Virus record (IMG/VR): IMGVR_UViG_2706796412_000001
Span: 1 to 64,000 of that record
Origin: Bixzunavirus tonenili
Lineage: Duplodnaviria > Heunggongvirae > Uroviricota > Caudoviricetes
Direction: 5' to 3' (one strand)
Length of the DNA: 64,000 bases
Shown here: piece by piece, positions 1 through 64,000 of the stretch
Position numbering within the stretch: the stretch's first letter is position 1
How the letters are laid out: the number at the start of each line of letters is the position of its first letter
The notes under the pieces: generated by a model
Databases searched by the model: none
The model's input: the letters and a program-made list of their open reading frames with translations, nothing else
Told to the model about the DNA's origin: nothing
Made by a program: the position numbers and the translations under genes

Positions 1-17
1 GACGCGGAGTCACTGTC

Positions 18-269
18 ATGAACCACGAGTCGGTCCGTGTCGAGATCCCGAGCGACCTGCTGCCCCTGGTGTACCTGGTGGCCGAAGACCGCGATGTGTC
101 GCCTCACACCGTGGCTCTCGCCTGGATGATCACCGGCGCCGAAAAGGCTGTCACGGTCGACGACATCAAGGACATGGCCGCACGACAGGGTGAGCGGGTC
201 AGCGCCAGGTTCTTGAACTTCCTCAGCGAGCATGCCGCCACCTGCAAGAAGTGGTTCGGACGACGATGA
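18..269 (+). CDS. hypothetical protein (83 aa)
   Basis: ORF on coding strand; stop TGA overlaps next ATG (ATGA at 266-269). Confidence 0.4.
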   Translation: MNHESVRVEIPSDLLPLVYLVAEDRDVSPHTVALAWMITGAEKAVTVDDIKDMAARQGERVSARFLNFLSEHAATCKKWFGRR

Positions 270-463
270 CGACCTACCGGCAGAAGGCTCAGATCGCCTT
301 CGTCATTTCCATGTTCGCCGCCGTGATCAGCCTGGTCTCGTGGGGAATTGACAACCGCCTACAGGACGAAAAGAGTCCTCGGCCCTGCCATTCACCCGTC
401 GACTACAATTATCCTGATGGATCACTGTCACACACCTACACTCACACTGCAGGAGGACTATAG
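266..463 (+). CDS. small membrane protein (65 aa)
   Basis: ATGA overlap with upstream gene; hydrophobic segment AFVISMFAAVISLVSWGI. Confidence 0.35.
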   Translation: MTTYRQKAQIAFVISMFAAVISLVSWGIDNRLQDEKSPRPCHSPVDYNYPDGSLSHTYTHTAGGL

Positions 464-466
464 GTT

Positions 467-1318
467 ATGAGTGACAAGCCCGCGACAGAGGTTCTTGTCG
501 AGCCGGTCGCTGACGTCTTCAAGACCCCGCACTCTTCCCCACATCATCAGCAGATCGCTCTGGATGGGTTGATCTATCTCAGCGAGGTGGGCAGCACCCT
601 GCACGGGGTGAGCACCGACGCCACCAACGATGACATCGACGAGATGGGCGTCGCCATCGAGCCGCCCCGCTGTGTGATCGGCTTCGAGCAGTTCGACCTG
701 TACGAGTACCGGACCAAGCCGGTCGGTGTGTGCTCGCAGGCGGGCGATATCGATCGCACGATCTACAGCCTGCGCAAGTACGCCAGGATGTTGGCCGACG
801 GCAACCCGACCGTGCTCATGCCGATGTTCGCCCCGGCGGACAAGGTGCGCTACGTCCATCCGCTGGGCCAGGTGCTGCGTGACAACGTGGGGCATTTCCT
901 GAGCAGGCAGACCGGCTGGCGCTTCCTGGGCTACCTCAACCGTCAGCGCTCTCGCTACCTGGATCCCGAGCGCACCGACACCATCCACGGCGCCCGCCCG
1001 GAGCTGATCGAGGCCTATGGCTGGGACACCAAGACCGGGTATCACGCGCTGCGCCTGGCCATTCAGGGTGAGGAGATGATGACCTTCGGCACCATCACGC
1101 TGCCGATGGAAGAGCACAACCGCGAGTATCTGCTCGGCGTGCGCAATGGCACGTACACCAAGGAGCAGGTCACCAACGCGCTGGACACGTACTTCATTCC
1201 GATCCTCAAGGATGCGATCGAGAAGTCCACGCTGCCCGAGCATCCGAACCGGCGCTACATCAACCACCTCATGGTGCAGCTGCATCAGGAGTACTGGACC
1301 GACCACGGGTGGGTCTGA
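467..1318 (+). CDS. putative nucleotidyltransferase (PF10127/RlaP-like)
   Basis: 283 aa; motifs GSTLHGVSTDATNDDIDEMGVAIEPP, IGFEQFDLYEY, YSLRKYARMLADGNPTVLMPMF resemble predicted-nucleotidyltransferase family; antisense ORF 458-1306 rejected. Confidence 0.55.
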   Translation: MSDKPATEVLVEPVADVFKTPHSSPHHQQIALDGLIYLSEVGSTLHGVSTDATNDDIDEMGVAIEPPRCVIGFEQFDLYEYRTKPVGVCSQAGDIDRTIYSLRKYARMLADGNPTVLMPMFAPADKVRYVHPLGQVLRDNVGHFLSRQTGWRFLGYLNRQRSRYLDPERTDTIHGARPELIEAYGWDTKTGYHALRLAIQGEEMMTFGTITLPMEEHNREYLLGVRNGTYTKEQVTNALDTYFIPILKDAIEKSTLPEHPNRRYINHLMVQLHQEYWTDHGWV

Positions 1319-1327
1319 TGAAAGGGC

Positions 1328-1513
1328 ATGGACATGGATCTGTTCTGGACAGCTTCCGGCGTCGGCTTGGCGTTCTTCTTGGTGCTCTCGGGCCTGGGCG
1401 TTCAGTCCTGGATGGACTCAAGGGCCGCGCTGGCCAAGGCGCAGGCACTCAGGGAGCTGCGCGAGGCGGGGTATTCGGTGCCCGACGGGACGCAGTTCAA
1501 CTTCCCCCCGTGA
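1328..1513 (+). CDS. small membrane protein (61 aa)
   Basis: ORF with N-terminal TM helix, follows upstream gene by 10 nt. Confidence 0.35.
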   Translation: MDMDLFWTASGVGLAFFLVLSGLGVQSWMDSRAALAKAQALRELREAGYSVPDGTQFNFPP

Positions 1514-1544
1514 CGGGGTGGACCGACGGAGAGGAGCCGATCTG

Positions 1545-1820
1545 ATGGCCGACGTCAACGCCCGGGTCCCGCTGCTGCAGGGCTATCAGGAGTTGCATCA
1601 GGACGACCGCAAGTGGATCGAGTACATCCTCGACGCTCAACTGGGCGATCATGTCCGCTACGAAGAAACGATCGCGTCCCGGCTGGGTCCGTCCGTGATG
1701 CGCCCCAATCCCTACCCGATCGATCTGGAGGGCCTGAAGGGCGCCCTGGTCCAGTACTGCATGAACCTGCGCCTGGCCGTGGCCCAGTCGCCTGACAAGG
1801 AGGCCGAATCCCATGAGTGA
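1545..1820 (+). CDS. hypothetical protein (91 aa)
   Basis: internal ATG of ORF 1146-1820 with GGAG 8 nt upstream; protein-like composition. Confidence 0.4.
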   Translation: MADVNARVPLLQGYQELHQDDRKWIEYILDAQLGDHVRYEETIASRLGPSVMRPNPYPIDLEGLKGALVQYCMNLRLAVAQSPDKEAESHE

Positions 1821-2109
1821 TCGCGCACGTGCGGATTGGTGCACGAGATGCAGCACCGACGCCGGGACGTTCGTCCAGGAGAACGGCGAGTTGATGCATG
1901 CGACTGGGGCGGAGACCGCGTTCCATCCGGCAGAACGCCTTCCGGCGACGAAGGTGTTCCCTGTGGTTTCCGATGAGACCAAGCAGGCCCTGGCCATCCT
2001 GCTGGGCGTCAGCACGAACATGATCGAGGGCGTCTTTCTGCGCAAGGTCGACGTGGTGATCAAGACCAGTCCGTCGACCAAGGTCAAGCGCACGTTGGAC
2101 CTGGGCTGA
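1813..2109 (+). CDS. hypothetical protein (98 aa)
   Basis: ORF overlapping upstream stop by 8 nt, ATGA overlap with next gene. Confidence 0.4.
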   Translation: MSDRARADWCTRCSTDAGTFVQENGELMHATGAETAFHPAERLPATKVFPVVSDETKQALAILLGVSTNMIEGVFLRKVDVVIKTSPSTKVKRTLDLG

Positions 2110-2474
2110 TGAGCACTACACCCAGGATGGTCTCGTTCGCTGACCAGCAAGAGCTGGAGGACTACGTCGAGAAGATGAACCAGGCGGGCATCACGCCCGA
2201 TCTGGGCATCATCGACAGTCGGGGCAATCAGGTGCTGGCCTGCCGCATCGCGCCCGGCGGCGACGGTTACGCCTTTGTCTACTACGCGCCCGACACCGAC
2301 GACGGCATGATCCACTGCTGCGGCTGCGCCGAGTGCGACCGCGACTGCGAGTATGCCCATCGTCGCCGCGACTGGCGTCCGTTCTTCCCGGTCTGGGCCC
2401 TGGTGAGCTTCGACGTGGACGCGTGTGTCTGCAGGACCGATGGCGATCACGACGACTGCCCGGTGCATCCATGA
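2109..2474 (+). CDS. Cys-rich hypothetical protein (121 aa)
   Basis: IHCCGCAECDRDCEYAH and CVC motifs suggest metal binding. Confidence 0.4.
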   Translation: MSTTPRMVSFADQQELEDYVEKMNQAGITPDLGIIDSRGNQVLACRIAPGGDGYAFVYYAPDTDDGMIHCCGCAECDRDCEYAHRRRDWRPFFPVWALVSFDVDACVCRTDGDHDDCPVHP

Positions 2475-2782
2475 GAGCCGAGATCGTCCCCTTCCACGTC
2501 GAGGTGGACACCGACGCCGATGTGAGCATCCACGGCGATCGATTCATGGTCATCCCTGATCGAGACGAAGAGGTCGGGATCTGCGTCAAAGGCCAACCTG
2601 GCTATCTCTACATGCCGCCCGAGGCTCACCCGCAGCTCGACGAGGAGTCGGTCATCCTGCTGGCAGGCAACATCCAGGTCACCTGGTCGGTGCGCGAGTG
2701 GCAGGCCTTGACCGTCCGCATGGACGAATTGATCGCGGCAGGACGCCGTAGCCGTGAGGCCACATTCGGAGTGAAGTCATGA
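2471..2782 (+). CDS. hypothetical protein (103 aa)
   Basis: ATGA overlap with 2109-2474; start ATG 2471 within ORF 2333-2782. Confidence 0.4.
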   Translation: MRAEIVPFHVEVDTDADVSIHGDRFMVIPDRDEEVGICVKGQPGYLYMPPEAHPQLDEESVILLAGNIQVTWSVREWQALTVRMDELIAAGRRSREATFGVKS

Positions 2783-3000
2783 GCCCGTTCGAGGTCTACG
2801 TCATCATCGGCATCGTCATCGCCGTCATCACCTGGGGCGTCCTGGTCGTACACACAGCCCGTGAGTCCGACTTCTTCGAGACCATGATCTTTGGCGTGAT
2901 GGTCGGCGCGCTGATCGCAGGGGTAGTCGGCTTTGCCTGGCCGCTGTTCTTGATCGGCGCTGGGATCGGTGCCGGGGTCTACCTGGTGACGCAGCGATGA
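2779..3000 (+). CDS. small membrane protein (73 aa, 2 TM)
   Basis: hydrophobic ORF, ATGA overlaps both neighbours. Confidence 0.4.
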   Translation: MSPFEVYVIIGIVIAVITWGVLVVHTARESDFFETMIFGVMVGALIAGVVGFAWPLFLIGAGIGAGVYLVTQR

Positions 3001-3088
3001 GCCTGTTCGACACTCTGTGCGTGGCGCTGCTGGTCTTCGGCGTGCTGGTGCAGACCATGCACACCCTTGGCAAGTGGATGATGAAGCG

Positions 3089-3388
3089 ATGACCGACACC
3101 CTGCTGGCGCCGGACCTGGCCGACCTCGTCGACATGAAGTCCCAGCCTGCTTGTGAGTGCAAGAGCAGTCTCACCGACGAGGACGAGTGGGAAGAGTGCC
3201 CGCACGCGGCCACCTGGCGTGCTGTCAGCAGGTGCTGTGCGCTGACTCTGCTGATATGTGACGACCATCGACTCTGGTATCTGGACTACGTCGCGAAGAT
3301 GTCGGCGCGGAAGTCGTGGGTATTCATTTGCGGGCGGTGCCGGGCCACGATGCAGGGCAATCCGTTCGCTAGCCTGGAGCGCCTGTGA
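3089..3388 (+). CDS. Cys-rich zinc-finger-like protein (99 aa)
   Basis: CECK..CPH..CC..C..C..CGRC pattern; ATG 3089 overlaps stop of 31-aa membrane micro-ORF 2997-3092. Confidence 0.4.
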   Translation: MTDTLLAPDLADLVDMKSQPACECKSSLTDEDEWEECPHAATWRAVSRCCALTLLICDDHRLWYLDYVAKMSARKSWVFICGRCRATMQGNPFASLERL

Positions 3389-3591
3389 CCGTCGCGATCG
3401 TCGTCACCTACTTGGCGGGCGTCGTGGCCATGGCCGCGATCGTCCTGGCCACCGAGGTACTCGACGAGCCGGTCTATGCCGACATGAGCGAGACCAGAAA
3501 GCTCTACGCCCTGACCTGCATGGCGTTGGGCTGGCCGCTGGTCATCATGGCCGCGCTGGCCCTGATGCTGCTCTACTGGCTCAAGCGCTGA
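3385..3591 (+). CDS. small membrane protein (68 aa)
   Basis: two predicted TM helices; GTGA overlap. Confidence 0.4.
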   Translation: MTVAIVVTYLAGVVAMAAIVLATEVLDEPVYADMSETRKLYALTCMALGWPLVIMAALALMLLYWLKR

Positions 3592-3608
3592 AAAACACCG
3601 AGCGCGCA

Positions 3609-3643
3609 GGAATGAAATACCCTGTAGATGCGCTATAGTGGGA
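3609..3643 (+). promoter_or_regulatory. promoter-like motif GGAATGAAAT..GCTATAGTGGGAT with CACTCACC leader
   Basis: member of repeated GGAATGA(N17-19)TATAnT family, 38 nt upstream of gene 3681. Confidence 0.45.
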
Positions 3644-3680
3644 TAGACTGATCACGCACACACTCACCAAGGGAGACCAT

Positions 3681-4358
3681 ATGCCCAGACTCATCACGGA
3701 CAAGCGCGGCGCCAAGCTGGCCCGCGAGATCCTCACCCAGATCGAGGCCGAAGTGGAGGCCCAACTGGTACGCGAGTCGTCTACTTCTACTGAAGGCCCG
3801 GTGTGGAACCAGAGCGTGTGGGTCATGGTCGACCTCGACCTGCTTCCTCCGCGTTCATCGGTCGAGCTGATTGATCCCGCCACGATCACCGCCCGTCGAT
3901 CGCTTGACTATGTTCCGAACGGGCACGCCGTTCGGTCAGGCTTGGCGGCGGCGATCGACAGCGGGGTCGGTCCCTCCTGCGGCACGGCCCTGTGCTTTGC
4001 CGGGCATGCCTCGATCATGGCGGGCGACCGGTATGTCATCCCGGTGAGACCGGAGGTCGCCCAGAAGCTCAGGACCGGAAGGGTCCGGCGCAGTCTGCGG
4101 CACTTCGTGAACAACTATCGGCACAAGCTGCCTCCCTCCCTCTCCGACATCCTCGGTTCGACAGTGATCACGCCGGACAACGAGGTGACGACGGTCGAGA
4201 TCCGCGCGCGGGAACTGCTGGGCCTCACTGCAGGAGAGGCAGAAACGCTTTTCGCTGGCGGAAACACCCTCTCCGACCTGCGCAGGTACGTGGAGATGAT
4301 GGAGCAGGGCCTGCACCTGGTCACCGGCAGGCCAAAGCGTCGGAGGTGGGCTCGATGA
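3681..4358 (+). CDS. hypothetical protein (225 aa)
   Basis: ORF after promoter motif and AAGGGAG RBS. Confidence 0.5.
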   Translation: MPRLITDKRGAKLAREILTQIEAEVEAQLVRESSTSTEGPVWNQSVWVMVDLDLLPPRSSVELIDPATITARRSLDYVPNGHAVRSGLAAAIDSGVGPSCGTALCFAGHASIMAGDRYVIPVRPEVAQKLRTGRVRRSLRHFVNNYRHKLPPSLSDILGSTVITPDNEVTTVEIRARELLGLTAGEAETLFAGGNTLSDLRRYVEMMEQGLHLVTGRPKRRRWAR

Positions 4359-4516
4359 GCGGATTCTCCGGCTACGAGGCGAACAAGCTCGCCGACGCCA
4401 TGGAAAAGCTGGCCCGAATCTCGCGCGACCGTATCGAGGTCGAGCGCCGCAAGGCCGCCGCGCTGGAGCGCATCGCCGAGGCCATGGAGCAGCGCGACCG
4501 AGAGCCGAACACATGA
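4355..4516 (+). CDS. small coiled-coil protein (53 aa)
   Basis: ATGA overlap; internal start of ORF 3992-4516. Confidence 0.35.
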   Translation: MSGFSGYEANKLADAMEKLARISRDRIEVERRKAAALERIAEAMEQRDREPNT

Positions 4517-4962
4517 CCACCATCACCCTGCACCAGGTCTCTGACGACGAGGTGGTGCGTCCGGCCACCGTCAACATCCGGCATATCCGCACCACCCGGT
4601 GGAACAAGCAGACCAAGCTCACCGAGGTCGGGCTGGAGGCCGTGCTGCACAGCACCGCGCGCATCTGCGTGCTCGAACATCCTCGGCGCATCTCTCTGCT
4701 GATCAGGCGGGCCCACCAGGCCCAGGCTGTCAAGGAGAGCCTGAACAGGGTTGCGCGGACGCAGCCACAGTCAGGCGATACGCCGCTGCAGCGCAAGCTC
4801 AAGGAGGCCGTGACACAGGCTCAGGCGCCTCGCGACGACGCCGACACGGCCAGCTACGAGGCCTACGCCCAGGACATGGCCATGAGCAACCTGCTGGCCG
4901 AGGCCAAGAAGACCAACGGCCTGCTTGCCGAGATCGCCAAGAACCTGCCCAAGGAGGACTGA
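4513..4962 (+). CDS. hypothetical protein (149 aa)
   Basis: ORF with ATGA overlap upstream, TGATG overlap downstream. Confidence 0.45.
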   Translation: MTTITLHQVSDDEVVRPATVNIRHIRTTRWNKQTKLTEVGLEAVLHSTARICVLEHPRRISLLIRRAHQAQAVKESLNRVARTQPQSGDTPLQRKLKEAVTQAQAPRDDADTASYEAYAQDMAMSNLLAEAKKTNGLLAEIAKNLPKED

Positions 4963-5282
4963 TGAACACCGAAGAGCAGTTTGTCACTCTCGATCGCGAC
5001 GATGACGGCAAGAGTGTCCGCTTCGAGATGATCGAGGACGAGGACGGCGACGCCTTCTGGGCCTACGGCCACGTGCCCGGCGAGTCCATGGTGGCCGAGG
5101 TCAACCGCTGGCTGACCCACTGCGGGCTGGAAGCCGACGTCCTGGTGTCCTCGTCGGCGACCGTCGACCACGTGTGGGCCAGGTTCACCGACAACGAGCG
5201 TTTCAGCCTGGGAGAGCCGATCGGCAAGGAGACCGACGCCGAGCTGTTCCCCGTGACCCGTCTCTACTGGTTCGTGGCCTAG
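4962..5282 (+). CDS. hypothetical acidic protein (106 aa)
   Basis: ATG 4962 after AAGGAGG; internal start of ORF 4599-5282. Confidence 0.4.
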   Translation: MNTEEQFVTLDRDDDGKSVRFEMIEDEDGDAFWAYGHVPGESMVAEVNRWLTHCGLEADVLVSSSATVDHVWARFTDNERFSLGEPIGKETDAELFPVTRLYWFVA

Positions 5283-5284
5283 CG

Positions 5285-5548
5285 ATGTCGCAGTCGAGCG
5301 AGACCATCGTGACCACCCTCGGTGTGACGGCCATCCCGATCGGCAGTCCGTCGCGCGAAATCCTGCCGCGTCCGTACGGCTATGGCGCGCACGCCCAGTT
5401 CACCATGAGAATGACCGATCAGGGCTCTCAGTGGGCTCTGGTCGTGCGTGACCAGACCGACCTGGGCCGTCACCGCAAGCTCACTATGGTGTTTCGCACC
5501 GACGAGTACGAGCGTGCCGCCGATTCGGCTCGAAGCGAGGAAAAATGA
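5285..5548 (+). CDS. hypothetical protein (87 aa)
   Basis: ATG 5285 2 nt after upstream stop. Confidence 0.4.
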   Translation: MSQSSETIVTTLGVTAIPIGSPSREILPRPYGYGAHAQFTMRMTDQGSQWALVVRDQTDLGRHRKLTMVFRTDEYERAADSARSEEK

Positions 5549-5778
5549 CTTACGTTCTGTTTCTGTGGTTTGGGCCGCGCGCATACGGCGCGGAGTCGAA
5601 GTACGGCTGCTGGATGCCCACCGTTCCCCGCGTCGGCGACACCGTAGTGATACCGCGAGGGCAGCCCGACTACCGAGGCAACACCGATCCAGAGGACACC
5701 CAGCACATGGAAGTTCTGCGGGTGACATGGACGTGCGACGGTACGCCACACTGGCACGCCGAGGTTCAACTGCGGTAG
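5545..5778 (+). CDS. hypothetical protein (77 aa)
   Basis: ATGA overlap. Confidence 0.4.
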   Translation: MTYVLFLWFGPRAYGAESKYGCWMPTVPRVGDTVVIPRGQPDYRGNTDPEDTQHMEVLRVTWTCDGTPHWHAEVQLR

Positions 5779-5846
5779 CCCCGCAATCGAAGCTGAGGAA
5801 GCCGACCGGCGTGCTGCCCGATCGGCTCGAAGGAGTGAGACCTGAC

Positions 5847-6080
5847 ATGAGCATGCAACTGACCCTGCAGATCGACCGGGGCCGGATCGTCGAGGCCGAC
5901 GTCCGGCGCATCGTGTCCCGCTCGAACGGGATGCACGTCTACCGCTGGAGCTGCGGCGAACCCGAGGAGCATCGCCACCTGGGCGGCACCGTCGAACACT
6001 ACGAGCCCGACGGCGCGGTCGCGCTGGCCAAGAGGGTGCTCGATTCCTATCTCGACCAGGCGCAAGGGTTGCGACGATGA
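5847..6080 (+). CDS. hypothetical protein (77 aa)
   Basis: ATG 5847 preceded by AAGGAG; internal start of ORF 5448-6080. Confidence 0.4.
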   Translation: MSMQLTLQIDRGRIVEADVRRIVSRSNGMHVYRWSCGEPEEHRHLGGTVEHYEPDGAVALAKRVLDSYLDQAQGLRR

Positions 6081-6418
6081 TGAGCGACGAGTTGCGTGCT
6101 GTACTCACAGAAGCCCTCGTGGATGAGTTGTCCGGTTGGACCATCGGAGATGGCTATTACAAGTCGCAGGTGCCGTTTCACGAGGCCCGCGAAATGGCAG
6201 ACACCCTCGTCGGCATTCTGCTGTCTCTTCCGGGTGTGGCGGTAATCCAACTGCCCAAACCCGACGAACTGCGCTATGGATGGTGCTTGCAGGTCGAACC
6301 CAGCGGCATTATCCGCGACCTGGGGCCTATGGACTCATACACAGCGGAGGACGCACGCGGATTCGCAGGGGCACTGGTCGCTGCTGCTGCGGTTGTAGCC
6401 GAGGGGGAAGACAAGTGA
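6077..6418 (+). CDS. hypothetical protein (113 aa)
   Basis: ATGA overlap. Confidence 0.4.
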   Translation: MMSDELRAVLTEALVDELSGWTIGDGYYKSQVPFHEAREMADTLVGILLSLPGVAVIQLPKPDELRYGWCLQVEPSGIIRDLGPMDSYTAEDARGFAGALVAAAAVVAEGEDK

Positions 6419-6846
6419 GTGATGTTGTGGAGCGCGCGAAAGCAGCACTGGAAGCCCTGGGTGATAGAGGGCCGTGGACTATCGACTCCGAAGACGGCGA
6501 GCCGATTATTCACGAAGCTCATCACTACGACTCGATGGACGAATGGTACGACGTGAACGGGGCGAACGGCGGGTGGGTGGCGCACTGCGAAGACCTCCCG
6601 GTGGCCGAGTTCATTGCTTCTGCGCGTTCGTTGGTCCCCGAGTTGATCGCCGAAGTCGAGAAGTGGCGGGCCGCTGCGGTCTACGCCCATGACGACAACG
6701 GGGCACTCCAAGCGATGAAGGCTGAGCGGGACCATCTCGCCGAAATCGTTGAGCGGGTCGGTGAAGTCGTGGACAGCTACAAGCTCATCGAGGACGTACA
6801 GATCCTCGCCATCATCAACCCGAACGGGGGCCGCGATGAGGGGTGA
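6415..6846 (+). CDS. hypothetical acidic protein (143 aa)
   Basis: GTG 6415 overlapping upstream stop (GTGA). Confidence 0.4.
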   Translation: MSDVVERAKAALEALGDRGPWTIDSEDGEPIIHEAHHYDSMDEWYDVNGANGGWVAHCEDLPVAEFIASARSLVPELIAEVEKWRAAAVYAHDDNGALQAMKAERDHLAEIVERVGEVVDSYKLIEDVQILAIINPNGGRDEG

Positions 6847-6881
6847 GTTTGCTGCGGTTGTGGCTGCAGGGGAGGAACACC

Positions 6882-7316
6882 ATGGCTGACATCACTGCCC
6901 GAATCGCCGACATCCTCGAATCCCGAGGACTTGTGCAGCATGCTCAGATCCGCGCCGCCATCGCTGAAGCCCTCGTGGAGGAATTGGGCCTGGAAGTGGA
7001 GTGGCGGGCTGTCTGCCCCACAACCGTTTTTCCTGCCGAGGACCGTGCGGTGGCTCAGGGGTTGGTGGACATGTATCGGCGAGGGCGGGTCGAGTCTCGG
7101 ATTGTCGCGCAGTGGGCTGCAGGGGAAGGAAGCGCGGCTGGCGATCCGAGATCTGTGGCATTCGAAGCGTTAATGGGCGCTGCGGAAGACCGTGCCGTTC
7201 AATGTGTTCGCTGCGGTAACGCTGCCTCGCGGCACGGTGAGCGCCCACAGGATAGTCCACCCGGTTGCGGATGGACGTATTCAATGGTCGTCCGGGCTGC
7301 AGGGGAGGAAGCGTGA
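6882..7316 (+). CDS. hypothetical protein (144 aa)
   Basis: ATG 6882 after GGGGAGGA RBS. Confidence 0.4.
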   Translation: MADITARIADILESRGLVQHAQIRAAIAEALVEELGLEVEWRAVCPTTVFPAEDRAVAQGLVDMYRRGRVESRIVAQWAAGEGSAAGDPRSVAFEALMGAAEDRAVQCVRCGNAASRHGERPQDSPPGCGWTYSMVVRAAGEEA

Positions 7317-7645
7317 GCAGGGACTTCTGGTGGGGCATGTTCGTCATTCCCGCAGCTGCCCTCGCCGTTGCCGGTGTCCTGGTCGCGATCATGGCTGTCA
7401 TCTGGGCCTCGTCGAGGTGGGGAGGCGACGAGTACAAGCTGTGGCCGAAACAGTGGGGCCAGCGTGAGTCCATCGTGACCGTCGTCGCTACCGCCAAATC
7501 AGTGCGCTACCTGTGGATTCCCGGATGGCACATCGTCATCTGCCGAACAACAATGGCTACCCGAGAGAGTCGTCCGGAATGGCAGCGGCGACTGCGTGTC
7601 CAGCACGCCATCGGTGCCGCAATCAGGGCTGAGGAGACCGAGTGA
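7313..7645 (+). CDS. membrane-anchored hypothetical protein (110 aa)
   Basis: GTG 7313 after AGGGGAGGAA; N-terminal TM helix. Confidence 0.4.
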   Translation: MSRDFWWGMFVIPAAALAVAGVLVAIMAVIWASSRWGGDEYKLWPKQWGQRESIVTVVATAKSVRYLWIPGWHIVICRTTMATRESRPEWQRRLRVQHAIGAAIRAEETE

Positions 7646-8109
7646 TGTCTGATCCCACCTGCGTGTTCTGCCCGGACAACTGGGACAACCTCGACATCCT
7701 GCATGAGCACACGATCATCGAGAGCAGGACGCACAGCCGGGTGCCGAGTGTGCCCATCATCCAGTTCGTGCGTCCACTCAACCCGGTGACCGAGGGCCAC
7801 CTGCTGGTGATTCATCGCGAGCACACCGACAACGCCGCCGACGGGCTGAAGGGGCCGACATTCGCCAGCGAGTGCATGCACTTTGCCGCAGGCTATGTGC
7901 GCAAGAAGGGCATTCAGGCCAACATCATCACCAGCATCGGCCCGGCGGCCACCCAGACGGTGATGCATACCCATTTGCACATCGTGCCGCGCACCGAGGG
8001 CGACAAGCTGCTGCTGCCCTGGACGCTGCAGCAGCTGCGCGAGAATCGGCAGCGTCAGGCCAAAGAGTGGCTGAGGCAGTACGACGACTGGCCTGATGAG
8101 AACCTCTGA
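7642..8109 (+). CDS. HIT-family (histidine triad) nucleotide hydrolase
   Basis: 155 aa; histidine-triad motif HTHLHIVPR near C-terminus. Confidence 0.6.
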   Translation: MMSDPTCVFCPDNWDNLDILHEHTIIESRTHSRVPSVPIIQFVRPLNPVTEGHLLVIHREHTDNAADGLKGPTFASECMHFAAGYVRKKGIQANIITSIGPAATQTVMHTHLHIVPRTEGDKLLLPWTLQQLRENRQRQAKEWLRQYDDWPDENL

Positions 8110-8320
8110 CTTTCGGGACGATCCGAGGGCTGAGATCTACGGGCCGCTGTGGGAGGCCATGGCGGCTCAGGGCGTCGGTCCCCACATCGTGACCGCCAAG
8201 GATGGCCGAGCGGCGCTCTGCGGCGGTCCTGGGGCCTGTTACGTATGCGGCAAGGAGGCGTGATGGCCGCGACCGACTCACTGAAGGGGTGCGGGAGCTG
8301 AATTCCGACACGCCGAGGCA

Positions 8321-8357
8321 GGAATGAGCTAGTCCAACTGTAGGTTCACTACAGTAT
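8321..8357 (+). promoter_or_regulatory. promoter-like motif GGAATGAGCT..TACAGTATGAC
   Basis: variant of repeated motif; -10-like hexamer abuts ATG 8356, possible leaderless start (ATG 8356 or 8362). Confidence 0.35.
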
Positions 8358-8640
8358 GACTATGAGCTTGGACTTGAATTTTGTAGATCTGCCGGACAAG
8401 CAGGTGGGCGGTAGCCGCTCTGGTCCTCGTGCTCGTTTGAAAGCTCTTGCCGAAGCTCTGCGGGCCCAGCGCGGCAAGTGGGCCGAGTGGCCCTGGGCCA
8501 ACTCGTCGCCGTACGCGACCGGCAACCACATCAACCACGGGCGTTACGCCAGTCTGCCGCCGGAGGAATTCCAGGCCACGGTGCGCAACCGGGTGCTCTA
8601 CGTGCGCGCCCGCACCGAGGAAGAGATGAGGCAGTCATGA
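8356..8640 (+). CDS. hypothetical protein (94 aa)
   Basis: ORF immediately after promoter-like motif. Confidence 0.4.
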   Translation: MTMSLDLNFVDLPDKQVGGSRSGPRARLKALAEALRAQRGKWAEWPWANSSPYATGNHINHGRYASLPPEEFQATVRNRVLYVRARTEEEMRQS

Positions 8641-8876
8641 ACACCATCAGACTCCTGTTCCGAGGCATCATCGTCGGCCTATTCGGCATCGCGCTGGCCT
8701 TCAGCCTGCTCAGCATCTACGCCGCGCTGACCGACTACGATCTGCCGCGTCCCGGTGATTCTTCGGGCTCGGGCGTCGGCATCGTCCCCGGCGGCGGGCT
8801 CGGCATCGACATGGGCGGCGGCATCATGCTCGACCCGTCGTCCGGTCGGCTCACCCCGGGGGTTCCGCTGCCATGA
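8637..8876 (+). CDS. Gly-rich membrane protein (79 aa)
   Basis: ATGA overlap; TM helix then GxG repeats. Confidence 0.4.
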   Translation: MNTIRLLFRGIIVGLFGIALAFSLLSIYAALTDYDLPRPGDSSGSGVGIVPGGGLGIDMGGGIMLDPSSGRLTPGVPLP

Positions 8877-9052
8877 CCGCGTTGATCGCAGGCGTCGTCT
8901 TGATCGCGCTGGTGGCGGGCGCCCTCCTCGTCTTCACCTTTCGTGCCATGACCTTCGTCGAGTGGGCGACGGCCTGGGGCCTGTCTGTGCTGGGCACGGT
9001 GGTCATCGGCGTCGGCGCATTCCTGATCGGAAAAGGGATCGAACAGCTATGA
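8873..9052 (+). CDS. small membrane protein (59 aa)
   Basis: ATGA overlap; two hydrophobic segments. Confidence 0.3.
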   Translation: MTALIAGVVLIALVAGALLVFTFRAMTFVEWATAWGLSVLGTVVIGVGAFLIGKGIEQL

Positions 9053-9234
9053 ATCTCGACGACCTGGCCCCCACCGCCTACTGGACAAGTCAGACGCATG
9101 TCGGGAACGCCTCCGTCCCGATTCAGCGCGACTGCCCGCGCGCGTCCTGCGCGGCCATGGGCATCCAGTGCAAGGACCGTCGCGAGGGGCGCCCGTGCGA
9201 GCCCGGCTATCAGCCGCCCGACAAGAAGCCGTAG
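9049..9234 (+). CDS. hypothetical protein (61 aa)
   Basis: ATG overlapping upstream stop. Confidence 0.35.
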   Translation: MNLDDLAPTAYWTSQTHVGNASVPIQRDCPRASCAAMGIQCKDRREGRPCEPGYQPPDKKP

Positions 9235-9474
9235 TCATGGACGCCGACGAGCTGTGTCGTTTCCGGCGTCGACGCAGCAGCCACCACACCGCCTGGCAGC
9301 ATCCCCGCACCAGCTGGCGGCAGCCCGCCTGGCCGCCTCCTCGCCCACACGTTGACGAAAGCACGCCCCAAGAGGAAATAAAACAACCTATAGTATCGTT
9401 ACAGAAGGTGTAGTAAACTCCCAGGTATGGGGAGCAAAACACACCCACACACACCCACAGAAAGGCACACACAC

Positions 9475-9759
9475 ATGAAAAGCGCTTTGGTGGCCGTCGT
9501 GGCCGCACCCGTCATCACCATCTCCGGTCTGTTCTTCGCCGCCCCGGCGCTGGCCGGAGGCTTGCAGTCCGACGTGCTGTGTTCGTCGAACGTCGCCTAC
9601 CGCAACTCGCCCGCCCACGCCAAGGAGTGCAAGGACATCTCCATCGGTTCGCACGGCGGCGGCGGCGGCTGGGTCGATTCCGACGGCGACGGCATCGGCG
9701 ATAAGGTCGACCGGCATCCCGACGACGCTTCCAACGGTGGTGGTGACGGCGGCGAGTGA
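9475..9759 (+). CDS. secreted Gly/Asp-rich protein (94 aa)
   Basis: signal peptide MKSALVAVVAAPVITISGLFFAAPALA; AGAAAGG RBS. Confidence 0.45.
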   Translation: MKSALVAVVAAPVITISGLFFAAPALAGGLQSDVLCSSNVAYRNSPAHAKECKDISIGSHGGGGGWVDSDGDGIGDKVDRHPDDASNGGGDGGE

Positions 9760-9879
9760 ATTTGCTGGACTCGGGCCTGGATTGATTCCCGGCCCGAGCC
9801 CGTTGTCCAGCCACCTGCATCACGCGGCGGCATGACCACTGCGCATGTGTTTGCTGCGCGATCCACGAGAGGACCGGAT

Positions 9880-10275
9880 ATGGAACCATATGAACACTAC
9901 GTCGCCACCGAGGATCTGCTCGTCGAGGGCAGACGCGTGGTCGCCCAGATCAGCGACGTCAACGACGATCGCGCGATCACGCGCAAGCTGCTTGCCGAGG
10001 TCACGGCGGTGGACGGAGAGGGTGCCGAGAAGCTACAGCGCGAGGTCGCTCTCCTCACCGAGCGGATGGACGAGCTGGGCAAGAAGGCCATGGGTATCTG
10101 GGCTCAGGCCCAGGTGCACGCCGCGCTGGCCCGAGTTCCCTCTGATGTTGTCAGCCGCGCCCGGGTGTATCAGTACCGGCAGAGCCAGTACCAGCCCTCC
10201 CGAACGACCGCGCTCGACAAGACCGCCATCCCACGCTACGAGACCTTCAGTGTCGGCGAGGAGGACAGCAACTAG
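9880..10275 (+). CDS. hypothetical protein (131 aa)
   Basis: ATG 9880 after GAGAGGA. Confidence 0.45.
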   Translation: MEPYEHYVATEDLLVEGRRVVAQISDVNDDRAITRKLLAEVTAVDGEGAEKLQREVALLTERMDELGKKAMGIWAQAQVHAALARVPSDVVSRARVYQYRQSQYQPSRTTALDKTAIPRYETFSVGEEDSN

Positions 10276-10475
10276 TGAGCTGGCACCTGACTTCCAAGGG
10301 CATCAAGCGCGTTCGCACCAGCTGGCACGTCGTCGGCGCCGATCCGACCCCCGACGGCTACCGCGACCACCTGCTCTACCGGGGCACCTCGCGCTGGCAG
10401 GCCTTCAAGGCGGTGCGGGCCGCTCTCAAGGAGGACATGACCGTCACCATCACCCCTCATCTCGTCACCAAGTAG
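10275..10475 (+). CDS. hypothetical protein (66 aa)
   Basis: GTG overlapping upstream stop. Confidence 0.35.
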   Translation: MSWHLTSKGIKRVRTSWHVVGADPTPDGYRDHLLYRGTSRWQAFKAVRAALKEDMTVTITPHLVTK

Positions 10476-10504
10476 CACCCCTCCCTCTACAGAAAGAGAT
10501 CCCC

Positions 10505-11449
10505 ATGGCAATGCTTGCCACTGTCGTACTGGCCCTGCTGGCCCTTGTCGCCATCGGAGCCGTCATCATTCTGCTGCTCACCAACGACAAAGACACCTGG
10601 GCCGGTTCGTTTCTCACCGCCGCTGGCGCCCTGGTGCTGTTCCTGATCGTCGGCTTCTTCGCCACCTTCACCGTGGTCTCGACCCGCAACATCGGCGTGG
10701 TCACCACCTTCGGTCGTCCGGTCGGCACTTTGAGCAACGGCCCGCACTTTGTCTGGCCCTGGCAGAGCGTCGAGGAACTCGACGGCGCCATCCAGATCGA
10801 TTGGCACAAGGACAACGATCCCAACGGGGACAACCATGACGGCGCGATCGTGGTCCGCTTGGCCAACAACTCCAACGCCTGGGCCGACACCTCGGTGAGC
10901 TGGGAGATGAAGCAGGACAAGGCCGACGAGCTGTTCCTGCAGTACAAGACGTTTGACAACATCCGGACCAACCTGGTCACCCGCAACCTGCAGACCGCGA
11001 TGAACGAGGTCTTCGCCACCTATAACCCGCTGGGTCAGATCAAGACCGTTCAAACTCCTGAGGGCCCGAAGACCGAGATCGAGCCGGTGACCGAGTCGCA
11101 GCTGCCCAAGCTGGCCACCCAGGTCCGCGACATCATGCAGGACAAGGTCGGCGACTACGTCTCGATCAAGGAGGTCCAGATCCCCACCATCGCCTTCGAC
11201 GGCAACACCCAGCAGCGCATCGACGAACTCAACCAGCAGAAGGCCGCGACAGCGGTGGCCATCGAGAAGCAGGCCACGGCCAGCGCCGAGTCCGAGGCCA
11301 ACGCTCAGATCGCCGCCTCGATCAACAAGGACCCCAACGTCCTGGTCAACAAGTGCCTCGACATCGTGCGCGAGAAGGGCGGCAACGTGCTGGGCTGCTG
11401 GCCGGGCACCAACGTCGTGCCGACCGTCCCGGCCAACCCGCAGGGGTGA
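10505..11449 (+). CDS. SPFH/band-7 (stomatin/prohibitin-like) membrane protein
   Basis: 314 aa; N-terminal TM helices, SPFH core NIGVVTTFGRPVGTLSNGPHFVWPWQSVEELDG, C-terminal Ala/Gln coiled coil. Confidence 0.65.
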   Translation: MAMLATVVLALLALVAIGAVIILLLTNDKDTWAGSFLTAAGALVLFLIVGFFATFTVVSTRNIGVVTTFGRPVGTLSNGPHFVWPWQSVEELDGAIQIDWHKDNDPNGDNHDGAIVVRLANNSNAWADTSVSWEMKQDKADELFLQYKTFDNIRTNLVTRNLQTAMNEVFATYNPLGQIKTVQTPEGPKTEIEPVTESQLPKLATQVRDIMQDKVGDYVSIKEVQIPTIAFDGNTQQRIDELNQQKAATAVAIEKQATASAESEANAQIAASINKDPNVLVNKCLDIVREKGGNVLGCWPGTNVVPTVPANPQG

Positions 11450-11451
11450 TC

Positions 11452-11805
11452 ATGGGTATCTCCAGGGGTGCGGTCGTCCAGATCGATGGCGCGTTCAGTA
11501 TCGATCATCTGTCGGCTCTGGTGGCCCGGATGAAGATGTTGGGCGTCGGCACGACGACGCCGGTCGAACTCTGGGGTCAGGGCGATCAGTTAGTCCTGGT
11601 CCCGGCGTTCGTCGAGATGCATCTGCGTGAGCAGGGTTGGACGCTGTTGGTCGGCGTGCATGGTCCCGTCGGCGTCAGAGCTGCGGACCGGGCCAAGGCC
11701 AAAGCCAGGGACTCGAAGAAGGCCACGACCACGCGTCGTGGCCCGATCGGCTGGTTCCAGCGACACTGGAGCGGCGAGGCCTTCAAGGAGAAAGAGTCGT
11801 CATGA
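11452..11805 (+). CDS. hypothetical protein (117 aa)
   Basis: ATG 2 nt after SPFH stop. Confidence 0.4.
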   Translation: MGISRGAVVQIDGAFSIDHLSALVARMKMLGVGTTTPVELWGQGDQLVLVPAFVEMHLREQGWTLLVGVHGPVGVRAADRAKAKARDSKKATTTRRGPIGWFQRHWSGEAFKEKESS

Positions 11806-11933
11806 CCTGCCCGAACTGCGACACCGAGCTGACCGACACCACCGAGGACACCATCATCGACGGCCAGGAGGCCAAGATGCACGTCGTTGCCTGCCCCAAC
11901 GGCTGCTTCCGCAGCGCCACACCCGCCCAGTAG
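11802..11933 (+). CDS. zinc-ribbon small protein (43 aa)
   Basis: CPNC..x19..CPNGC; ATGA overlap. Confidence 0.35.
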   Translation: MTCPNCDTELTDTTEDTIIDGQEAKMHVVACPNGCFRSATPAQ

Positions 11934-12006
11934 CAAACAACCACCCGGACGAGGATGCCCAGGTCGCTGGGCAACTCGCTCCAGCCAAGGAAGAAGGACA
12001 GCTAAC

Positions 12007-12357
12007 ATGAGCACGCCCGCGCAGTACCGCAAGAAGCCCATCGTCGTCGAGGCGTTGCAGTGGACCGGCGACAACGCCGAGGACCTGGCCGAGTGGGCCA
12101 CGATGCCCTGCCACGGCGCCATCCCCGGCTCCGAGCTGATCTGCTTCGTGCCGATGGACGACGACGAGATCTTCGACACGATCGACTCGACGCGCTATGA
12201 CGAATTTCGCGCCGTGGGCGCCACGGCGGCACTGTGGGTCAACGCCAACCAGAGTTGGCTGCCGATCAAGGACGGGGAGTGGGTCATCAAGGACCGGCTG
12301 GGCTTCTATCCGATCGAGGACAGCATGTTCGCCGAGAACTACGAGCCGGTCCCGTGA
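12007..12357 (+). CDS. hypothetical protein (116 aa)
   Basis: ATG 12007 after GGAAGAAGGA. Confidence 0.45.
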   Translation: MSTPAQYRKKPIVVEALQWTGDNAEDLAEWATMPCHGAIPGSELICFVPMDDDEIFDTIDSTRYDEFRAVGATAALWVNANQSWLPIKDGEWVIKDRLGFYPIEDSMFAENYEPVP

Positions 12358-12821
12358 GCACCAAGCTCTACGTCTACCGCGTCCCCAAGAGCCAGTGGTG
12401 GGACTTCTACGCCGCCGTCCGTCGGGTCTATCTCGACGAACATCTGATCGCCAGGGCGGTACGCGGGCTGGCCGAAAGAAAGGCTCCGCACCGGGACGTC
12501 CGCCGGATCATCAACGAGTCGGTCCCCGAGTACGAGGTGGAGCTGCAGCTCTTCGACGACGGCGAGCACTGGATCGTCCGCCCGCTGGAGAGCGGTTGGT
12601 TCTTCACGAACCAGCACCACCGCTGGCTGGAGTTCGGCCTGGTCCCGGTCTTCTACGACGACCGCGCTGACGTCCCGCCCGAGCACGAGGCCAACAAGGT
12701 CGTCGCCGATTGGGTCGACAAGCAGATCGAGACGCATCGCTACCTGATGGCGCCGGTGCTCAACCGTGACGCCTTCTTCAGCATCTGGATCGATGCGCTT
12801 TATCCCAAAGCTCCGGAATGA
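12354..12821 (+). CDS. hypothetical protein (155 aa)
   Basis: GTGA overlap; stop codon is the TGA inside downstream GGAATGA promoter box. Confidence 0.45.
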   Translation: MSTKLYVYRVPKSQWWDFYAAVRRVYLDEHLIARAVRGLAERKAPHRDVRRIINESVPEYEVELQLFDDGEHWIVRPLESGWFFTNQHHRWLEFGLVPVFYDDRADVPPEHEANKVVADWVDKQIETHRYLMAPVLNRDAFFSIWIDALYPKAPE

Positions 12822-12849
12822 ATCCCCATCTCAGTGCGTTATACTGGGT
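12815..12849 (+). promoter_or_regulatory. promoter-like motif GGAATGAATCCCCAT..GTTATACTGGGT plus CACTCACCCAGGAG leader
   Basis: consensus copy of repeated motif 39 nt upstream of ATG 12888. Confidence 0.5.
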
Positions 12850-12887
12850 ATAGCACTCACGCAGAAACACTCACCCAGGAGTCCGAC

Positions 12888-13178
12888 ATGACCGCCACCG
12901 CCCCCTACAGCGTCATCTGGTTCGAAGGCACCCCGGATGCGCCGGTCAAGAAGACCCGCAATGGTTTCGCCACCTTCGACGCCGCCGAGGTCTGGGCGCA
13001 GACCCGCATCAACGGCACGACCCTCCCCAACGTCGACCTGGACCCGCACCGCAAGGAGTGGACCAACCAGCACGGCATGACCTTCACCCTGGTCGCCGGG
13101 AAGGTCTACGAGACCGGCGTCTTCGACGGCCCGAACCGCTTCGCCTTCATCGGCCTGGACAAGAAGGCGGTCTCCTGA
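12888..13178 (+). CDS. hypothetical protein (96 aa)
   Basis: first gene after consensus promoter and leader. Confidence 0.45.
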   Translation: MTATAPYSVIWFEGTPDAPVKKTRNGFATFDAAEVWAQTRINGTTLPNVDLDPHRKEWTNQHGMTFTLVAGKVYETGVFDGPNRFAFIGLDKKAVS

Positions 13179-13179
13179 C

Positions 13180-13341
13180 ATGCTGCCGCACATCGGAGAT
13201 TTCCCGCCCAACTGGTGGCCAGGCGCCGACCGGATGGACGAGGCTGCCAGCTGGACCTACAACCGGATCGGCTACGCCCTGACCGACGTCCGCAAGGACC
13301 TCAAGCGCTGGGACCAGACCGGCGAGTGGCTGGAGGACTGA
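13180..13341 (+). CDS. hypothetical protein (53 aa)
   Basis: short ORF, TGATG overlap downstream. Confidence 0.3.
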   Translation: MLPHIGDFPPNWWPGADRMDEAASWTYNRIGYALTDVRKDLKRWDQTGEWLED

Positions 13342-13559
13342 TGCCCCCGACATCCGACTTGCGTCCCGACTTGCGCATGGGACGGCCTCCCAAGGGCACC
13401 GTCAGCTCGGGCAAGACGTCCGCCCTGACTGTCCGTATCCCCGAGTCCGTTCGTGTGGAGATGAAGCGCCGCGTCCGGCTCGGACTGCACAAGTCGGAGT
13501 CTGAGCTGGTGCGGGTCGCACTCGTCGAATACTTCGAAAATCATCCGCTGGAGGATTGA
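13341..13559 (+). CDS. ribbon-helix-helix (CopG/Arc-like) DNA-binding protein
   Basis: 72 aa; SALTVRIPESVRVEMKRR beta-strand then helices, SESELVRVALVEYFE. Confidence 0.5.
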   Translation: MPPTSDLRPDLRMGRPPKGTVSSGKTSALTVRIPESVRVEMKRRVRLGLHKSESELVRVALVEYFENHPLED

Positions 13560-13720
13560 TGCCCCGGACACCCGACTTCCGCGACCTTGTGATCGCCGAC
13601 CTCTCCCAGTACCTGCGTGAGCGCTGTGGCATGAGCGAGGAGACGGCGCGGAAGGAGGCCAACCGGCTGCTCGACCGGGCCGTGAAAGATTTTGAGAAAT
13701 CTTTGGAATCCGGGGAATGA
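13559..13720 (+). CDS. hypothetical protein (53 aa), N-terminus similar to RHH gene
   Basis: MPRTPDFRDL versus MPPTSDLRPDL; stop inside downstream GGAATGA box. Confidence 0.3.
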   Translation: MPRTPDFRDLVIADLSQYLRERCGMSEETARKEANRLLDRAVKDFEKSLESGE

Positions 13721-13748
13721 TCTCTCATACCGCTCCGTTATACTAGGT
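13712..13748 (+). promoter_or_regulatory. promoter-like motif GGGGAATGATCTCTCAT..GTTATACTAGGT
   Basis: repeated motif and ACACTCACCCAAGGAG leader upstream of ATG 13785. Confidence 0.5.
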
Positions 13749-13784
13749 GTAAGACACAGACACACTCACCCAAGGAGCCCCGAA

Positions 13785-14114
13785 ATGAATGCCACCGCCA
13801 TCGCCCAGACCACCACCGAGCTGACCGTTGCCGACTTCGCCGAGTCGTTCATCAGCCCGCGCCGCACGCGGATCTACTTCGCCAACACCGCGCTGCGCTC
13901 GCGCTCGGAGGGCGGCAACGGTCGCTACCAGATCGAGCAGTTCGGTGCCCGGCTGTGGGTCCTGACCCACCACCAGGTGATCAAGGGCGGCGAGAGCAGC
14001 GTCGTGCGCCGGATCGGCCAGTTCCCCTCGAAGGCTGCGGCCATCCGCGAGGCCCAGCATGACGTGGCCGACCTGGAGGCCAACGTCCTGGATCACATCC
14101 TGCGGGCTCACTGA
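13785..14114 (+). CDS. hypothetical protein (109 aa)
   Basis: ORF after promoter motif. Confidence 0.45.
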   Translation: MNATAIAQTTTELTVADFAESFISPRRTRIYFANTALRSRSEGGNGRYQIEQFGARLWVLTHHQVIKGGESSVVRRIGQFPSKAAAIREAQHDVADLEANVLDHILRAH

Positions 14115-14117
14115 CCC

Positions 14118-14153
14118 GGGAATGAATCCCCATAACGCGCCGTTATACTGAGT
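14118..14153 (+). promoter_or_regulatory. promoter-like motif GGGAATGAATCCCCAT..GTTATACTGAGT
   Basis: consensus copy with CACTCACCCACACAGGAG leader, upstream of ATG 14187. Confidence 0.5.
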
Positions 14154-14186
14154 ACACCACCACCACTCACCCACACAGGAGCCGAA

Positions 14187-14450
14187 ATGTCCAAGGTCAT
14201 CGTCAACAAGGTCGCCATCGCCCGCTTCCTGCGCGAGCGCGGCATCCCGGCCCGCGAGGCCATCTTCGCCTCGGTCATCCTGGGCAACGCGGGCATCGAT
14301 CTGCCCGAGATCGCCGACGCCTTCGACGTCGCCGTCGAGAACCCTCCTCGCTTCCAGGCGGTCTACGACGCCCTGGAGGCCGCGCACGTCCAGTCCAAGT
14401 CCCCGACCGCGCTGGCCGACGAACTGGCGCTGAATCGAGTGGAGGCCTGA
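14187..14450 (+). CDS. hypothetical protein (87 aa)
   Basis: ORF after promoter motif. Confidence 0.45.
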   Translation: MSKVIVNKVAIARFLRERGIPAREAIFASVILGNAGIDLPEIADAFDVAVENPPRFQAVYDALEAAHVQSKSPTALADELALNRVEA

Positions 14451-14452
14451 TC

Positions 14453-14713
14453 ATGGAGATCACCTTCGCCGCCGAGTGGCGCAAGCCGCACGACTTCACC
14501 GACGACCTGGTCCTGGAGATCGGCCCCTACACCGCTCGGGTGCACTTCGCCGGAGACGTGTGGGAGTCCGAGGTCGAGGTCGACGACGGTCGCTCTGTCG
14601 GCATCCGGATTTGGGAACCCACCCGTGAGCAGGCCAAGGCCCGTGCCGAGGAGACCATCCGCAGGCATGTCGAAATCCGGAACGCCCGCGAGAAGGAGTC
14701 CAGCGATGCCTAA
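14453..14713 (+). CDS. hypothetical protein (86 aa)
   Basis: ORF 2 nt after upstream stop. Confidence 0.4.
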   Translation: MEITFAAEWRKPHDFTDDLVLEIGPYTARVHFAGDVWESEVEVDDGRSVGIRIWEPTREQAKARAEETIRRHVEIRNAREKESSDA

Positions 14714-14996
14714 CCAGCTCCTGCGCAACCGCATCGTCGTGGGCGGGCCAGGCCAGCTGCTCGGCGCTATCGACGTCTCGACCGCCGACGCCAACAAGAT
14801 GGTCTTCCGGCCTGAGACCTGCCTGTTCTGGGGCCTGGGTAGCTCCTTGGTCGTCGAACGGTATAACACCTGGGACGAGGCGATTTCCGGACATAGCCGC
14901 TGGTACAACAACCCGGCGCGCTGCGTCGAACGCATCCTGGCCTACAACGCCGAGCGTGACCGGGTCTACCAAGAGGAATACGGCAATGTCCAGTGA
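14706..14996 (+). CDS. hypothetical protein (96 aa)
   Basis: ATG 14706 overlapping upstream end by 8 nt. Confidence 0.4.
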   Translation: MPNQLLRNRIVVGGPGQLLGAIDVSTADANKMVFRPETCLFWGLGSSLVVERYNTWDEAISGHSRWYNNPARCVERILAYNAERDRVYQEEYGNVQ

Positions 14997-15234
14997 ATAC
15001 AGCTGTCTGGTGCCGGTGATGAACTTCGCCATCCGGTGCTCGGAAACGAACTCTTACGACGGCGAGGACGAGAACTGCGAGGCGTCCTGGTGCGCCGACC
15101 CGCCGGTGATTCGGCACGCCTCCAGCGAGGAAGCCATGGCCGAGGACCTGGAACGCGACGGCTGGCTGGTGCTGCGCGAGCGGCACGGCTGGAGCCTGAC
15201 TTGTCCGAACTGCCGCAAGCGAGAGGGATTGTGA
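14986..15234 (+). CDS. Cys-rich hypothetical protein (82 aa)
   Basis: CxxC..CxxC pattern (CSETNSYDGEDENCEASWC ... CPNC). Confidence 0.4.
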   Translation: MSSEYSCLVPVMNFAIRCSETNSYDGEDENCEASWCADPPVIRHASSEEAMAEDLERDGWLVLRERHGWSLTCPNCRKREGL

Positions 15235-15361
15235 TGGACAGGATGCACCGGCTCTGTCACCGGTTACTCCCTGACCACTCTGTCCGAAAGTCCGAGATGC
15301 ACTCCACTTGGACGGACTACTGGGGTGAGGCCGGGAGGAAGCTCTCCTTCTTCATCTGCAC

Positions 15362-15568
15362 GTGTGGGGCGGTGTGGCCGCGATGATGGACGGGATGCAT
15401 ATCGGGCGCAGCTGGGTCGACCACCCTGTGGAAGACGCCTGTCCATGCCCGAAGGCGCCGTGCGGCCTGGTCATCGCCAGCCAAGCTGTCTGCGATGAGC
15501 ACCGGCTCGACGGCGGCAAGACCATGCGTCAGGGCCACTCGGCCAACCGTTGCCCTGGGGAGGCCTGA
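15362..15568 (+). CDS. hypothetical protein (68 aa)
   Basis: ORF with TGATG overlap downstream; start uncertain (15362 or 15383). Confidence 0.3.
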   Translation: MWGGVAAMMDGMHIGRSWVDHPVEDACPCPKAPCGLVIASQAVCDEHRLDGGKTMRQGHSANRCPGEA

Positions 15569-15810
15569 TGTCCGATCCGGCAATCGAAGCGGTGGAGCGA
15601 TCGCTGCCGTACGAGTACGAGGCCGACGAGGTCATGGCCGACGTCGCGGTGCGTGTCGCCCGTGAGGCGTTGAAGCCGGTTCGCGAGTGGCACACGAAGA
15701 TGGCCGCAGCGTACGCGTTGGACGACCGTCCAGAGGGAGTGCTCGTAGAGGCGGTTCTTCAGGAACTCGCGAAGCTGATCTACACCACCGAGGAGCTTGG
15801 CAATGCCTGA
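15568..15810 (+). CDS. hypothetical protein (80 aa), paralog A
   Basis: C-terminus ...LAKLIYTTEELGNA; tandem paralog of next gene. Confidence 0.4.
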   Translation: MSDPAIEAVERSLPYEYEADEVMADVAVRVAREALKPVREWHTKMAAAYALDDRPEGVLVEAVLQELAKLIYTTEELGNA

Positions 15811-16036
15811 TCCAGCAGTAGAAGCCGCACACCGGGCGATGCCGGAACTTAGCAGTGCCGCTCCGACTGAGGACATGATCGCCGCTGCCCGTGAGATGGC
15901 CAAGCCGATACGCGCGGCGTACACGCGCTGGGAGAGCGCTTTCGGCGGACGCCGTGGAGATGTGCCGGAAATGGTTCAGGTCCTTCTGGAGGAACTTGCA
16001 CCACTGATCTACAGCACCGAGGAGCTGGACCGATGA
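15803..16036 (+). CDS. hypothetical protein (77 aa), paralog B
   Basis: GAGGAG RBS; C-terminus ...LAPLIYSTEELDR matches upstream gene. Confidence 0.4.
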   Translation: MPDPAVEAAHRAMPELSSAAPTEDMIAAAREMAKPIRAAYTRWESAFGGRRGDVPEMVQVLLEELAPLIYSTEELDR

Positions 16037-16419
16037 GCGACATTGTTGAGCGGACAAAGGCCGACCAGGCCCGCATCGACCGCATCAGTGAAATCCTGCA
16101 CAAGCATCAGTTCGACTGGAGCAACAGCGGTACCAGATGTATCGGGAGCGGTTGCGACTGGCGGGGCGGCTACCGTCCACAGCACCACGAACATGTGGCC
16201 GAGCTGATCGACGCTGCGTTGTATCCCTGCATCGAGACCGCTGAACAACTCGAAGCGCTGCCAGACGGTGCGGTCGTTGAGGTAGTCAAAGGTGTGCCCG
16301 AGGTCAAGTGGGATGGCTGCTGGTACGCGATGACGTCCGACGCATTCGAACCTGACCTTCCGGCCTGCGTGCTCTACACCCCGACCGGTGAGACGCGGAT
16401 CACACCGACGCGGGAATGA
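16033..16419 (+). CDS. hypothetical protein (128 aa)
   Basis: ATGA overlap; stop inside GGAATGA box. Confidence 0.4.
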   Translation: MSDIVERTKADQARIDRISEILHKHQFDWSNSGTRCIGSGCDWRGGYRPQHHEHVAELIDAALYPCIETAEQLEALPDGAVVEVVKGVPEVKWDGCWYAMTSDAFEPDLPACVLYTPTGETRITPTRE

Positions 16420-16440
16420 TCCTGGGGTATATCAGGTTGA
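16412..16440 (+). promoter_or_regulatory. promoter-like motif (variant) GGGAATGATCCTGGGGTATATCAGG
   Basis: GGGAATGA box plus TATAT element and ACACTCACCCAGGAG leader, upstream of ATG 16480. Confidence 0.4.
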
Positions 16441-16479
16441 AATGAGTGTAAGCGACACACACTCACCCAGGAGCCCGAA

Positions 16480-16908
16480 ATGTCCAGCATCCGCAAGGTC
16501 CAGGCCACCAATCCCCACACCGGCGTCGTCACCACCCGCACCAGCAAGAGCAAGGTCTACACCCACGCGCTGGTCGTGCATCATCCGGCCCAGGAGGCCT
16601 ACACCATTCCCGCTGGCACCTACGTCGTCCCGAAGAAGCGCATCCGGGGCCGCACCATCGCCTCCTACACCACCAACATCAGCTCCGACATCGTCTACGA
16701 GGCCCGCGAGGCCAGCTGGAGTCTGCTGAGCTTCCACACCAGCTACGACGCCGCCGCCAAGGCCGGACGCAGCGAGGTCTCGCTGGCCGTGACCCGAAAC
16801 GACGAGGACAAGGCTGTCTTCGGTGAGCACGTCGCGAACAGGACCCCCTTTGTCGACAACTTCGAGGTCGTCGAGGTCGAGGTCCTCGACGAGGGCTTCA
16901 ACGCCTGA
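16480..16908 (+). CDS. hypothetical protein (142 aa)
   Basis: ORF after promoter and leader. Confidence 0.5.
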   Translation: MSSIRKVQATNPHTGVVTTRTSKSKVYTHALVVHHPAQEAYTIPAGTYVVPKKRIRGRTIASYTTNISSDIVYEAREASWSLLSFHTSYDAAAKAGRSEVSLAVTRNDEDKAVFGEHVANRTPFVDNFEVVEVEVLDEGFNA

Positions 16909-16926
16909 GACGCGGATCACACGTCC

Positions 16927-16964
16927 CGGGGAATGAATCCCCATACCGCCGCGTTATACTCAGT
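16927..16964 (+). promoter_or_regulatory. promoter-like motif GGGGAATGAATCCCCAT..GTTATACTCAGT
   Basis: consensus copy, CACTCACTCACTCAGGAG leader, upstream of ATG 16997. Confidence 0.5.
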
Positions 16965-16996
16965 GTAAGACACACTCACTCACTCAGGAGTCCACG

Positions 16997-17278
16997 ATGA
17001 TCACTCTCGCCGCCGCCCCCACCAGCATCAACCTCTCCGACTACAACGAGGTCCGCCTCGTCGGCAACGTCCGCACCGGCGACGTCCTGAGCCGCGACGG
17101 TCACCTGCTGGTGGTCACCAAGGTGGTCCGCACCGCCAAGACCATCGAGATCCGCGCCGAGAACGCCAACGGCGAGGCCGGGTACGGCAAGCGCCTGTGG
17201 ACCAGCAAGCACCGCAGCTCCACCCCGGTCTCCCGGGCCCTCGGCGACACCACTCACATCTTCCGGAAGGCGGTCTGA
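16997..17278 (+). CDS. hypothetical protein (93 aa)
   Basis: ORF after promoter and leader. Confidence 0.45.
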   Translation: MITLAAAPTSINLSDYNEVRLVGNVRTGDVLSRDGHLLVVTKVVRTAKTIEIRAENANGEAGYGKRLWTSKHRSSTPVSRALGDTTHIFRKAV

Positions 17279-17280
17279 CC

Positions 17281-17487
17281 ATGGACGGCTTCCGCCTGAT
17301 CGGCCACCTCGAAGACGAGGTCCACCGCGTGACCAATCGCCAGGCCGTCATCGCCGATCGACTGGCCCGGCTCGCCGAGGCCCGCAGGGCCAAGACCGAG
17401 TCCACGCCCGAACGCAAGGCGCAACGCGCCAAAGAGAAGGCCGCCCGCCAGCAGACCAAACGACGCAGGAAGCAGGGACGACGATGA
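17281..17487 (+). CDS. hypothetical protein with Lys/Arg-rich tail (68 aa)
   Basis: ATG 17281 3 nt after upstream stop. Confidence 0.4.
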   Translation: MDGFRLIGHLEDEVHRVTNRQAVIADRLARLAEARRAKTESTPERKAQRAKEKAARQQTKRRRKQGRR

Positions 17488-17756
17488 GCACTATCAAGAC
17501 CGACACCGAACTGGCCCAGACGATCGACGCGTTCGCCGCGAACGCCGTCACGGCGTCCGACACTCTCGACAATGTCCTGGAGACCCTCGATGGCCTGCTC
17601 TATCAGGCCGAGTACGTCAGCGAGACCGGTTTGCCGATCAACCGCAACCAGGCTGCCGGTGCCGTCGTCGAGGTCCAGGAGAGCTTGATCCGGCTGCGCC
17701 AGGCGATGGAGCAGCTGCGCGGGGAGCTGCGGTCCCACCTCGGAGATCAGTCCTGA
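17484..17756 (+). CDS. hypothetical protein (90 aa)
   Basis: ATGA overlap. Confidence 0.4.
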   Translation: MSTIKTDTELAQTIDAFAANAVTASDTLDNVLETLDGLLYQAEYVSETGLPINRNQAAGAVVEVQESLIRLRQAMEQLRGELRSHLGDQS

Positions 17757-17935
17757 TGGCCCTCAAGAACCTCCAGCACTACAGTCCGGAGGAGTTGCGC
17801 CTGATTCTCGACGTACTCGTCGACGTCCACGAGTACGGCCAGCAGAATGACCGCGAGGAGATCATGGGCTACCTGACCCAGCGCAAGCGCACCGTGCGCA
17901 ACCGGCTCAAGACCGTAGGGAATCAACTGAGATAG
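17756..17935 (+). CDS. hypothetical protein (59 aa)
   Basis: TGATG overlap; 3' end overlaps next promoter motif. Confidence 0.3.
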   Translation: MALKNLQHYSPEELRLILDVLVDVHEYGQQNDREEIMGYLTQRKRTVRNRLKTVGNQLR

Positions 17936-17952
17936 CCTCGTGTTATACTCAG
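17917..17952 (+). promoter_or_regulatory. promoter-like motif GGGAATCAACTGAGAT..GTTATACTCAGT
   Basis: variant copy; leader CACACCACCACACAAACACCCACAGGAG. Confidence 0.45.
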
Positions 17953-17983
17953 TGCACACCACCACACAAACACCCACAGGAGA

Positions 17984-18229
17984 ATGACAATGGCTCTCCC
18001 CGCTCTTACCTGGCGCACCGAGACCAACGGGCGCAAGAAGGTCGCCACCACCCATCTGCGCACCACCTACACCCTGGAGAAGATCGACGGCACCTGGGTC
18101 GCCCGGGTGACCGTCCCCCAGACCCGCAACCGCATCGGTGGCGGCACCGAGACCCTGGTGTCCGGCGTGACCTTCGCCCAGGCCCGCGCCGCTGCCCTGG
18201 ACGACTACAAGCGCAACGGAGGTAACTGA
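17984..18229 (+). CDS. hypothetical protein (79-81 aa)
   Basis: ATG 17984 or 17990 after GGAGAA. Confidence 0.45.
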   Translation: MTMALPALTWRTETNGRKKVATTHLRTTYTLEKIDGTWVARVTVPQTRNRIGGGTETLVSGVTFAQARAAALDDYKRNGGN

Positions 18230-18230
18230 G

Positions 18231-18476
18231 ATGGCCACTGTCGTCGCGGCCTGGCGCCCCCTGAAGTTGAGTACCGGCTACATCCTGGAGACTCCGCGCG
18301 CGACGTTCTGGGTCGAGAAGATTAGCGCTCCCGGCGAGCGTTCCTTCTGGCAGATGAAGCTTCGCCGCAAGAACACGGACGACCGCACCGTCCTCGTGTG
18401 GCAGCACGATCTCACGGCCAGGTCCCTCAAGGCTGAGGCCGAACGACTGGACGCCGACTGGACCGAGGAGAACTGA
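18231..18476 (+). CDS. hypothetical protein (81 aa)
   Basis: ORF 2 nt after upstream stop. Confidence 0.4.
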   Translation: MATVVAAWRPLKLSTGYILETPRATFWVEKISAPGERSFWQMKLRRKNTDDRTVLVWQHDLTARSLKAEAERLDADWTEEN

Positions 18477-18477
18477 G

Positions 18478-18864
18478 ATGGGCAAGATCACCGAGAGCCC
18501 GCTGGGCATCTACCTCAAGCTTGGTGACACGACCGCCGAGGACGTCTTCTACCACGACCTGGGTCTGGCGATCCCACAGAAGCACGTCGGCAAGCCCAAG
18601 CACGACTGGGTCGAGGTGTCCCGGGGACACGTCTTCCGGCCTCGCATCGTCACAGCGCCCCGGGGCGAGGACTGGGTGTCGGTCGGCGGTGTCGAGCACA
18701 CCCGTGCCGATGTCACCATCACCACCGACGAGTTGGCCCGCCAGCTCCGCCGGGTGGCGTACGTCTTGATCGACGAGGCCGACCGCCAGCGCAAGGAGAA
18801 GGACTACTTCGCCGAACAGCTCGCGGCCAAGAGTTGCGAGGTCACCATGCCCGAGGAGAACTGA
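18478..18864 (+). CDS. hypothetical protein (128 aa)
   Basis: ORF 2 nt after upstream stop. Confidence 0.45.
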   Translation: MGKITESPLGIYLKLGDTTAEDVFYHDLGLAIPQKHVGKPKHDWVEVSRGHVFRPRIVTAPRGEDWVSVGGVEHTRADVTITTDELARQLRRVAYVLIDEADRQRKEKDYFAEQLAAKSCEVTMPEEN

Positions 18865-18865
18865 G

Positions 18866-19081
18866 ATGCCCAAGCTGTCCGAGCTGTCCAACAAATCGGT
18901 CTACCATGCCGCCGAGGTCGCGCTGAAGCAATACCGGCTGCTGACTGAGGAGGGATCTTCCTCGCCGCACCTCTGGGAGGCCTACCGCGTCAGCGCCGAG
19001 GAGTGGACCGCGCTGGCCCTGGAGCGGCTGCGCGCGGCCAAGGACGGCGGCACGATCGATCTACCCACCAAGGAGGCGTGA
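18866..19081 (+). CDS. hypothetical protein (71 aa)
   Basis: ORF 2 nt after upstream stop. Confidence 0.4.
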   Translation: MPKLSELSNKSVYHAAEVALKQYRLLTEEGSSSPHLWEAYRVSAEEWTALALERLRAAKDGGTIDLPTKEA

Positions 19082-19407
19082 TGCCCAACACCAAGATGAC
19101 CATGATGCGGGGTGGCAAGACCGTCTTCAGCTACTCGGTCAGCATTCCGGGCACCTGGGCTCGAACCGACGACCAGCTACGTGCGGCCTGGAACCGGGCC
19201 GCCGTCGCTCTCAACGAGCTGGCCACCCTGATCGACGAGCGCACCAATGACAAGCACCTGCCGCTGCCGGTGCACTATCGCGACAACGGCGAGCTGTGCG
19301 AGTACAGCGAGAGCCACGACATGGCCTCCGGCTGTCCGCGCGGCTGTGCGAGCGCCAGGACCCACTACGCCAACGATGGCCACCTGATGTGCGCCGAGGA
19401 GGACTGA
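19081..19407 (+). CDS. hypothetical protein (108 aa)
   Basis: TGATG overlap. Confidence 0.4.
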   Translation: MPNTKMTMMRGGKTVFSYSVSIPGTWARTDDQLRAAWNRAAVALNELATLIDERTNDKHLPLPVHYRDNGELCEYSESHDMASGCPRGCASARTHYANDGHLMCAEED

Positions 19408-19557
19408 TGCCGAGTTCCCGCATTTACGTCCGGGCGGTTGCAGTGATGAGGACCGCGACCTGCGGATGGTGACGAACCAGATGCTCCTCGACGCCCTGAA
19501 GGTCATCGAAGCGCCGATCTGCCAGCGGCTGGAGGACGAGTTCAACTCATAGCGTTC

Positions 19558-19580
19558 GGGAATGGATGCGGCTATAGTCT
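19558..19580 (+). promoter_or_regulatory. promoter-like motif (variant) GGGAATGGATGCGGCTATAGTCT
   Basis: GGGAATGGA box with CTATAGT element; leader CACCCACCACACACGCAGGAG upstream of ATG 19625. Confidence 0.4.
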
Positions 19581-19624
19581 CGTTACACATCACGTACCAC
19601 CCACCACACACGCAGGAGCACCCA

Positions 19625-19855
19625 ATGTTCGTTCTCTCCCTCACCCCGACCGGCACCGTCGACACCGAGCGCACCGAGCACCCCAACCTCGTCGAGGCCC
19701 GCCGGGCCCTGACCGAGTTCGCCCGGGCGCGCGGGCTGCGTCTCAACATCAACGACACCGGTGCCGGTGTGGGCCGGGGCTCGCTGAGCTACGCCCCCTC
19801 CGGCACCTTCCACCAGGCCACCCACACCTGGGTCATCGACGAGAAGGAGGCCTGA
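19625..19855 (+). CDS. hypothetical protein (76 aa)
   Basis: ORF after promoter and leader. Confidence 0.45.
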   Translation: MFVLSLTPTGTVDTERTEHPNLVEARRALTEFARARGLRLNINDTGAGVGRGSLSYAPSGTFHQATHTWVIDEKEA

Positions 19856-19858
19856 GCC

Positions 19859-20233
19859 ATGAAGTACCTGATCAAGCACGACTCCGACGTCCCGCGCGGC
19901 GACGTCGAGTTCCACGAGATTCCCAACGCCCAGCCGGATCTGTACAACCTGTACCGCTGGTCGGTGGATGTCTACAACAGCCAGTTCGATGTCATATTTG
20001 ACGGCAATCGTGCCGGGGAGGTGATCATCCGGACCACCGACGGGCGGATCTCGTCCACCAGCATCCCGAATCCGATCGACGACTCCGGCACCGCCCGCCG
20101 GTACGCCCTGGCTCTGCTGGCCGCTGCCGACCTCTGGGACGAGCTGTTCCCCGACGGCAAGGTGGACAGCGAGGTCCTCAATCGGATGGCTCGCGAGCAG
20201 CGCGAGCGGTTCGTCCCCGACGAGACCGCCTGA
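19859..20233 (+). CDS. hypothetical protein (124 aa)
   Basis: ORF 3 nt after upstream stop. Confidence 0.45.
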   Translation: MKYLIKHDSDVPRGDVEFHEIPNAQPDLYNLYRWSVDVYNSQFDVIFDGNRAGEVIIRTTDGRISSTSIPNPIDDSGTARRYALALLAAADLWDELFPDGKVDSEVLNRMAREQRERFVPDETA

Positions 20234-20262
20234 CCCCTCACCCACGAGAGAAGGAGAAACCC

Positions 20263-20565
20263 ATGGCCCGATCCAAGGTGGTGTCCATCCAGGCCGCCCC
20301 GCGCCGGTCCTACAAGTCCTCGACGGCCAAGATCCAGGCCGAGACCCTGCGCAAGGCCTCGCGCGCCGGGCTGCCCTGGGAGGACGACGAGGTCGCCCGC
20401 CTCGCTCAAGGCATCGCCGCTGACGAGACCAGCCGCGAGATCGCGCTGTCGCTCGGACGCACCTACTACGGCGTGATGGGTGCGCGCACCCACGTGCGGT
20501 TCGCCCTGGACCACTGGGATGCGCTGGCGCCGGTGGCCAAGGACGCCCGGAGGAAGGTGCGCTAG
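20263..20565 (+). CDS. hypothetical protein (100 aa)
   Basis: ORF after AGAAGGAGAAACCC RBS. Confidence 0.4.
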   Translation: MARSKVVSIQAAPRRSYKSSTAKIQAETLRKASRAGLPWEDDEVARLAQGIAADETSREIALSLGRTYYGVMGARTHVRFALDHWDALAPVAKDARRKVR

Positions 20566-20701
20566 TGGATCCCAACCAAACCCTCGGCGACCTGCGCGAC
20601 TGCATCGAAGGCGAGCGCTGGGATGAGGCTGCCGAGCACTTCCAGGCCCTCGACACCTGGCTGACTCAGGGCGGCTTTCTGCCGACAGATTGGGCGCGTC
20701 G

Positions 20702-20956
20702 ATGACCATCATCAATCCCAAGCATCAGTTTCGCCTGGTCTTCAAGACCTGGCTGGGTAACTACAAGGGCGAGCAGTCGTTCACCAGCGCGCCGCAACGC
20801 AACCTCGACGAGGTGATCGACCTGGTCCGCCAGACTCAGGCCAGCGCGCTGCATCCGCACATCCGCAGCTATGTCGTGCAGGAGAACCTCGCCGAGTCCT
20901 CCTTCGCCCCGTGCTGGAACACCCTGGATCCCTCAGATTGGATGGACCTGCTGTGA
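20702..20956 (+). CDS. hypothetical protein (84 aa)
   Basis: ATGA overlap. Confidence 0.4.
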   Translation: MTIINPKHQFRLVFKTWLGNYKGEQSFTSAPQRNLDEVIDLVRQTQASALHPHIRSYVVQENLAESSFAPCWNTLDPSDWMDLL

Positions 20957-21276
20957 GTGAAGCCCCACTTCGCTACATCACCGCCGACGGCGTCCTTTGG
21001 GACGCGGTTGGTGTCAAGCACGGCGGCTCGATGGCTTTCGTCCGGGTGAGTGATGACGCAGGTCTCGGGCCGGGTTACCTGTCGCTCAACGAGGTCCTTC
21101 GGCAACATGGCGCCCTGGAGATCTATGACCCGATCGTGCACACAGCGCGAATCCTGGTGGCCGCTGCCGAGGAGGTCGGTCGCGAGATGTCGCAGTCAAC
21201 TGCCGAGGATCTCGTCATAGGCCTGAAGACCCTGGGTCGGGAGATCGTCAAAGTGACCGACGACACGCCAGAGTAG
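20953..21276 (+). CDS. hypothetical protein (107 aa)
   Basis: GTGA overlap. Confidence 0.4.
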   Translation: MSEAPLRYITADGVLWDAVGVKHGGSMAFVRVSDDAGLGPGYLSLNEVLRQHGALEIYDPIVHTARILVAAAEEVGREMSQSTAEDLVIGLKTLGREIVKVTDDTPE

Positions 21277-21287
21277 GTCATGGCAGC

Positions 21288-21325
21288 GGGGAATGAATCC
21301 AGGTAAAGTGTGGTTGTAGAAGACG
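21288..21325 (+). promoter_or_regulatory. promoter-like motif (variant) GGGGAATGAATCCAGG..GTTGTAGAAG
   Basis: repeated box; leader ACACCCACACACAAGGAG upstream of ATG 21361. Confidence 0.4.
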
Positions 21326-21360
21326 TAAGGCACAAACACCCACACACAAGGAGCCCCGAA

Positions 21361-21768
21361 ATGACCGCCATTGCCACCACCGCCCCGGCCACCCACGACG
21401 AGTGGATCGCTCTGATGCTCAACTCGGTGTCGCCCTTCATGCGCACCGTAATCCGCGAGGAGTACATCATCGCGGCGGAGACCGGCGACTATATGGACCA
21501 GCTGTACCTGGCGGGCGAGGTGCAGATGTGGCTGCGCCTGGAGGCCAAGACCGACGGCCAGCTGGTCACCGAGCTCTCGGTGCTCGCCGAAGAGCGCCAG
21601 GCCTACTGGGACGAAGAGGACTCCAGCGAGATCACCTGGGAGGACACCGAGCAGTGGGACCACCAGATGTGGGCGATTCGTGAGCTGCAGGCCTACCGGG
21701 CCGCGCAGGCTCGGTACACCAACCAGCCTCCGCTGACCCACAGCCCGTTCGCGGCGCTGGCCACATGA
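21361..21768 (+). CDS. hypothetical acidic protein (135 aa)
   Basis: ORF after promoter and leader. Confidence 0.45.
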   Translation: MTAIATTAPATHDEWIALMLNSVSPFMRTVIREEYIIAAETGDYMDQLYLAGEVQMWLRLEAKTDGQLVTELSVLAEERQAYWDEEDSSEITWEDTEQWDHQMWAIRELQAYRAAQARYTNQPPLTHSPFAALAT

Positions 21769-21770
21769 TC

Positions 21771-21818
21771 TCCGCCTCCCCACCCCGGGTGATACGGCCC
21801 CGGGGCGGGGAGGTCACC
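21771..21818 (+). terminator. GC-rich imperfect hairpin (CTCCCCACCCCGGG..CCCCGGGGCGGGGAG)
   Basis: long inverted repeat immediately after stop of 21361-21768; no U-tract. Confidence 0.35.
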
Positions 21819-21858
21819 AACCTACCGAATACCCCACTCACACGAAGGAGCCACCACC

Positions 21859-22554
21859 ATGGGCGCACGAGCCAACTTCCTCCAGACCGTCCGGGTCTAC
21901 GGCTGGGAGCCCGACCCCCGCCAGACCGTCACGCGTAGCTGGTCGAACCGGGAGCGGGTGCAGGACCCGCATGCGTTCACCAAGCCCGCCGCCCACGGCG
22001 GCACCTGGCACATCTACCTGGACTACCGCAATCGGTCCAGTTACCACCAGAACTACGACGACACGCTGCGCAAGGTCGAGGTCCGTCACCGTGACGCCGA
22101 GGGCGAGATGGATGAGCGGTCAACGCTGGATCGTCCCGACACCTTCCGAACCTTCATTGCACTCTGGGAGGCCACTGCCGATCCGGCCAAGAAGAACGGC
22201 GGTACTCTGCGCGACCGGGCCACCCTGCTGGTGGCCGACGTCGACCTGGTGATGTGGCTGGCCGCCGAGATCACGCACAAGCATGCGCTGGAAATGAAGG
22301 CCGAGAGCGATCGCCGCGAGCAGGATCGCCGTGAGCGTGACCGTCCGCTGCCGCTGACGCCGGAAGGCCAGAAGAGCTGGTGGGAGGTCAAGCGCAGTCT
22401 GTACGACGCCGCCGACCACATCTACAAGTCCGACGGCAAGAGTGATCTGGCCGCGCTGATCGTGGCCGCGCGCCGGGCCCTGGCCCGCGTCGAGGACGCT
22501 GTCAACGCCGATGTGCAGGCGCAGATCGAGGCCCTGGAGGCGGTGACAGCATGA
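21859..22554 (+). CDS. hypothetical protein (231 aa)
   Basis: ORF after AAGGAG RBS; Arg/Glu-rich central region. Confidence 0.5.
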   Translation: MGARANFLQTVRVYGWEPDPRQTVTRSWSNRERVQDPHAFTKPAAHGGTWHIYLDYRNRSSYHQNYDDTLRKVEVRHRDAEGEMDERSTLDRPDTFRTFIALWEATADPAKKNGGTLRDRATLLVADVDLVMWLAAEITHKHALEMKAESDRREQDRRERDRPLPLTPEGQKSWWEVKRSLYDAADHIYKSDGKSDLAALIVAARRALARVEDAVNADVQAQIEALEAVTA

Positions 22555-22745
22555 CCGACTTCATCGCGTACTCCGAGGAGCCCCTGGGCTACGACGACAT
22601 CGTCGCCTACCAGTCCTTCGACCCGCCCACCGACCAGATCCCCGTGGTTTCCGAAGCGATGGTCGACGCCTACCTGGCACTGCCGTGGTGGCGGCGCCTG
22701 GCCGTCGACTTCGGCCTCGTCGACCCACTGACGCTGGTGACCTGA
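22551..22745 (+). CDS. hypothetical protein (64 aa)
   Basis: ATGA overlap. Confidence 0.35.
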   Translation: MTDFIAYSEEPLGYDDIVAYQSFDPPTDQIPVVSEAMVDAYLALPWWRRLAVDFGLVDPLTLVT

Positions 22746-23056
22746 TGGGCGCACAGCTGACCCCCGCCGAGCTGGCAGGCGCGGCGATGAGGCCGCGCTA
22801 TCAACAGCTGACGCCGGTCGTCGACTATCAGACCGCACTGCACCGGTTCCTCCTCGAAGAGCTGCCGCCGGACACTGTCTTCGACGTCGAGCACGTCAAT
22901 CTGGGACTGCAGCTGATTATCGAGTTCAACCGTGACATCTGGCCGCACCGAGTCCCGACCAACTGGGAGCTGGTGCTGGCCGATCGTGCCGGACGTCTCG
23001 AAGAACGCATCGCCGAGATCGAGGCCGAGTATCAACACAGCAAGGAGACACGATGA
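22745..23056 (+). CDS. hypothetical protein (103 aa)
   Basis: TGATG overlap. Confidence 0.4.
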   Translation: MGAQLTPAELAGAAMRPRYQQLTPVVDYQTALHRFLLEELPPDTVFDVEHVNLGLQLIIEFNRDIWPHRVPTNWELVLADRAGRLEERIAEIEAEYQHSKETR

Positions 23057-23259
23057 CAACCTCAGTTGTCTACAACCAGCTCCAGATGGAGCTGATCACC
23101 AAGGTGACCGAGGCCATGGAGCGCAACGGCTGGTCCCAGGGCGACTTGGAGCGTCGTTCGGGTGTGACTCAGCCCAACATCAGCAACCTGCTTGCCGGGA
23201 AGCGTCTGGGGACGCTGCACACCTGGAACAAGCTGCTGCGCGCGATCGAGGCGCCGTGA
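23053..23259 (+). CDS. helix-turn-helix (XRE-like) DNA-binding protein
   Basis: 68 aa; WSQGDLERRSGVTQPNISNLLAGKR HTH signature. Confidence 0.5.
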   Translation: MTTSVVYNQLQMELITKVTEAMERNGWSQGDLERRSGVTQPNISNLLAGKRLGTLHTWNKLLRAIEAP

Positions 23260-23564
23260 GCAAGCTGACGCCCACCCAGGAACTCATTCTGGAGGTGCTC
23301 GCCGCGCGCAGCCGTCTGGGCGAGCAGTTCTGGACCTTCCCGACCCGTACGGCACTCGTGCGGGCCGCCAGGAGCCTGGAGAACACCGGATTCGTCTGGT
23401 GTGACACCGCGCCGACGCCGCGCAGCTTTCGCGTCGGGCTTACCGAGCAAGGCCAGCTGGCCTGCATCGATCCCGGCTACACCCCACCTGTGGAGCGCAC
23501 CAGCACCGAGAGCGTCCGCAGGCGGATGCACGAGGCTGTCGATCGCGTCCTGGACGGCCTCTGA
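23256..23564 (+). CDS. winged-helix-like regulator (102 aa)
   Basis: GTGA overlap; LTPTQELILEVLAARS resembles MarR/PadR wHTH N-terminus. Confidence 0.4.
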   Translation: MSKLTPTQELILEVLAARSRLGEQFWTFPTRTALVRAARSLENTGFVWCDTAPTPRSFRVGLTEQGQLACIDPGYTPPVERTSTESVRRRMHEAVDRVLDGL

Positions 23565-23896
23565 TGGAGTTTGTCTTCTTCGACGAGTTGACCCCTCAAC
23601 AGCAGGAGGCGTGGCTGCAGGGGGACGCTCTGGACATGGCACACCGCTGGCTGCGGGGTCGGCGCCAGCGCGAGCTGCTGATCAAGATGTTCTACCACGA
23701 GAAGGTCTACGGCCCGCGTGGTTCGCGCTGGGGCTACAGCGCCGAGTCGCGCCGGATACTCGCCGCCCTGCTTCGGCACAGCCTGGTGATCAAGTGCGAC
23801 AGCGCGGTGCCGCCGGAGCGTCCGGGCAAGCAGCTGTGGCGTCTGAGCGACATGGGCCGACGGTGCGCCAAGATCATGATCGAAGAGAAGCTGTGA
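23564..23896 (+). CDS. hypothetical protein (110 aa)
   Basis: TGATG overlap. Confidence 0.4.
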   Translation: MEFVFFDELTPQQQEAWLQGDALDMAHRWLRGRRQRELLIKMFYHEKVYGPRGSRWGYSAESRRILAALLRHSLVIKCDSAVPPERPGKQLWRLSDMGRRCAKIMIEEKL

Positions 23897-23916
23897 CGCA
23901 GGACACATAACCCCAA

Positions 23917-23951
23917 GGAATGATTCGCCCTATAGCAAGGTTATAGTGGGT
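23917..23951 (+). promoter_or_regulatory. promoter-like motif GGAATGATTCGCCCTAT..GTTATAGTGGGT driving a long non-coding leader
   Basis: repeated motif, but next credible start codon is about 450 nt downstream (24404). Confidence 0.45.
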
Positions 23952-24403
23952 GTAGCACCGAACATCGACAACTCAAGAGAGCATCTGGACCACCGAGGCA
24001 CCGTGCAATTACCCCTGTGAAACATCCCCTGACGGCTAACGACCACGACCTCACCCCAGAGACCGGACCGAAAGGCCCCATCGCGATACACCCCAGCCAC
24101 GTGTGGCGGGGCCGGTGGGAACCAGCCCCAGAGAAGCCGGAGACGGGCGTGAGGCGACCCCTGAACGAAGGGATGCGGAGGGCGAAATCCGCCGCGAGAG
24201 AAGGTGAGGCCAAGAGCCATCGAGCGCGCCGACGGGCGCGGGAAGGATGGACGAGCGCCGCGTCAAACAGACAGGTCTAGTACCGATGGTAGCCGGGGAG
24301 TGCGCACGAACCGGGGAGACTAGGGAACGAAACCGGCTGGCCAGATGCTCCCTTGGGTTGTCGATGTCGGCACTCAACCGCCACCCACCGAAAGGAGGGC
24401 CGC
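23952..24403 (+). ncRNA. candidate structured ncRNA or long 5' leader (purine-rich, GC hairpins)
   Basis: about 450 nt without convincing CDS downstream of consensus promoter; multiple GC-rich stem-loops (GCGGAgggcgaaaTCCGC, GGCCCC..GGGGCC). Confidence 0.3.
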
Positions 24404-24637
24404 ATGGCCCACAATGATCTGGTCAAGCTCGCCAGCGAAGCCAACGAACGCGCGCTGTATCTGCGCGAGCAGATGGAGGCCTGGACCTACATGGCCCCGG
24501 CGGGCATCGTCGAGCTGCTGGCCGCTGTCGACGCTCTGACCGGCGCCGTGGTCGAGCTGGCCGCGACCGACGACGATGTCGCCGCCGAGCTTGAAGCGCT
24601 GCAGACCAAGTTCGATCGCCTGCGGACCTGTCGGTGA
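24404..24637 (+). CDS. hypothetical protein (77 aa)
   Basis: ATG after AAAGGAGGG RBS. Confidence 0.45.
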   Translation: MAHNDLVKLASEANERALYLREQMEAWTYMAPAGIVELLAAVDALTGAVVELAATDDDVAAELEALQTKFDRLRTCR

Positions 24638-24978
24638 GAGTCTTCTTCGGCGCCCGCGAGGTTACCGAGGAGGAGGCCAAGGCCCTCGAAGCCGAGGGCC
24701 GGGCCCACTTCTCCTACGTCGACGACGAGGGCAACTTCATCCTGGAGCGTGGGCCGGGCAACAAGTGGCTGGAGACCCAGCCGCCGCACGTGTTCGCCCT
24801 GCACATCTTCGGGCACACCGCCACCTGGGCCGGGATGGCCACGAAGTGGGCCACCACTTCCGCTGAAGGCGAAGACGCCGATGCCGTCGATGCCATGTTG
24901 ATGAGCGGCGTTGCCGCCGCCCTGGTCGTGCTCAACCGCAAGCTGGCCGTCGCCCACAAGAATCTGTCCCGGAGCTGA
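24634..24978 (+). CDS. hypothetical protein (114 aa)
   Basis: GTGA overlap. Confidence 0.4.
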   Translation: MRVFFGAREVTEEEAKALEAEGRAHFSYVDDEGNFILERGPGNKWLETQPPHVFALHIFGHTATWAGMATKWATTSAEGEDADAVDAMLMSGVAAALVVLNRKLAVAHKNLSRS

Positions 24979-24980
24979 TC

Positions 24981-25496
24981 ATGGCCTATACCGTCGTCGA
25001 CTACGGGGAGCAGACCCCGCAGACTCTAGACCGCTTCGGCACCGGGCAGGAGTATCTGGTCTGGGGACGCAACGGCGATCGGCATTTTCACCACCACGTC
25101 GTGCCGCAACGCAGCTCGTGGTCGCGGCGGGCGTTGAAGCGTCTGCAGCGTGCCGCCCGGCGTGAAGAGCATCGTTTCACCTGGGAAAGTACCAACGTCC
25201 CGGGCACAATGCTCTACCACGTCCGGCTCAACAGCGGTCGCGTGGTGACCATCACCGACAGCGCCGACGGACGCGTGGCCGTCCGAGTGGACCATCAGCA
25301 CGTTTATCGGGAAACCAATCGGATGCGCAACGGCCAGCGCGAGCGTGCCGTCATCCAACTGCAGTCACAGGAAGCTTTCGAGCGCGAGCTTGCTCAGGAG
25401 GCGCACAAGGAGGCCCTGCGGGCCAAGCTGGGCACCGACATCATTCACTCACCCACACAGGAGCATCATGACCAAGATCCTCGCCACGATCGCTAG
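24981..25496 (+). CDS. hypothetical protein (171 aa)
   Basis: ORF 2 nt after upstream stop; 3' end overlaps next gene by 29 nt, end may be misassigned. Confidence 0.4.
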   Translation: MAYTVVDYGEQTPQTLDRFGTGQEYLVWGRNGDRHFHHHVVPQRSSWSRRALKRLQRAARREEHRFTWESTNVPGTMLYHVRLNSGRVVTITDSADGRVAVRVDHQHVYRETNRMRNGQRERAVIQLQSQEAFERELAQEAHKEALRAKLGTDIIHSPTQEHHDQDPRHDR

Positions 25497-25671
25497 CGTG
25501 GCCGTTCTCTCCGCCTGCGCCGCTCAGGTGCCCGCCGCCCCGGAGGTCCCCGAGCACAAGGACCTGCCGTTCGTCTACCAGCTGATCGAAGACCTCAAGA
25601 ACCCGCCGACGACCACCGTGGTCCAGCCGACCACCATTGCCGACATGCTGCTGCCTCCGGAGGTGAAGTGA
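25468..25671 (+). CDS. putative lipoprotein (67 aa)
   Basis: leader CACTCACCCACACAGGAG; signal plus lipobox LSAC. Confidence 0.4.
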   Translation: MTKILATIASVAVLSACAAQVPAAPEVPEHKDLPFVYQLIEDLKNPPTTTVVQPTTIADMLLPPEVK

Positions 25672-25803
25672 GATGGCCAGACACGCGGCAGCTCCTACGC
25701 TGGGCGACATCGCGGACCAGCTGCGCGAGTGGAAAGACGTCGGGGTGACCCTGGAATCACTGCAGTGGGTCATCCGTGAGCAGGTCTACTTCGAGGAGTC
25801 CCG

Positions 25804-26100
25804 ATGAAGACCGTGCGGGTCACCACCCAACGGATCAAGCGCGACGTCTCGTTCGGCGCCCGGTATGTCGAAGAGATGGGCGCCGAAGGTCTGAAGAATC
25901 GGATGTACGACACGGCTATCGAAGACGACGACGCTCGCTGGCCCGGAGAGCAAGGCTGGCATGTCGACTCGGTAGAGGTTATCAGCCAGTACATCGATCC
26001 CAGACATCCCGGCGTGATCAGGGTCAACGCCTTGATCACCGAGAGCAAGACGATCCGCGTCCCTGAGACGACTGAGGAAGATCCAAACTACAAAGGTTGA
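25804..26100 (+). CDS. hypothetical protein (98 aa)
   Basis: ATGA overlap with 44-aa micro-ORF 25673-25807. Confidence 0.4.
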   Translation: MKTVRVTTQRIKRDVSFGARYVEEMGAEGLKNRMYDTAIEDDDARWPGEQGWHVDSVEVISQYIDPRHPGVIRVNALITESKTIRVPETTEEDPNYKG

Positions 26101-26209
26101 GTTCAGAAGAGAAACTTGCCTATAGCGGAATTAAAGTCTTAGAGTCTCGGTTGTACGGTTTGTACGACGCTCACCCAGAGCACCACCACCACCCACACAA
26201 GGAGTACCT

Positions 26210-27445
26210 ATGAGCACCATCACCAACCTCCCCGAGGTCCCCGCCCAGGTTCTGCGCAGCGCCGATCTGGCCGAGGCCGCCAAGGTCCTGCGGGCCCGTC
26301 GGGCCCAGAAGATCGACGTGGTCGTCCCGACCAACCAGCTCTCGCTGCAGAACGGCAACCTGCTCGTGCAGGGCCTGGACTCGGTCCAGGTGCCCGAGCA
26401 CACCGTGCTGCGCGAGGACGGCGTGGAGACCATCCCGGGCTTCACCTACAACCCGTCGGGCCTGTACCGCCCGACCTCGGTCGTCGACCAGCACATCGCC
26501 TCGCTGTTCGAGATCCCGGTCCGCTACATCCGCAAGCTGCGCGAGCAGGACGTCGAGCTGCTCGACATCAACGTCAACCGGCATGCCGCTCGGTCCGGCG
26601 GGTCGAACCTGGTTCGGCTGATCTGGGGCCAGACCCCCGGCGACGAGACCACCACCGGCATTGCTCGTGCGGTGCTCTCGGATCGCTACGCGATCATCGA
26701 TCACCTGGACACGGTGATGTCGATCCTGTCCGGTCTCGACGAACTGGGCATCTCCGGTGACAGCCTGATCCGCCTGGACCTCTCCGAGCGCAAGCTCTAC
26801 ATGGAGATCGACGCCCCGCAGATCGCGGTGCACGGTCGTGAGCTGGTGAAGAACTACCGCTCGCCGTTCACCGGTCAGACCGGTGACGAGCTGCCTCTGG
26901 TCAACGCGGGCATCAAGATCACCAACTCCGAGATCGGCCACGGCGCGTTCGAGGTCAAGCCGTTCGCCCGCTTCCAGGTCTGCATGAACGGCGCGACCAT
27001 CGACGCGGTCGGCAACAGCAAGGTCGGCCTGCGCAAGGTCCACGTCGGCAAGCAGCTTGACGAGGGGGTCATCAACTGGAGCCAGGACACCGTCCGGGCG
27101 GCCAACGAGCTGGTGCGCAACCAGGTCAAGGACGCTGTCGGTCAGTACCTGTCGGTGGACTTCCTGCAGCGCGCGGTCGACGAATGGCGCGAGCTGGCCG
27201 GAGTCGAGGTCAAGCGTCCCGCCGACACGATCAAGGTCGTCGCCGACGAGCTGTCGTGGACCGAGGGCGAGATGAACAACATCATCAACAAGTTCACCTC
27301 CGGCGGACACACCAGCGCGTTCGGTGTCGGTCAGGCGGTCACCGCCGCCGTCCAGGACATCGCGGATCCCGACCGGGCCCACGAGCTGGGCGAGCAGCAC
27401 CTCAAGGCTGCAACCATCGCCGCCCGCGAGGCTGCGAAGGCCTGA
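26210..27445 (+). CDS. DUF932-like phage/plasmid protein (411 aa)
   Basis: long ORF after leader CACCCAGAGCACCACCACCACCCACACAAGGAG; size and LSDRYAIIDHLD segment reminiscent of DUF932; family call tentative. Confidence 0.5.
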   Translation: MSTITNLPEVPAQVLRSADLAEAAKVLRARRAQKIDVVVPTNQLSLQNGNLLVQGLDSVQVPEHTVLREDGVETIPGFTYNPSGLYRPTSVVDQHIASLFEIPVRYIRKLREQDVELLDINVNRHAARSGGSNLVRLIWGQTPGDETTTGIARAVLSDRYAIIDHLDTVMSILSGLDELGISGDSLIRLDLSERKLYMEIDAPQIAVHGRELVKNYRSPFTGQTGDELPLVNAGIKITNSEIGHGAFEVKPFARFQVCMNGATIDAVGNSKVGLRKVHVGKQLDEGVINWSQDTVRAANELVRNQVKDAVGQYLSVDFLQRAVDEWRELAGVEVKRPADTIKVVADELSWTEGEMNNIINKFTSGGHTSAFGVGQAVTAAVQDIADPDRAHELGEQHLKAATIAAREAAKA

Positions 27446-27453
27446 GGCCTGAC

Positions 27454-27480
27454 GGGAGGACCGGAGACCCCGGTCCTCCC
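27454..27480 (+). terminator. perfect 11-bp hairpin GGGAGGACCGG-agacc-CCGGTCCTCCC
   Basis: inverted repeat 8 nt after stop of 26210-27445. Confidence 0.5.
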
Positions 27481-27514
27481 ACCACTCACCCATCTAGAAA
27501 TGGAAAGGTCAGCC

Positions 27515-28195
27515 ATGACCCTCAACACCCGCATTGCCGTACGCCTGCCCGGCGAGCACGGCCTCACCCCGCGCCAGGTCTTCGACGAACTGGTCAAGGC
27601 GCTGATCCACGCCGGTGGCCCCTGGTCCAGAGATCTCTCGGAGAACATCTTCGACCCCAATCCGACCCTGGCCCCGGCCAGCACCGAAATGCCGAAGACC
27701 GAGAAGTCCAAGGGCGAGGAGACCGGAAGTATCTACACCGCGCTCGGTCAGGGTTTTCACGGCATCACCGACATCGAATATCGTGTCGACGGCTCGCCGC
27801 TCTACCCCAAGGACGTAACCAACGGGGAGTTGTATCCGGAGGACTACGACCCGAACGATCCCGACGACGTCAGACACGCCCAGAACCTGGCCTATCCGGC
27901 CTGCTGGTATCTGCTCTCGGTTGACACCGCTTACGGCTATCGGCCCGATACGGGCCACATGCCCGGGGTGACCGGCTGCACCACCCTGCATGCGGCGGCG
28001 ATCGGCATCTTCAACCAGTGGGTGGTTGCCCAGGGCGGCTCGGTGATCTGGGAGAACGAGTACGCCGGGACCTGGCACACCATGGACGACGAGGAGGGCT
28101 GGGCCAACTTCGCCGGGAATGGCGCCGAGGCCATGAGCTGGTTCAAGAACACCATCCCTGTCGTCGTCGCCACATACGGATCCAGCAACAGCTGA
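27515..28195 (+). CDS. hypothetical protein (226 aa)
   Basis: ATG after GAAAGG; follows terminator and CCACTCACCCA leader. Confidence 0.5.
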   Translation: MTLNTRIAVRLPGEHGLTPRQVFDELVKALIHAGGPWSRDLSENIFDPNPTLAPASTEMPKTEKSKGEETGSIYTALGQGFHGITDIEYRVDGSPLYPKDVTNGELYPEDYDPNDPDDVRHAQNLAYPACWYLLSVDTAYGYRPDTGHMPGVTGCTTLHAAAIGIFNQWVVAQGGSVIWENEYAGTWHTMDDEEGWANFAGNGAEAMSWFKNTIPVVVATYGSSNS

Positions 28196-28230
28196 TCAAC
28201 CTCATTCACTCACCCACTCGAAGGAGAATC

Positions 28231-28506
28231 ATGAAGACCACACTGACCCTCGCCGTCCTCGGCACCGCCGTCACCCTCGCTCTTGCCCCCGTCGCTCAGG
28301 CCGCGCCCGCCTGGGTCGAAGACGAGAGCGCCAACATCTGCAACTCGTTGAACCTGGCGTCCAGCTACGACAGGTCCTGGGTCACCACGCAGATCTCGCT
28401 GCTGCAGTTGTCTCACGACATCGGTCGCGCCGAGGCTGTCGCGGGCATCCGTGCCGCCGCGATCGAGTACTGCCCCGAATACCTGTCCGTCGTCCCTGCG
28501 AAATAA
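28231..28506 (+). CDS. secreted protein (91 aa)
   Basis: leader CACTCACCCACTCGAAGGAG; signal peptide MKTTLTLAVLGTAVTLALAPVAQA. Confidence 0.45.
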   Translation: MKTTLTLAVLGTAVTLALAPVAQAAPAWVEDESANICNSLNLASSYDRSWVTTQISLLQLSHDIGRAEAVAGIRAAAIEYCPEYLSVVPAK

Positions 28507-28522
28507 CCCAAGGACTGATCAC

Positions 28523-29107
28523 GTGGTGGTGGTCACTGAGGAGGAGTCCCGGGACTACGGTTCCGGGGCTCCTTCGCCTTCCTTGGAGACGATGGCCACG
28601 ATGTGGCTGCAGGCTGACCGCCGGATGTATCAGGCGGTGCACGGCAAGTCCAACGGACCGGTTTTCGGCATCCTGCTGCCCGATCAGCTGCGGATGCGCT
28701 ATGAGCGCGAGGTCTACAACCGTAACGGCGTGGCCGATCCAGCGATCGAGTCCGGCATCTACCACCGCGCCTACAACCCTCAGGTCGGTCGTCGGCCCCG
28801 CCGTAAATTCGACCCACACAACGACGGTCCTGCCCACCACTACGACTCCCGTGTCGGTATGGAGGGCAATCATGTCGGCTGGTCAGAAGACCTGTGCGGT
28901 CCGCACCGCGATCCGGCCTGGTCGGATCCTCCCGGTCAGAACCGCTGGCATCATCTGGACCGAATGCAGCGCAGTCGCATTCGTGCGACGTTGCGCAAGC
29001 TGCCGCAAGAGCATCTGGCACTGCGCGACATCGTCCGGCGGCATCTGTCCGCGACCTACGGTGTGCCGGTGCATGTCATTGTCAGGGTGGAGCTGAGCGG
29101 CTTATAG
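28523..29107 (+). CDS. hypothetical protein (194 aa)
   Basis: GTG after AAGGA; alternative ATG 28592. Confidence 0.4.
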   Translation: MVVVTEEESRDYGSGAPSPSLETMATMWLQADRRMYQAVHGKSNGPVFGILLPDQLRMRYEREVYNRNGVADPAIESGIYHRAYNPQVGRRPRRKFDPHNDGPAHHYDSRVGMEGNHVGWSEDLCGPHRDPAWSDPPGQNRWHHLDRMQRSRIRATLRKLPQEHLALRDIVRRHLSATYGVPVHVIVRVELSGL

Positions 29108-29116
29108 TCTGGAGCC

Positions 29117-29482
29117 ATGGCCAGCAGCGGCATCGCGTTTCCCGCGACTCACCCGATCCACGAGAAGGTGCGGGCGTACCGGGAGGAACGCGAACGTCAG
29201 GAGCGCGCGCTGGATGAGGCCACCGGCGGCTACGACGCCGACAAGGCCGACTACTTCGCTCGGGGCGGCAAGCCGCTGATCACCTTCAAGGACTGGCTCA
29301 AGAGCACCAAGGCGTCCGACGCCGAGCAAGCCCAGCAGGCCGGGCCGGTGACCAACGAGGTGTACGCTCCTGACCCCGACGCCTGGGGGTCCGACGACGA
29401 CGTGCCCGCCTGGGCCAGGATGGCGCGACGTCGCTTTTCCATCCCGATTCGAGTCCTTCTGCCGAAACAAATCGGCCTGTAG
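29117..29482 (+). CDS. hypothetical protein (121 aa)
   Basis: ORF after GGAG. Confidence 0.4.
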   Translation: MASSGIAFPATHPIHEKVRAYREERERQERALDEATGGYDADKADYFARGGKPLITFKDWLKSTKASDAEQAQQAGPVTNEVYAPDPDAWGSDDDVPAWARMARRRFSIPIRVLLPKQIGL

Positions 29483-29529
29483 TACTGTTATAGTCAGCAC
29501 ACACACTCACCCACTCAGAGGAGATCGCC

Positions 29530-30264
29530 ATGGGACAGTATTACCGCCCGACCGTCGTCGACCAGCACAACAACGTCTTGTTCACCGCCTACAGCCACGA
29601 GTTCGACAGCGGACTCAAGCTTCTGGAACACAGCTGGATCGGCAACGACTTCGTCCAGGCCTTCGAAACCCTGCTCGTCGCCGACGGGCCGGTGCGCGTG
29701 GTGTGGGCCGGTGACTACGCCGACCCCGAGACCGACGCCGAGGGCAACCCGCTGAAGGTGACCGGCACAGATGGCAACGAGTACGACGCCAACCTGTACA
29801 CCCTCGCTGCACTCGCCGAGGACAAGCACTATCGCCCCGACGTCCCGGCCTGGAACCGTCAGTCGGTCTGCAACTGGACCTACGCCAACGGCAGGCGCCG
29901 CGAGAAGCCCAAGATCACCTACGTCCCGTACGACGAGGACCTCAAGCCCAACGCCTTTCCGGAGGTGCTGCCCACGACGACCAGCCACCCGTATCTGCTC
30001 AACCACGACAAGGGCCTGGCCGTCGACAAGCGCCGGGTCCCCAAGGATGCGACCGGCTGGCGCATTCATCCGTTGCCGCTGCTCACCGTGGAGGGTAACG
30101 GTCGTGGCGGCGGCGACTTCCATGTCGATCCGAGCTACTTTCGCACCGGTGGTAATCGGGGCAATTTCGACCTGATCGGCTCGTGGTCACGCGATCGGAT
30201 CTCGTTGTCCAAGACTCTGCCCAAGGGTTTTGAGCGGATCGACTTCGACTTGGTGGAAGGGTGA
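29530..30264 (+). CDS. hypothetical protein (244 aa)
   Basis: leader ACACACTCACCCACTCAGAGGAG 47 nt after TTATAGT element. Confidence 0.5.
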   Translation: MGQYYRPTVVDQHNNVLFTAYSHEFDSGLKLLEHSWIGNDFVQAFETLLVADGPVRVVWAGDYADPETDAEGNPLKVTGTDGNEYDANLYTLAALAEDKHYRPDVPAWNRQSVCNWTYANGRRREKPKITYVPYDEDLKPNAFPEVLPTTTSHPYLLNHDKGLAVDKRRVPKDATGWRIHPLPLLTVEGNGRGGGDFHVDPSYFRTGGNRGNFDLIGSWSRDRISLSKTLPKGFERIDFDLVEG

Positions 30265-30476
30265 TCATTGCCGGGCTGGCTTGGGCTGATTCTCAGTCCA
30301 AGCCGCCACTGTCCAATGTCATACCACTTCGTGAGGCTCCCATGCCCGGAGACGGAATTCAGTTACAAAGCGGGTCTGAGTTGCTCGTAATCCGTCGCAA
30401 ATTCCTGGAGTTACCTTCTGATCCCGCGCAGGCGTCCAATCATGTCGACTTGATCCTGACCGTAAGGGAGAAGTGA
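30261..30476 (+). CDS. hypothetical protein (71 aa)
   Basis: GTGA overlap; atypical composition. Confidence 0.3.
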   Translation: MIIAGLAWADSQSKPPLSNVIPLREAPMPGDGIQLQSGSELLVIRRKFLELPSDPAQASNHVDLILTVREK

Positions 30477-30478
30477 GA

Positions 30479-31042
30479 ATGTCTGACTTTGTCTTTGCGT
30501 GGGATGAGCGCGAAGAGGAGTGGCACGAGGAGCAGCTGGCGAAAGGACTGTGTCCGACGCTGCAGTCCCACCAGGTGTGTCGTGCTGCCGAAGAGATCAT
30601 GGACGAGGATGATCCGGCGCCGGACTGGCCCAAGGCCGACAAGTGCTTCTGGTGCGGCAAGAAGTGCGACGGCAACTGTCTGCGTGTCAACCACGAGTCC
30701 GGTCCCAGGCAGATGACCCCCGAGGACCCGGCCTACTGGATGCTCTCCAGTGGCAAAACCACCAGCACGACGGTTTCTGATCCGAGCTGCTATGTCTGCC
30801 AGGATCCAGAGTTTGCGCAAATGGGTTTGCCGTTGTGCAAGCCGTGTCCGGACTGCACCGCCAAGGAGGGCAGGGACGCGGGTCATGTGCCCGCCGACGA
30901 CGAGGAGTGCACCGTCTGCGGATTCAATCTGCGCGTCTACTACGAGTGCGGCAAGGACATGGATGCCTATCGCAAGCTCACGCAGGAAGAGGCTGGACCC
31001 TGCACACGAGAAGGAGCCGAATGGGAACCACCTACGCCCTGA
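30479..31042 (+). CDS. Cys-rich zinc-binding protein (187 aa)
   Basis: four CxxC pairs (CFWCGKKCDGNC, CYVC, CKPCPDC, CTVC) after AAGGGAG. Confidence 0.45.
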   Translation: MSDFVFAWDEREEEWHEEQLAKGLCPTLQSHQVCRAAEEIMDEDDPAPDWPKADKCFWCGKKCDGNCLRVNHESGPRQMTPEDPAYWMLSSGKTTSTTVSDPSCYVCQDPEFAQMGLPLCKPCPDCTAKEGRDAGHVPADDEECTVCGFNLRVYYECGKDMDAYRKLTQEEAGPCTREGAEWEPPTP

Positions 31043-31191
31043 TGCGCAACGGTCGCATCATCAACACCGTCACCACGGTGGCGTCGCAGGAGGAGGTCGA
31101 GAGAAGGTTCAAGACCTTCGACGTGAAGCCGATTGACGAGGTGCCGCTGTCTGTCCGGCAGGCCTACAAGTACTGGGACGAAAGGCCGTGA
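31021..31191 (+). CDS. hypothetical protein (56 aa)
   Basis: AAGGAG RBS; overlaps upstream gene. Confidence 0.35.
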   Translation: MGTTYALMRNGRIINTVTTVASQEEVERRFKTFDVKPIDEVPLSVRQAYKYWDERP

Positions 31192-31258
31192 CCTGATAGA
31201 CCCTGTCAACCCTTCCGGTGCTGCCTCGAATAGATGACGGGGCGAGGGAGGAGTTGTT

Positions 31259-31585
31259 GTGGACAACGACGACGACAAGGTCCGGGTCTGGATCCATCTG
31301 TACGGAGGCGAGCAGGACGGGTGGCGCCGCAAGATCGTGCTGGCCGACGCCGATCCGGAGAAGGCTCCGCAGATGTTCTACGTCTGCCGCATTCGTGACG
31401 AGGTCAAGATCTCCGAAGCGGCGTCGCCGACTGCCCGCATGACCCTGCAGAATCAGCTCTCACAGCTCGCCTACGAGCTGTACGCCGATGTTGTCATTCC
31501 ATGTGCGAGTGGCAAACCCGAACGCGAGTTGCGTTATCGACGGCTGGAGTCCGCCGACAAGGTGATGCCCAACGCAATGGGATAA
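31259..31585 (+). CDS. hypothetical protein (108 aa)
   Basis: GTG after GGGAGGAG. Confidence 0.4.
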   Translation: MDNDDDKVRVWIHLYGGEQDGWRRKIVLADADPEKAPQMFYVCRIRDEVKISEAASPTARMTLQNQLSQLAYELYADVVIPCASGKPERELRYRRLESADKVMPNAMG

Positions 31586-31594
31586 TCCCCTTTT

Positions 31595-31617
31595 CCTCCT
31601 CTAACAGATAGAGGAGG
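31595..31617 (+). promoter_or_regulatory. SD-sequestering hairpin CCTCCTCT-aacagat-AGAGGAGG
   Basis: 8-bp stem whose 3' arm is the GAGGAGG RBS 6 nt before ATG 31624. Confidence 0.45.
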
Positions 31618-31623
31618 TCACCT

Positions 31624-32355
31624 ATGTTTCGTTCCGCGTCGGCCATTGAGGCCGAAGCCGCTCAGCGCAAGCTGGACCAGTTGCGCGAAGACTGGCAACG
31701 CACGGCGAGCACCTGGTTTGACGGTACCGCCGAGTCGGTGGACCGCCGAATCGCTCAGCTCGATCGGGTGATCGCATTCGCCTCGCGTACCGCCCAGCGT
31801 GACGGAGATCCGGCAAAGTTCTGCCTGTCGGCACTGCCCACACTCAAGGCCAATCGCGAAGAGCTGACTGAACTGCGTCGCCAGCTGGTCGGCGGCTCCT
31901 GGTACACCGGTCCTGAGGATCACGGATTCGCCCTGAATCCCAACGACTACTCCAGCATGCGCGAGTGGATGGATGCGTCCAACATGAGCAGCTACATCCA
32001 GGACGCTCACGACAAGCACCCTCAGGACAACTGGGACCGCCACAAGGGCGACTACGCTGTCGACGAGAGCTGGATGGACCCGCATGCGCCCGCCGCATCG
32101 GGCCGCGACCTCATTCTCAATCACGCTGCTCTCGACTTCATCGCCGAGCAAGACACCACCGATCCCGGAGAACTCAAGATCCGGGCCCAGCGCCTCATCG
32201 CGGCGCGTACTTCCACATGGTCACGTGAAGCATCGGCCCGGGCAGTCCAGGCCTTTGTGAGGGCCGTGGAGGACAACAGTCCCCGACCGGTCCGGACAGC
32301 ATCGGCTCCAGTGCGGCACCTGCCCGGCTTCGAGGATTACCTCATGTTCAGTTGA
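31624..32355 (+). CDS. hypothetical protein (243 aa)
   Basis: ORF after hairpin-embedded RBS. Confidence 0.5.
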   Translation: MFRSASAIEAEAAQRKLDQLREDWQRTASTWFDGTAESVDRRIAQLDRVIAFASRTAQRDGDPAKFCLSALPTLKANREELTELRRQLVGGSWYTGPEDHGFALNPNDYSSMREWMDASNMSSYIQDAHDKHPQDNWDRHKGDYAVDESWMDPHAPAASGRDLILNHAALDFIAEQDTTDPGELKIRAQRLIAARTSTWSREASARAVQAFVRAVEDNSPRPVRTASAPVRHLPGFEDYLMFS

Positions 32356-32616
32356 GCACAGAGAGGCTGGTGGGTCCGATGATGTCACCAGAGGAAAAGT
32401 GGGAGATCAAGCAGCTGGTGCACCAGGAGCTGGCCGCGATCGAATACGAGATCGCGCACAACGCCGGGAGTTACCGGTACCTGTGTGCTTCGGGCGGAAT
32501 CACATTTTTTAGTCACACCCCCGTCGGGACGGTACTGCGAAGCATTCCGCCTCGAACGCACTTGCCGGTCAGTGTGTGACCGACCCAAGTGAGTGTCGTG
32601 ATAAGGAGAAACTGTA

Positions 32617-32910
32617 GTGGCGAGCTGGCGCAATCCGCTCCGAGACATCAGGCCGCTGACCGTCACGATGTTTCTGGTCACGGCGATGTGGGCGGTGTTC
32701 CAAGCAGTGGACCCCGCGCCGCCGCCGGTTCTGGACCAGATTCTTATCGCGATCTTCGGCGCCTGGCTTGCACGCGAGACGGTTGATCGGAAAAACGAGC
32801 GGGTAAATAGCGACGAGCCGGAGAAGGATGCCGCTGCACCCGCGTCAATAAGCGATGATGGGCAGAAGGGCAAGGTCGGGGACAAGACCGAAGAGGATGA
32901 GACAGGCTGA
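32617..32910 (+). CDS. membrane protein (97 aa)
   Basis: GTG start; two TM helices; acidic tail. Confidence 0.35.
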   Translation: MASWRNPLRDIRPLTVTMFLVTAMWAVFQAVDPAPPPVLDQILIAIFGAWLARETVDRKNERVNSDEPEKDAAAPASISDDGQKGKVGDKTEEDETG

Positions 32911-33045
32911 TGGGGGACCTGGTCGTGGATCTTCTGGGTGGGTTGTGGACGTGGCAGACGCCCGTTTCCTTCCTGGCCGGTATCGGCGCGACTCGGCTCT
33001 ACGACTTCTGCCTTGACACCTGCCGACGACGCTCCAAGAGAGAGA

Positions 33046-33540
33046 CACCCGATGTTCAGAAGGAAGAGTGACGGCACCTACGCGCTGTCTGCCCGGTTCT
33101 GGACCTACGCGATCATCTTCACACTGATCACGGTCTGGATCGGCATCCGGACCCAGCGCACGGCCAACCTGGTCGAGGACCAGGCCAAGAGCACCACGGC
33201 CTTCGCCGAGGCCACCAACAAATGCCTCAATCAGGTGATCGACGTGCTGACCACCCGTGTGGGGTACAACGACCAGATCGCCGATCTCGAACGTCGGTGG
33301 TCGGTGCTCGACGCCCGGCGTCAGGCCATCTGGGATCAGCTGGTTTTCGACCTGGCCCAGGCCAACAACTCCGACGGCCTCAACAAGCAGGCCCTCGACC
33401 GTTTCCTGACCTCCAACGCCCAGCTCAAGGACGAAATCGGCGCCGTCCGCAGCGAGCAGGCCAAGCTCGGCGATCGCCGCGAAGAGATCCAGTATCCCGA
33501 CTGCGCAGCGGCGCTGGCAGCCGACGGCCCCGGGAAGTAA
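33046..33540 (+). CDS. membrane-anchored coiled-coil protein (164 aa)
   Basis: N-terminal TM helix YAIIFTLITVWIGI. Confidence 0.4.
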   Translation, partial: HPMFRRKSDGTYALSARFWTYAIIFTLITVWIGIRTQRTANLVEDQAKSTTAFAEATNKCLNQVIDVLTTRVGYNDQIADLERRWSVLDARRQAIWDQLVFDLAQANNSDGLNKQALDRFLTSNAQLKDEIGAVRSEQAKLGDRREEIQYPDCAAALAADGPGK

Positions 33541-33542
33541 CG

Positions 33543-35798
33543 ATGTGCTACGGCTGCCAGCAGGTCCTTGCCGACCTGCAGGACTACCACGAGGGCGCAC
33601 GGATCACCGCCGCCGAGTACCAGGTCCCGCCGGAGTGGCAGCGCTACTACGACCACATGAGCGGTCAGCCGGATCGCTCGCAGGCCGCGCACCTGATGAT
33701 GCCGACCGAGCTGGTACACCACTACCGCGAGTACGACCGTGACCCCGCCGACCCGAACTACCAGGTGCTCAAGAAGGTCATCCGGGAGCACGGCAATCAG
33801 ATCCGTCAGCCGCTGGTGATCAACGCCGACGACACCCACGGCGTGCTGACCGAGGGCAATCACCGCGCGGCCATCGCGCGCGAGCTGGGCATCACTCATC
33901 TGCCAGTGCGGGTCCAGTACGGCCCTAAAGCCCAGGCCAACGAGGGCACCCCGGTGCCGCACCATCCTGCATTCAAGCAGTGGCTGGACGCGAACATGGG
34001 CACGTTGCGCACCGCCGGGGCCAACGGCGACCTTCCTGAGCTGCGCTACGAATACTCCATGGGCCCGAAGACCAAGCGTCACAGGCTCATGGCCTACGAC
34101 GACACTCTCCGCGTCGGCTGGCTCGACTGGACCCCGGGCGGAGAGGTCGAGAACATCGAAATTCATCCCGACTATCAGCGTCGAGGCATTGCCAGCGAGA
34201 TGTGGCGACGTGCTCAGGACATCGACCCCTACATCAGCCACTCGCGTGCTCAGACATCGGAGGGCAAGGCGTGGGCTGCTGCGGTTGGCGGACGTACCGC
34301 CAGCTTCCACGAGGGCGCACGGATCGCCGCCGCTGAGACCCCGTTCATCGCGCGCGGGATGTCCATCGGACTTCCCGACGATGACCACGACCTATTCCAT
34401 GCGATCAACGAGCACCGGGCCACCCCGGAGCACATGTATCGGCTGCTGACCCACACCGACGGGCGCGCGGGTGTGTGGTGGGGTACCTATCGCGACGACG
34501 AGCACCCCGACCCCAAGGCCTACGGCAGCTTCGAGGACTTCGTCGCGCATGCCGGAATGGGCGAGGAGTCGGTGGCCAAGTATCACGACTCTGGTGAGTA
34601 CCACGACCGCGTGCGCGCGGAAGGCGGCCAGGGCCCTGGTCAGATCTTCGCCGAGGTGCCGGTGGTCGCCGTCGGCACCCGACCCAAGCGCGGGGACGAG
34701 CTGTGGGACCCCGACAAGCACAACCCTGCCGACTCGCTGATGGGCAACTCCTATCTGGACGACAACGAGCCCATCGACCTGCACGAGGTGCACTACAACT
34801 CAGGCCGAGGCTGGGTGAAGGTGCCGATGAAGGGCTACCGTGTCCAGGCCGTGCGGACGGCGGGCGCCTATGACCCATATGTCCCGATTCGCCAGGATGA
34901 TCAGTTCGGCCAGTTCTACGCGCCGACGCAGACCGACGACCAGGGCCGTATTCGGGTACATCGAGGTCTAATCGTCCCGCACGGCACTCATCCCGATCAT
35001 GTTGCTGATGGCGGCGTCGGCCCACACTGGAGTGTCAACTCTCAGATCTCCGAATCATTCGCCGACCCGGACTATTACGGAGAGGGCGACGACGATATCG
35101 GCATGGTGCTGTCTGGTTGGCTCGATCCGACCCATGACACCAATATGGACTCCGACGACCTCACGGGCGGCAGCGGGTATCACAATGAGCAGGAGTTGAC
35201 CCTGCATCCAGGCACTCCTGTACATGTGGATCGGGTGCGGTGGAGACCGACGAATCATGACGGCCACTCCTGGAACGAGCACCCCTGGACTCCGCGCACC
35301 GTCACCGCCTTCTATCAGGCCGACGACTCGCTGATGGAGCCCGACCCGGCGCCATTCGGAGTTCCACGTCGATACGCTTCGATCCCTGATGGCTACAACA
35401 TCCATCTGGTCACCACCAACGGATACGGCGGTGGCACGGTGGCCGCATATCCGAAGACGGTGCGCAAGCCCGGCCCGAACAACTGGCATGCAGGCCTGCA
35501 GTGGGACAACTACGGCAAGATCACTCACGTCGACACCAAGGAACCGTATCGGGGCAAGGGACTGGCCAGGGCGCTCTACGAGCACGTCAAGCAGAACTAT
35601 CGTCCCGATCTCATGCATGACAGTGCGATCAGTGCTGACGGCAAGGCGTTCGCCGACGCCGTGGGTGGGCAGATGTTCGACGCCGACGAATATCAACGCC
35701 GACGCGATCAGCATGACCAGGAGAGGAAACTCCCCTACGAGCAACGCAGTCAGATGTGGAAAGAACGTGGCTGGCCAAGCTTCGGTGTGCTAGATTGA
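33543..35798 (+). CDS. polyvalent protein: ParB-like nuclease domain plus GNAT-like acetyltransferase motifs (752 aa)
   Basis: ParB/Srx motif QPLVINADDTHGVLTEGNHRAAIARELGITHLPV; GNAT-like IEIHPDYQRRGIASEMWRRA and YRGKGLARALYEHV; internal repeat HEGARI(T/A)AAE twice. Confidence 0.6.
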   Translation: MCYGCQQVLADLQDYHEGARITAAEYQVPPEWQRYYDHMSGQPDRSQAAHLMMPTELVHHYREYDRDPADPNYQVLKKVIREHGNQIRQPLVINADDTHGVLTEGNHRAAIARELGITHLPVRVQYGPKAQANEGTPVPHHPAFKQWLDANMGTLRTAGANGDLPELRYEYSMGPKTKRHRLMAYDDTLRVGWLDWTPGGEVENIEIHPDYQRRGIASEMWRRAQDIDPYISHSRAQTSEGKAWAAAVGGRTASFHEGARIAAAETPFIARGMSIGLPDDDHDLFHAINEHRATPEHMYRLLTHTDGRAGVWWGTYRDDEHPDPKAYGSFEDFVAHAGMGEESVAKYHDSGEYHDRVRAEGGQGPGQIFAEVPVVAVGTRPKRGDELWDPDKHNPADSLMGNSYLDDNEPIDLHEVHYNSGRGWVKVPMKGYRVQAVRTAGAYDPYVPIRQDDQFGQFYAPTQTDDQGRIRVHRGLIVPHGTHPDHVADGGVGPHWSVNSQISESFADPDYYGEGDDDIGMVLSGWLDPTHDTNMDSDDLTGGSGYHNEQELTLHPGTPVHVDRVRWRPTNHDGHSWNEHPWTPRTVTAFYQADDSLMEPDPAPFGVPRRYASIPDGYNIHLVTTNGYGGGTVAAYPKTVRKPGPNNWHAGLQWDNYGKITHVDTKEPYRGKGLARALYEHVKQNYRPDLMHDSAISADGKAFADAVGGQMFDADEYQRRRDQHDQERKLPYEQRSQMWKERGWPSFGVLD

Positions 35799-35848
35799 TC
35801 GACATGATCGCTTTCCGCCTGAGTTTGTCCTCATCGCTAGTTAGCTAG

Positions 35849-35869
35849 CGGAGGGCTCACTCCTCCGCG
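35849..35869 (+). terminator. hairpin GCGGAGG-gctcact-CCTCCGC
   Basis: 7-bp perfect stem 50 nt after stop of polyvalent gene, just before tRNA array. Confidence 0.35.
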
Positions 35870-35874
35870 TCTAA

Positions 35875-35957
35875 GGAGGGTGAGCATCAGGTGATGCAGC
35901 GAGATTGCTAATCCCGTACGGTAACCACCCCGTGAGGTTCGAATCCTCCTCCCTCCG
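35875..35957 (+). tRNA. tRNA-Ser(GCU)-like, class II (hand-folded)
   Basis: acceptor GGAGGGT/TCCCTCC, D-stem GCAT/ATGC, anticodon loop TTGCTAA with imperfect stem, long variable arm, T-arm GAGG-TTCGAAT-CCTC, G73. Confidence 0.4.
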
Positions 35958-36065
35958 CGTAGTACATCTATGGAGGATGAAGCAGCCGCGTAGTGCGGCG
36001 ACCGGATTCGAAACCCGGGTAGCGCGTCATGGCGCTTGGGGAGCGTGCCCTCCTTCCTCCGCTTG

Positions 36066-36149
36066 GGAGAAGAAACCGTCAAGGCTGACGGGACCGCTTG
36101 GAAAGCGGCTCGTGGGTAACACCATGAGGATCGTGCCCTCTCTTCTCCG
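36066..36149 (+). ncRNA. aberrant tRNA-like cloverleaf (8-bp acceptor, 6-bp D-stem with 4-nt loop, GGA anticodon-like loop, long variable arm, non-canonical T-loop)
   Basis: GGAGAAGA/TCTTCTCC closing stem; hairpins CCGTCA-aggc-TGACGG, CCGCTT-ggaa-AAGCGG, GAGG-atcgtgc-CCTC stacked on acceptor; G discriminator. Confidence 0.3.
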
Positions 36150-36150
36150 C

Positions 36151-36225
36151 GCTCCCGTAGCCCAATTGGCAGGAGGCACCAGATTCAGGATCTGGGCAGT
36201 GTGAGTTCGAATCTCACCGGGAGTA
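36151..36225 (+). tRNA. tRNA with Leu anticodon CAG but class-I architecture (75 nt)
   Basis: acceptor GCTCCCG/CGGGAGT, U8A9, anticodon stem CCAGA/TCTGG loop TTCAGGA, 5-nt variable loop GCAGT, T-arm GTGAG-TTCGAAT-CTCAC, A73. Confidence 0.5.
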
Positions 36226-36345
36226 CGTGTGTGTTCCATGTGGCGGATGTCCCGACTGCGGGCCGGTGTACGCGTGCGAACGTTGCGTCAAGGCAGCGTT
36301 CGACCGGGTGCTGGTCCGCTGGGCCTCTGTCCTGGAACGCCTCGC

Positions 36346-36419
36346 GTCTCTGTAGGCAAACCGGAAAAGCCGCCATCTTGAGGGGGTGGTGCGTGCGGGT
36401 TCGACTCCCGCCAGAGACA
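36346..36419 (+). tRNA. tRNA with Leu anticodon GAG but class-I architecture (74 nt)
   Basis: acceptor GTCTCTG/CAGAGAC, D-stem GGC/GCC with 11-nt loop, anticodon stem CCATC/GGTGG loop TTGAGGG, variable TGCGT, T-arm GCGGG-TTCGACT-CCCGC, A73. Confidence 0.5.
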
Positions 36420-36420
36420 C

Positions 36421-36493
36421 GCCGTGGTAGGCCATCTGGCGAGCCGCCGAATTCAAGTTTCGGTGTTTGCGGGTTCGAATCCCGCCCACGGTA
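36421..36493 (+). tRNA. tRNA with Leu anticodon CAA but class-I architecture (73 nt)
   Basis: acceptor GCCGTGG/CCACGGT, perfect anticodon stem CCGAA/TTCGG loop TTCAAGT, variable TGTTT, T-arm GCGGG-TTCGAAT-CCCGC, A73. Confidence 0.5.
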
Positions 36494-36563
36494 CAACCTG
36501 TAGAAAACCTACCGACCTGTTCTAACCAGTAGGAGCAACACCTTCTATCTGGCAGGAGCAGGG

Positions 36564-39500
36564 ATGAGTGACTTTGGTCTGTTCGAGGCGGCAGCTGACG
36601 CCGAACAGGAGCCGAGCCGTAAGCACCGGATCGCCGCGCGCAAGATGGCCGCAGCGCTGGCCGACGTGCACGCCAAGTTCGGGTCGTTCATGACCAACGC
36701 TGATGGCGTCGACAACTTTGAGGATCGATTCTCGATGAGTCGTCGTGACATCGCCAAGATCATGGTGGCCCACGGGGTGGGCGCCTATCCGGCGGTGATG
36801 CGTGAAGTCCACGGCAGCCTCAAGAGCGCCTGGTACGAGAAGCGCGCCGAGTTCGACGAGGATGCGGGCGACAGCGAGGAATCCAACTTCACCGACGGTG
36901 ACGACTCCGGCTCGGACAAGCCGGGCGACAAGGAGGCCCGCCGTAAGGTCGCTGAAGACCGTGACGCTCCGATTCAGGACATCCAGGAGACCTACGCGCC
37001 GTCGAGCGGCAACTTGATCCCCGAGGGCGACTTCGAGGGCTACCTCGACGACGTCGACCAGGGTGGTCCCGAGGCGGTCAGTGGCCACGACTTCACTCCC
37101 GGCGGCGATTCGGGCGCCGACGCGCCGCGACGCGAAGCTATGCAGCTCGTCGCCGATCTCTACACCGACTGGGCTCAGAGCAATGGTCTTCGTGTCGCGT
37201 CGATGAACACTCTCGACGTCTACGCGGCCAACGGCCTGCATGACGACGACTACTACCTGCTGGCCTCGCTGATCCACAAGGCTGAGTGCGAGTGTGACGA
37301 GGACAAGGACAAGTCCGACAGCGATGACTCGGACGACAAGTCCGATGACAGCGATTCGGGCAGCTCGGACAGCGACTCCGACACCGACACCGACACCGAT
37401 GGCCCCGAAGGTCCGGACACCGACACCGACGGCCCGCCTGCGGGTGCTGCCGAGAAGGGCGGCGAGACCTCCGACGAGGACGGATCCGAAGACGACTCCA
37501 ATCCGTTCGGCGGCGAGGGAGACACCGCCGAGAGCGGCGACGCCGAGGACGAGGCCCCTGAAGAGGGCGGCGAGGACTTCCCGGCAGACCCCAACGGCCT
37601 GGAGGACGCCGGTCCTCAGGACGCGCCCGTCGACGACGGCAGCGCTGGCGGTCAGGAGTTCACCGTCCCCGAGCAGGCCCCCGAGCTGCCACAGGACGAG
37701 ATGAGCCAGCTGCAGGACTCCGGCCCACAGAGCGTGCCGCCGGAGGTTATCGACGACATCCTGGGCCTGCCTCCGGGCACCCTGGAGCAGCTCATCGCCG
37801 AGGAACTCGGTCAGGCTGGCGGCGGCGCTCCGCCGCAAGGGCCGCCTCCGCAGTTGGCCCGCCGACGCCGTCAGGCGGCAGAGGACCCCACCGGGGCCGC
37901 TGAGTCTGCCGACCAGGGTGACGCAGCGGCGGCAGCAGCCCCGGCAGCCGCAGGCGCGGGCAGCGCTGGAGCCATCCCGCCGCCCGGATCGGCCTCGGTC
38001 GCTCCTCCGCCCGCCCCGGCGCCGCTGGAGAACCAGCCTGCCGAGGACGCGCTGCTGGACACCGCCGTGCAGTCGGTCACCCAGATGATCGACCGCGAGA
38101 CTCAGGAGTACCAGCAGATCATCGATCCGCTGACCCAGGCCCTGCAGGCGATCGAGTTCGCCCAGCAGGTTGAGCAGGCCGAGAACCCGCTGGATGTCAC
38201 CCCGCCGGAGGGCACCGTCGACGCCACTCCGGCAGCCGCCCCCGGTGGCGCCAACAGCCTGCAGCAGCAGGCTAGCCACGCGCGGCGCATGATGGCGCGC
38301 ACGGCAGGCATCGCCAAGCAGTTCGGTCTGACCAAGCGGGCCGAGGCCATGATGATCGACGCGATGAGCCGCAAGCACTACGAGCACGTGGCCGAGGCCA
38401 TCCGCATGGTGCCGCCGGAGATGCGCGGTCCGGTGGCCGAGCACATCGGCGCGATGTTCCGCGAGGACAACCCCCGGTTCAACCACGACCTGTGGATGCA
38501 GCACGTCGCCGGACGCACTGCGGGCCGCTGGAACACCCCGCCGGGCGGGACGCCGTGGCTGGATGCCACCCCAGCGAGCCGCCGCCCTTTCGTCGTTAGC
38601 CGGACTGCCGGGGAGACCTGGAAGAACACGCCCACCATGGACGCGTTCGAGTTCCCCGGCCACGGCGAGACGCCGGAGATCTCCGACAACATGAAGATCA
38701 ACGACCTGCCGAAGGCAAAGAGCGCCGCGCTCGACGTCGAGGCCAAGGGCGTGCTCGACATGTTCGACGACTTCACCAAGAAGCGCACCGAGAAGGGTCT
38801 GAACCTGGGCCCTGCGGCCAACGTCGAGACATTCAAGCAGGAGAAGGGCGACAAGGTCGGTCCCAAGGCTCTCGACAAACTGGAGAAGACCATCGAGGCC
38901 AACCGCAAGGCGGCGTCGTTCTTCACCCGCAAGGTGCCGGGCTGGCAATGGAACGACCATCTGGCCGGATACGTGAGCAAGGAGGCCCGCGCCTTCATCT
39001 GCTCGTGCGGCGCCGAGATCGAGACGCCGAGCTACACCATGTGCCACTGCGGCAAGATCTGGAACAGCTACGCGATCGGTGATGGCCACCATCTGGCCAG
39101 CGACTCTGCCGAGCAGTTCATCACCCGTGAGATCCCGGTCCGCAAGGATGTCGTGCTGGCCAACCGCCAGATGCAGGCCTGGACCTCTGACAGTGGCTGG
39201 ACCCCGCCGGACCAGCGCGACGTCGACTGGGTCGAGGACGAGGACCGCGAGGACGCCGACGCCCCGCACGCCCCGGGCAAGACCGCCGGTGCCTTCGGTA
39301 ACGATCACAAATTCCCCGGATGGGTGCAGAGTCTTCATCCCGAAGGACGGCACCCCGACGATATGGATGACAACGAGTACGCGGAGTGGAGTCACGCGTG
39401 GGCCACCGCAGGGGATGACTACCGGAATAAGTACCAGCCGCCTTCGGCGCCCGCACCGGGCAAGACCGCCGGTGCCTTCGACACCTACATGAACGGCCTG

Positions 39501-39851
39501 TCGCAGCTGCCGGAGTTCGACGAGTGGGCCATGGGCAGTGATCATGTCCCGGCGCCGGAATCCACACCTGCTCCTCCAGCACCAGCACCGGCTCCCTCGC
39601 TCAAGGACCGGGTCCGCCAGCATCTGATCGACCGGATGAACCGCACGGGTCCTCCTGGAGGTTTCGCCGGTGGCCGCTCGGCCAAGCTCAAGGACGAGGA
39701 CTACATCGTCAAGTACACCGACGATGAAGATCCGGCGCGTCGGTCCGGCCCAAAGAAGCCTCCGTCCACCACGATCAAGGGTGGAGATCAGAAGTGGCAC
39801 AGCCGCGCCGATGACGGCAAGTTCCAGTCCACCTCGCCGTTCGGGAAGTAG
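36564..39851 (+). CDS. giant acidic low-complexity protein (1095 aa) with poly-Asp/Ser/Thr tracts and C-terminal zinc ribbon
   Basis: uninterrupted ORF after GGAGCAGGG RBS; DSDDSDDKSDDSDSGSSDSDSDTDTDTD tract; Pro/Ala/Gly-rich linkers; CSCGAEIETPSYTMCHCG; antisense ORF 36522-39800 rejected. Confidence 0.6.
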   Translation: MSDFGLFEAAADAEQEPSRKHRIAARKMAAALADVHAKFGSFMTNADGVDNFEDRFSMSRRDIAKIMVAHGVGAYPAVMREVHGSLKSAWYEKRAEFDEDAGDSEESNFTDGDDSGSDKPGDKEARRKVAEDRDAPIQDIQETYAPSSGNLIPEGDFEGYLDDVDQGGPEAVSGHDFTPGGDSGADAPRREAMQLVADLYTDWAQSNGLRVASMNTLDVYAANGLHDDDYYLLASLIHKAECECDEDKDKSDSDDSDDKSDDSDSGSSDSDSDTDTDTDGPEGPDTDTDGPPAGAAEKGGETSDEDGSEDDSNPFGGEGDTAESGDAEDEAPEEGGEDFPADPNGLEDAGPQDAPVDDGSAGGQEFTVPEQAPELPQDEMSQLQDSGPQSVPPEVIDDILGLPPGTLEQLIAEELGQAGGGAPPQGPPPQLARRRRQAAEDPTGAAESADQGDAAAAAAPAAAGAGSAGAIPPPGSASVAPPPAPAPLENQPAEDALLDTAVQSVTQMIDRETQEYQQIIDPLTQALQAIEFAQQVEQAENPLDVTPPEGTVDATPAAAPGGANSLQQQASHARRMMARTAGIAKQFGLTKRAEAMMIDAMSRKHYEHVAEAIRMVPPEMRGPVAEHIGAMFREDNPRFNHDLWMQHVAGRTAGRWNTPPGGTPWLDATPASRRPFVVSRTAGETWKNTPTMDAFEFPGHGETPEISDNMKINDLPKAKSAALDVEAKGVLDMFDDFTKKRTEKGLNLGPAANVETFKQEKGDKVGPKALDKLEKTIEANRKAASFFTRKVPGWQWNDHLAGYVSKEARAFICSCGAEIETPSYTMCHCGKIWNSYAIGDGHHLASDSAEQFITREIPVRKDVVLANRQMQAWTSDSGWTPPDQRDVDWVEDEDREDADAPHAPGKTAGAFGNDHKFPGWVQSLHPEGRHPDDMDDNEYAEWSHAWATAGDDYRNKYQPPSAPAPGKTAGAFDTYMNGLSQLPEFDEWAMGSDHVPAPESTPAPPAPAPAPSLKDRVRQHLIDRMNRTGPPGGFAGGRSAKLKDEDYIVKYTDDEDPARRSGPKKPPSTTIKGGDQKWHSRADDGKFQSTSPFGK

Positions 39852-39862
39852 AGGGCAGTCCC

Positions 39863-40231
39863 GTGAGGGATTTGTGTTTCGGGTGCAAGACGTTCAAGGA
39901 GATCGTCCACACCGAGAGCGGGACGGGTCATCCGTACTGCCAGGAGTGTGCCCTGATGCAGCCGCCGACCTCCGACGAGTGGGCGTTGGTGTTGCTCAAC
40001 GCCCCCTGGTCGCCGTTTTCGGCCCCCTTCCGTCCGGGCGACAGGGTGGAGGCCCGCACGGCGGGTCAGATCTTCGACGGAGTCGGCGAAGTCGTCGACA
40101 TGTCCGTCTCGCTGGAGCACGGGGGAACTCCCGTGTATCCAACGTTCAAAGTGGTTCTCAGCGAAAAGGCACACGACCTGGCTCCTGACGAAGCCTGGTA
40201 CACGGAATGCTGCCTTCAACGAGTGGAGTGA
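39863..40231 (+). CDS. zinc-ribbon protein (122 aa)
   Basis: GTG after GAGGGCAG; CFGCK..x14..CQEC. Confidence 0.4.
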   Translation: MRDLCFGCKTFKEIVHTESGTGHPYCQECALMQPPTSDEWALVLLNAPWSPFSAPFRPGDRVEARTAGQIFDGVGEVVDMSVSLEHGGTPVYPTFKVVLSEKAHDLAPDEAWYTECCLQRVE

Positions 40232-40234
40232 TGC

Positions 40235-42874
40235 ATGAGTAGTCCCATCTACAAGGCCGGGTCCAACTGGTCGGCAGAAGTCAGCCGCCTGCGTAAGGCG
40301 GGCGTGAGCATGCCGAACAGCCCGGCTCTGGCTCGGGCTCAGGCTGCCGCATTCCAGAACACCGTGGACAACAAGCCGCTGATCGACTACTTCCAGGGGC
40401 GCCGTCGCGCCGCTGCGGCCAATCGGGCCCGGCTGGAGAGCTACCGGGGTCGAGGCATGGCTCGCGCGGCCAGCTTCGGTTCCAACATGCAGATCGCCAT
40501 GCCCAAGATCCGCCAGCCGTTGGGCACGCTGGCCGACAAGGGCATCCCGTTCAACGTCGAGGACGAAGAAGAGCTTCGGGTCATCAGACACTGGTGCCGC
40601 CTCTTCTATGCCACCCACGACCTCGTCCCGCTGCTCATCGACATCTACTCGAAGTTCCCGGTCGTGGGCATGGAGTTCGACTCCAAAGACCCACTGATCA
40701 AGACGTTCTACGAGGACCTGTTCTTCGGCGAAGACCTCAACTACCTGGAGTTCCTCCCCGACCAGTTCGGGCGCGAGTACTTCACCGTCGGCGAAGTGAC
40801 CTCGCTGGCGCACTTCAACGAGTCGCTCGGCGTCTGGTCGTCGGAAGAGATCCTCAACCCCGACATGCTGCGGGTGTCCCGGTCTGTTTTCCGCCGCCCC
40901 GAACGCGTCCAGCTCATGGTCAAGGATCTCGTCGACAGTCTGCGTCAAGGCCCGCAGTCGGCGGGCGGCAACATGTCGACCGTCGAGGAGACGCCCTCGG
41001 AACGGCTGCAGCGCATGCGCGAGTTCGAGGATCTGCAGCGCAACTACCCCGAGATCATTCAGGCCGCGATGCAGAACGACGGTCTCGACATTTCTGAGGC
41101 TCTGGTCAGCCGCGTGGTTAACCGGCCCACCCCGTGGGCCACCCGGGGCGCTCCGCACCTGTTGCGGTCGTTCCGAACTCTGATGGCCGAGGAGTCGCTC
41201 AACGCTGCCCAGGACGCCGTGGCCGATCGCCTCTACAGCCCGCTGGTGCTGGCCACCCTCGGTATCGAGGATATGGGCGACGGCGAGCCGTGGATCCCTG
41301 ACGCCTCGGAGCTGGACGAGGTGCGCGACGACATGCAGGCACTGCTGGCCGCCGACTTCCGGCTCATGGTGCACAACTTCGGTCTGAAGGTGGAGAACGT
41401 CTTTGGGCGCGAGAGCGTGCCCAACCTCGATACCGACTACGACCGCATCGAGCGCAAGCTGCTGCAGGCCTGGGGCATCGGTGAGGCCTTGATCTCCGGT
41501 GGCACCGGCGGCGCCTACGCGTCCAGCGCGCTCAACCGTGAGTTCGTCACCCAGATCATGACCGGCTTCCAGAACGCCCTCAAGCGTCACATCCGGCGCC
41601 GGTGCGAGGTGGTCGCCGAAGCCCAGGGCCACTACGACTACGACCTCAAGGGCGGGGTCCGTGTCCCGATCTATCGCGAGATTGTCGATTACGACGAGGA
41701 GACCGGCCAGGAGTACATCCGCAAGGTCCCCAAGCTGCTTATCCCAGAGATCAAATTCTCCACGCTCAACCTGCGTGACGAGGCCCAGGAGCGTGCCTTC
41801 ATCGCCCAGCTCAAGGGCATGGGCGTGCCGGTGTCGGACAAGACTCTGGCGGTCAACATCGACATGAAGTTCGACCAGGAGCTGGAACGTCAGGCCGACG
41901 AGACGGTGCAGAAGCTCATGGCCACCGCACAGGCCATGAAGAAGGTCCAGGACCTGTGCGACGCGCAGAACCTGCCTTACCCGCCGGAGCTGGCCCAGCA
42001 CCTGCAGTCCACCCTGGCCCTGCGTCAGGGCAAGACCCAGACCGAGCTGGGCGAGGCTCAGGCGGTCGCGGGCGAGGCCCAGGCCGAGCTGCAGACCAAG
42101 CAGATCGAGATGCAAGAGGTCATGCTGGACCAGCAGATGTCTGGCGGTGCGATGCCCGGTCAGCCGATGCTGCCACCGGGTGCTGCCGGTCCTCCTCCCG
42201 GCATGCCCGGCGATCCTGCCGCCGCCGAAGGCCCGCCCCCGCCCGCCGGTGGCCCGATGGGCGGTCCTCCGGTGGCCCCGGCGCCCGGCGTCGCCGGGCC
42301 GGGCAACGCTCCGGCGAGCTTCTACGCGGCCAGCCTGCGCACGGCGGACGCCATCAATGGCCCGACCGGCACCGGTCCCTCGGCGGACGGTCCGCTCGGC
42401 CCGACCGGACCCGAGTTGCCTCCCGGCGTGCCCGAGCCGACCGAGGTCCCGCGCAACCGGCAACGTCCGGCGGAGTCCGACGACAACCACCCGGGCGGCA
42501 ACCTCAAGCCCGCCAGCCGTCGCAAGCGGACTCGCAAAGGTGTCGAGGAGCCACGCGGCCTGAGCCGATTCGAGCGCGGACCGTCCAGCTACGGCAAGAG
42601 CAGGACAGCTTCCGAGGAGCATGTGATTGCTCAAATCCGCCGTCGTGAGGCGGTAGCCAACTGGGATTGGTCACAGTTCCGTAACGGTCCAAGAGTTGCT
42701 GATCTGGTTCATGATCCGCGCTTTTACCAGGCCACCAACATGCAGGCGTATCAGTCGCAGTTGCAGGCCGACTGGCCGGAGATCCAGGCCGGTGGCGCAG
42801 AGGACAGTCGCCGGATTCTGGACGATATGCTGAGCCAATTTCACGAGATCTTTGGTGTCGAACCGCAGTGGTGA
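40235..42874 (+). CDS. large virion protein, possible portal (879 aa) with Pro/Gly-rich C-terminal region
   Basis: position at start of head module; size; PPGAAGPPPGMPGDPAAAEGPPPPAGGPMGGPP low-complexity tail; functional call tentative. Confidence 0.5.
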   Translation: MSSPIYKAGSNWSAEVSRLRKAGVSMPNSPALARAQAAAFQNTVDNKPLIDYFQGRRRAAAANRARLESYRGRGMARAASFGSNMQIAMPKIRQPLGTLADKGIPFNVEDEEELRVIRHWCRLFYATHDLVPLLIDIYSKFPVVGMEFDSKDPLIKTFYEDLFFGEDLNYLEFLPDQFGREYFTVGEVTSLAHFNESLGVWSSEEILNPDMLRVSRSVFRRPERVQLMVKDLVDSLRQGPQSAGGNMSTVEETPSERLQRMREFEDLQRNYPEIIQAAMQNDGLDISEALVSRVVNRPTPWATRGAPHLLRSFRTLMAEESLNAAQDAVADRLYSPLVLATLGIEDMGDGEPWIPDASELDEVRDDMQALLAADFRLMVHNFGLKVENVFGRESVPNLDTDYDRIERKLLQAWGIGEALISGGTGGAYASSALNREFVTQIMTGFQNALKRHIRRRCEVVAEAQGHYDYDLKGGVRVPIYREIVDYDEETGQEYIRKVPKLLIPEIKFSTLNLRDEAQERAFIAQLKGMGVPVSDKTLAVNIDMKFDQELERQADETVQKLMATAQAMKKVQDLCDAQNLPYPPELAQHLQSTLALRQGKTQTELGEAQAVAGEAQAELQTKQIEMQEVMLDQQMSGGAMPGQPMLPPGAAGPPPGMPGDPAAAEGPPPPAGGPMGGPPVAPAPGVAGPGNAPASFYAASLRTADAINGPTGTGPSADGPLGPTGPELPPGVPEPTEVPRNRQRPAESDDNHPGGNLKPASRRKRTRKGVEEPRGLSRFERGPSSYGKSRTASEEHVIAQIRRREAVANWDWSQFRNGPRVADLVHDPRFYQATNMQAYQSQLQADWPEIQAGGAEDSRRILDDMLSQFHEIFGVEPQW

Positions 42875-42980
42875 CCACTTTCCTCAGCAATGAAACTTTG
42901 GGGTGACCAGGCCGGGAGAGAGTGCTATTCTCAACCTGTAGTCGAATCAAAGTGATCGACGGTCCGAGGGGTTCAGTTCA

Positions 42981-43340
42981 TTGCACGCAGACGCTGAAGT
43001 CACGTCCGAAATTGAGATAGGTCTCAAGTTGCCGGACGGCACACAGATTTTCCCACCAGAAACCTTTCACGGCAGCTCACTTGCCACCGCAGAGGACCGA
43101 CAGGCCATCCACGCGGCTTTGCTGGTTGCCGCCGCAAACATGGGTTACCCGCCCGACCGCATCCAGGAGGACTACTCCTGGATCCAGCGTGAGAACGAAG
43201 TGGTAACCATCAGAAGACCTGTAGCGATACAGGAGTTGCGGATCGACGATCCGCGCATCCTGTCAGCTTGTCTAGACAGCGTGTCTGTTGTTGACAACGA
43301 GAGTTCTGGACCGCCGGGCGCCGACGGCGATACCGGCTGA
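42981..43340 (+). CDS. hypothetical protein (119 aa)
   Basis: ORF with non-ATG (TTG) start; weak. Confidence 0.3.
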   Translation: MHADAEVTSEIEIGLKLPDGTQIFPPETFHGSSLATAEDRQAIHAALLVAAANMGYPPDRIQEDYSWIQRENEVVTIRRPVAIQELRIDDPRILSACLDSVSVVDNESSGPPGADGDTG

Positions 43341-43410
43341 GACCCTTCCAACAACCGCGCGAGCGGCTCGAATAGGTGTCCAATGTCCATCTATTTGAGA
43401 GGGCGACACC

Positions 43411-43566
43411 ATGCTCGTTCTTGGCATCATCCTTCTGGTTCTGGGCTACCTGCTCGGGATCCACGTTCTGTACGTCATCGGCGGCATTCTGGCAGCTGTC
43501 GGAGCTTTGCTGTTGCTCCTTGGCTCGGTGGGACGTCCGGTCGGTGGCCGACGCTACTGGTACTAG
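43411..43566 (+). CDS. small membrane peptide (51 aa)
   Basis: GAGAGGG RBS; two TM-like segments. Confidence 0.3.
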   Translation: MLVLGIILLVLGYLLGIHVLYVIGGILAAVGALLLLLGSVGRPVGGRRYWY

Positions 43567-43632
43567 CCATCTTTGACTCGGAAAAGTTTTCTGGGTCCTT
43601 CCACCCACTGCAAGTGAAGAAACGGGAGCAAA

Positions 43633-44340
43633 GTGCTCGATATTCAGTTCACCGATGAGATCGTCGTCGAGGTGCTCGACAGCAACTTCTCCGACAGCCG
43701 GGTCTGCGTCGCAGCCCGAACATCGACCGCTGGTGCTGGTGCCGACGACACCGAGCGCTACGGGCTGATCAACGCCCTGATGCGCGACCGTCACGGCACC
43801 CCGTTCGAGCACATGAACGCCACCTTCCGGGTCACCGCCCCGATCTTTGTCTGGCGCGAGCATCACCGTCACAGGTCGGGGTGGAGCTACAACGAGGAGA
43901 GTGGGCGCTACAAGCAGCTCGATCCGGTCTTCTACGTGTGCGGCAAGGACCGCCCGATCGCCAAGGTCGACGGCACCAAGAACATGGACTACGTCCTGCA
44001 GGAAGGTACCCGCGAACAGTACGCGTTGCTGGAAGAGCTGGATGTCGAAGAGTGCACCCTGTTGTACCAAAACTACCTGCGCAAGCTCGACGCCGGGATC
44101 GTGCGCGAAGTCGCGCGCAAAAACCTCCCGCTAAGCATCATGAGCACTTGCATCGTGACTTGCAACGCGCGATCACTGATGCACTTCCTGTCGTTGCGGC
44201 AGCGCCACGACGACGCCAAGTTCCCCAGCAAGCCTCAGTACGAAATCAACCTCGTTGCTGACGGGTACGAGCGGCTGCTGGCCGAAGATGCGCCACTGGT
44301 GCATCGCAGTTATGTCGAAAACGGGCGAGTTGCCCCGTAG
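43633..44340 (+). CDS. thyX: flavin-dependent thymidylate synthase ThyX
   Basis: 235 aa; ThyX signature RHRSGWSYNEESGRY (RHR..S..xS.RY) and N-terminal TPFEH region. Confidence 0.75.
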   Translation: MLDIQFTDEIVVEVLDSNFSDSRVCVAARTSTAGAGADDTERYGLINALMRDRHGTPFEHMNATFRVTAPIFVWREHHRHRSGWSYNEESGRYKQLDPVFYVCGKDRPIAKVDGTKNMDYVLQEGTREQYALLEELDVEECTLLYQNYLRKLDAGIVREVARKNLPLSIMSTCIVTCNARSLMHFLSLRQRHDDAKFPSKPQYEINLVADGYERLLAEDAPLVHRSYVENGRVAP

Positions 44341-44360
44341 CCGCCTTGGAGGACAAAGTC

Positions 44361-44609
44361 ATGCCGATCATCCGTAATATCAGCTATCACACCATCCAGA
44401 CTCATCACGCCGATGAAGCGGAGTCGCTGGCCTTCTACCTCAACGAGCATGGAGTTTGTGCTCAAGCCAAGGGTGACGCCATCGACGTTCCGGTGCCGGA
44501 CCGAGAGACCTTCGACAAAGTCGAGAAGCTCAAGGAGACCTGGGAGATGTTCTGGGAGACCTCGGACTCGGGCTTGTTCGGCCTGCCGATGTACGTCAAG
44601 GAGGGCTGA
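44361..44609 (+). CDS. hypothetical protein (82 aa)
   Basis: ATG after GGAGGA. Confidence 0.4.
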   Translation: MPIIRNISYHTIQTHHADEAESLAFYLNEHGVCAQAKGDAIDVPVPDRETFDKVEKLKETWEMFWETSDSGLFGLPMYVKEG

Positions 44610-45328
44610 TGCCCGATGTCATGCGGGGTGCGGGCAACCCTGCGTCGTTCCGGGAGAACGGCAGGGTTGTCAGGGCCAGAGTTCGCCATCTGGAAGAGTG
44701 CGTTGCGGCAGGTATTCCTGTGGTAGGTGACAAGATTCAGCGTCATAGCTACATGCGCGACCCGCACAGTGGCGCGGACAACTGCATCTGCGGTCGACAG
44801 GATGGGCACCTTCTGCACATGGGCACTCCGATCATCCGAAGCGCTGACGCCGAGCAGGCCAAGGCGACCGGCGGCATGGTCGCGCTCTACCCATCGACGG
44901 AGTCGGCGCAGAAGATCGTGGTGCCCGGCGGGGAACCGATCGACGACCTGCACCTGACGGTCACCTACTTCGGGCGGGACGTCACCGGGCAGGACCCGAC
45001 CGAGCTGGTCGACTTCCTGTACTACCTGGCCCCGCAGTTCCCGCCGATCGAGGCGAATATCTTCGGTTCGGCGGTGTTCAACTCGACCGGCGAGGATCCC
45101 TGCATCGTCTACCTGGTCGGCAACTCTCCGCACTTGACGCCGCTCTTCCAGCAACTCAAGCGGTTCGCGCTGGAACACTACCCCGGCGCTGCCGAGCAGC
45201 ACGACCCGTGGATCCCGCACGTCACGGCGGCCTACGGCGCCGGAGCCATGGTCGACTACGAAGGCCCGATCCTTTTCGACCGCATCGGCCTGCGCTGGCC
45301 TGGTGCTGATCAGGACTTCAACCTGTAG
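44609..45328 (+). CDS. 2H phosphoesterase (LigT/2',3'-cyclic phosphodiesterase-like) with N-terminal Cys/His segment
   Basis: 239 aa; two H-x-T-x motifs HLTVTYFG and HVTAAYG at the spacing typical of 2H superfamily. Confidence 0.6.
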   Translation: MPDVMRGAGNPASFRENGRVVRARVRHLEECVAAGIPVVGDKIQRHSYMRDPHSGADNCICGRQDGHLLHMGTPIIRSADAEQAKATGGMVALYPSTESAQKIVVPGGEPIDDLHLTVTYFGRDVTGQDPTELVDFLYYLAPQFPPIEANIFGSAVFNSTGEDPCIVYLVGNSPHLTPLFQQLKRFALEHYPGAAEQHDPWIPHVTAAYGAGAMVDYEGPILFDRIGLRWPGADQDFNL

Positions 45329-45338
45329 TAGACCCAAG

Positions 45339-45375
45339 TTCCTCCTCGAATGGTTAGGAGCCTTCGAGGAGGAAC
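45339..45375 (+). promoter_or_regulatory. SD-sequestering hairpin GTTCCTCCTCGAA-N11-TTCGAGGAGGAAC
   Basis: 13-bp perfect inverted repeat whose 3' arm contains RBS GAGGAGGAA 1 nt before ATG 45377. Confidence 0.5.
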
Positions 45376-45376
45376 A

Positions 45377-48300
45377 ATGGCGACGGTTTACACCGACTAC
45401 GGTCCGGGCGAGGTCATCGCATCGGAGACCGTGCGGGGCCGCACTCAGTACCAGGTTCGGGTGGCCGGTTACGGCGAGATGTGGCTGGACGCGACCAAGG
45501 TGGGCGCCATCCATGAGGCGTGGGCGCCGATGGACCACGACAACTCGGTCAGCCTCCCCTACGACCCAAAGCCGCAGTACCCGGCCCTGCCGGGCGATAC
45601 CGAGAGCACCATTCAGCCGATCCACGAGATCGACGCCGATGAGCGACTCTCCCCGGCGGACTCGATCACCTTCGAAGACCGCTCCGACGATGAGTCCATC
45701 ATCGACGGCCACAGCGACAACTTCGCCAAGAGTGCTGCCGTCCCCCTGCCGTACGGCGCCGGAGGCCTGGAGGGTGACCCGCACGAGCTGCATCGGCAGT
45801 GGATGGAAGAGACCGGCGAGCACCCCTCGCTGTCCCCGTACGCCGATGAGGTCGGTGCTCACGAGGATGACTTTCTCCCCGAAGAAGACTGGCATCCCAG
45901 CGACCAGTACGGCGACCTGAACAAGCCGTATCCGGCAGACACCTGGCGTTCCGATGTCGACCAGCGTTACCTCGGTTCGGCCAACCCTGATCTGCCTGGC
46001 CACATGACCAATGCGCACGAGGCCGCAGCCTTCCTCATCCCGCTCATGGGCGCCGGTGCGGCTGCCGGTGAGGCCGGACTCGGTGGCGCGGTGGCCGGAG
46101 GCCTGGCTCGTGGTGTCGGGATGGGCGCGGCCTCGGAGATGCTCGGCGGCGGCGGAGACCCGTCTCAGGGCGGCGGCGGAGTCGTCGACCAGGCCATTGA
46201 CGCCGCACAGCCCGGACCGGGCTGGGGAGAGCTGCAGCGCGGCGCCAGCCTGGATCAGTGGCTGTCCGGCCAGGATCAGGGCTCCGGGCGAGCTGCCGGT
46301 CTCGGCGACCGCTACATCGATCTCACCGCTGCGATCGACCCCAACGACCCGGTGACCATGTTCCGTCAGGATCCGGTTGCGTTCATCAATCGCACCGGCC
46401 ACGTTCATGACGAGCCGGTCAGTGAGCAGATGCAGCACTACGGGCATCTGATCGAGGCCAACCCGCAGATCCGCGAGGCCGCCTGGCGTGACGTCCGGGC
46501 CAAGGCGCTGCGACTGCGGCGCGAGGGCCGGGTGCACGTCAAAGATGTGGCGCCCGATCGCATCTACGCCAGCGTTGATGGCGACCACGGCACCTACGAC
46601 GTCATGATCGCCAAGGGCAGCGCCTTCGGTGGATTCGGCGGTGGCCACGCGATCAGCAACTGGCGCTGCGCGTGCGAGTGGGGCAAGTGGGCCTTCCAGC
46701 GTCGGATGACTTACGTCGGTCGGCTGTGCAGCCACGGCTACGCGGCCTACCTGACCATGCAGTCCGAGCACATGAAGGGCAAGCCGCGTCAGCGCCGGAT
46801 GCCTCAGGTCCGCAAGCGTGCCGACGCGCTGCAGAACACCCCGCAGCGTCTGGTGCCCGAGCTGGCCGTCAACGACTCCGACGACGCGCACACCTTCCTC
46901 GACGTCACCGAGGACGAGCGCAAGGACACCGGTCCCGACGACGTCATCACCGAGAAGGACATCGTCCACTTCTCCCGGCTGATGGCCAAGTGCGATGCCG
47001 AGCGTCTGCCTTACCCCCGGACCCTGGTGGCCTTCCTGGAGCGCTACGCCGACGACCAGACCCCCGAGGACTGGAAGATCGAGGACACCGGCAAGGCCGC
47101 TCCGGCTCTGGAAGAGCTGCGCGACTGGGCCGACACCTCGCAGGAGGACTACCTCGGCAACATGGAGGAGCGTGTCGAGGACATCCGCGACGCGGTCGAT
47201 ACCGCGCGCGAGTATGGCGTGGACGCCTCGCAGCTGACCGCCGGGGTGAACTTCCGCACCGCTGATCTCGACGACTACGTCCGCACCAACTCGGACGGAT
47301 CCAAGACGCAACGATCCAGGGGCACCACGACCACCACGACGCCCAGCGACGCGGCGGCAGACACCGAGGCCGACAATCAGGACGATCCGTCCTACGTGCC
47401 GGGCAGCGCGAGCAACGGCGCCGATCCGCGCTTCCGCAACCCCAACCAGCCTGCCGGGCTGCAGGGACCGGGCTTCAACGGCGACTACCCGGGCACCCAG
47501 ATCCAGGGTCCGGGTGTGCCGAGTGCCAATCAGCCGGGCCCGGGGGGCCAAGCGCCGGACTCGGCGGTCAACGGCGGCGCCGGTGCGGGCGGCAACTTCT
47601 ACAAGGACTGGTACGGCGGTCCCGGCGGCACCCAGAACACTCCGGGTAGCGGTTCCGCCTCGGGTGGCGGTTCGGGCAGCAGTGGCAATTCCTCCAGCGG
47701 CACCGGTGGTGGTGGAGGCGGCTGGGAGCGCAACACCGACACCAGCCCGATCTCTCAGGGCGAGTACCAGATCCAGTCTGGCGACACCCTGGCCGACATC
47801 GCGCAGCGGTCCGGTTACGGCGGCGACTACAACTCGCTGGCCCAGCAGAACAGCATCGCTGACCCCAACAAGATCAACGCGGGTGACACGATCAATATCG
47901 GCACCCCGGGCACCGGTGGCGGCGCTCCGGCCTCCAATCCGGCCCAGACCGGGTCGAATCCGGCCACCCCGTCGACCGGCGCACCGTCGACCACCCAGGT
48001 CGACACCTCGGCAGCGACTCAGAGCGGCGGAAGCGGGACCGGCAGCAGCACGGTGGACACCAGTGCGGCAGCCTCGACCCCGACCGACAACGCGGCCTCG
48101 CAGACGACCACCGAGACCAACAAGACCAGCCGTCGTCGGCGTCAGGCCGCGCCGTCGGGCAGCACCACCACCCCGGCGCAGAGCACCACGCCGGACTCCG
48201 AGGGTCTCGTCGACTCGATGGACAACCCGGCGGCGCCGACCGGCGGCACTCCGGCCAGCTCGTCGACGGCCATCGATCTGCCCGACAGCAACACCACGAC

Positions 48301-49180
48301 GCCAGGTAGCACCATCGACACCAGCGGCATGCCTGACGCCACCGGTGCAGGCAGCCAGGCCACCACGCCGGGCGGATTCGACCTGAGCCAGTTCAACGAC
48401 ACCATCAGCGGGGTCGGCGACGCCATCAATACCGGTGTGGGCATTGCCAGCGACATCGCGAGCGGAGTCGGCGATGTGGTCAGCGGCATCGGCAGCATCT
48501 TCAGCTCGCGTCAGGACTACGAGGAGTGGCACCGCTACGCCTACCCGGAGCCTGGCGACCACAAGCCGTTCGCCGGGTCGGGACCGGCAGGGCCGCTGGA
48601 GATCGGCCCGTCGACCGAGTACGCCGACAAGGCTCGCCGGAAGATGGACGACGTCACCGACCTGGACTACGACCACACCAAGCCGGTCAACCCTCGGCAG
48701 TCCTCGGCAGGCGGCGGCATCCAGCGTGCCGGTCGTGGCCCGCGTCGATCGGTGGAGCCGGTGGTGGTTCGTGAACAGCGCCCCGGACGTCCCGTGGTCG
48801 CCGCCGAGCAGCCTCATGTGCCCGACAACTTCGATCCGCTGGCGCCGCGCACGGCGGCCAGCTTCGACGATCCGTACGCCGACGATCAGGCCGCGATACA
48901 CATCGCGGCCAGCACTGACGACGACATCGTCGCAGCCTTCCAGCGTAGCGCTGGTGCCGAGGCCATCATGTCCAGTTCGGGCGGTGGCACCGACTACGAC
49001 GACTTCTCCTCGTCGCCTGCGGTGATCGCGGCCATGCAGCGCACCGCCGGACGGCAGTACTCGCCTGCCGAGCAGGCCGAGCTGATCCGCGAGGGCGACC
49101 GGGGCGGTGCGGGCAATCTCGACGCCCTGGATCTGCGCGGCACGCACTACGAGGCAGAGCACAGCATCGGCCTGTGGTGA
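45377..49180 (+). CDS. giant protein (1267 aa) with SWIM-type zinc finger and LysM peptidoglycan-binding domain
   Basis: CACEWGKWAFQRRMTYVGRLCSHGYAAYL (CxC..CxH); LysM YQIQSGDTLADIAQRSGYGGDYNSLAQQNSIADPNKINAGDTINIG; Gly/Ser/Thr linkers; antisense ORF 44462-49162 rejected. Confidence 0.6.
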   Translation: MATVYTDYGPGEVIASETVRGRTQYQVRVAGYGEMWLDATKVGAIHEAWAPMDHDNSVSLPYDPKPQYPALPGDTESTIQPIHEIDADERLSPADSITFEDRSDDESIIDGHSDNFAKSAAVPLPYGAGGLEGDPHELHRQWMEETGEHPSLSPYADEVGAHEDDFLPEEDWHPSDQYGDLNKPYPADTWRSDVDQRYLGSANPDLPGHMTNAHEAAAFLIPLMGAGAAAGEAGLGGAVAGGLARGVGMGAASEMLGGGGDPSQGGGGVVDQAIDAAQPGPGWGELQRGASLDQWLSGQDQGSGRAAGLGDRYIDLTAAIDPNDPVTMFRQDPVAFINRTGHVHDEPVSEQMQHYGHLIEANPQIREAAWRDVRAKALRLRREGRVHVKDVAPDRIYASVDGDHGTYDVMIAKGSAFGGFGGGHAISNWRCACEWGKWAFQRRMTYVGRLCSHGYAAYLTMQSEHMKGKPRQRRMPQVRKRADALQNTPQRLVPELAVNDSDDAHTFLDVTEDERKDTGPDDVITEKDIVHFSRLMAKCDAERLPYPRTLVAFLERYADDQTPEDWKIEDTGKAAPALEELRDWADTSQEDYLGNMEERVEDIRDAVDTAREYGVDASQLTAGVNFRTADLDDYVRTNSDGSKTQRSRGTTTTTTPSDAAADTEADNQDDPSYVPGSASNGADPRFRNPNQPAGLQGPGFNGDYPGTQIQGPGVPSANQPGPGGQAPDSAVNGGAGAGGNFYKDWYGGPGGTQNTPGSGSASGGGSGSSGNSSSGTGGGGGGWERNTDTSPISQGEYQIQSGDTLADIAQRSGYGGDYNSLAQQNSIADPNKINAGDTINIGTPGTGGGAPASNPAQTGSNPATPSTGAPSTTQVDTSAATQSGGSGTGSSTVDTSAAASTPTDNAASQTTTETNKTSRRRRQAAPSGSTTTPAQSTTPDSEGLVDSMDNPAAPTGGTPASSSTAIDLPDSNTTTPGSTIDTSGMPDATGAGSQATTPGGFDLSQFNDTISGVGDAINTGVGIASDIASGVGDVVSGIGSIFSSRQDYEEWHRYAYPEPGDHKPFAGSGPAGPLEIGPSTEYADKARRKMDDVTDLDYDHTKPVNPRQSSAGGGIQRAGRGPRRSVEPVVVREQRPGRPVVAAEQPHVPDNFDPLAPRTAASFDDPYADDQAAIHIAASTDDDIVAAFQRSAGAEAIMSSSGGGTDYDDFSSSPAVIAAMQRTAGRQYSPAEQAELIREGDRGGAGNLDALDLRGTHYEAEHSIGLW

Positions 49181-49215
49181 CCACGACGACCACCTAGAAG
49201 AAGAGAGGAGGTGTC

Positions 49216-52200
49216 GTGGCTACCAAGCACGTGCTGCATGCCGAACGACGGGACATCACCACCCGTCCTACGGACAGGGCCATCCGGCGCAAGCTGAAGC
49301 ATGCCGAGACTATCGGCGACTTCAAAATGCGTCCGGGTTACCTCTACACCGTGGTTCGGGCCATCTCGGCGCGAGTTAACCAGAACTACGACGGTTGGCC
49401 GTCCGAAGAGCTGAAGAAGGCCGCGCACACCTTCATCGGAAAGCCGGTCTTTGTCAACCACGAGAACTACGACCCGAAGAAGGCTAGGGGAGTTGTTGTC
49501 GCCGCTCGTTACGTCGAGAACGGCAACGACAAGTTCATCGAGGTCATTCAGGAAATCGACGCCAAGCGTTTCCCAAAGCTGGCCCGCGAGATCCGCACCG
49601 GCGGACTTGACTCTGTGTCGATGGGCGCCGAGGCCGGATTCACGATCTGCTCTTACTGCGGCAACAAGGCGACCGACGTCCCCGACTTCTGCGATCACGT
49701 CAAGTACCACAAGGGCGACCGTTTGCCACGGTGGAACGCTAAGACCGGCAAGGTCGAGGACGTTCTGGTCTACGAGTCCTGCCACAAGATCAGCTTCTTC
49801 GAGTTGAGCTATGTGTTCGACCCGGCGGACGAGACGGCGGTGGCCTCCAAGGTCATCATGGCCAACAACAAGACCGCTGCCGACTGCCCGCCCGGCCAGG
49901 ACTGCACGGTCGGCGGCAAGCCCGAGGACCAGATCACTCCGGACTCGGCCAACAACCCGGTCAACGGCGGCAGCAACGACAGCAGCAGCACCGGCGGCGG
50001 TGCTGGAGCGAGCGCGGCCACCACGGTTTCTGGCGGCGAGCTGGGCGAGCCTGGCGAGTCGGTGTCCGCCGGAGGAGGAGCCGGGGCCGACGGCATCATG
50101 GACGTCTCGCGCCCGCTCTACGACCAGCTCAAGACGATCGACCCGAACGCCGACATCGGCGGCTACCGCCCTGGCGGCGACGGCTACGACGAGCACAACA
50201 ACGGCGCGCTCGACTACATGACCACCGACCCGGCAGTGGCCGAACAGGTCAAGCAGAAGGCGTTCGAGAACGGCGCCCCGTACGTCATCTGGCAGCAGCA
50301 GCTGCACTATCCCGACGGCTCCACCAAAGCGATGGAGGACCGAGGCAGTCCGACGCAGAACCACATGGACCACGTGCACACGGGCCCGCTCACCGGACCG
50401 AAGGCTGCCCGGGTCGAGCACACGGTTCTGGTCACCGCCGGGTTCGTCGATCCGGCTGCCGACTGCACCGTATGCCGTCAGGCCCGGGTGGCCACCAAGT
50501 GCCACTACTGCGCCGGAGACGCCGAGGAGGGCTTCTCCTCGTGCGCCGCGCATCGGCCCATGGAAGAGAAGAAGTTCAGGGCCGCACAGCGAGAGGAGGC
50601 CGCGATGACGTTCGAGGCCCGCGTGATTCGTGAGTTCCTCGGTGGCCCGCCGCCACCGGCCCGCCCGATGACCGGCATCGAGCACCAGCCCGGCCTCAAC
50701 CCCGAGGACTATGTCGTGCCGTACAAGGGGCGCGGCTACAAGCCCGGCATGCCGGTCGACGTCTACCGCAACCTGCATTCGGAGAAGACCGGCACCGGCC
50801 TGTGGTCGGTCCGGCACAAGGGCCAGGTGGTCGGCCACGCCGATTTCATCCACATGCCCGACGGCAAGTTCTTCGTCGGCGAGGGCGGCAACCAGAAGGT
50901 CCAGGAGACCGGCCAGAAGAACGTGCACGCCGGAGCGCGCGGCGTGCTGGGCCCGGTGCCGCACGATCACGATCCGTCCCAGTACGTCGGCATCACCTAC
51001 AACCCCAAGGCCGGAGACACCAGCTTCTACCAGCGCGAGACCAAGGAGCCGGTCTGGGAGGCCGACCATGTGCACCTGGGTCCCGACGGCAAGGCCTACA
51101 CCCTCGGTCCGCGCAGCGGCATGGCCAGCGCCGACCAGAAGGTCTTCGAGGCCATGGTCCTGCAGGCCTACGGCGAGACCGAGGCGCCCACCCGTGTGGA
51201 CACCCTGCGTGAAGAGGGCTCGGCGCCCGAGGACGACAACAACGACTTCTACCACTACGTCGAGCCGCCCAAGGAGCTGCAGACCCCAGATCTGTCTGAG
51301 GCCGCACAGATCGACCGCGAGCAGGCCGAAAACATGGGCGGCAATGGTGCTGTCGACACCGACGGTGATCCCGGCCCGCACAGCGTGATGAACCAGCAGC
51401 CTGCCGCGCCGCAGCAGCAGTACATGACGCTGCAGATCCCGATCCCTCCGCAGGGTGCGGGCGTCCCGAGCGTGCCGATGCAGGCCTTCCAGCCTCAGCC
51501 CGGTCCCGCCCCGGCCCCGGCACAGCAGATCGCTGCCTCGACGCTCGACTACTTCGACCGCTACTTCGGGCGCCGTGTGGCCAACTGGCTCGACGCCGTC
51601 GAGGCCGGGCGCCCGTTCACCGCCGAAGAGGCTTCGGACTACAGGCGGCAAGCAATGAAGCTATCGACCCTGCAAAACGCGGCCTCAGCTTCAACAACAA
51701 GTAGGAACCCCAGGAAAGGAACCGCCAACATGGCACGCAGCACTCTCGCCTCGCGCAGCAAGGTGGTGACGGCTGGTCGTCGGCAGCACTTCGCCGAAGG
51801 TCCGTTGGTGGACTCCGGCGACCAGAGCCGCAACGACCAGGGAGAGCAGGAAGAGGCCTTCATCTCGACCACGCCTCCCGAGGAGCCGGTGGTGGCTCCG
51901 ACCGATGACACCCCGAACATCTCCAACACCGAGCAGAACCTCGTTGCTCGGGTGCAGCGGGGCCGCGCCCAGCTCATGGCCGACGCGCAGAAGCTGGCTC
52001 AGCTTCAGGCCGCCCGCAAGCGCCGGACGGCCAACGAGGCCGGAGGCCCGGTGGCCACCGAGGTCAACCCGACCGTCAACTCCGGCCCGGGCGCCGAGGA
52101 GCTGACCGGGGACGACTTCGAGTCGGCCAACCCCAACGACGGCGTTGTCGAGACTCAGCCCAAGGATGCGAGCCTCCACGCGTTCCGCACCTTCGACTCG

Positions 52201-52926
52201 TGGCTGAAGCGCAAGACGGGCAAGTCGAGCCGGTACCACACTCACGCGACGATTCGTCGCGCGGCGGACGACTTCAGCCGTCAGTCCGGAGTTTCCGTCC
52301 AGGCCCTGTTCCCGGCCCTGGGAATCGTGCTGCGAGAAGCACGAAAGAACGAAAAGGCAGCAGCCAACACCAAGGGAGCCAACATGCGCAAGCGCGCCGA
52401 CGAGAAGCTGGAAGTCGCAGCTCCGGATGGACGTGTTGACGTCGAGGCCCCGACCCGAGGAACGACTGACGCAGAGGCTCAGGCCTCTCAGTTCGACCTC
52501 AACGACTTCGGCAACAACGCCGGAGACGATATCGCCGATCCGGATCTGAGCACTGATCAGAACTGGGCCCCCGGCGAGGCCACCAAGACCAGCAGGGTCA
52601 AGACGGCAGGTGGCGTTCTCGCCTTCCGTCTGGCGGAAGCCATGATCGCTGCTGGTATCGAGCCGAACACCGCCGAGCGGAAGTATGCGCTGGCGGCAGA
52701 GTTCGAAAACATGAGCCGTGGTGCGGTCCAGGACCGTATCGCGCTGTGCGAGCGCTTCGTGCCGGTTCTGGCCGCAGCTCGCCGTCAGGTCGCCAGCGGT
52801 AGTACTCGCGGGGCCGCACTGAAGTCCCCCATCCCTTCGGGTCTGGCACAGGGCGCGCAGCGCACCGCCGGTCGCGCAGTGGTGGCGGCAAACGACCCCC
52901 GTAATGACTCTTCGCTCTTCATCTGA
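49216..52926 (+). CDS. giant protein (1236 aa) with HK97-type (S78) prohead protease-like N-terminal region
   Basis: GTG after AGAGGAGG; N-terminal KPVFVNHENYDPKKARGVVVAARYVENGN resembles S78 protease His-region; immediately upstream of capsid genes; rest Pro/Ala/Gln-rich. Confidence 0.55.
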   Translation: MATKHVLHAERRDITTRPTDRAIRRKLKHAETIGDFKMRPGYLYTVVRAISARVNQNYDGWPSEELKKAAHTFIGKPVFVNHENYDPKKARGVVVAARYVENGNDKFIEVIQEIDAKRFPKLAREIRTGGLDSVSMGAEAGFTICSYCGNKATDVPDFCDHVKYHKGDRLPRWNAKTGKVEDVLVYESCHKISFFELSYVFDPADETAVASKVIMANNKTAADCPPGQDCTVGGKPEDQITPDSANNPVNGGSNDSSSTGGGAGASAATTVSGGELGEPGESVSAGGGAGADGIMDVSRPLYDQLKTIDPNADIGGYRPGGDGYDEHNNGALDYMTTDPAVAEQVKQKAFENGAPYVIWQQQLHYPDGSTKAMEDRGSPTQNHMDHVHTGPLTGPKAARVEHTVLVTAGFVDPAADCTVCRQARVATKCHYCAGDAEEGFSSCAAHRPMEEKKFRAAQREEAAMTFEARVIREFLGGPPPPARPMTGIEHQPGLNPEDYVVPYKGRGYKPGMPVDVYRNLHSEKTGTGLWSVRHKGQVVGHADFIHMPDGKFFVGEGGNQKVQETGQKNVHAGARGVLGPVPHDHDPSQYVGITYNPKAGDTSFYQRETKEPVWEADHVHLGPDGKAYTLGPRSGMASADQKVFEAMVLQAYGETEAPTRVDTLREEGSAPEDDNNDFYHYVEPPKELQTPDLSEAAQIDREQAENMGGNGAVDTDGDPGPHSVMNQQPAAPQQQYMTLQIPIPPQGAGVPSVPMQAFQPQPGPAPAPAQQIAASTLDYFDRYFGRRVANWLDAVEAGRPFTAEEASDYRRQAMKLSTLQNAASASTTSRNPRKGTANMARSTLASRSKVVTAGRRQHFAEGPLVDSGDQSRNDQGEQEEAFISTTPPEEPVVAPTDDTPNISNTEQNLVARVQRGRAQLMADAQKLAQLQAARKRRTANEAGGPVATEVNPTVNSGPGAEELTGDDFESANPNDGVVETQPKDASLHAFRTFDSWLKRKTGKSSRYHTHATIRRAADDFSRQSGVSVQALFPALGIVLREARKNEKAAANTKGANMRKRADEKLEVAAPDGRVDVEAPTRGTTDAEAQASQFDLNDFGNNAGDDIADPDLSTDQNWAPGEATKTSRVKTAGGVLAFRLAEAMIAAGIEPNTAERKYALAAEFENMSRGAVQDRIALCERFVPVLAAARRQVASGSTRGAALKSPIPSGLAQGAQRTAGRAVVAANDPRNDSSLFI

Positions 52927-52957
52927 CGCGAAGTAAGGACTCAGGAGGACCACGGAA

Positions 52958-53500
52958 ATGACTTTCCGTCCACCGGCGTCCAATCCGGCTCAGAAGCGGA
53001 CGCTGGTTCCGCGTTACGCCAACACCCAGGCCACCCCCTGGGCGGGCTTCCTCGATCCGGATCTGGACATCGATTTCGACATCCTGCCCGGCACCGTGAT
53101 GCAGCGGCTGTACGGCGACGTGTTCGCTCCGTACACCGGCGCAGCGGGCACCGTGCCCTTCGGCCTGTCGGCCCTGTTCGTCGCCCCACGTCTGGGCGTC
53201 AGCGAGGTCTCCAGCTCGGGCACCGGCCTGTTCACCGTGTGGGTGGGCGACAGCCAGGCCGTCTTCGACGTGCTGGCACCGGCATTCGACGTGGATGCTG
53301 ACTGGCCCGCCGCTGGCGCGACCGGACCGCATCGCGTCATGTTGACGGCGAACGCGAAGGGTCGGCTGACTCCCGAGGGTGTGACCCCGGAGAACGTCAT
53401 CGCCGAGCTGATCGACATCCCGTCGACCGACAAGATCACGATCCGCCTGAACCGCCTCGACCTCGCGGCGACCGGTGGCGGACTGGCGGGAGGCAGCTAA
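52958..53500 (+). CDS. head-associated protein (180 aa; scaffold or decoration candidate)
   Basis: AGGAGGA RBS; sits between protease-like gene and major capsid gene. Confidence 0.45.
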   Translation: MTFRPPASNPAQKRTLVPRYANTQATPWAGFLDPDLDIDFDILPGTVMQRLYGDVFAPYTGAAGTVPFGLSALFVAPRLGVSEVSSSGTGLFTVWVGDSQAVFDVLAPAFDVDADWPAAGATGPHRVMLTANAKGRLTPEGVTPENVIAELIDIPSTDKITIRLNRLDLAATGGGLAGGS

Positions 53501-53503
53501 GCC

Positions 53504-54505
53504 ATGACTCTTCCAGTTGCAGTCGGAAGCGGCCTGGGCCGCTTCGCCAAGGCGTCCGACGACTACGTGGCCGACATCGTCGAGGCCAAGCAGCGTATGG
53601 GCAATCGCAAGCTCAGCGCTCGCGAGAAGCAGGCCAAGCTCGCTCACATCCTGAGCGACAAGGTCGGCGGCATCCAGCGTCTGGGCCAGTCGATGATCGG
53701 CCCGATCCAGCTCCAGCTGCGTTACCAGGGCATCCTGCGTAACGTCCTGCTGGAGGACACGCTGACCCCCGGCGTGCCGATCCAGTACGACGTCCTGGAC
53801 GACCTCGGCCAGGCCTACATGCTGCACGGCAACGAGGGCGAGATCCGCATCACCCCCTTCGAGGGCAAGCGTATCGAGGTCCAGCTGTTCCGCATCGCGA
53901 GCTTCCCGCAGATCAAGAAGGAAGACCTGTACTACCTCCGCAGCAACATCGTGGAGTACACGCAGGACATGACCAAGCAGGCCATCATGCGCCAGGAGGA
54001 CTCGCGCCTCGTGACGCTGCTGGAGGCTGCAGCGGTCAGCTACCGCGTCGTGGACAGCTCGGCTCAGCCGGGCGTCGGCGCACTGCCCAACGAGATCACC
54101 ATCGCCGGTTCACACCTGATGCCGGATGATCTCTACACGGCGGTGACCTACACCGACCAGCGTCAGCTGGACAGCTCGCGCCTGCTGGCGAACCCGCAGG
54201 AGTACCGCGACCTGTACCGGTGGGACATCAACACGACCGGTTGGGCCTTCAAGGACTCGGTGGTCGCTGGTGAGCGCATCGTCCAGTTCGGCGAGTTCCA
54301 GATCGGCAAGTCGATCATCATCCCGCGTGGCACCGTCTACCTGACCCCGGAGCCCGAGTTCCTCGGCGTCTTCCCGGTCATGTACTCCCTCGATGTCGAG
54401 GAGGACAACAAGGTGGAGCGGTTCAACAAGGGCTGGGTGATGGACGAGCTGGTCGGCATGGCCGTGCTCAACCCGAGGGGCATCGTCATCCTCAGGAAAG
54501 CCTGA
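53504..54505 (+). CDS. major capsid protein (HK97-fold candidate, 333 aa)
   Basis: size, position after protease/scaffold genes, strong terminator downstream. Confidence 0.6.
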   Translation: MTLPVAVGSGLGRFAKASDDYVADIVEAKQRMGNRKLSAREKQAKLAHILSDKVGGIQRLGQSMIGPIQLQLRYQGILRNVLLEDTLTPGVPIQYDVLDDLGQAYMLHGNEGEIRITPFEGKRIEVQLFRIASFPQIKKEDLYYLRSNIVEYTQDMTKQAIMRQEDSRLVTLLEAAAVSYRVVDSSAQPGVGALPNEITIAGSHLMPDDLYTAVTYTDQRQLDSSRLLANPQEYRDLYRWDINTTGWAFKDSVVAGERIVQFGEFQIGKSIIIPRGTVYLTPEPEFLGVFPVMYSLDVEEDNKVERFNKGWVMDELVGMAVLNPRGIVILRKA

Positions 54506-54537
54506 CAAGGTCGTCCTTAGGACAATCCTGCAGTAGG

Positions 54538-54578
54538 ACCCCGCTACCTGCAAAGGTGGCGGGGTTCCTGCTTTCTCT
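54538..54578 (+). terminator. rho-independent terminator ACCCCGC-[ACCT gcaa AGGT]-GCGGGGT plus T-rich tail
   Basis: 7-bp stem with nested GNRA hairpin then TTCCTGCTTTCTCT, 33 nt after capsid gene stop. Confidence 0.6.
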
Positions 54579-54766
54579 GATTGACGTCAAGGGCTGGTTG
54601 CGTCCAGAGTCCGAGGTCAAGTGCCGCGAGGCTGGTGTCCGATTGATCACCAAAGCCGACCTGCTGCGTCTGGAATCTGGCGACAGTCTGGACGCCCACC
54701 GCATGCTGCTGTGGAACCCTGTGACGGCCTCGTGATCTGACTCAAATAGGTGAAGGGAGGTCTGTC

Positions 54767-55144
54767 ATGCGCCGCATCGTCACCGCACGTGAGCAGGCTG
54801 AGATGCTGCTGCCGTGGCGCACGGCGATGCCCTGGTATGGCGTTCCTGATGAGCACAGGGGTGTGCCGATGTACCACAGCTCCCCGTCATACAACCGCGA
54901 CTCCATCCAGAGTCAGGGGCTGACAACTGGGTTTTCTGACGACGAGGGGATTGAGCCAGGCATCTATATGACGCCGATCAAGCACGACTACCTCGATGCC
55001 GATCATGACGTGTGGCAAATTGATACTTCAGGTCTGGAACACCTAGAGCCTGATGGAGGATATGACCACCCCACAACCGGCAAACATCTGCCTGCGTACT
55101 GGACTCGAAATAACATTCCACCTCATGCCTTGAAGCGACTGTAG
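54767..55144 (+). CDS. protein with N-terminal RIVTAREQAEMLLPW motif (125 aa)
   Basis: GGGAGG RBS; N-terminal motif shared with 57084 and 58675 genes. Confidence 0.5.
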   Translation: MRRIVTAREQAEMLLPWRTAMPWYGVPDEHRGVPMYHSSPSYNRDSIQSQGLTTGFSDDEGIEPGIYMTPIKHDYLDADHDVWQIDTSGLEHLEPDGGYDHPTTGKHLPAYWTRNNIPPHALKRL

Positions 55145-55193
55145 CGGCATTGTCATCCTCCGGAAGGCATAACCCCAGGTCAAGCAACGAGAA

Positions 55194-55222
55194 GGCCCCC
55201 TCTTCGGAGGGGGTTTTCTTGT
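55194..55222 (+). terminator. rho-independent terminator CCCCCTC-TTCG-GAGGGGG plus TTTTCTT
   Basis: 7-bp GC stem with UUCG tetraloop and U-tract after 54767-55144. Confidence 0.65.
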
Positions 55223-55248
55223 GTCTGCCGGAAAAACTTCGCGGGCCG

Positions 55249-55284
55249 GGAATGAATGCCCATGCCGGTCTGTTATACTGAGTA
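55249..55284 (+). promoter_or_regulatory. promoter-like motif GGGAATGAATGCCCAT..GTTATACTGAGT
   Basis: consensus copy; leader ACGCACTCACACGAAAGG upstream of ATG 55317. Confidence 0.5.
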
Positions 55285-55316
55285 CACGACACGCACTCAC
55301 ACGAAAGGTCAGATCC

Positions 55317-55949
55317 ATGAGCATCTACCCCGCATCCGACGCCCAGATCCGCTTCATCAACACCCTGCTTGCCGAGCGTGACGTCCCGCAGGCCTCCCGC
55401 GATTACGTCGAGCAGCTGCTGACCACCGGCATCAGCAGCAAGCGTGCCAGCGACGCCATCACCCACCTGAAGGGCTTCGTCAAGATCCAGGTCCAGCAGG
55501 AGCTGGCCGTCGCGGCCATCGCCCGCCCCCGGCCCACCGAGCCCGGCTTCTACCTGGTCGACGGCGAGGTCTTCAAGGTCGTCGAGACCCGTGACGGCGA
55601 GCGGCTCTACGCCAAGAAGACCACCGCCCACGGCCTGGAGTACGTCCCCGGCGCCATGACCCGGATCTTCGCCGATCAGAAGCTCTCGCCCGAGCAGATC
55701 GCCGAGCAGGGCTTGACTCAGGGCTTCTGCATCGTGTGCTCCTCGGAGTTCGAGGACCCGACCTCCAAGCACATCGGCATCGGCCCGACCTGCGGTCCCA
55801 AGACCCTGGGCAAGGACGTCTACAAGGAGCTGCGGCTGAGCGTGGCCGATCGCCCCGACGTTGTCGCCTTCGAGGCCGCGAAGAAGGCCCGGGCCAAGGA
55901 GGCCCGCGAGGCCAAGAAGCGCCAGGGCGAGCAGCTCGCGCTGGTGTGA
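55317..55949 (+). CDS. hypothetical protein (210 aa) in self-contained promoter-gene-terminator cassette
   Basis: flanked by consensus promoter and two copies of the same UUCG-tetraloop terminator. Confidence 0.55.
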   Translation: MSIYPASDAQIRFINTLLAERDVPQASRDYVEQLLTTGISSKRASDAITHLKGFVKIQVQQELAVAAIARPRPTEPGFYLVDGEVFKVVETRDGERLYAKKTTAHGLEYVPGAMTRIFADQKLSPEQIAEQGLTQGFCIVCSSEFEDPTSKHIGIGPTCGPKTLGKDVYKELRLSVADRPDVVAFEAAKKARAKEAREAKKRQGEQLALV

Positions 55950-55963
55950 CCCGCCAGCCAAGA

Positions 55964-55995
55964 GGCCCCCTCTTCGGAGGGGGTCTCTTCGTTTG
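55964..55995 (+). terminator. rho-independent terminator CCCCCTC-TTCG-GAGGGGG plus TCTCTTCGTTTG
   Basis: second copy of the hairpin found at 55194. Confidence 0.65.
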
Positions 55996-56030
55996 CCCGA
56001 GGGCCATGAATAGATGAGGAGGACTTCCCC

Positions 56031-56570
56031 ATGACTCTGCCTGGACCCCCGAACACTCCGCCCGGCGCCGATTCTCCGGCCTGGCCTCCGGTCGTCTCTG
56101 CCAACGGCTACGTGCCGCCCGAGAGCATTCCGACCCGTACCACGGTGACCTCGGTCGAGGGTCGGTCCGGTGATGTCGACGTCACCATGGGCGACATCGA
56201 GGGCCTGCAGGAAGCGCTGGACGAAGCGAGCGCCCCGGCGACGTGGGACACCCTATCCGGCAAGCCTGCCGTGATCGCTGCCGGGGCCACCCAGGCCGCC
56301 GCTCGGTCGGCCATCGGCGCGGGCACTTCCAGCCTGGCCCTGGGCACCACGGCCTCCACCGCACTGGCGGGCAACACCGCGCTGGTGCCGCCCACGCGCA
56401 CCGTCAACGGCAAGGCCCTCAGTGCCAACGTGACGCTCGGTGGTGGTGATGTGGCACTGACCGGCTACGCCGCCGGGACCGCCGAACCGGTGGCCGCCAC
56501 CGACACGGTCAACGCGGCCATCGCCAAGCTGGAGGCGAGGATCGCCGCCCTGGAGGCCGGACAGCCGTAA
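56031..56570 (+). CDS. tail fibre-like protein with LPGPPNTPP N-terminus (179 aa)
   Basis: Ala/Thr/Gly-rich repeats (ALSANVTLGGGDVALTG), C-terminal coiled coil AKLEARIAALEAGQ. Confidence 0.45.
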   Translation: MTLPGPPNTPPGADSPAWPPVVSANGYVPPESIPTRTTVTSVEGRSGDVDVTMGDIEGLQEALDEASAPATWDTLSGKPAVIAAGATQAAARSAIGAGTSSLALGTTASTALAGNTALVPPTRTVNGKALSANVTLGGGDVALTGYAAGTAEPVAATDTVNAAIAKLEARIAALEAGQP

Positions 56571-56573
56571 GTG

Positions 56574-56609
56574 GGGAATGAATCCCCATATCTCTGTGTT
56601 ATACTAGGT
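56574..56609 (+). promoter_or_regulatory. promoter-like motif GGGGAATGAATCCCCAT..GTTATACTAGGT
   Basis: consensus copy; leader CATTCACCCACACACAGAGGAG upstream of ATG 56642. Confidence 0.5.
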
Positions 56610-56641
56610 GCACATTCACCCACACACAGAGGAGTTCCGGC

Positions 56642-56860
56642 ATGATCATCGACGACCTCAACGGAGAACTGGTCGACATCGAGGACGGCGGCGTCTCGAA
56701 CGAGAAGCTCGTCCAGATAGAGCGTGAGTACTTCTCGCTTCTGATCGATCCGGGCACCGAGCGCTACTGGGGGCGGGACTACCTGCGCCACTTGGGCCAG
56801 GACTACGACTCGATCGTCGAGGAGATCGGCTACCGTCGACGCGATCGGGAATGGGTGTGA
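56642..56860 (+). CDS. hypothetical protein (72 aa)
   Basis: ORF after promoter and leader. Confidence 0.4.
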   Translation: MIIDDLNGELVDIEDGGVSNEKLVQIEREYFSLLIDPGTERYWGRDYLRHLGQDYDSIVEEIGYRRRDREWV

Positions 56861-56875
56861 GGAGGTGACCATGAG

Positions 56876-57040
56876 ATGGAGCGCTACCTGTTCGCCGGAA
56901 GCGAGTTGACCCGCGACGAACTGGAGAAGGCTTTGGCTCCAGAGCTGGACGAACTCAACGCCGCCCAGGGCACCAAGATCGGCTTCGACGAATACCTGGC
57001 CGCAGCTCTGAACACCGGCACCATCACCGAGATCCTGTAA
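56876..57040 (+). CDS. hypothetical protein (54 aa)
   Basis: GAGGAGG RBS. Confidence 0.3.
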   Translation: MERYLFAGSELTRDELEKALAPELDELNAAQGTKIGFDEYLAAALNTGTITEIL

Positions 57041-57052
57041 GGCGGGGCGGGA

Positions 57053-57074
57053 CCTCCTCTAATAGGTGAGGAGG
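57053..57074 (+). promoter_or_regulatory. SD-sequestering hairpin CCTCCTC-taataggt-GAGGAGG
   Basis: 7-bp stem whose 3' arm is the RBS of gene 57084; same architecture as hairpin at 31595. Confidence 0.45.
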
Positions 57075-57083
57075 CCTGTCCTG

Positions 57084-58682
57084 ATGCGAATCACCACTGC
57101 TCGCGAGCAGTTCGAAATGCTCTTGCCCTGGCGAGAGGCCGACGTCGCTATTCGCCCAGACGCCGTTCCGCCAGGAGTTCCTGGTGCTGGCAATCAGCCT
57201 CAGATCCCGGCCCGAGAGAAGAACATCGGCGAAAACACGCCATGGTCGCAGGTCGACTGGCGTACCGCCGACGATTACGGGGCGCATCGGTCCACCAGTC
57301 GACCACCGATGTCTTCCGACATCCCGCACCCGACCGAGCTGCTCGATCCCCGCAAGGCCGGTCATCGTGCACGCCTGGAGCGTGCGATGGCCAGCGAAGA
57401 CCCGGTGAACGATCCATGGAACGTCCTCGGCGGCACACCCTGGACATTCGAAGACCTGGTCCAGAACCACATGAGCCACCACCAGAACATGAATCCCGAG
57501 CAGGAGTTTCAGGGGCGTGTCTGGTACCCAGCGGCCCATGACTCCACCAAGGACGTGGCCCAGCGGACCATCGGTGACCACGAGCGCACGGTGGCCGTCG
57601 ATTCGGCGCTGTCGCCGGTCAAGGACTGGGACCTCAACAACGAGCAGATGATCCACTACCTGACCAACTACGAGGGTCAGGAGGGATACAAGTCTCCGAC
57701 GAAGAACTGGAAGGGATTCAGCCGCGACGCGCCCGAGCGCGACCCTGAGAACCGGTTCCGGGTCAAGGCGCCCGACGATCAGAACGAGAAGGCTCATCGG
57801 CTGATGGACGCCCCGGCAGGATCGCTGGGGCGAGAGGACTACCTCAACATCCTGTCCGGCCCCAAGACCAGCTCCTTCTTCAACAACATCCTCGACGAGA
57901 CCCCGCTGCGCGAACCGCGCTCAGGCGTGCCGGACGACGAGGGGTTCTACGAGCACCAGATCAATCCGAACACCGGCAAGCCGGACTGGCGCTACGGCGA
58001 TCAGGACGTCACCGTGGACACCCATCACGCTCGGGTTCAGACGATCCCGCACGGCGCCGATCTCAGCCAGGTGGGGTACGTGGTGCCCGACCACTTCGGC
58101 GAGAAGCTCACAGTCAACAAGAAGGCCTACCACCCCGGTTATGACCTGCACGCTCGTGCGTCGGCGGAAGCAACCCGTCGGCTCAACGCCATGCAGGAGG
58201 ACGACCTGCGGACCTTGAAGCCCAAGCAGGCTCAGGCCGGTCCGTGGGTCAAGTTCAAGAAGGACGTCGTCGACGCCGGTGTGTCGCCGAACATGCCCGA
58301 GCCCGGCCAGATGCCCAAGTCTTTCAATCCCGACAAGCCGACCCAGCTGAGGGGCCCGTATCCGAACACTCCGGACCAGCCTCGTTACCAGCGTGACGTT
58401 GGCGACTTCTGGGTACATCCAGACCGTCCGGACCCGGACTTGCGCCGGGCTCCGAACTGGAACAACCGCACGCCCAGCTGGCGTAGCGAGAAGAATCGTC
58501 GGCAGTCGTCGGTGCGGGTGGGCTTCGTCGAGGAATGGATCGCTCAGCACTTCCCGCATCGGGCTTCTGGCGTTCCCGAAGACGGCAGCGTCCAGCAGGT
58601 GGTTCAGGCCAGCTTCGACGACGGATCTCGGCTGACTGCTGAGACTCTCGCCTTCGCCGATGAGGTGCTCAAGAATGTGTAA
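57084..58682 (+). CDS. large protein (532 aa) with N-terminal RITTAREQFEMLLPW motif
   Basis: shared N-terminal motif; Pro/Asp-rich; downstream of capsid genes. Confidence 0.55.
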   Translation: MRITTAREQFEMLLPWREADVAIRPDAVPPGVPGAGNQPQIPAREKNIGENTPWSQVDWRTADDYGAHRSTSRPPMSSDIPHPTELLDPRKAGHRARLERAMASEDPVNDPWNVLGGTPWTFEDLVQNHMSHHQNMNPEQEFQGRVWYPAAHDSTKDVAQRTIGDHERTVAVDSALSPVKDWDLNNEQMIHYLTNYEGQEGYKSPTKNWKGFSRDAPERDPENRFRVKAPDDQNEKAHRLMDAPAGSLGREDYLNILSGPKTSSFFNNILDETPLREPRSGVPDDEGFYEHQINPNTGKPDWRYGDQDVTVDTHHARVQTIPHGADLSQVGYVVPDHFGEKLTVNKKAYHPGYDLHARASAEATRRLNAMQEDDLRTLKPKQAQAGPWVKFKKDVVDAGVSPNMPEPGQMPKSFNPDKPTQLRGPYPNTPDQPRYQRDVGDFWVHPDRPDPDLRRAPNWNNRTPSWRSEKNRRQSSVRVGFVEEWIAQHFPHRASGVPEDGSVQQVVQASFDDGSRLTAETLAFADEVLKNV

Positions 58683-59976
58683 CCACCGTCGCATCGTCAC
58701 CGCCCGCGAGCAGTTCGAGATGCTGCAACCCTGGCACCGCGAAGCGGCTGCGCACCCGGAGGCTCACCCGGATCTGCACCACAGCTTCGCCACGCACGGC
58801 TCGGTGCACACCACCGGTGGCCGCGTGCTGCCGCAGCGCACCGCCAACTCGCCGACCTTCCAGGATCCGGCGGGATGGACCTTCCACAAGTCCTTCGAGC
58901 CCAGCCAGCACGCATTGCAGGGCGCACGGGCCTACGCCTCGCTGGTCGGCCTGCCGGACCCACACTCCGGTCATGTGGACTACCTCAACGCCCGCCGGAC
59001 GCCCGACAGCGTGGCCAAGGTGGCCAAGGCCTACGACAGCCTGCCGGACATGGACCGCAGTGCCATCCCGCACTTCCAGGCGATGGCCGACGAGGTGGCC
59101 AAGCAGCACGACTTCATGACCAATCGTCTGGGCATCAAGACCCAGTCGGTGGACTACGACCCGTACACCGACGTGCACGAGATGCTGCACGACATCAACC
59201 ACAACAAGACCCTCAAGGTGATGGGCACCCATGTCACCGGCGGGCATCCCTTGTTCAGCAACAAGCAGAACGACATGTTCCGCGCTGTGCACGACTTCTT
59301 CGGTCATGCCGCGACCGGGCGCAGCTTTGACCGACATGGCGAGCAGGCTGCATACCTGGCGCACGCGCAGATGTTCTCTCCGCACGCGCTGCCCGCGCTG
59401 GCCAGCGAGACCAAGGGTCAGAACAGCTCGCTGATCTACAACGGCCAGTTCGGTCCGCAGAAGATCGGCATCATGTCGCCGGAGCACTACACCGACGGCC
59501 TGGCGCTGCACCGACCGCGTATGTCATCCTATAGAACAGCTGTAGGAGATCCACAGTGGCAGAACGAGGTAGAGAAGGCCGTGCGCGAGACGGGCGGGTA
59601 CACCTTCCGCGATCGTCCTGGTGACGGCCCGCAGAGCGGATTCATGGTGGCCCTGCCGGGCGCCGAGAAGATCGTTCCGCGTGACGAGTTCTCCGGAGAG
59701 GATGCCGCCCGCTATCGCCAGGAGTGGGACGACAGGATCCGGGAGGATCCCGATCGCTATCAGGGTGGCTGGGACGACGTCGAGTCGGGCAACTTCTACC
59801 ACGACGTGGCCAAGCACTACGACGACCTCTGGGAGTCGGGTGTGGCCGGACGCGCCGAGAACGACGAAGATGCCCAGCACGGTATCTACCATCTCGACTC
59901 CGACACCACGTTCAGCCCTCTGGAGGTCAACTACGGCGGCACGCCGGGATACATGATGGCCAGGAGGGAAGACTGA
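58675..59976 (+). CDS. large protein (433 aa) with N-terminal RIVTAREQFEMLQPW motif
   Basis: ATG overlaps upstream stop; shared N-terminal motif; His-rich central segment HDFFGHAATG. Confidence 0.55.
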   Translation: MCNHRRIVTAREQFEMLQPWHREAAAHPEAHPDLHHSFATHGSVHTTGGRVLPQRTANSPTFQDPAGWTFHKSFEPSQHALQGARAYASLVGLPDPHSGHVDYLNARRTPDSVAKVAKAYDSLPDMDRSAIPHFQAMADEVAKQHDFMTNRLGIKTQSVDYDPYTDVHEMLHDINHNKTLKVMGTHVTGGHPLFSNKQNDMFRAVHDFFGHAATGRSFDRHGEQAAYLAHAQMFSPHALPALASETKGQNSSLIYNGQFGPQKIGIMSPEHYTDGLALHRPRMSSYRTAVGDPQWQNEVEKAVRETGGYTFRDRPGDGPQSGFMVALPGAEKIVPRDEFSGEDAARYRQEWDDRIREDPDRYQGGWDDVESGNFYHDVAKHYDDLWESGVAGRAENDEDAQHGIYHLDSDTTFSPLEVNYGGTPGYMMARRED

Positions 59977-60188
59977 TGGCGCTGGATATGGAGAAGCTGC
60001 GCGCGTTCGCCAGCGAGGTGGGTTACTGGCCTGCCACCGACGATGACGATGAGCTGGAGGCCCGGCGCCAGGCGCACGCTGCCGACACCGGCTCGCTGGA
60101 GCACACTCACGCCAAGTACGGCCACCTGCGTGAACACAAGCGTCAGGTCGAGGCCGAGGCTGCCGCGCGGCGCGATCTCAAGGACTGA
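59976..60188 (+). CDS. hypothetical protein (70 aa)
   Basis: TGATG overlap. Confidence 0.35.
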   Translation: MALDMEKLRAFASEVGYWPATDDDDELEARRQAHAADTGSLEHTHAKYGHLREHKRQVEAEAAARRDLKD

Positions 60189-60190
60189 CC

Positions 60191-60562
60191 ATGACGATGC
60201 CCACCGAGGAAAGCGGCAAGCCGGGTCTGTTCGACCGGTTTGCCGACCTCATCAACCAGTTCACCTCGCGCGCGTGGTTCTTCCTCGCCTGCGTTTTGCT
60301 CGTGCTGATATGGGCACCCAGCTTTCTGGTGGTGGGCAACATCGACACCTGGCAGCTGCTGATCAACACCCCGACCACGGTGATCACATTCCTGCTGGTG
60401 GCCCTGCAGGCCAACACCTCGAAGCGGTCCGACGCCTCGACGCAGACCAAGCTCAATGCCGTCGCCGACGGCATGGCCGACCTGATGGAGCACTTCGGGG
60501 TCACCAAGCATGCCCACGAACTACGAGAGGCCGTGGGACTGGAAGAAAAGGAGTCCACCTGA
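60191..60562 (+). CDS. DUF1003-like integral membrane protein (123 aa)
   Basis: two TM helices; LLINTPTTVITFLLVALQANTSKRSDASTQTKL resembles DUF1003 small membrane proteins. Confidence 0.45.
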   Translation: MTMPTEESGKPGLFDRFADLINQFTSRAWFFLACVLLVLIWAPSFLVVGNIDTWQLLINTPTTVITFLLVALQANTSKRSDASTQTKLNAVADGMADLMEHFGVTKHAHELREAVGLEEKEST

Positions 60563-60807
60563 TGCCGAACGAGACCGACACCGTTCGGGGTATCCAGGGG
60601 CATCCGGACCTGCCGGGTCCGCCCAACACCCCGCCGACGACCCAGATGCCGCCGGAGTACTGGCGCAAGAATCCTGCCGGTGATCCCGACCACGGCCAGT
60701 ACCAGACCGTGGAGAGGGGACGCGACGACGTCGTGAAGGTCCCTGTCGAACCCGGCTGGGACAATCCGGTGCACTTCGGGCCGGAAGGCGACGGGAACGA
60801 TGCCTGA
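60562..60807 (+). CDS. hypothetical protein (81 aa) with DLPGPPNTPPT motif
   Basis: TGATG overlap; paralog of next gene. Confidence 0.4.
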   Translation: MPNETDTVRGIQGHPDLPGPPNTPPTTQMPPEYWRKNPAGDPDHGQYQTVERGRDDVVKVPVEPGWDNPVHFGPEGDGNDA

Positions 60808-61021
60808 GTACGATCACGTGCGTGGCATTGAAGGTCGCACCGATCTGCCGGGCCCGCCGTACGATCCGCCGACCCACACCTGGGCGGTGCCGGTCAACGA
60901 CGTCGTTCGGACGCCCAAGGGCGATCCCGGTGCCAAGCGCAAGCAGTACATCGAGATCCGAGGACCGCAGTTGGAGTTCATCGAGACGCGTGACGACGCG
61001 CCCGAGAGTGATGAAAACTGA
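60800..61021 (+). CDS. hypothetical protein (73 aa) with DLPGPPYDPPT motif
   Basis: overlaps upstream by 8 nt; paralog. Confidence 0.4.
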   Translation: MPEYDHVRGIEGRTDLPGPPYDPPTHTWAVPVNDVVRTPKGDPGAKRKQYIEIRGPQLEFIETRDDAPESDEN

Positions 61022-61139
61022 CACCCGCCGACACCGGCGTTACACTTGTTTCTGAGGCGCTCCTTGCGAGTGCAAAATTCTTCTCAGTGGGTGAGAAGTG
61101 GTGGAGAGCAAAGGGATTCGTTTCCCCGTCAGCTCCCCG

Positions 61140-61190
61140 GAGGACCTGTGCTTGCTCGGGCGTGCCAGCACAGGTCCTCTTCCATTTTGT
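61140..61190 (+). terminator. rho-independent terminator: 13-bp stem GAGGACCTGTGCT..AGCACAGGTCCTC plus TTCCATTTTGTGT
   Basis: long perfect inverted repeat followed by T-rich tract. Confidence 0.65.
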
Positions 61191-61298
61191 GTCGTTCGAC
61201 ACCAGCGACTTTGGCTTCCTTGCCTTTCTCCCGCAAACAAATCACAATGAGTTATAGACCACCTACAGGAGCACTGACCCCCGATGGGAGGACGACGG

Positions 61299-61550
61299 AT
61301 GAACACCTATCTCGTCCGCCTGGCCGACCGCCACACCGGCGAGGGCCAGCGGATTCTTGTGCAGGATCGTAACCCGAGCGCCGACCCCGCCACGGCACTC
61401 GATGATATGCAGCACTGGGTGGACTCCCACAAGGGTCTGTTCGATCCGCCACTGGCCATCGACGATCCGGTGGTCATCGACATGCACCTGCTCAAGATAA
61501 AGCGTCCGGCGCGCACGGTCCTGCCGACCGCGACTCGAGCAGGTGTATGA
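61299..61550 (+). CDS. hypothetical protein (83 aa)
   Basis: GGGAGGACGACGG RBS after terminator and TTATAG element. Confidence 0.4.
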   Translation: MNTYLVRLADRHTGEGQRILVQDRNPSADPATALDDMQHWVDSHKGLFDPPLAIDDPVVIDMHLLKIKRPARTVLPTATRAGV

Positions 61551-61567
61551 CGGTCATCACATAGCGG

Positions 61568-61603
61568 GGCGGAATGATCCTCCGCCGGGTTGGGTTGTAC
61601 AGA
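61568..61603 (+). promoter_or_regulatory. promoter-like motif (variant) GGCGGAATGATCCTCC..GTTGTACAGAGT
   Basis: repeated box; leader CACTCACACACTCACCCCGGAGGAAG upstream of ATG 61640. Confidence 0.4.
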
Positions 61604-61639
61604 GTGTTCGACACTCACACACTCACCCCGGAGGAAGCC

Positions 61640-61762
61640 ATGAATCCCAAGGCCCAGATGATGTCCGCCACCGGATACGTCAAGCGCCCCAACAAGGCCA
61701 CCCGCGCCAAGGAGAACCGCGCCTGGAAGCGTGATCAGGAGGTCTCCCGCTACTACCGCTGA
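61640..61762 (+). CDS. small basic protein (40 aa)
   Basis: short ORF after promoter and leader; Lys/Arg-rich. Confidence 0.3.
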   Translation: MNPKAQMMSATGYVKRPNKATRAKENRAWKRDQEVSRYYR

Positions 61763-61769
61763 CACTGTC

Positions 61770-61816
61770 GAAGACCCCTTCAGCCACTCGAATCAATGAG
61801 TGGAAGGAGGGGTCTT
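61770..61816 (+). terminator. compound hairpin GAAGACCCCT..[CCACTC-gaatcaat-GAGTGG]..AGGGGTCTTC overlapping downstream RBS
   Basis: 10-bp outer stem with nested 6-bp hairpin; 3' arm contains GGAAGGAGGGG RBS of gene 61821. Confidence 0.45.
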
Positions 61817-61820
61817 CGTC

Positions 61821-62315
61821 GTGTCTGACCAGCAGCAGATTATCGAGGTCGAACTCGATCCGATCGGGTATGTGCCGCGTCCCGACCTCTTCGTGCGCAA
61901 CCTGTCGCCGCAAACGATCACCTTCAACATGGGCAAGATCCGGTGGACCCTGCCGCCCTTCCCCAACCCGGACTACGAGCAGCCGCTGCCCTGGACTGTC
62001 GCGCGCTCGTCGGGATTCGGTCGTCTGTGGTCGCGACAGCAAGTCCTCGTCGCCGCCGACGAAGAATTCACCACCATCGTCACCGACCTCCCTGAGGGTG
62101 GGTCACTCTTCCGGCCCTTCGTTCATCGGCAGGAGATCGCGCAGTCGGTGGTCGACATCGACCACGACTTGAACCGCGATGGCCCCGTGATGATCTCGGT
62201 GTTCAGTCTCGACGGTCAGACCGAGTACTTCAACTTTCGCACCGAGATGCTCACCAAGAACCGGTGCCGCGTCTCGTTCGATGACCCGATCTCGTTCGTG
62301 GCGACCATTTTCTAA
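61821..62315 (+). CDS. hypothetical protein, possible tail/baseplate component (164 aa)
   Basis: GTG start; precedes tail-fibre genes. Confidence 0.45.
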   Translation: MSDQQQIIEVELDPIGYVPRPDLFVRNLSPQTITFNMGKIRWTLPPFPNPDYEQPLPWTVARSSGFGRLWSRQQVLVAADEEFTTIVTDLPEGGSLFRPFVHRQEIAQSVVDIDHDLNRDGPVMISVFSLDGQTEYFNFRTEMLTKNRCRVSFDDPISFVATIF

Positions 62316-62332
62316 GAGGGAGATGCCCAAGC

Positions 62333-63238
62333 ATGACTGCACGCAGGTCCGCTTCTCAGCTGGACATGAACAGCAAGAAGATCATCGAGGTCGGTGCACC
62401 TTCTGCTCCCAATGACGCCGCGCGCAAGGCCGACGTCGACACCTCCTACAACAACGCGATCTCGCGTGCCAACCACACCGGCACGCAGACCGCGTCGACC
62501 ATCAGCAACTTCGACACCCAGGTCCGGGCCAACCGGCTCGACCAGATGAGCGCGCCGACGGCGCCGGTGTCGATGAACAGCCAGCGGGTGACCTCGGTGG
62601 CCGCGCCCACCGTCGACGGCGACGCGGCCAACAAGAAGTACGTCGACGACGCGCTGGCCGGACTGGTCTCGGGCATGGAGCGCAAGGGTGGCGTGAAGGT
62701 GGCCGTGGGCACCGACGTCAACATCGCCAACCCGGGCACCTCCACACTTGACGGCGTCGCGCTGAACAACGGTGACGTGGTGCTGCTCTACGGCCAGAGC
62801 ACCGGCAGCCAGAACGGCCCGTACGTCTTCAACGGCGCTGGGGTGGGCATGACCCGCAGCCCGAACTGGGACACTGCCGGTGAAGCTGTCATCGGGTCGT
62901 TCTGGATCGTGGCGCAAGGGTCCAAGGCCGACCATTTCGCGCTGATGACCAACGACACTTTCGTGCTGGGTACCGACACCATGACGGTGCAGTTCGTCGG
63001 TGTGGCTCCGGCGGCCAATGTGCCGTTTGAGGCCGACCTCGGCGACGGCTCGGCGACGGTCTTCAACTGCGATCACAACTTCAACACCCGCGCGGTGCAC
63101 GTGACCGTCTACCGCAATGCCAGCCCGTACGACGAGCCGCTGGTCTACATCGCCCACCCGACAGTCAACCGGGTGACCATCGAGCCTGACGACGTCTGGT
63201 CCAGCGGCCAGTACCACGTGGTGATTTCTCGCGCGTGA
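62333..63238 (+). CDS. tail fibre protein (301 aa)
   Basis: N-terminal LDMNSKKIIEVGAPSAPNDAARKADVD tail-fibre signature and repeated A-P-T-x-D-x-A-N-K-x-Y-V-D units. Confidence 0.6.
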   Translation: MTARRSASQLDMNSKKIIEVGAPSAPNDAARKADVDTSYNNAISRANHTGTQTASTISNFDTQVRANRLDQMSAPTAPVSMNSQRVTSVAAPTVDGDAANKKYVDDALAGLVSGMERKGGVKVAVGTDVNIANPGTSTLDGVALNNGDVVLLYGQSTGSQNGPYVFNGAGVGMTRSPNWDTAGEAVIGSFWIVAQGSKADHFALMTNDTFVLGTDTMTVQFVGVAPAANVPFEADLGDGSATVFNCDHNFNTRAVHVTVYRNASPYDEPLVYIAHPTVNRVTIEPDDVWSSGQYHVVISRA

Positions 63239-63269
63239 CCTGGGCAAATAGAGCGAAAGTAGGCTCTTC

Positions 63270-64000
63270 ATGACAACTCGCGCCAGTGCGTCGCGGCTCT
63301 CGGTCACCCACGCCCCCGTCAACCCCGAAGACGTCGCCAACAAGGGCTACGTCGACAGCGCGATCGCCGCCGTGCTGGCCAACGACGGCATCACCATGAG
63401 CGCCATCGACGGCCTCGAAGAGGCGCTCAACACCAAGATGGACAAGTCGTTGGTCGACGCCAAGGGTGACCTGGTCATCGGCACGGCCAACAACTCTCCG
63501 GGCATCCTGCCGGTCGGCGCCGACCGGACGTTCCTGACGCCCAAGGCGGCCAATGCGACCGGCTTGGAGTGGACGACCATTCAGGCTTCTGACATCTCCG
63601 GCCTGACCGAGCTGCTGGCGCTGCGTGCCCCGATCAACAACCCGACGTTCACCGGCACCGTCTCGGGCATCACCAAGGCCATGGTGGGTCTGGGCAACGT
63701 CGACAACACCTCCGACGCGACGAAGAATTCGGCGGCGGTCACTCTGACCAACAAGCGGATCACCAAGCGGGTCCAGGACCAGAACGGCCCGGGCGTCACG
63801 CCCACGCTGGCCTGGGACTCCTACGACATGATCATCCTGCGCAACATCGGCGCGGCCATCACCTCGCTGTCTTCGGGCATCACCGGCACCCCCACTCAGG
63901 GTCAGCCCTGGCTGTTGCGGTTCAAGGACAACGGGACCGCGCGTGCGCTCACCTGGGGCGCGGCCTACCGGGCGATCGGCGTCACCCTGCCCACCACCAC
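63270..64000 (+). CDS. tail fibre protein (partial, runs off window end)
   Basis: GAAAGTAGG RBS; motifs NKGYVDSAIAAV and LGNVDNTSDATK typical of phage tail fibres; no stop within window. Confidence 0.6.
   Translation, partial: MTTRASASRLSVTHAPVNPEDVANKGYVDSAIAAVLANDGITMSAIDGLEEALNTKMDKSLVDAKGDLVIGTANNSPGILPVGADRTFLTPKAANATGLEWTTIQASDISGLTELLALRAPINNPTFTGTVSGITKAMVGLGNVDNTSDATKNSAAVTLTNKRITKRVQDQNGPGVTPTLAWDSYDMIILRNIGAAITSLSSGITGTPTQGQPWLLRFKDNGTARALTWGAAYRAIGVTLPTT

Follow-up and report, generated by a model that had tools for sequence, protein, structure and literature searches.

The window, the whole stretch of DNA analysed here, comprises bases 1–64000 of Mycobacterium phage Tonenili, a Cluster C1 phage whose host is M. 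smegmatis. A promoter-plus-leader module occurs in it 17 times, and 22 times in the complete Tonenili genome. The module runs from a two-box putative promoter through a C/A-rich, G-poor, unstructured leader to a GGAG ribosome-binding site, and all 22 copies have a fixed spacing and the orientation of the gene downstream. The copies in the window, together with leader-only ones, are as follows.

3609–3680, + strand: module before gp013, GGAATGA-N16-GCTATAGT, the sole copy without GTT (GCT at 3632).
8321–8355, + strand: promoter-only copy, GGAATGA-N16-GTTCACTA; its mRNA is probably leaderless because the ATG at 8356 lies only 10 nt past the GTT.
9375–9489, + strand: weak copy before gp030, GAAATAA-N16-GTTACAGA; its CA leader is long.
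12815–12887, + strand: full module, with GGAATGA at 12815–12821, GTTATACT at 12838–12845, a CA-rich leader, GGAG and the ATG of gp038 at 12888; the predicted +1 is at 12850–12852, and the TGA within the box is the stop of gp037, the gene upstream.
13714–13784, + strand: full module before gp042; the stop of gp041 is the TGA of the box.
14119–14186, + strand: full module before gp043.
16413–16479, + strand: module before gp052, GGAATGA-N16-GTTGAAAT, with the SigH core intact and a poor SigA -10; gp051 stops on the TGA within the box.
16930–16996, + strand: full module before gp053.
17919–17989, + strand: module before gp057, GGAATCA..TGTTATACT; gp056 ends on a TAG in the spacer.
19559–19624, + strand: module before gp063, GGAATGG-N16-GTTACACA, with a poor in-register SigA -10 and a TATAGT in the spacer.
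21290–21360, + strand: module before gp069, GGAATGA-N16-GTTGTAGA.
23917–23951, + strand: promoter copy without CA leader, GGAATGA-N16-GTTATAGT, preceding a structured RNA candidate at 23952–24376.
26127–26209, + strand: module before gp083, GGAATTA-N16-GTTGTACG, overlapped by a SigA-type TTGCCT-N18-TAGAGT that begins at 26116.
28196–28230, + strand: leader-only copy before gp085, cattCACTCACCCActcgaaGGAG.
29464–29529, + strand: weak copy before gp088, with a degraded -35 (GAAACAA), GTTATAGT and then the leader; gp087 ends within the spacer.
55249–55316, + strand: full module before gp244, within the structural-gene region.
56575–56641, + strand: full module before gp242, directly behind the head fibre gene.
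61571–61639, + strand: module before gp233, GGAATGA-N16-GTTGTACA.
Further leader-only copies: before 20263, 21859, 24404, 25468 and 27515.

The first-pass annotation had described a reused promoter-plus-leader module facing genes, and the repeat is real. In the window GGGAATGAATCCCCAT with up to three mismatches was found six times (0.33 expected), GTTATACTNRGT with up to one mismatch eight times (0.17 expected) and GGAATGA-N16-GTTATACT with up to three mismatches 14 times, every time on the + strand (0.29 expected). A PWM scan at 12 bits or more returned 16 sites on the + strand and none on the - strand. All of them precede + strand genes, the -10 block is intergenic in 16 of 16, and the next annotated start lies 66–115 nt further on. 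The remainder of the Tonenili genome and most of that of Myrna, a sister phage from subcluster C2, were scanned by pattern search rather than with the PWM; the minus-strand gene gp200 has an upstream module copy that is also on the minus strand. The motif was expected in related phages, and about 203 related phage records carry the module. Scanning IMG/VR with an exact 16-mer returned one C1 genome and 12 single matches, the latter probably due to chance.

Both boxes are exact in the six copies that had been called near-identical (before 12888, 13785, 14187, 16997, 55317 and 56642), and the variants proposed before 3681, 16480, 19625, 21361, 26210 and 61640 were borne out, as was the one before 17990, placed earlier at 17984. 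Before 8356 the GGAATGA-N16-GTT is present and the TATACT is absent, while the variants before 9490 and 29530 score 25.5 and 16.4 bits and have degraded -35 boxes (GAAATAA and GAAACAA). Three of the gene starts given earlier, 9475, 17984 and 23952, differ from the annotated starts at 9490, 17990 and 24017; of these, 23952 is more plausibly the start of a transcript than of a gene. The stops placed inside GGAATGA at 12821, 13720 and 16419 match the GenBank annotation. Three of 17 window copies is too few for the statement that the box often supplies the upstream stop; in addition, the genes ending at 17935 and 29482 stop on a TAG within the module spacer. Fusion of coding end and promoter is real though occasional, as is expected whenever an open reading frame enters a TGA-bearing box in the right frame. 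The gp244 gene, which has its own module, is flanked by hairpin-plus-T-run terminators, one before the module at 55249 and another after the gene, and is a moron-like unit.

The leader also occurs by itself, and the leader-only copies reported before 25468, 27515 and 28231 are present. CTCACCCA has 11 copies on the + strand of the window, 10 of them no more than 45 nt 5' of a start, and a single copy on the - strand. Leaders behind the motif consist of 73% C+A and 15% G, compared to 53% and 31% in the background; the sequence earlier called purine-poor is actually G/T-poor and A-rich. Their mean folding energy is -4.0 kcal/mol, compared to -9.5 kcal/mol for windows at other gene starts. An Rfam scan of the window revealed no family for the leader; three tRNAs alone reached the gathering threshold. 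Since the leader is almost unstructured, it most likely holds the ribosome-binding site open. Start-associated sequences (SAS) were reportedly described by Pope et al. in 2011 in Cluster K mycobacteriophages, and they resemble the Tonenili leader in being short, conserved, asymmetric motifs 5' of many start codons that include the ribosome-binding site. The CACTCACCCA..GGAG leader is SAS-like also in being found without a promoter. However, the SAS is a fixed 13-mer of another sequence, whereas the Tonenili leader is a composition-biased unstructured stretch with no known link to tRNAs or translation factors.

Aligning the 22 copies reveals a small invariant core. On the -35 side G1, A3 and A4 occur in all 22 copies, T5 in 21 and G2 in 18, and position 6 is a purine in 20. 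On the -10 side G24 and T26 occur in 22 copies, T25 and A29 in 21; GTT is thereby present in 21 of the 22, preceded by C or T in 15. The gap between the -35 hexamer and GTT is exactly 17 nt in 22 of 22 copies, so that the spacer of 17–19 nt given earlier is in fact invariant. GGAAYR-N17-GTT has 13 exact matches in the window (1.06 expected), 12 of which are on the + strand just 5' of + strand genes, and GGAAT-N18-GTT has 15 (0.64 expected).

As a sequence, the Tonenili core GGAAT(G)-N17-GTT is exactly the published SigH consensus GGAAYR-N17-GTT, the published consensuses being those of M. tuberculosis, C. glutamicum and S. coelicolor and not of M. smegmatis itself. In M. tuberculosis the consensus was derived from ChIP-seq and 5'-RACE; N17 was found in 19 of 25 promoters, -35 positions 2, 5 and 6 tolerate variation, and at position 6 SigH prefers a purine and SigE a pyrimidine (PMC4803200). 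T at -31 is specific to SigH, while SigE needs C (PMC10012870). The related consensuses are GGGAAT(G/C)-16 nt-(C/G)GTTG for S. coelicolor SigR and gGGAAta..YGTTgaa for C. glutamicum SigH (PMC3489674). The Tonenili copies differ at the same positions where SigH promoters tolerate variation. Comparing orthologous copies in Tonenili and the phage Dandelion, we found 0.026 substitutions per site in the -35 box and 0 of 33 in GTT, against 0.205 in the spacer and 0.25 in the upstream flank.

The copies share with actinobacterial SigH/SigR promoters (ECF group 4) GGAAT(G) as -35 and (Y)GTT as -10, a gap of 17 nt, which in SigH/SigR promoters is occasionally 18, the purine at -35 position 6, the A three bases past GTT and the tolerant positions. 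They differ in their setting, as SigH/SigR promoters precede host redox or heat-stress genes, whereas the roughly 22 cassettes of this lytic phage stand before small genes of no assigned function and most of them overlap a SigA-type -10. From these matches we infer, with a probability of about 55%, that the copies are promoters of the SigH type and that either the SigH of the host or an ECF sigma factor resembling it reads them. It had been suggested that one sigma factor serves many small transcription units, and a single specialised sigma specificity does appear to be at work.

Each copy would then act as a start cassette for transcription and translation. The site for RNA polymerase, loaded with M. 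smegmatis SigH or with an ECF sigma resembling it, would be GGAAT(G)-N17-GTT, and transcription would begin approximately 10–12 nt beyond GTT, where positions 36–38 contain a conserved Y-R step; the transcript would open with a C/A-rich, G-poor leader of 30–35 nt (CACTCACCCA-like), followed by GGAG and the ATG. That the sites are transcribed, where transcripts start and which sigma factor is chosen we infer from sequence, as no transcript 5' ends, ChIP or genetics for Cluster C phages were found in the searchable literature. Nor did the literature yield a description of Cluster C promoters or a link between SigH promoters and mycobacteriophages; the Hatfull reviews of 2012, 2014 and 2018 may hold one.

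The alternative is that these are SigA promoters whose likeness to SigH promoters is coincidental, TATACT or TATAGT with a G at -14 being what is recognised and GGAATGA being either an unusual -35 or the site of a phage activator or sigma appropriator, as with T4 MotA/AsiA. A -35 element is frequently missing from mycobacterial SigA promoters. An in-register TANNNT -10 (TATACT or TATAGT, overlapping GTT) is present in 13 of the 22 copies, which may be dual SigA/SigH promoters, and the G at -14 is invariant. The strongest copies have a perfect TATACT after this G, eight of the 22 have a T at -15, and in mycobacteria such a -10 could be enough for SigA alone; three copies with a poor in-register -10 have a TATAGT 11 nt upstream, in the spacer. 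Early mycobacteriophage promoters are also generally SigA-like (PMC9262239). However, the other nine copies, among them those at 16413, 19559, 21290, 26127 and 61571, have the SigH core only, keeping GGAAT and GTT, and these are conserved in Dandelion.

The sigma-70-like architecture first proposed, with a GAATGA -35 and a TATACT -10, finds no support in that form and is probably not the main reading of the sites. Among the 22 copies, the SigA A-11 is kept in 16 and T-7 in 14, a loss of about one third. Scanning positions 3000–22000 for TTGACA/TATAAT returned three sites (2.1 expected), of which the only module was the 3609 copy (ATGAAA-16-TATAGT); the standard scan misses the other copies there. 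Compared with the consensuses of host SigA and of alternative sigma factors, the -35 box has no likeness to TTGACA and fits the SigH consensus GGAAYR-N17-GTT, a match that spans the box, the spacing and the tolerated positions. We also looked for compensation between the -35 and the SigA -10 and found no clear pattern: copies with GGAAT include 11 with TANNNT and seven without, and those lacking GGAAT two of each.

Myrna bears on both readings. No SigH-type module site was found in the 164.6 kb of its genome that were searched. It has 15 canonical TTGC(A/G)N-N17/18-TANNNT promoters, and TTG[AC]NN-N16-18-TANNNT, found once in the Tonenili window, occurs 12 times on the + strand of the first 32 kb of Myrna. 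At five positions orthologous to Tonenili modules Myrna has SigA promoters of the form TTGCAC-N17/18-TATAGT. The same spot is thus occupied by a SigH-type promoter in Tonenili and a SigA-type promoter (GCT, not GTT) in Myrna before four orthologous genes and a non-coding RNA. The four gene pairs are as follows.

Tonenili gp042 and Myrna gp30.
Tonenili gp057 and Myrna gp29.
Tonenili gp069 and Myrna gp48.
Tonenili gp083 and Myrna gp67.

The two sets of promoters share their gene positions, a homologous -10 hexamer (TATAGT/TATACT), CA-rich leaders and a CT(A/G)TAG-like spacer element. They differ in that Myrna has TTGC(A/G)C as -35 and GCT or TGT before the hexamer, where Tonenili has GGAATGA and GTT, and in Myrna a leader is absent from many units, the ATG coming 7 nt after the -10. 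The alignment of the hexamer with the Myrna SigA -10 favours the SigA alternative, and by this homology GGAATGA could be the site of a phage factor. The T at -13, however, which is present in 21 of 22 Tonenili copies and is mostly C in Myrna, is left unexplained by SigA recognition. We regard the SigA alternative as unlikely.

The non-coding RNA is a conserved, structured candidate of about 420 nt (23952–24376, + strand) that overlaps the annotated gp076. The promoter copy at 23917–23951 lies directly 5' of it and would drive its transcription; downstream of it come a CA leader and then gp077, whose ATG is at 24404. The annotated protein gene gp076 is probably this structured RNA; no known RNA family was found for it. 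Its Myrna orthologue has its SigA-type promoter at the same spot.

A phage-encoded sigma factor was rejected, in so far as such a factor would be recognisable. A Pfam scan covered 97 hypothetical proteins 100 aa or more in length; no Sigma70_r2 was present among the 25 of 34 matched families listed, and there was one weak Sigma70_r4_2 match (E=0.0011), whose owner was not identified among the 25 proteins scanned singly. Local phmmer searches with RpoE and SigW returned nothing significant. In tblastn with E. coli RpoE, no record of a Mycobacterium phage came up at E≤0.01. When a SigR-type query was used at E≤1, there was no Mycobacterium phage among the organism groups listed, beside which there were nine minor groups.

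The copies might instead be chiefly recombination substrates, short boundary repeats by which phages swap promoter-gene cassettes. The Dandelion-specific gp40 and gp53 each lie between two copies, as does the EasyJones repressor cassette, and LRRHood has a published 29-bp repeat, flanking an insertion of 1.35 kb, that terminates in the -35 box GGAATTA. Of 19 indel junctions between Tonenili and Dandelion, five lie at a module, where about 1.7 are expected if junctions are random in sequence; under a gene-junction null, however, 15% are expected and the excess is not significant (P=0.15). What selection keeps constant is a pair of short boxes and the distance between them, the spacer sequence being free to vary, and this indicates recognition by a protein rather than length of homology. 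Recombination as the main function was therefore rejected as very improbable, and a recombination role is more likely a by-product. In T4-type phages, PeSL (promoter-early stem-loop) cassettes, which Arbiol et al. reportedly described in 2010, are likewise early-promoter modules present in several copies, with small variable ORFs between them, and they meet some indel boundaries between relatives. The Tonenili modules differ from them in having no consistent stem-loop partner, a merely suggestive breakpoint enrichment and another sigma specificity.

It is very improbable that the upstream box is mainly an operator, its partial palindrome GGGGA-atgaa-TCCCC binding a phage regulator as a dimer, so that one repressor or timing switch would govern all the units in the manner of Cluster A stoperators: the 5+5 inverted repeat GGGGAATGAATCCCC is found in the strongest copies and small HTH proteins are encoded nearby, such as gp073 (HTH_3 domain), but many conserved copies have no palindrome (GGAATGATCCTGGGG, GGAATGGATGCGG and GGAATTAAAGTC, for example), the left half GGAATGA alone is conserved and the right half-site is not, on which ground the palindromic operator was rejected, the conservation footprint is asymmetric and takes in GTT at a fixed distance, and Cluster C phages are lytic, without repressor or integrase (PMC3029335).

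Returning to SigH-type promoters, the contrast with Myrna allows a broader proposal, which we put forward tentatively and hold to be possible rather than probable: C1 phages may have moved about 20 early or accessory units away from the housekeeping sigma factor, which Myrna still uses at these sites, and placed them under the host redox/heat-stress ECF factor SigH. SigH is normally held inactive by RshA, and reliance of the phage on it would therefore need SigH to be activated during infection. The anti-sigma factor RshA is acted on by the host kinase PknB. Such a phage-borne SigH regulon may be switched on by the phage itself, for instance through a C1-specific Ser/Thr kinase (encoded at 155176–156249 of Tonenili) acting on RshA.

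Transcription has hardly been mapped in the large myoviruses of Cluster C. Bxz1 and I3, which are generalized transducing phages, belong to this group and are among the approximately 200 sequenced genomes of Cluster C1. The map of modules mends the annotation: some annotated gene starts fall within the predicted promoters, and what is annotated as one of the protein genes is probably a structured RNA. Comparing C1 with C2 amounts to a natural experiment on how promoter class changes at orthologous sites. If about 20 promoters are indeed read by a host stress ECF sigma factor, expression of accessory genes would be coupled to the redox or heat state of the host, host mutants in sigH (MSMEG_1914) or rshA (MSMEG_1915) would be predicted to alter the outcome of infection, and mycobacterial genetics would gain a graded series of compact promoter-leader cassettes that respond to SigH.

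Comparison of the window with bases 1-64000 of Mycobacterium phage Tonenili (NC_031080.1), a 160,985-bp Cluster C1 myovirus of the genus Bixzunavirus that infects M. smegmatis, gave 100% identity; all annotated genes of the window lie on the + strand. The first-pass annotation had proposed that a single promoter-plus-leader module is reused here, and the motif counts bear this out. With up to three mismatches GGGAATGAATCCCCAT was found six times (0.33 expected), with up to one mismatch GTTATACTNRGT was found eight times (0.17 expected), and the two-box pattern GGAATGA-N16-GTTATACT, at fixed spacing and with up to three mismatches, occurred 14 times, always on the + strand, against 0.29 expected. 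A position-weight matrix with a threshold of at least 12 bits called 16 sites on the + strand and none on the - strand. All 16, including two outside the training set (9375 and 29464), are intergenic, with the next annotated start 66-115 nt downstream, and a promoter-only copy at 8321 brings the window total to 17. Searching the whole genome, as the earlier reading had proposed, added five copies at 92-106 kb, one of them on the minus strand upstream of the minus-strand gene gp200, and none at 112-161 kb. The box also supplies stop codons, as had been noticed: at three window copies the upstream gene ends (12821, 13720 and 16419) on the TGA inside it, and two further upstream genes have a TAG stop within the module spacer. 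We consider the copies to be promoters fused to a translation leader, with a probability of about 0.9.

The 22 Tonenili copies were aligned with the first G of GGAATGA as position 1. The near-invariant bases are G1, A3 and A4 (22/22 each) and T5 (21/22) and, in the second box, G24 and T26 (22/22 each), T25 and A29 (21/22 each); 18 copies keep G2, and 20 have a purine at position 6. The two boxes are equally far apart in every aligned copy, which does not agree with the 17-19 nt spacer first described. A-11 and T-7 are the bases that weigh most in any sigma-70-type -10 element, and it is here that TATACT is less well kept (A-11, position 27, in 16/22; T-7, position 31, in 14/22). The sigma-70-like -35/-10 architecture originally suggested is not supported as stated: scanning with the standard TTGACA/TATAAT consensus misses the copies, returning three sites against 2.1 expected, the one at 3609 being the sole module copy among them.

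The phage core, GGAATG-N17-GTT, equals the experimentally derived consensus of M. tuberculosis SigH promoters, GGAAYR-N17-GTT, in which N17 is found in 19 of 25 mapped promoters (PMC4803200), as well as the consensus of S. coelicolor SigR, GGGAAT(G/C)-16 nt-(C/G)GTTG, and of C. glutamicum SigH, gGGAAta...YGTTgaa (PMC3489674). The positions that vary among phage copies are those where SigH promoters tolerate variation, namely -35 positions 2, 5 and 6 in M. tuberculosis (PMC4803200). At position 6 SigH favours a purine and SigE a pyrimidine (PMC4803200), and the SigH-specific promoters of C. glutamicum and M. tuberculosis are recognisable by T at -31, where SigE requires C (PMC10012870). The window has 13 exact matches to GGAAYR-N17-GTT where 1.06 are expected, 12 of them on the + strand ahead of genes. 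The 13th match (1175-1200, minus strand, within the nucleotidyltransferase gene gp003) fits the expectation of about one match by chance. The core cannot be told apart from a SigH-type ECF promoter, and we lean towards SigH-type recognition of the copies. About 60% of the copies could be read by SigA as well, and nine lack an in-register TANNNT with GGAAT and GTT retained (e.g. GTTGAAAT, GTTACACA, GTTGTAGA, GTTGTACG and GTTGTACA); the main rival reading, that the set consists of SigA promoters aided by a putative phage factor binding GGAATGA, is less likely.

The C1 phage Dandelion, with ~90% identity in this part of the genome, carries 13 copies within its first 32 kb. Across 11 orthologous Tonenili/Dandelion copy pairs, the fraction of substituted sites was 0.25 in the 8 nt upstream of the module, 0.026 in the -35 box (both changes being GGAATGA to GGAACAA, which is still GGAAYR), 0.205 in the spacer, 0/33 sites in GTT, 0.09 at positions 27-31 and about 0.2 in the leader. 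This pattern points to selection on two short boxes at a constant distance, the signature of recognition by a protein rather than of a recent duplication. Related phages have the module as well, as the promoter reading had anticipated: 203 records carry it, every one from a Mycobacterium or Mycolicibacterium phage whose genome is of C1 size (~153-159 kb), and BLAST detects it at 2-7 places in each of the records listed. The annotated starts of Dandelion gp49 and gp50 (15659 and 16180 in L008, the Dandelion sequence) fall in the -10 block of a module, and their Tonenili orthologues start after the leader. The Dandelion starts are probably mis-annotated, with predicted ATGs near 15701 and 16222.

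GGAAYR-N17-GTT is absent from the whole 164.6 kb of Myrna, a sister phage of subcluster C2. Its intergenic gaps (82 kb scanned, including L005, bases 1-32000, and L010, further Myrna sequence) hold 15 + strand sites matching TTG[AC]NN-N16-18-TANNNT, mostly near-identical SigA-type promoters, TTGC(A/G)N-N17/18-TA(T/G)A(A/C/G)T, in which a TTCTAG box in the spacer is conserved. For most of these the ATG lies exactly 7 nt past the -10 hexamer, indicating leaderless mRNAs. The Tonenili window has one site of this type:

26116-26145, + strand, SigA-type promoter TTGCCT-N18-TAGAGT, overlapping the SigH-type copy 26127 and conserved in Dandelion at 24952.

The overlap may represent two promoters in tandem or a transition between the classes. 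Four module-downstream genes have detectable Myrna orthologues (gp042/gp30, gp057/gp29, gp069/gp48 and gp083/gp67), and at these, as at a putative non-coding RNA, the promoter is at the same place in both phages, SigH-type in Tonenili and SigA-type in Myrna. The -10 hexamers align, preceded by GTT in C1 and by GCT or TGT in Myrna, and GGAAT and GTT are jointly present in C1 and jointly absent in C2. As the orthologous Myrna sites are textbook promoters, this supports reading the Tonenili sites as promoters, and the joint presence or absence suggests that the C1 boxes are a linked pair of a different specificity from that in C2.

The RNA lies behind copy 23917, which is not followed by a CA leader. 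The ~420 nt after this copy (23952-24376, + strand), which overlap annotated gp076 (24017-24280), are 97.2% identical between Tonenili and Dandelion in surroundings of roughly 86-90%, include a 1-nt indel that would break the gp076 ORF, and are found at 95% identity or more in 203 C1 records. In the predicted fold (MFE -183.8 kcal/mol, z = -3.6) the 5' and 3' ends are paired in a long helix. The Myrna homologue (~3212-3640 of L005) lies in a 703-nt unannotated gap behind a SigA promoter, and the pairwise consensus fold has 75 pairs, of which 20 are changed on both sides and kept; the 27-pair closing helix has 8 compensatory pairs and none that is broken. No Rfam family matched 23952-24376. The region is probably either a structured ~420-nt non-coding RNA or a giant 5' UTR belonging to gp077, and its helix begins ~10 nt past the predicted transcription start, which fits the assignment of copy 23917 as a promoter.

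The leader is a 30-35 nt C/A-rich stretch after the predicted transcription start, followed by GGAG and ATG, and GGAATGA lies 66-73 nt from the ATG in 13 of 17 window copies. The leaders are 73% C+A and 15% G (window: 53% and 31%); they are rich in A, so that "purine-poor" was a wrong description. CTCACCCA occurs 11 times on the + strand, in 10 cases no more than 45 nt ahead of a start, and once on the - strand; a CAC(N)CAC, ACTCAC or CACCCA core is present in 15/17 leaders. The predicted folding energy of leader plus start region (~49 nt) averages -4.0 kcal/mol, compared to -9.5 kcal/mol in 45-nt windows at the remaining 108 gene starts. Leaders without a promoter do precede 25468, 27515 and 28231, as first reported, and also 20263, 21859 and 24404; similar leaders follow Myrna SigA promoters. 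The leader is thus an independent element related to translation, most likely an unstructured spacer that would keep ribosomes' access to the Shine-Dalgarno sequence open. Two leader cores, ACTCACCC and TCACCCAC (e.g. 12867-12876 and 14166-14176), are complementary to GGGTGAGT and GTGGGTGA, which both fall in a 40-nt stretch (nt 94-133) of 16S rRNA from mycobacteria. Many Mycobacteriales genomes contain this 40-mer without a mismatch, and in M. senegalense its place is inside the SSU rRNA. This complementarity may be coincidence.

Several segments that differ between C1 genomes have copies at their ends. Compared with other C1 genomes, Tonenili gp037 is an insertion with an end in the -35 box, two copies flank each of Dandelion gp40 and gp53, and in EasyJones two copies at a distance of 2000 nt enclose the segment with a Cluster A immunity repressor. 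In LRRHood a 29-bp direct repeat flanks a 1.35-kb insertion (PMC3029335); this repeat is GTCATTCAGGCTGACATCCAGAGGAATTA, and its final seven bases are the -35 box GGAATTA of a copy. The repeat regions flanking the repressor insertion are at 4043-4098 and 5399-5446 of L009, the LRRHood sequence, and directly after the first is an inverted minus-strand promoter core (4098-4073), predicted to run antisense into gene 42. Five of 19 Tonenili/Dandelion indel junctions touch a module, against ~1.7 expected at random positions and ~2.9 at gene boundaries (P=0.15). Module-bounded indels are plausibly a by-product and not a function. One module copy belongs to a unit among the head genes:

55145-56030, moron-like unit with gene gp244 (55317-55949).

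The unit consists, in order, of a GC hairpin with a T-run terminator (aaggccccctcttcggagggggttttctt), the module at 55249, the gene, and a second, nearly identical terminator hairpin (~55960-55990).

Another motif, CCTCGAATAG(A/G)TGA, is also repeated, each time 15-35 nt ahead of a structural or late gene:

31224-31237, + strand, motif before 31259
43366-43379, + strand, motif before 43411
54740-54753, + strand, motif before 54767
56004-56017, + strand, motif before 56031
57056-57069, + strand, motif before 57084
61786-61799, + strand, motif before 61821

It has 18 matches with up to three mismatches against 6.4 expected, a weaker variant precedes 45377, and Myrna has a similar CCTGAATGGGTA. 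The motif may be a late promoter or a signal for the translation of late genes.

The Tonenili annotation includes no sigma factor. In a Pfam scan of its 97 hypothetical proteins of at least 100 aa, Sigma70_r2 was absent among the 25/34 matched families listed, and Sigma70_r4_2 had a single weak match (E=0.0011), which could be assigned to none of the 25 proteins scanned individually. The scan also returned a phage Hfq-like protein (PF23874) and a Tad4 Thoeris-inhibitor homologue. Six-frame tblastn of E. coli RpoE against 50,697 phage records (E<=0.01) retrieved ECF sigmas from Rhizobium, Streptomyces, crAss-like and other phages and no Mycobacterium phage match; with a SigR-type query (E<=1), no Mycobacterium phage was among the named organism groups of the matches listed, the listing giving no names for 9 minor groups. 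The simplest reading of these searches is that the promoters would be read by host SigH or an M. smegmatis paralogue of it. We found no description of Cluster C promoters or of phage use of SigH in the searchable literature, which leaves out subscription reviews.

SigH is normally sequestered by the redox-sensitive anti-sigma factor RshA (MSMEG_1915), and phosphorylation by PknB loosens this hold (PMC7491931). Tonenili encodes a Ser/Thr kinase outside the window (155176-156249; 43176-44249 of L004, a part of the genome beyond it) that has counterparts of at least 80% identity in 203 Mycobacterium/Mycolicibacterium phage records and none in Myrna. The count equals that of the module-bearing records, which is a correlation only, because many genes are C1-specific. 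Speculatively, the C1 kinase is a candidate for releasing SigH from RshA and, if the SigH reading is true, it offers a testable route by which the phage would free this sigma factor.

Follow-up and report, generated by a model that had tools for sequence, protein, structure and literature searches.

The window, as the whole analysed stretch of 64,000 nucleotides is termed here, has the same coordinates as the genome of Mycobacterium phage Tonenili (NC_031080). Within it, an upstream gene ends at position 23896 and the next one, gp077, begins with an ATG at 24404 that is preceded by a Shine-Dalgarno (SD) sequence (GAAAGGAGGG; SD and start codon at 24390-24406, + strand). Close to the 5′ end of the interval there is a promoter-like motif, GGAATGA-N17-TTATAGT (23917-23947, + strand), with a -35-like element at 23917-23923 and a -10-like TATAGT at 23942-23947, both on the + strand. 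It exactly matches a motif that occurs 12 times in the window, always on the + strand, as compared to 0.06 occurrences expected in a motif count, and it probably represents a functional promoter, from which transcription would start at approximately 23953-23955. The other copies, belonging to the repeat families D11 and D14, are found only about 40 nt 5′ of a start codon; here, some 455 nt lie between the motif and the start codon at 24404, in agreement with the sequence-only reading that had drawn attention to a gap of about 500 nt under a consensus promoter. The purine richness that it described is likewise evident, with an AT skew of 0.37-0.42 over 23800-24400, the highest in the 8 kb profiled, and a slightly positive GC skew over the same positions.

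Annotation of the locus is inconsistent, in that some records place a hypothetical protein here, others extend the N-terminus of the following gene, and still others have nothing. The sole sizeable + strand ORF of the interval appears in GenBank as the CDS gp076 (24017-24280, + strand), a hypothetical protein of 87 aa with a GTG start that is assigned to PHROG 5256. A 2-nt indel at 24376 sets Tonenili apart from all other C1 phages and breaks the longer N-terminal extension that is annotated in Bxz1, I3, JustHall and Nappy. Between Tonenili and Bxz1, the element is approximately 98.6% identical, with 6 differing positions in the block 23949-24368, as opposed to 60-87% identity for both flanking genes, and by this comparison the conservation of the region is far beyond chance.

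Fold of the predicted RNA

The predicted structured RNA is approximately 413 nt long (23958-24370, + strand), as bounded by the outer end of the helix P1, and consists of a 30-bp terminal helix enclosing seven more helices and a pseudoknot. The helix coordinates in Tonenili were mapped by hand from the covariance-model (CM) alignment and from compact members of the family. The two strands of P1 (23958-23988 and 24341-24370, + strand) coincide with the inverted repeat I1 found in a repeat search (23962-23995 with 24334-24367, 85% complementary) and are supported by covariation, with double compensatory changes in 10 of the 10 modelled pairs and 93.5% of cells paired in 83 sequences; in other members the helix is 20-40 bp long and of unrelated sequence, as compared to about 30 bp in Tonenili. 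Inside P1 follow P2 (23991-23994 with GGUG at 24203-24206) and P3 (23999-24005 with a 3′ strand within GCGAGAG, 24193-24200), both on the + strand and both supported by covariation, with a conserved GAGG between the 5′ strands. Since the CM had misplaced the 3′ strands of P2 and P3 across a lineage-specific insert, their register in Tonenili was adjusted manually by comparison with the compact members. The P3 alignment columns 23/432 are occupied by A-U in 40 sequences and by G-C in 24, and U-G pairs are frequent, being present in 42 and 43 sequences at two P3 pairs; the G-U pairs show that the structure belongs to the transcript of the + strand.

The next helix, P4, is formed by CAUCCC (24023-24028) and GGGAUG (24170-24175) on the + strand, and here double changes are found in 7/7 modelled pairs and 95.1% of cells are paired. 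Between P4 and P5 lies an asymmetric and nearly invariant internal loop of 20 + 15 nt, made up of CUGACGGCUAACGACCACGA (24029-24048) on the 5′ side and CGACCCCUGAACGAA (24155-24169) on the 3′ side, both on the + strand, with the consensus CUGACGGYUAACGAYCACG / CGAYCCCUGAAYGAA. The 5′ side is the same in C1, C2 and uncultured members but for one Y position, while on the 3′ side the consensus CGAYCCCURAAYGAA is matched in 81 of 83 aligned members. This near-invariance is partly a matter of ascertainment, as members were found with loop-derived patterns, and in loci that were found through the other loop strand the 5′ side differs by at most 1-2 bases (23/23). The tandem paralogues L101 and L113, found with the CM, carry a different internal loop.

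P5 (24049-24154, + strand) has a conserved base, 24049-24054 paired with 24149-24154, in which the base pairs covary, and a lineage-specific extension of 94 nt (24055-24148, + strand) that contains GGACCGAAAGGCC. The P5 extension is variable, as seen from a spacing of the two loop strands of 36 to 223 nt in different members, and Nappy has a 1-nt insertion within the P5 region. It is followed by the P6 hairpin, GCGGA-GGGCGAAA-UCCGC (24175-24192, + strand), which is supported by covariation and in which the Bxz1 difference C24176U turns a G-C pair into G-U. The loop of P6 takes part in the pseudoknot or tertiary helix, in which CCC (24013-24015) is paired with GGG (24180-24182) on the + strand. 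This pairing was added after an unbiased mutual-information scan, where the annotated pairs rank at the top and columns 43-45 pair with 349-351; the middle pair (columns 44/350) is C-G in 43, U-A in 11 and G-C in 9 sequences, and the equivalent pairing in the Myrna-type phages is CUC/GAG.

Between P2 and the 3′ domain there is an insert (24207-24262, + strand) with the hairpin GCGCGCC-GACG-GGCGCGG, which is confined to cluster C phages, being present in Tonenili, Bxz1, Myrna, Phabba and ScoobyDoobyDoo and missing from the compact members. The 3′ domain (24263-24340, + strand) comprises the sequence CAAAC, the helix P7 (24268-24270 with 24337-24339), a purine-rich internal loop (GAUGGUAG / GGAGACUA) and the helix P8 (24293-24296 with 24311-24314) with its apical loop at 24297-24310, and P7, P7b and P8 all covary. 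Between P7b and P8, the sequences GAGAGUAA / GGAGGGUA form an internal loop according to the covariation-supported pairing. A by-eye likeness of UAGUAC..GAGAG..ACCGG to RNase P, 6S, SRP or a sarcin-ricin-loop mimic contradicts that pairing and was rejected.

Several of the features that had been pointed out from the letters thus turn out to be pieces of a single conserved architecture. The stem GCGGA-GGGCGAAA-TCCGC is the helix P6, and GGCCCC..GGGGCC around CACGTG lies within the lineage-specific extension of P5. The CCGGGGAG direct repeat (24293-24300 and 24311-24318) is indeed present, but is better described as the two strands of P8 with their flanks.

The statistical support for the fold comes from several alignments. 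First, of the 74 pairs predicted by RNAalifold for 6 sequences, 35 show compensatory changes. Next, a hand-built structure of 44 pairs was evaluated on 14 sequences aligned with MAFFT, where 90.8% of the cells are paired as compared to 34-44% when the structure is slid along the alignment, and double changes occur at 36/44 pairs, a number reached by 0 of 500 shuffles. Finally, in 83 CM-aligned sequences, an alignment that is biased towards the model structure, the same 44 pairs are 91.6% paired as compared to 31-47% when slid, with double changes at 41/44 pairs and a covariation score of 0.68 as compared to 0.05-0.08. The idea of a non-coding, structured RNA with a promoter of its own is thereby strongly supported, and the proposed check for conservation and covariation in related phages has come out in its favour. 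The element is almost certainly a structured RNA and not a protein gene.

Distribution of the family and relation to known RNAs

The covariance model R1, which was built without Tonenili, has one match in the window (core at 23979-24350, + strand; 107.9 bits, E=4e-24), no other match in the rest of the genome, and none in 725 kb of unrelated viral DNA. Among 32 loci found in IMG/VR, 29 are true members, at least 86 of 120 loci in metagenome contigs are members as well, and 7 further members were found through the other loop strand. Homologues are present in approximately 204 cultured phage records, all of cluster C mycobacteriophages, and in 1 of 185,579 species genomes. Altogether, the family is found in all cluster C mycobacteriophages, with C1 and C2 members, and in more than 100 contigs of uncultured phages, the habitats being soil, freshwater, marine and sediment. 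Conservation does not extend to the flanks, and the core can still be aligned in Myrna, Phabba and ScoobyDoobyDoo, in which no gene is annotated. Compact members of approximately 240 nt retain the covariation-supported fold. A search with the variant ("type 2") loop as a pattern, which serves as a specificity control only, gave 91 IMG/VR loci that were all chance matches and among which the CM found 0.

When Rfam 15 (4227 CMs, among them those for tmRNA, RNase P, 6S, SRP, YrlA, ROOL, GOLLD, OLE, raiA and riboswitches) was run on the window at the gathering score, only three tRNAs at 36.1-36.5 kb were reported, and for the region itself at E values up to 10 the best match had 14.2 bits against a gathering score of 58.6; nothing matched on the element in 32 loci with other members either. 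The Rfam scan thus agrees with the earlier remark that RNase P, tmRNA and 6S signatures are missing. No description of the family was found in the open-access literature by sequence strings and keywords. The interval is probably an approximately 413-nt structured non-coding RNA gene of a phage-specific family outside Rfam 15, and, as measured against Rfam 15 and the open-access literature only, that family is likely to be new.

Among the characterized RNAs, the closest in kind appear to be ROOL, GOLLD and OLE. ROOL and GOLLD, which are large ornate RNAs from phages or prophages, resemble the Tonenili RNA in being phage-encoded, highly structured and rich in GNRA-type loops and pseudoknots, and all of these RNAs were found by covariation in genomes or metagenomes, with no partner protein or function described. 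The element does not match the Rfam sequence and structure models of ROOL, GOLLD or OLE, and the Tonenili-family RNA is smaller (approximately 240-410 nt, as compared to about 580 and more than 800) and built of one long closing helix and two domains. It also differs from ROOL and GOLLD in lying away from tRNA islands, with the Tonenili tRNA array more than 70 kb off, and in the GC-rich hosts of its phages, which include Actinobacteria.

In a different respect, the RNA is reminiscent of the RNA polymerase-binding 6S and mycobacterial Ms1 RNAs, as these are stable RNAs with a long irregular terminal helix and a large conserved internal loop between two helices, the counterpart of which in Tonenili is found between P4 and P5. 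By this analogy, the Tonenili RNA could plausibly be a protein-sequestering RNA, although its fold is branched with two domains and a pseudoknot instead of a rod with a central bubble resembling an open promoter, it is phage-specific and missing from host genomes, and the element has no match to the 6S-type Rfam models.

YrlA and other bacterial Y RNAs are encoded by Ro60-encoding mycobacteriophages (PMC4201824). YrlA is likewise a non-coding RNA of the same cluster C phages in which the 5′ and 3′ ends form a long stem; however, it adjoins the Ro60 gene and has a tRNA-like domain, whereas the Tonenili RNA has neither T-arm nor D-arm. The Ro60 gene of Tonenili is located at 134086-135744, 110 kb from the element, and in the region neither a tRNA-like element nor a match to the Rfam YrlA model was found.

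Alternative readings of the locus

The strongest rival to an independent RNA gene is a 5′ leader acting in cis on the downstream operon, in which the structure would stay on the mRNA and either modify the polymerase, as in processive antitermination by HK022 put or EAR, or stabilise the next gene or control its translation. The element is directly downstream of the promoter-like motif, the genes of the region all share one orientation, and the 34 nt that separate P1 from the SD and ATG of gp077 in Tonenili contain no terminator. A canonical terminator is missing in 77/79 members, and an SD with a start codon is present within 90 nt in 25/79; this scarcity of terminators together with the nearby SD/start pattern fits a leader as well. 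HK022 put similarly is a structured RNA that lies just 3′ of an early promoter and heads a series of genes on the same strand, but it has a size of only about 70 nt with two hairpins, in contrast to 240-410 nt and a closing helix of 20-40 bp, and, unlike put, some RNAs of the Tonenili family are followed by a terminator or a second promoter or are duplicated in tandem.

Against a leader, the downstream genes are unrelated between lineages, and an all-against-all BLASTP of the flanking ORFs revealed no family common to different lineages. Neither a single class of downstream gene nor an overlapping expression platform, as expected of a riboswitch or gene-specific leader, was found. Of the 12 promoter copies in the window, just one is followed by the element. 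In Myrna, approximately 300 nt and a second promoter separate it from the next gene, and in the loci L038 and L087 an intrinsic terminator follows about 20 nt past P1. Furthermore, a P1 of 20-40 bp is too stable for switching, the SD of gp077 is outside the RNA structure and not sequestered, and a self-complementary loop as well as tandem paralogues with different loops would be hard to explain. A sigma-70-like promoter is found at most 120 nt upstream in 30% of the members as compared to 4% of controls. No published RNA-seq of any cluster C phage was found in the literature, and the transcript ends, the stability of the RNA and its processing at P1 are deduced from the sequence. Overall, a long regulatory leader is a live but weaker rival to the RNA gene, and an unlikely one.

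It is far less probable that gp076 is an Arg/Glu-rich protein whose conservation would account for that of the nucleotides. An 87-codon ORF with a GTG start does exist; many C1 phage records, those of Tonenili, I3 and JustHall among them, carry its annotation, and it forms PHROG 5256. However, no SD precedes it, and in 81 homologues the frame closes after 7-81 codons with a median of 23. The start codon is found in C1 phages only and is missing in Myrna, Phabba, ScoobyDoobyDoo and L020, while annotation of the gene is missing in Myrna, Phabba, ScoobyDoobyDoo, Bxz1 and ScottMcG. The 1-nt insertion of Nappy lies inside the frame, and indels in the element between lineages are not multiples of three. 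Two of the three differences between Tonenili and Bxz1 within gp076 are non-synonymous, in neighbouring genes about 20% of the sites differ, and the conservation extends 60 nt 5′ and 90 nt 3′ of gp076, tracking the helices. Among the homologues there is thus neither a conserved frame and start codon nor a pattern of indels expected of a protein gene, which bears out the doubts voiced from the outset about the ORF; gp076 is most likely an open frame inside the RNA rather than a gene.

A relation to tmRNA, with an mRNA-like domain containing pseudoknots and a separate tRNA-like piece acting in trans-translation, is similarly improbable. The invariant loop can be read as GCU AAC GAC CAC GAC (A-N-D-H-D), similar to how proteobacterial tmRNA tags begin, the tag-like codons are followed by a hairpin, as by helix 5 in tmRNA, and a long helix closes the domain in the manner of the tmRNA P2. 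In addition, L014, L029 and L086 have tmRNA genes on the same strand at a downstream distance of 0.4-1.2 kb, the L014 match comprising 83 nt of the tRNA-like domain only. Yet ARAGORN and both Rfam tmRNA models gave no match to the element, which has no T-arm, acceptor stem or free ends for an acceptor piece, and the "tag" frame is conserved neither in length nor in its stop codon or C-terminus. In the window, ARAGORN detects no tmRNA, and in the element no tRNA-like domain; the true tmRNA of Tonenili is at 101744-102177, 77 kb away in the tRNA array. A tmRNA gene is nearby in just 2 of about 70 independent lineages, and in approximately 80 loci searched with ARAGORN, adjacency to a tRNA or tmRNA was seen only in L014, L025, L029 and L086.

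The least probable reading is a DNA-level element, namely a replication origin, packaging site or protein-binding array whose inverted repeats act in DNA: the long non-coding interval does have inverted repeats and palindromes, but there are no iteron-like arrays and just 2-3-copy repeats of 8-16 nt, the helices are preserved by means of G-U pairs, which the opposite strand or a cruciform would turn into A-C mismatches, the orientation is always that of the flanking genes and often with a promoter upstream, and the genome is annotated as circularly permuted with the terminase gene 128 kb away. The GC-skew and iteron check suggested earlier for an origin revealed no skew switch; the GC content stays within 0.63-0.67, the cumulative skew reaches neither a minimum nor a maximum at the element, and neither several direct repeats of 17-22 nt nor an AT-rich unwinding region were found, leaving the candidate origin or packaging site unsupported.

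Proposed self-association and function

The apical loop of P8 contains the self-complementary sequence GUGCGCAC (24300-24307, + strand), which was also recovered as the palindrome I2 in the repeat search and is proposed as a symmetric kissing or dimerisation site. A perfect palindrome of at least 8 nt is present in the P8 loop of 60/75 members as compared to approximately 11% of shuffled loops, and its core switches between GGCC (23), UGCA (23) and GCGC (21), with CCGG seen once. The near-identical loci L185 and L187 differ in this way, with P8 loops GUGGCCAC and GUCCGGAC, respectively. Such switching is known from OLE L9.3 and GOLLD L21a, where the loop tetranucleotides alternate between the palindromes GGCC, GAUC and AGCU, and was used as a signature to validate symmetric kissing loops in the OLE and GOLLD homo-oligomers (PMC12286853). 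The switching P8 palindromes suggest symmetric RNA-RNA dimerisation as in OLE and GOLLD, although for the Tonenili family multimerisation is a prediction. The trait shared with ROOL, GOLLD and OLE is a common way of working and not membership in those families. On balance, self-association through P8 is slightly favoured; alternatively, the palindromic 8-mer could be a 2-bp stem with a 4-nt loop that is self-complementary by chance. A change of GUGCGCAC to GUGCGGAC in P8 should break the palindrome, and GUCCGGAC should restore it. A second palindromic site at the apex of P5 (CACGUG in Tonenili) was considered and rejected, with any 4-nt palindrome present in just 11 of 35 variable P5 loops.

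The RNA of the proposed gene appears somewhat more likely to act in trans than in cis. In such a model, its early transcription would be driven by the promoter motif (23917-23947) that is repeated in the phage, and it would be released from the gp077 transcript through cleavage at the base of P1, which would be a double-stranded substrate of the RNase III type, to give a stable trans-acting RNA. The invariant internal loop would then serve to dock a partner conserved from host to host, maybe one of the proteins or RNAs that carry out translation or RNA metabolism, processes in which these phages are heavily invested, and the palindromic P8 loop would join two copies into a symmetric homodimer or a higher assembly. 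As a tentative lead, there may be a colinear complementarity of the loop segments ACGGYUA, ACGAC and CGAUCCC with UAGCCGU, GUCGU and GGGAUCG near the 3′ end of actinobacterial 16S rRNA (h44/h45), each match on its own being at the level of chance.

A bolder and only tentative extension is that of a new class of self-associating phage RNA, a symmetric RNA-only particle joined through P8 on whose exposed invariant loops a universally conserved component of the host, such as the ribosome or an RNA-processing enzyme, would dock and be captured or re-programmed by the phage early in infection. If so, the tandem paralogues L101 and L113 with their different loop would be modules for another target, and binding to a conserved host machine would represent a new route of phage takeover.

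Few actinobacteriophages have been studied as well as the cluster C mycobacteriophages, which include Bxz1, I3, Myrna and about 200 sequenced relatives. Reading the locus as an RNA gene would correct several hundred GenBank annotations as well as PHROG 5256, and would make a widespread addition to the short list of large phage RNAs of unassigned function, such as ROOL and GOLLD. With M. smegmatis and BRED/CRISPY-BRED, a member of the family is at hand in a genetically tractable system, and the compact members of approximately 240 nt, which combine the fold with the 35-nt invariant loop and the predicted kissing loop, are attractive for cryo-EM and pull-down experiments.

A gene for a structured RNA between gp075 and gp077

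The window covers the initial 64 kb of the Mycobacterium phage Tonenili genome (Bixzunavirus, cluster C; NC_031080), and window and genome coordinates coincide. In GenBank, the flanking genes gp075 (23564-23896) and gp077 (24404-24637) enclose gp076 (24017-24280), annotated as a hypothetical protein. The interval between the flanking genes encodes a structured RNA (23958-24370, plus strand), and conservation and covariation in homologues bear out the main proposal of the sequence-only reading, a structured non-coding RNA. First, the RNA ends are by eye complementary, 5′ CATCGACAAC..AGAGCATCTGG with 3′ CCAGATGCTC..GTTGTCGATG; a repeat search independently recovered this pairing as a 34-nt inverted repeat, and the ends of the Myrna RNA have other sequences that are still complementary. 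Next, RNAalifold predicted 74 pairs from six sequences, with compensatory double changes in 35. A structure of 44 pairs in eight helices, hand-derived from compact members, has 90.8% of its cells paired when 14 sequences are aligned with MAFFT alone, against 34-44% after sliding the 3′ partners by 1-3 columns; both sides change in 36 of the 44 pairs, and the observed values were reached by none of 500 shuffles. Finally, a covariance model made from these 14 sequences, with mycobacteriophages left out, matches Tonenili once (23979-24350, 107.9 bits, E=4e-24), with no match in the other 97 kb of the genome or in unrelated viral contigs totalling 725 kb. Among 83 aligned matches, 91.6% of cells are paired (31-47% when slid), double changes occur in 41 of the 44 pairs and the covariation score is 0.68 versus 0.05-0.08, in an alignment that was fitted to the model and so is biased to the structure, although the margin is very large. 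U-G pairs are plentiful, which places the structure on the plus-strand transcript.

In Tonenili, the RNA is closed by the long terminal helix P1 (23958-23988/24341-24370), followed by P2 (23991-23994/24203-24206), P3 (23999-24005/24193-24200) and P4 (24023-24028/24170-24175), an internal loop with CUGACGGCUAACGACCACGA on its 5′ side (24029-24048) and CGACCCCUGAACGAA on its 3′ side (24155-24169), and P5 (24049-24054/24149-24154), which bears a 94-nt lineage-specific extension. P6 occupies 24175-24192, an insert specific to cluster C lies at 24207-24262, and P7 (24268-24270/24337-24339) and P8 (24293-24296/24311-24314, loop GGAGUGCGCACGAA) complete the fold, all on the plus strand. The 3′ strands of P2 and P3 were placed by hand against compact members; the model misplaced them across the insert. 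The annotated pairs rank highest in an unbiased mutual-information scan, which adds a 3-bp tertiary helix between CCC (24013-24015) and GGG in the P6 hairpin loop (24180-24182), CUC/GAG in the Myrna group. Full length across the family ranges from ~242 to 406 nt.

Range and conservation of the family

The family is widespread and phage-specific, with no entry in Rfam 15 and no description found in the searchable literature. An IMG/VR scan with the 18-mer GACGGNTAACGACCACGA returned 32 loci. Homology was confirmed for 29 by nhmmer or the model, and the other three are chance matches in coding DNA; several homologues lie on contigs of 126-167 kb and others on contigs of 27-76 kb. At least 86 of the 120 loci listed for JGI and other metagenomes are homologues, of soil, freshwater, sediment and marine (TARA) origin. 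Two metagenomic loci carry a second copy in tandem (L101, 5197-5422(-) adjoining 4925-5158(-); L113, 2144-2370(-) adjoining 2412-2644(-)). In bacterial and archaeal genomes, one for each of 185,579 species, 21 pattern matches included only one homologue (L049, 940-1171 of DATKWD010000002.1, a 126-kb contig in a MAG of Acidimicrobiales); this copy equals the one on IMG/VR contig L008 in length and model score. Either the contig is of phage origin and was binned with the MAG, or Acidimicrobiales may be the hosts of that phage. BLASTN of 50,697 cultured phage records with a divergent member as query gave 204 matches, exclusively to cluster C mycobacteriophages.

Within cluster C1, a 1301-nt query including the flanks is 80-90% identical to ~200 phages, and the 521-nt interval by itself is 95-99% identical. 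Tonenili and Bxz1 differ at six sites across 23949-24368 in a base-by-base alignment, with flanking genes at 60-87% identity per 60-nt block; phage genomes are mosaic, however, so that this pair alone is no proof of constraint. A clean ~290-nt deletion in Bxz1 (window 24661-24951 in the pairwise alignment), which removes gp078 (24634-24978), exemplifies the mosaic gene content surrounding the conserved RNA. A diverged copy is also present in the cluster C2 phages (Myrnavirus) Myrna, Phabba and ScoobyDoobyDoo, within an interval of 540-700 nt that has no annotated gene, and the flanks of these copies have no similarity to those of Tonenili.

The internal loop and the P8 apex

The P4-P5 internal loop is almost invariant across members, which is partly ascertainment, as the loop itself served as the search pattern. 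Scanning IMG/VR with the opposite loop strand, GCGAYCCCTGAAYGAAGG, returned 23 loci, 16 known and seven new; all seven are model-positive, and their 5′ loop strand deviates by at most 1-2 bases (CUGACGGYUAACGA(C/U)CACG(A/U/C)). The model-found tandem paralogues in L101 and L113 retain all helices but have a different loop (CUACGGCACGCUCUC/UGAMCCGUGUUUAUGAA), which suggests that the loop serves as a specificity module; an exact-pattern IMG/VR scan for this variant gave chance matches only.

The P8 apex is a perfect palindrome of at least 8 nt in 60 of 75 members, compared with ~11% of shuffled loops. The cores GGCC (23), UGCA (23) and GCGC (21) are about equally frequent, and two near-identical contigs differ in having GUGGCCAC and GUCCGGAC. 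The centre of a hairpin loop cannot base-pair with itself in a single molecule, so selection for self-complementarity at the P8 apex points to contacts between two copies of the RNA. The same argument, from palindromic GGCC, GAUC and AGCU tetranucleotides that alternate in OLE and GOLLD, was used to back symmetric kissing loops in cryo-EM structures (PMC12286853). The best-supported account is of an RNA that would act in trans, its copies associating with one another and a conserved partner docking on the invariant internal loop.

Expression, alternative readings and genomic context

A free RNA is favoured over a leader; cleavage at the long P1 helix would set it free. No protein family is common to the flanks of different lineages, so the RNA is not bound to one particular gene. 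Of 79 members, 24 have a sigma-70-like promoter in the 120 nt upstream, compared with 4% of control windows; two carry a textbook terminator 20 nt past P1, and in Myrna ~300 nt and a second promoter precede the next gene. A cis-acting leader of the downstream genes, also proposed from the sequence, is less likely but has evidence on its side: most members lack a recognisable terminator, and a third, including Tonenili with 34 nt from P1 to the start, have a Shine-Dalgarno sequence and start codon within 90 nt.

The ORF annotated as gp076, which had already seemed unconvincing, is rejected as a protein gene. Its start codon occurs in C1 phages only, and across 81 members the frame closes after 7-81 codons (median 23; 8 in Phabba, 20 in Myrna, 23 in ScoobyDoobyDoo). 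Nappy has a 1-nt insertion within the ORF, and two of the three Tonenili/Bxz1 differences in it alter an amino acid; one, C24176U, turns a P6 G-C pair into G-U. PHROG 5256 is just the set of these annotated ORFs. The RNA has no Rfam match to tmRNA, YrlA, 6S, RNase P, ROOL or GOLLD, in agreement with the earlier judgement on RNase P, tmRNA and 6S, and a scan of the region drew no Rfam family, whether at the gathering score or with E relaxed to 10. It is best placed beside ROOL and GOLLD among large structured phage RNAs of unknown function, rather than within any known family. The true tmRNA of Tonenili lies within the tRNA array (101744-102177). YrlA RNAs of these phages adjoin Ro60 and are tRNA-like (PMC4201824), whereas the present RNA is far from Ro60 (134086-135744). 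A replication origin, suggested before, finds no support, the region having neither iterons nor a skew switch.

All features described by the sequence-only reading are present: purine richness (AT skew 0.37-0.42), the GCGGA/TCCGC hairpin, the CCGGGGAG repeat, the GGCCCC/GGGGCC stem and the putative promoter, where GGAATGA-N17-TTATAGT at 23917-23947 is an exact instance of a bipartite motif, GGAATGA-N17-TTATANT. The motif has 12 copies in the window against 0.06 expected, all on the plus strand (starts 3609, 12815, 13714, 14119, 16413, 16930, 17919, 21290, 23917, 55249, 56575 and 61571; span 3609-61601). The unusual gap was likewise confirmed, the motif-to-start distance being ~455 nt here versus ~40 nt at other copies, many of which precede a conserved CACACTCACCCAGGAG leader, with an ATG ~40 nt downstream. 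The set probably represents the early promoters of the phage. Its -35 part is unlike sigma-70, and Myrna-type phages have TTGCAA-N17-TACAAT at the homologous position. In ScoobyDoobyDoo only, a 65-nt GC-rich hairpin, GCGAGGGCC...GGCCCTCGC, separates promoter and RNA 5′ end (L007, ~1430-1495).

Sister phages annotate the interval inconsistently: I3 and JustHall have the 264-nt ORF and a 351-nt downstream gene beginning directly after it (both 2283-2633 of their loci), Bxz1 (20356-20745) and Nappy (657-1046) have only a 390-nt downstream gene, and ScottMcG has no annotated gene. The N-terminal extension of 40-50 codons annotated in many C1 phages (homologous to window 24353-24403) overlaps the RNA in its 3′ half. 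An indel of 2 nt at 24376, which sets Tonenili apart from all other C1 phages, leaves this extension out of frame in Tonenili and favours the short gene (ATG 24404, strong Shine-Dalgarno sequence), probably the correct form in all C1 phages.

Tonenili carries translation and RNA-repair genes at 95.7-102.4 kb, 122711-123067 and 134086-136093, namely ~30 tRNAs, the tmRNA, peptidyl-tRNA hydrolase, an RF-1-domain release factor, Ro60, polynucleotide kinase and RNA ligase; the 350-nt unannotated gap after Ro60 is probably YrlA. This heavy investment may provide the setting in which the new RNA functions. ARAGORN finds four tRNAs at 35875-36494 (Ser-gct, Leu-cag, Leu-gag and Leu-caa), three of them at the Rfam gathering score, and the first homologous tRNA of the Bxz1 array is annotated as a pseudogene. 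Three uncultured phage contigs of two lineages have a tmRNA gene on the strand of the RNA, 0.4-1.2 kb downstream of it (L014, 10219-10301(-); L029, 284-609(-); L086, 1047-1394(-)). In L014, just 83 nt suffice for an end-to-end alignment to the Rfam tmRNA model, which indicates a tRNA-like domain that lacks the mRNA-like portion, and the tags of L029 and L086 end in PAFAPSFA.
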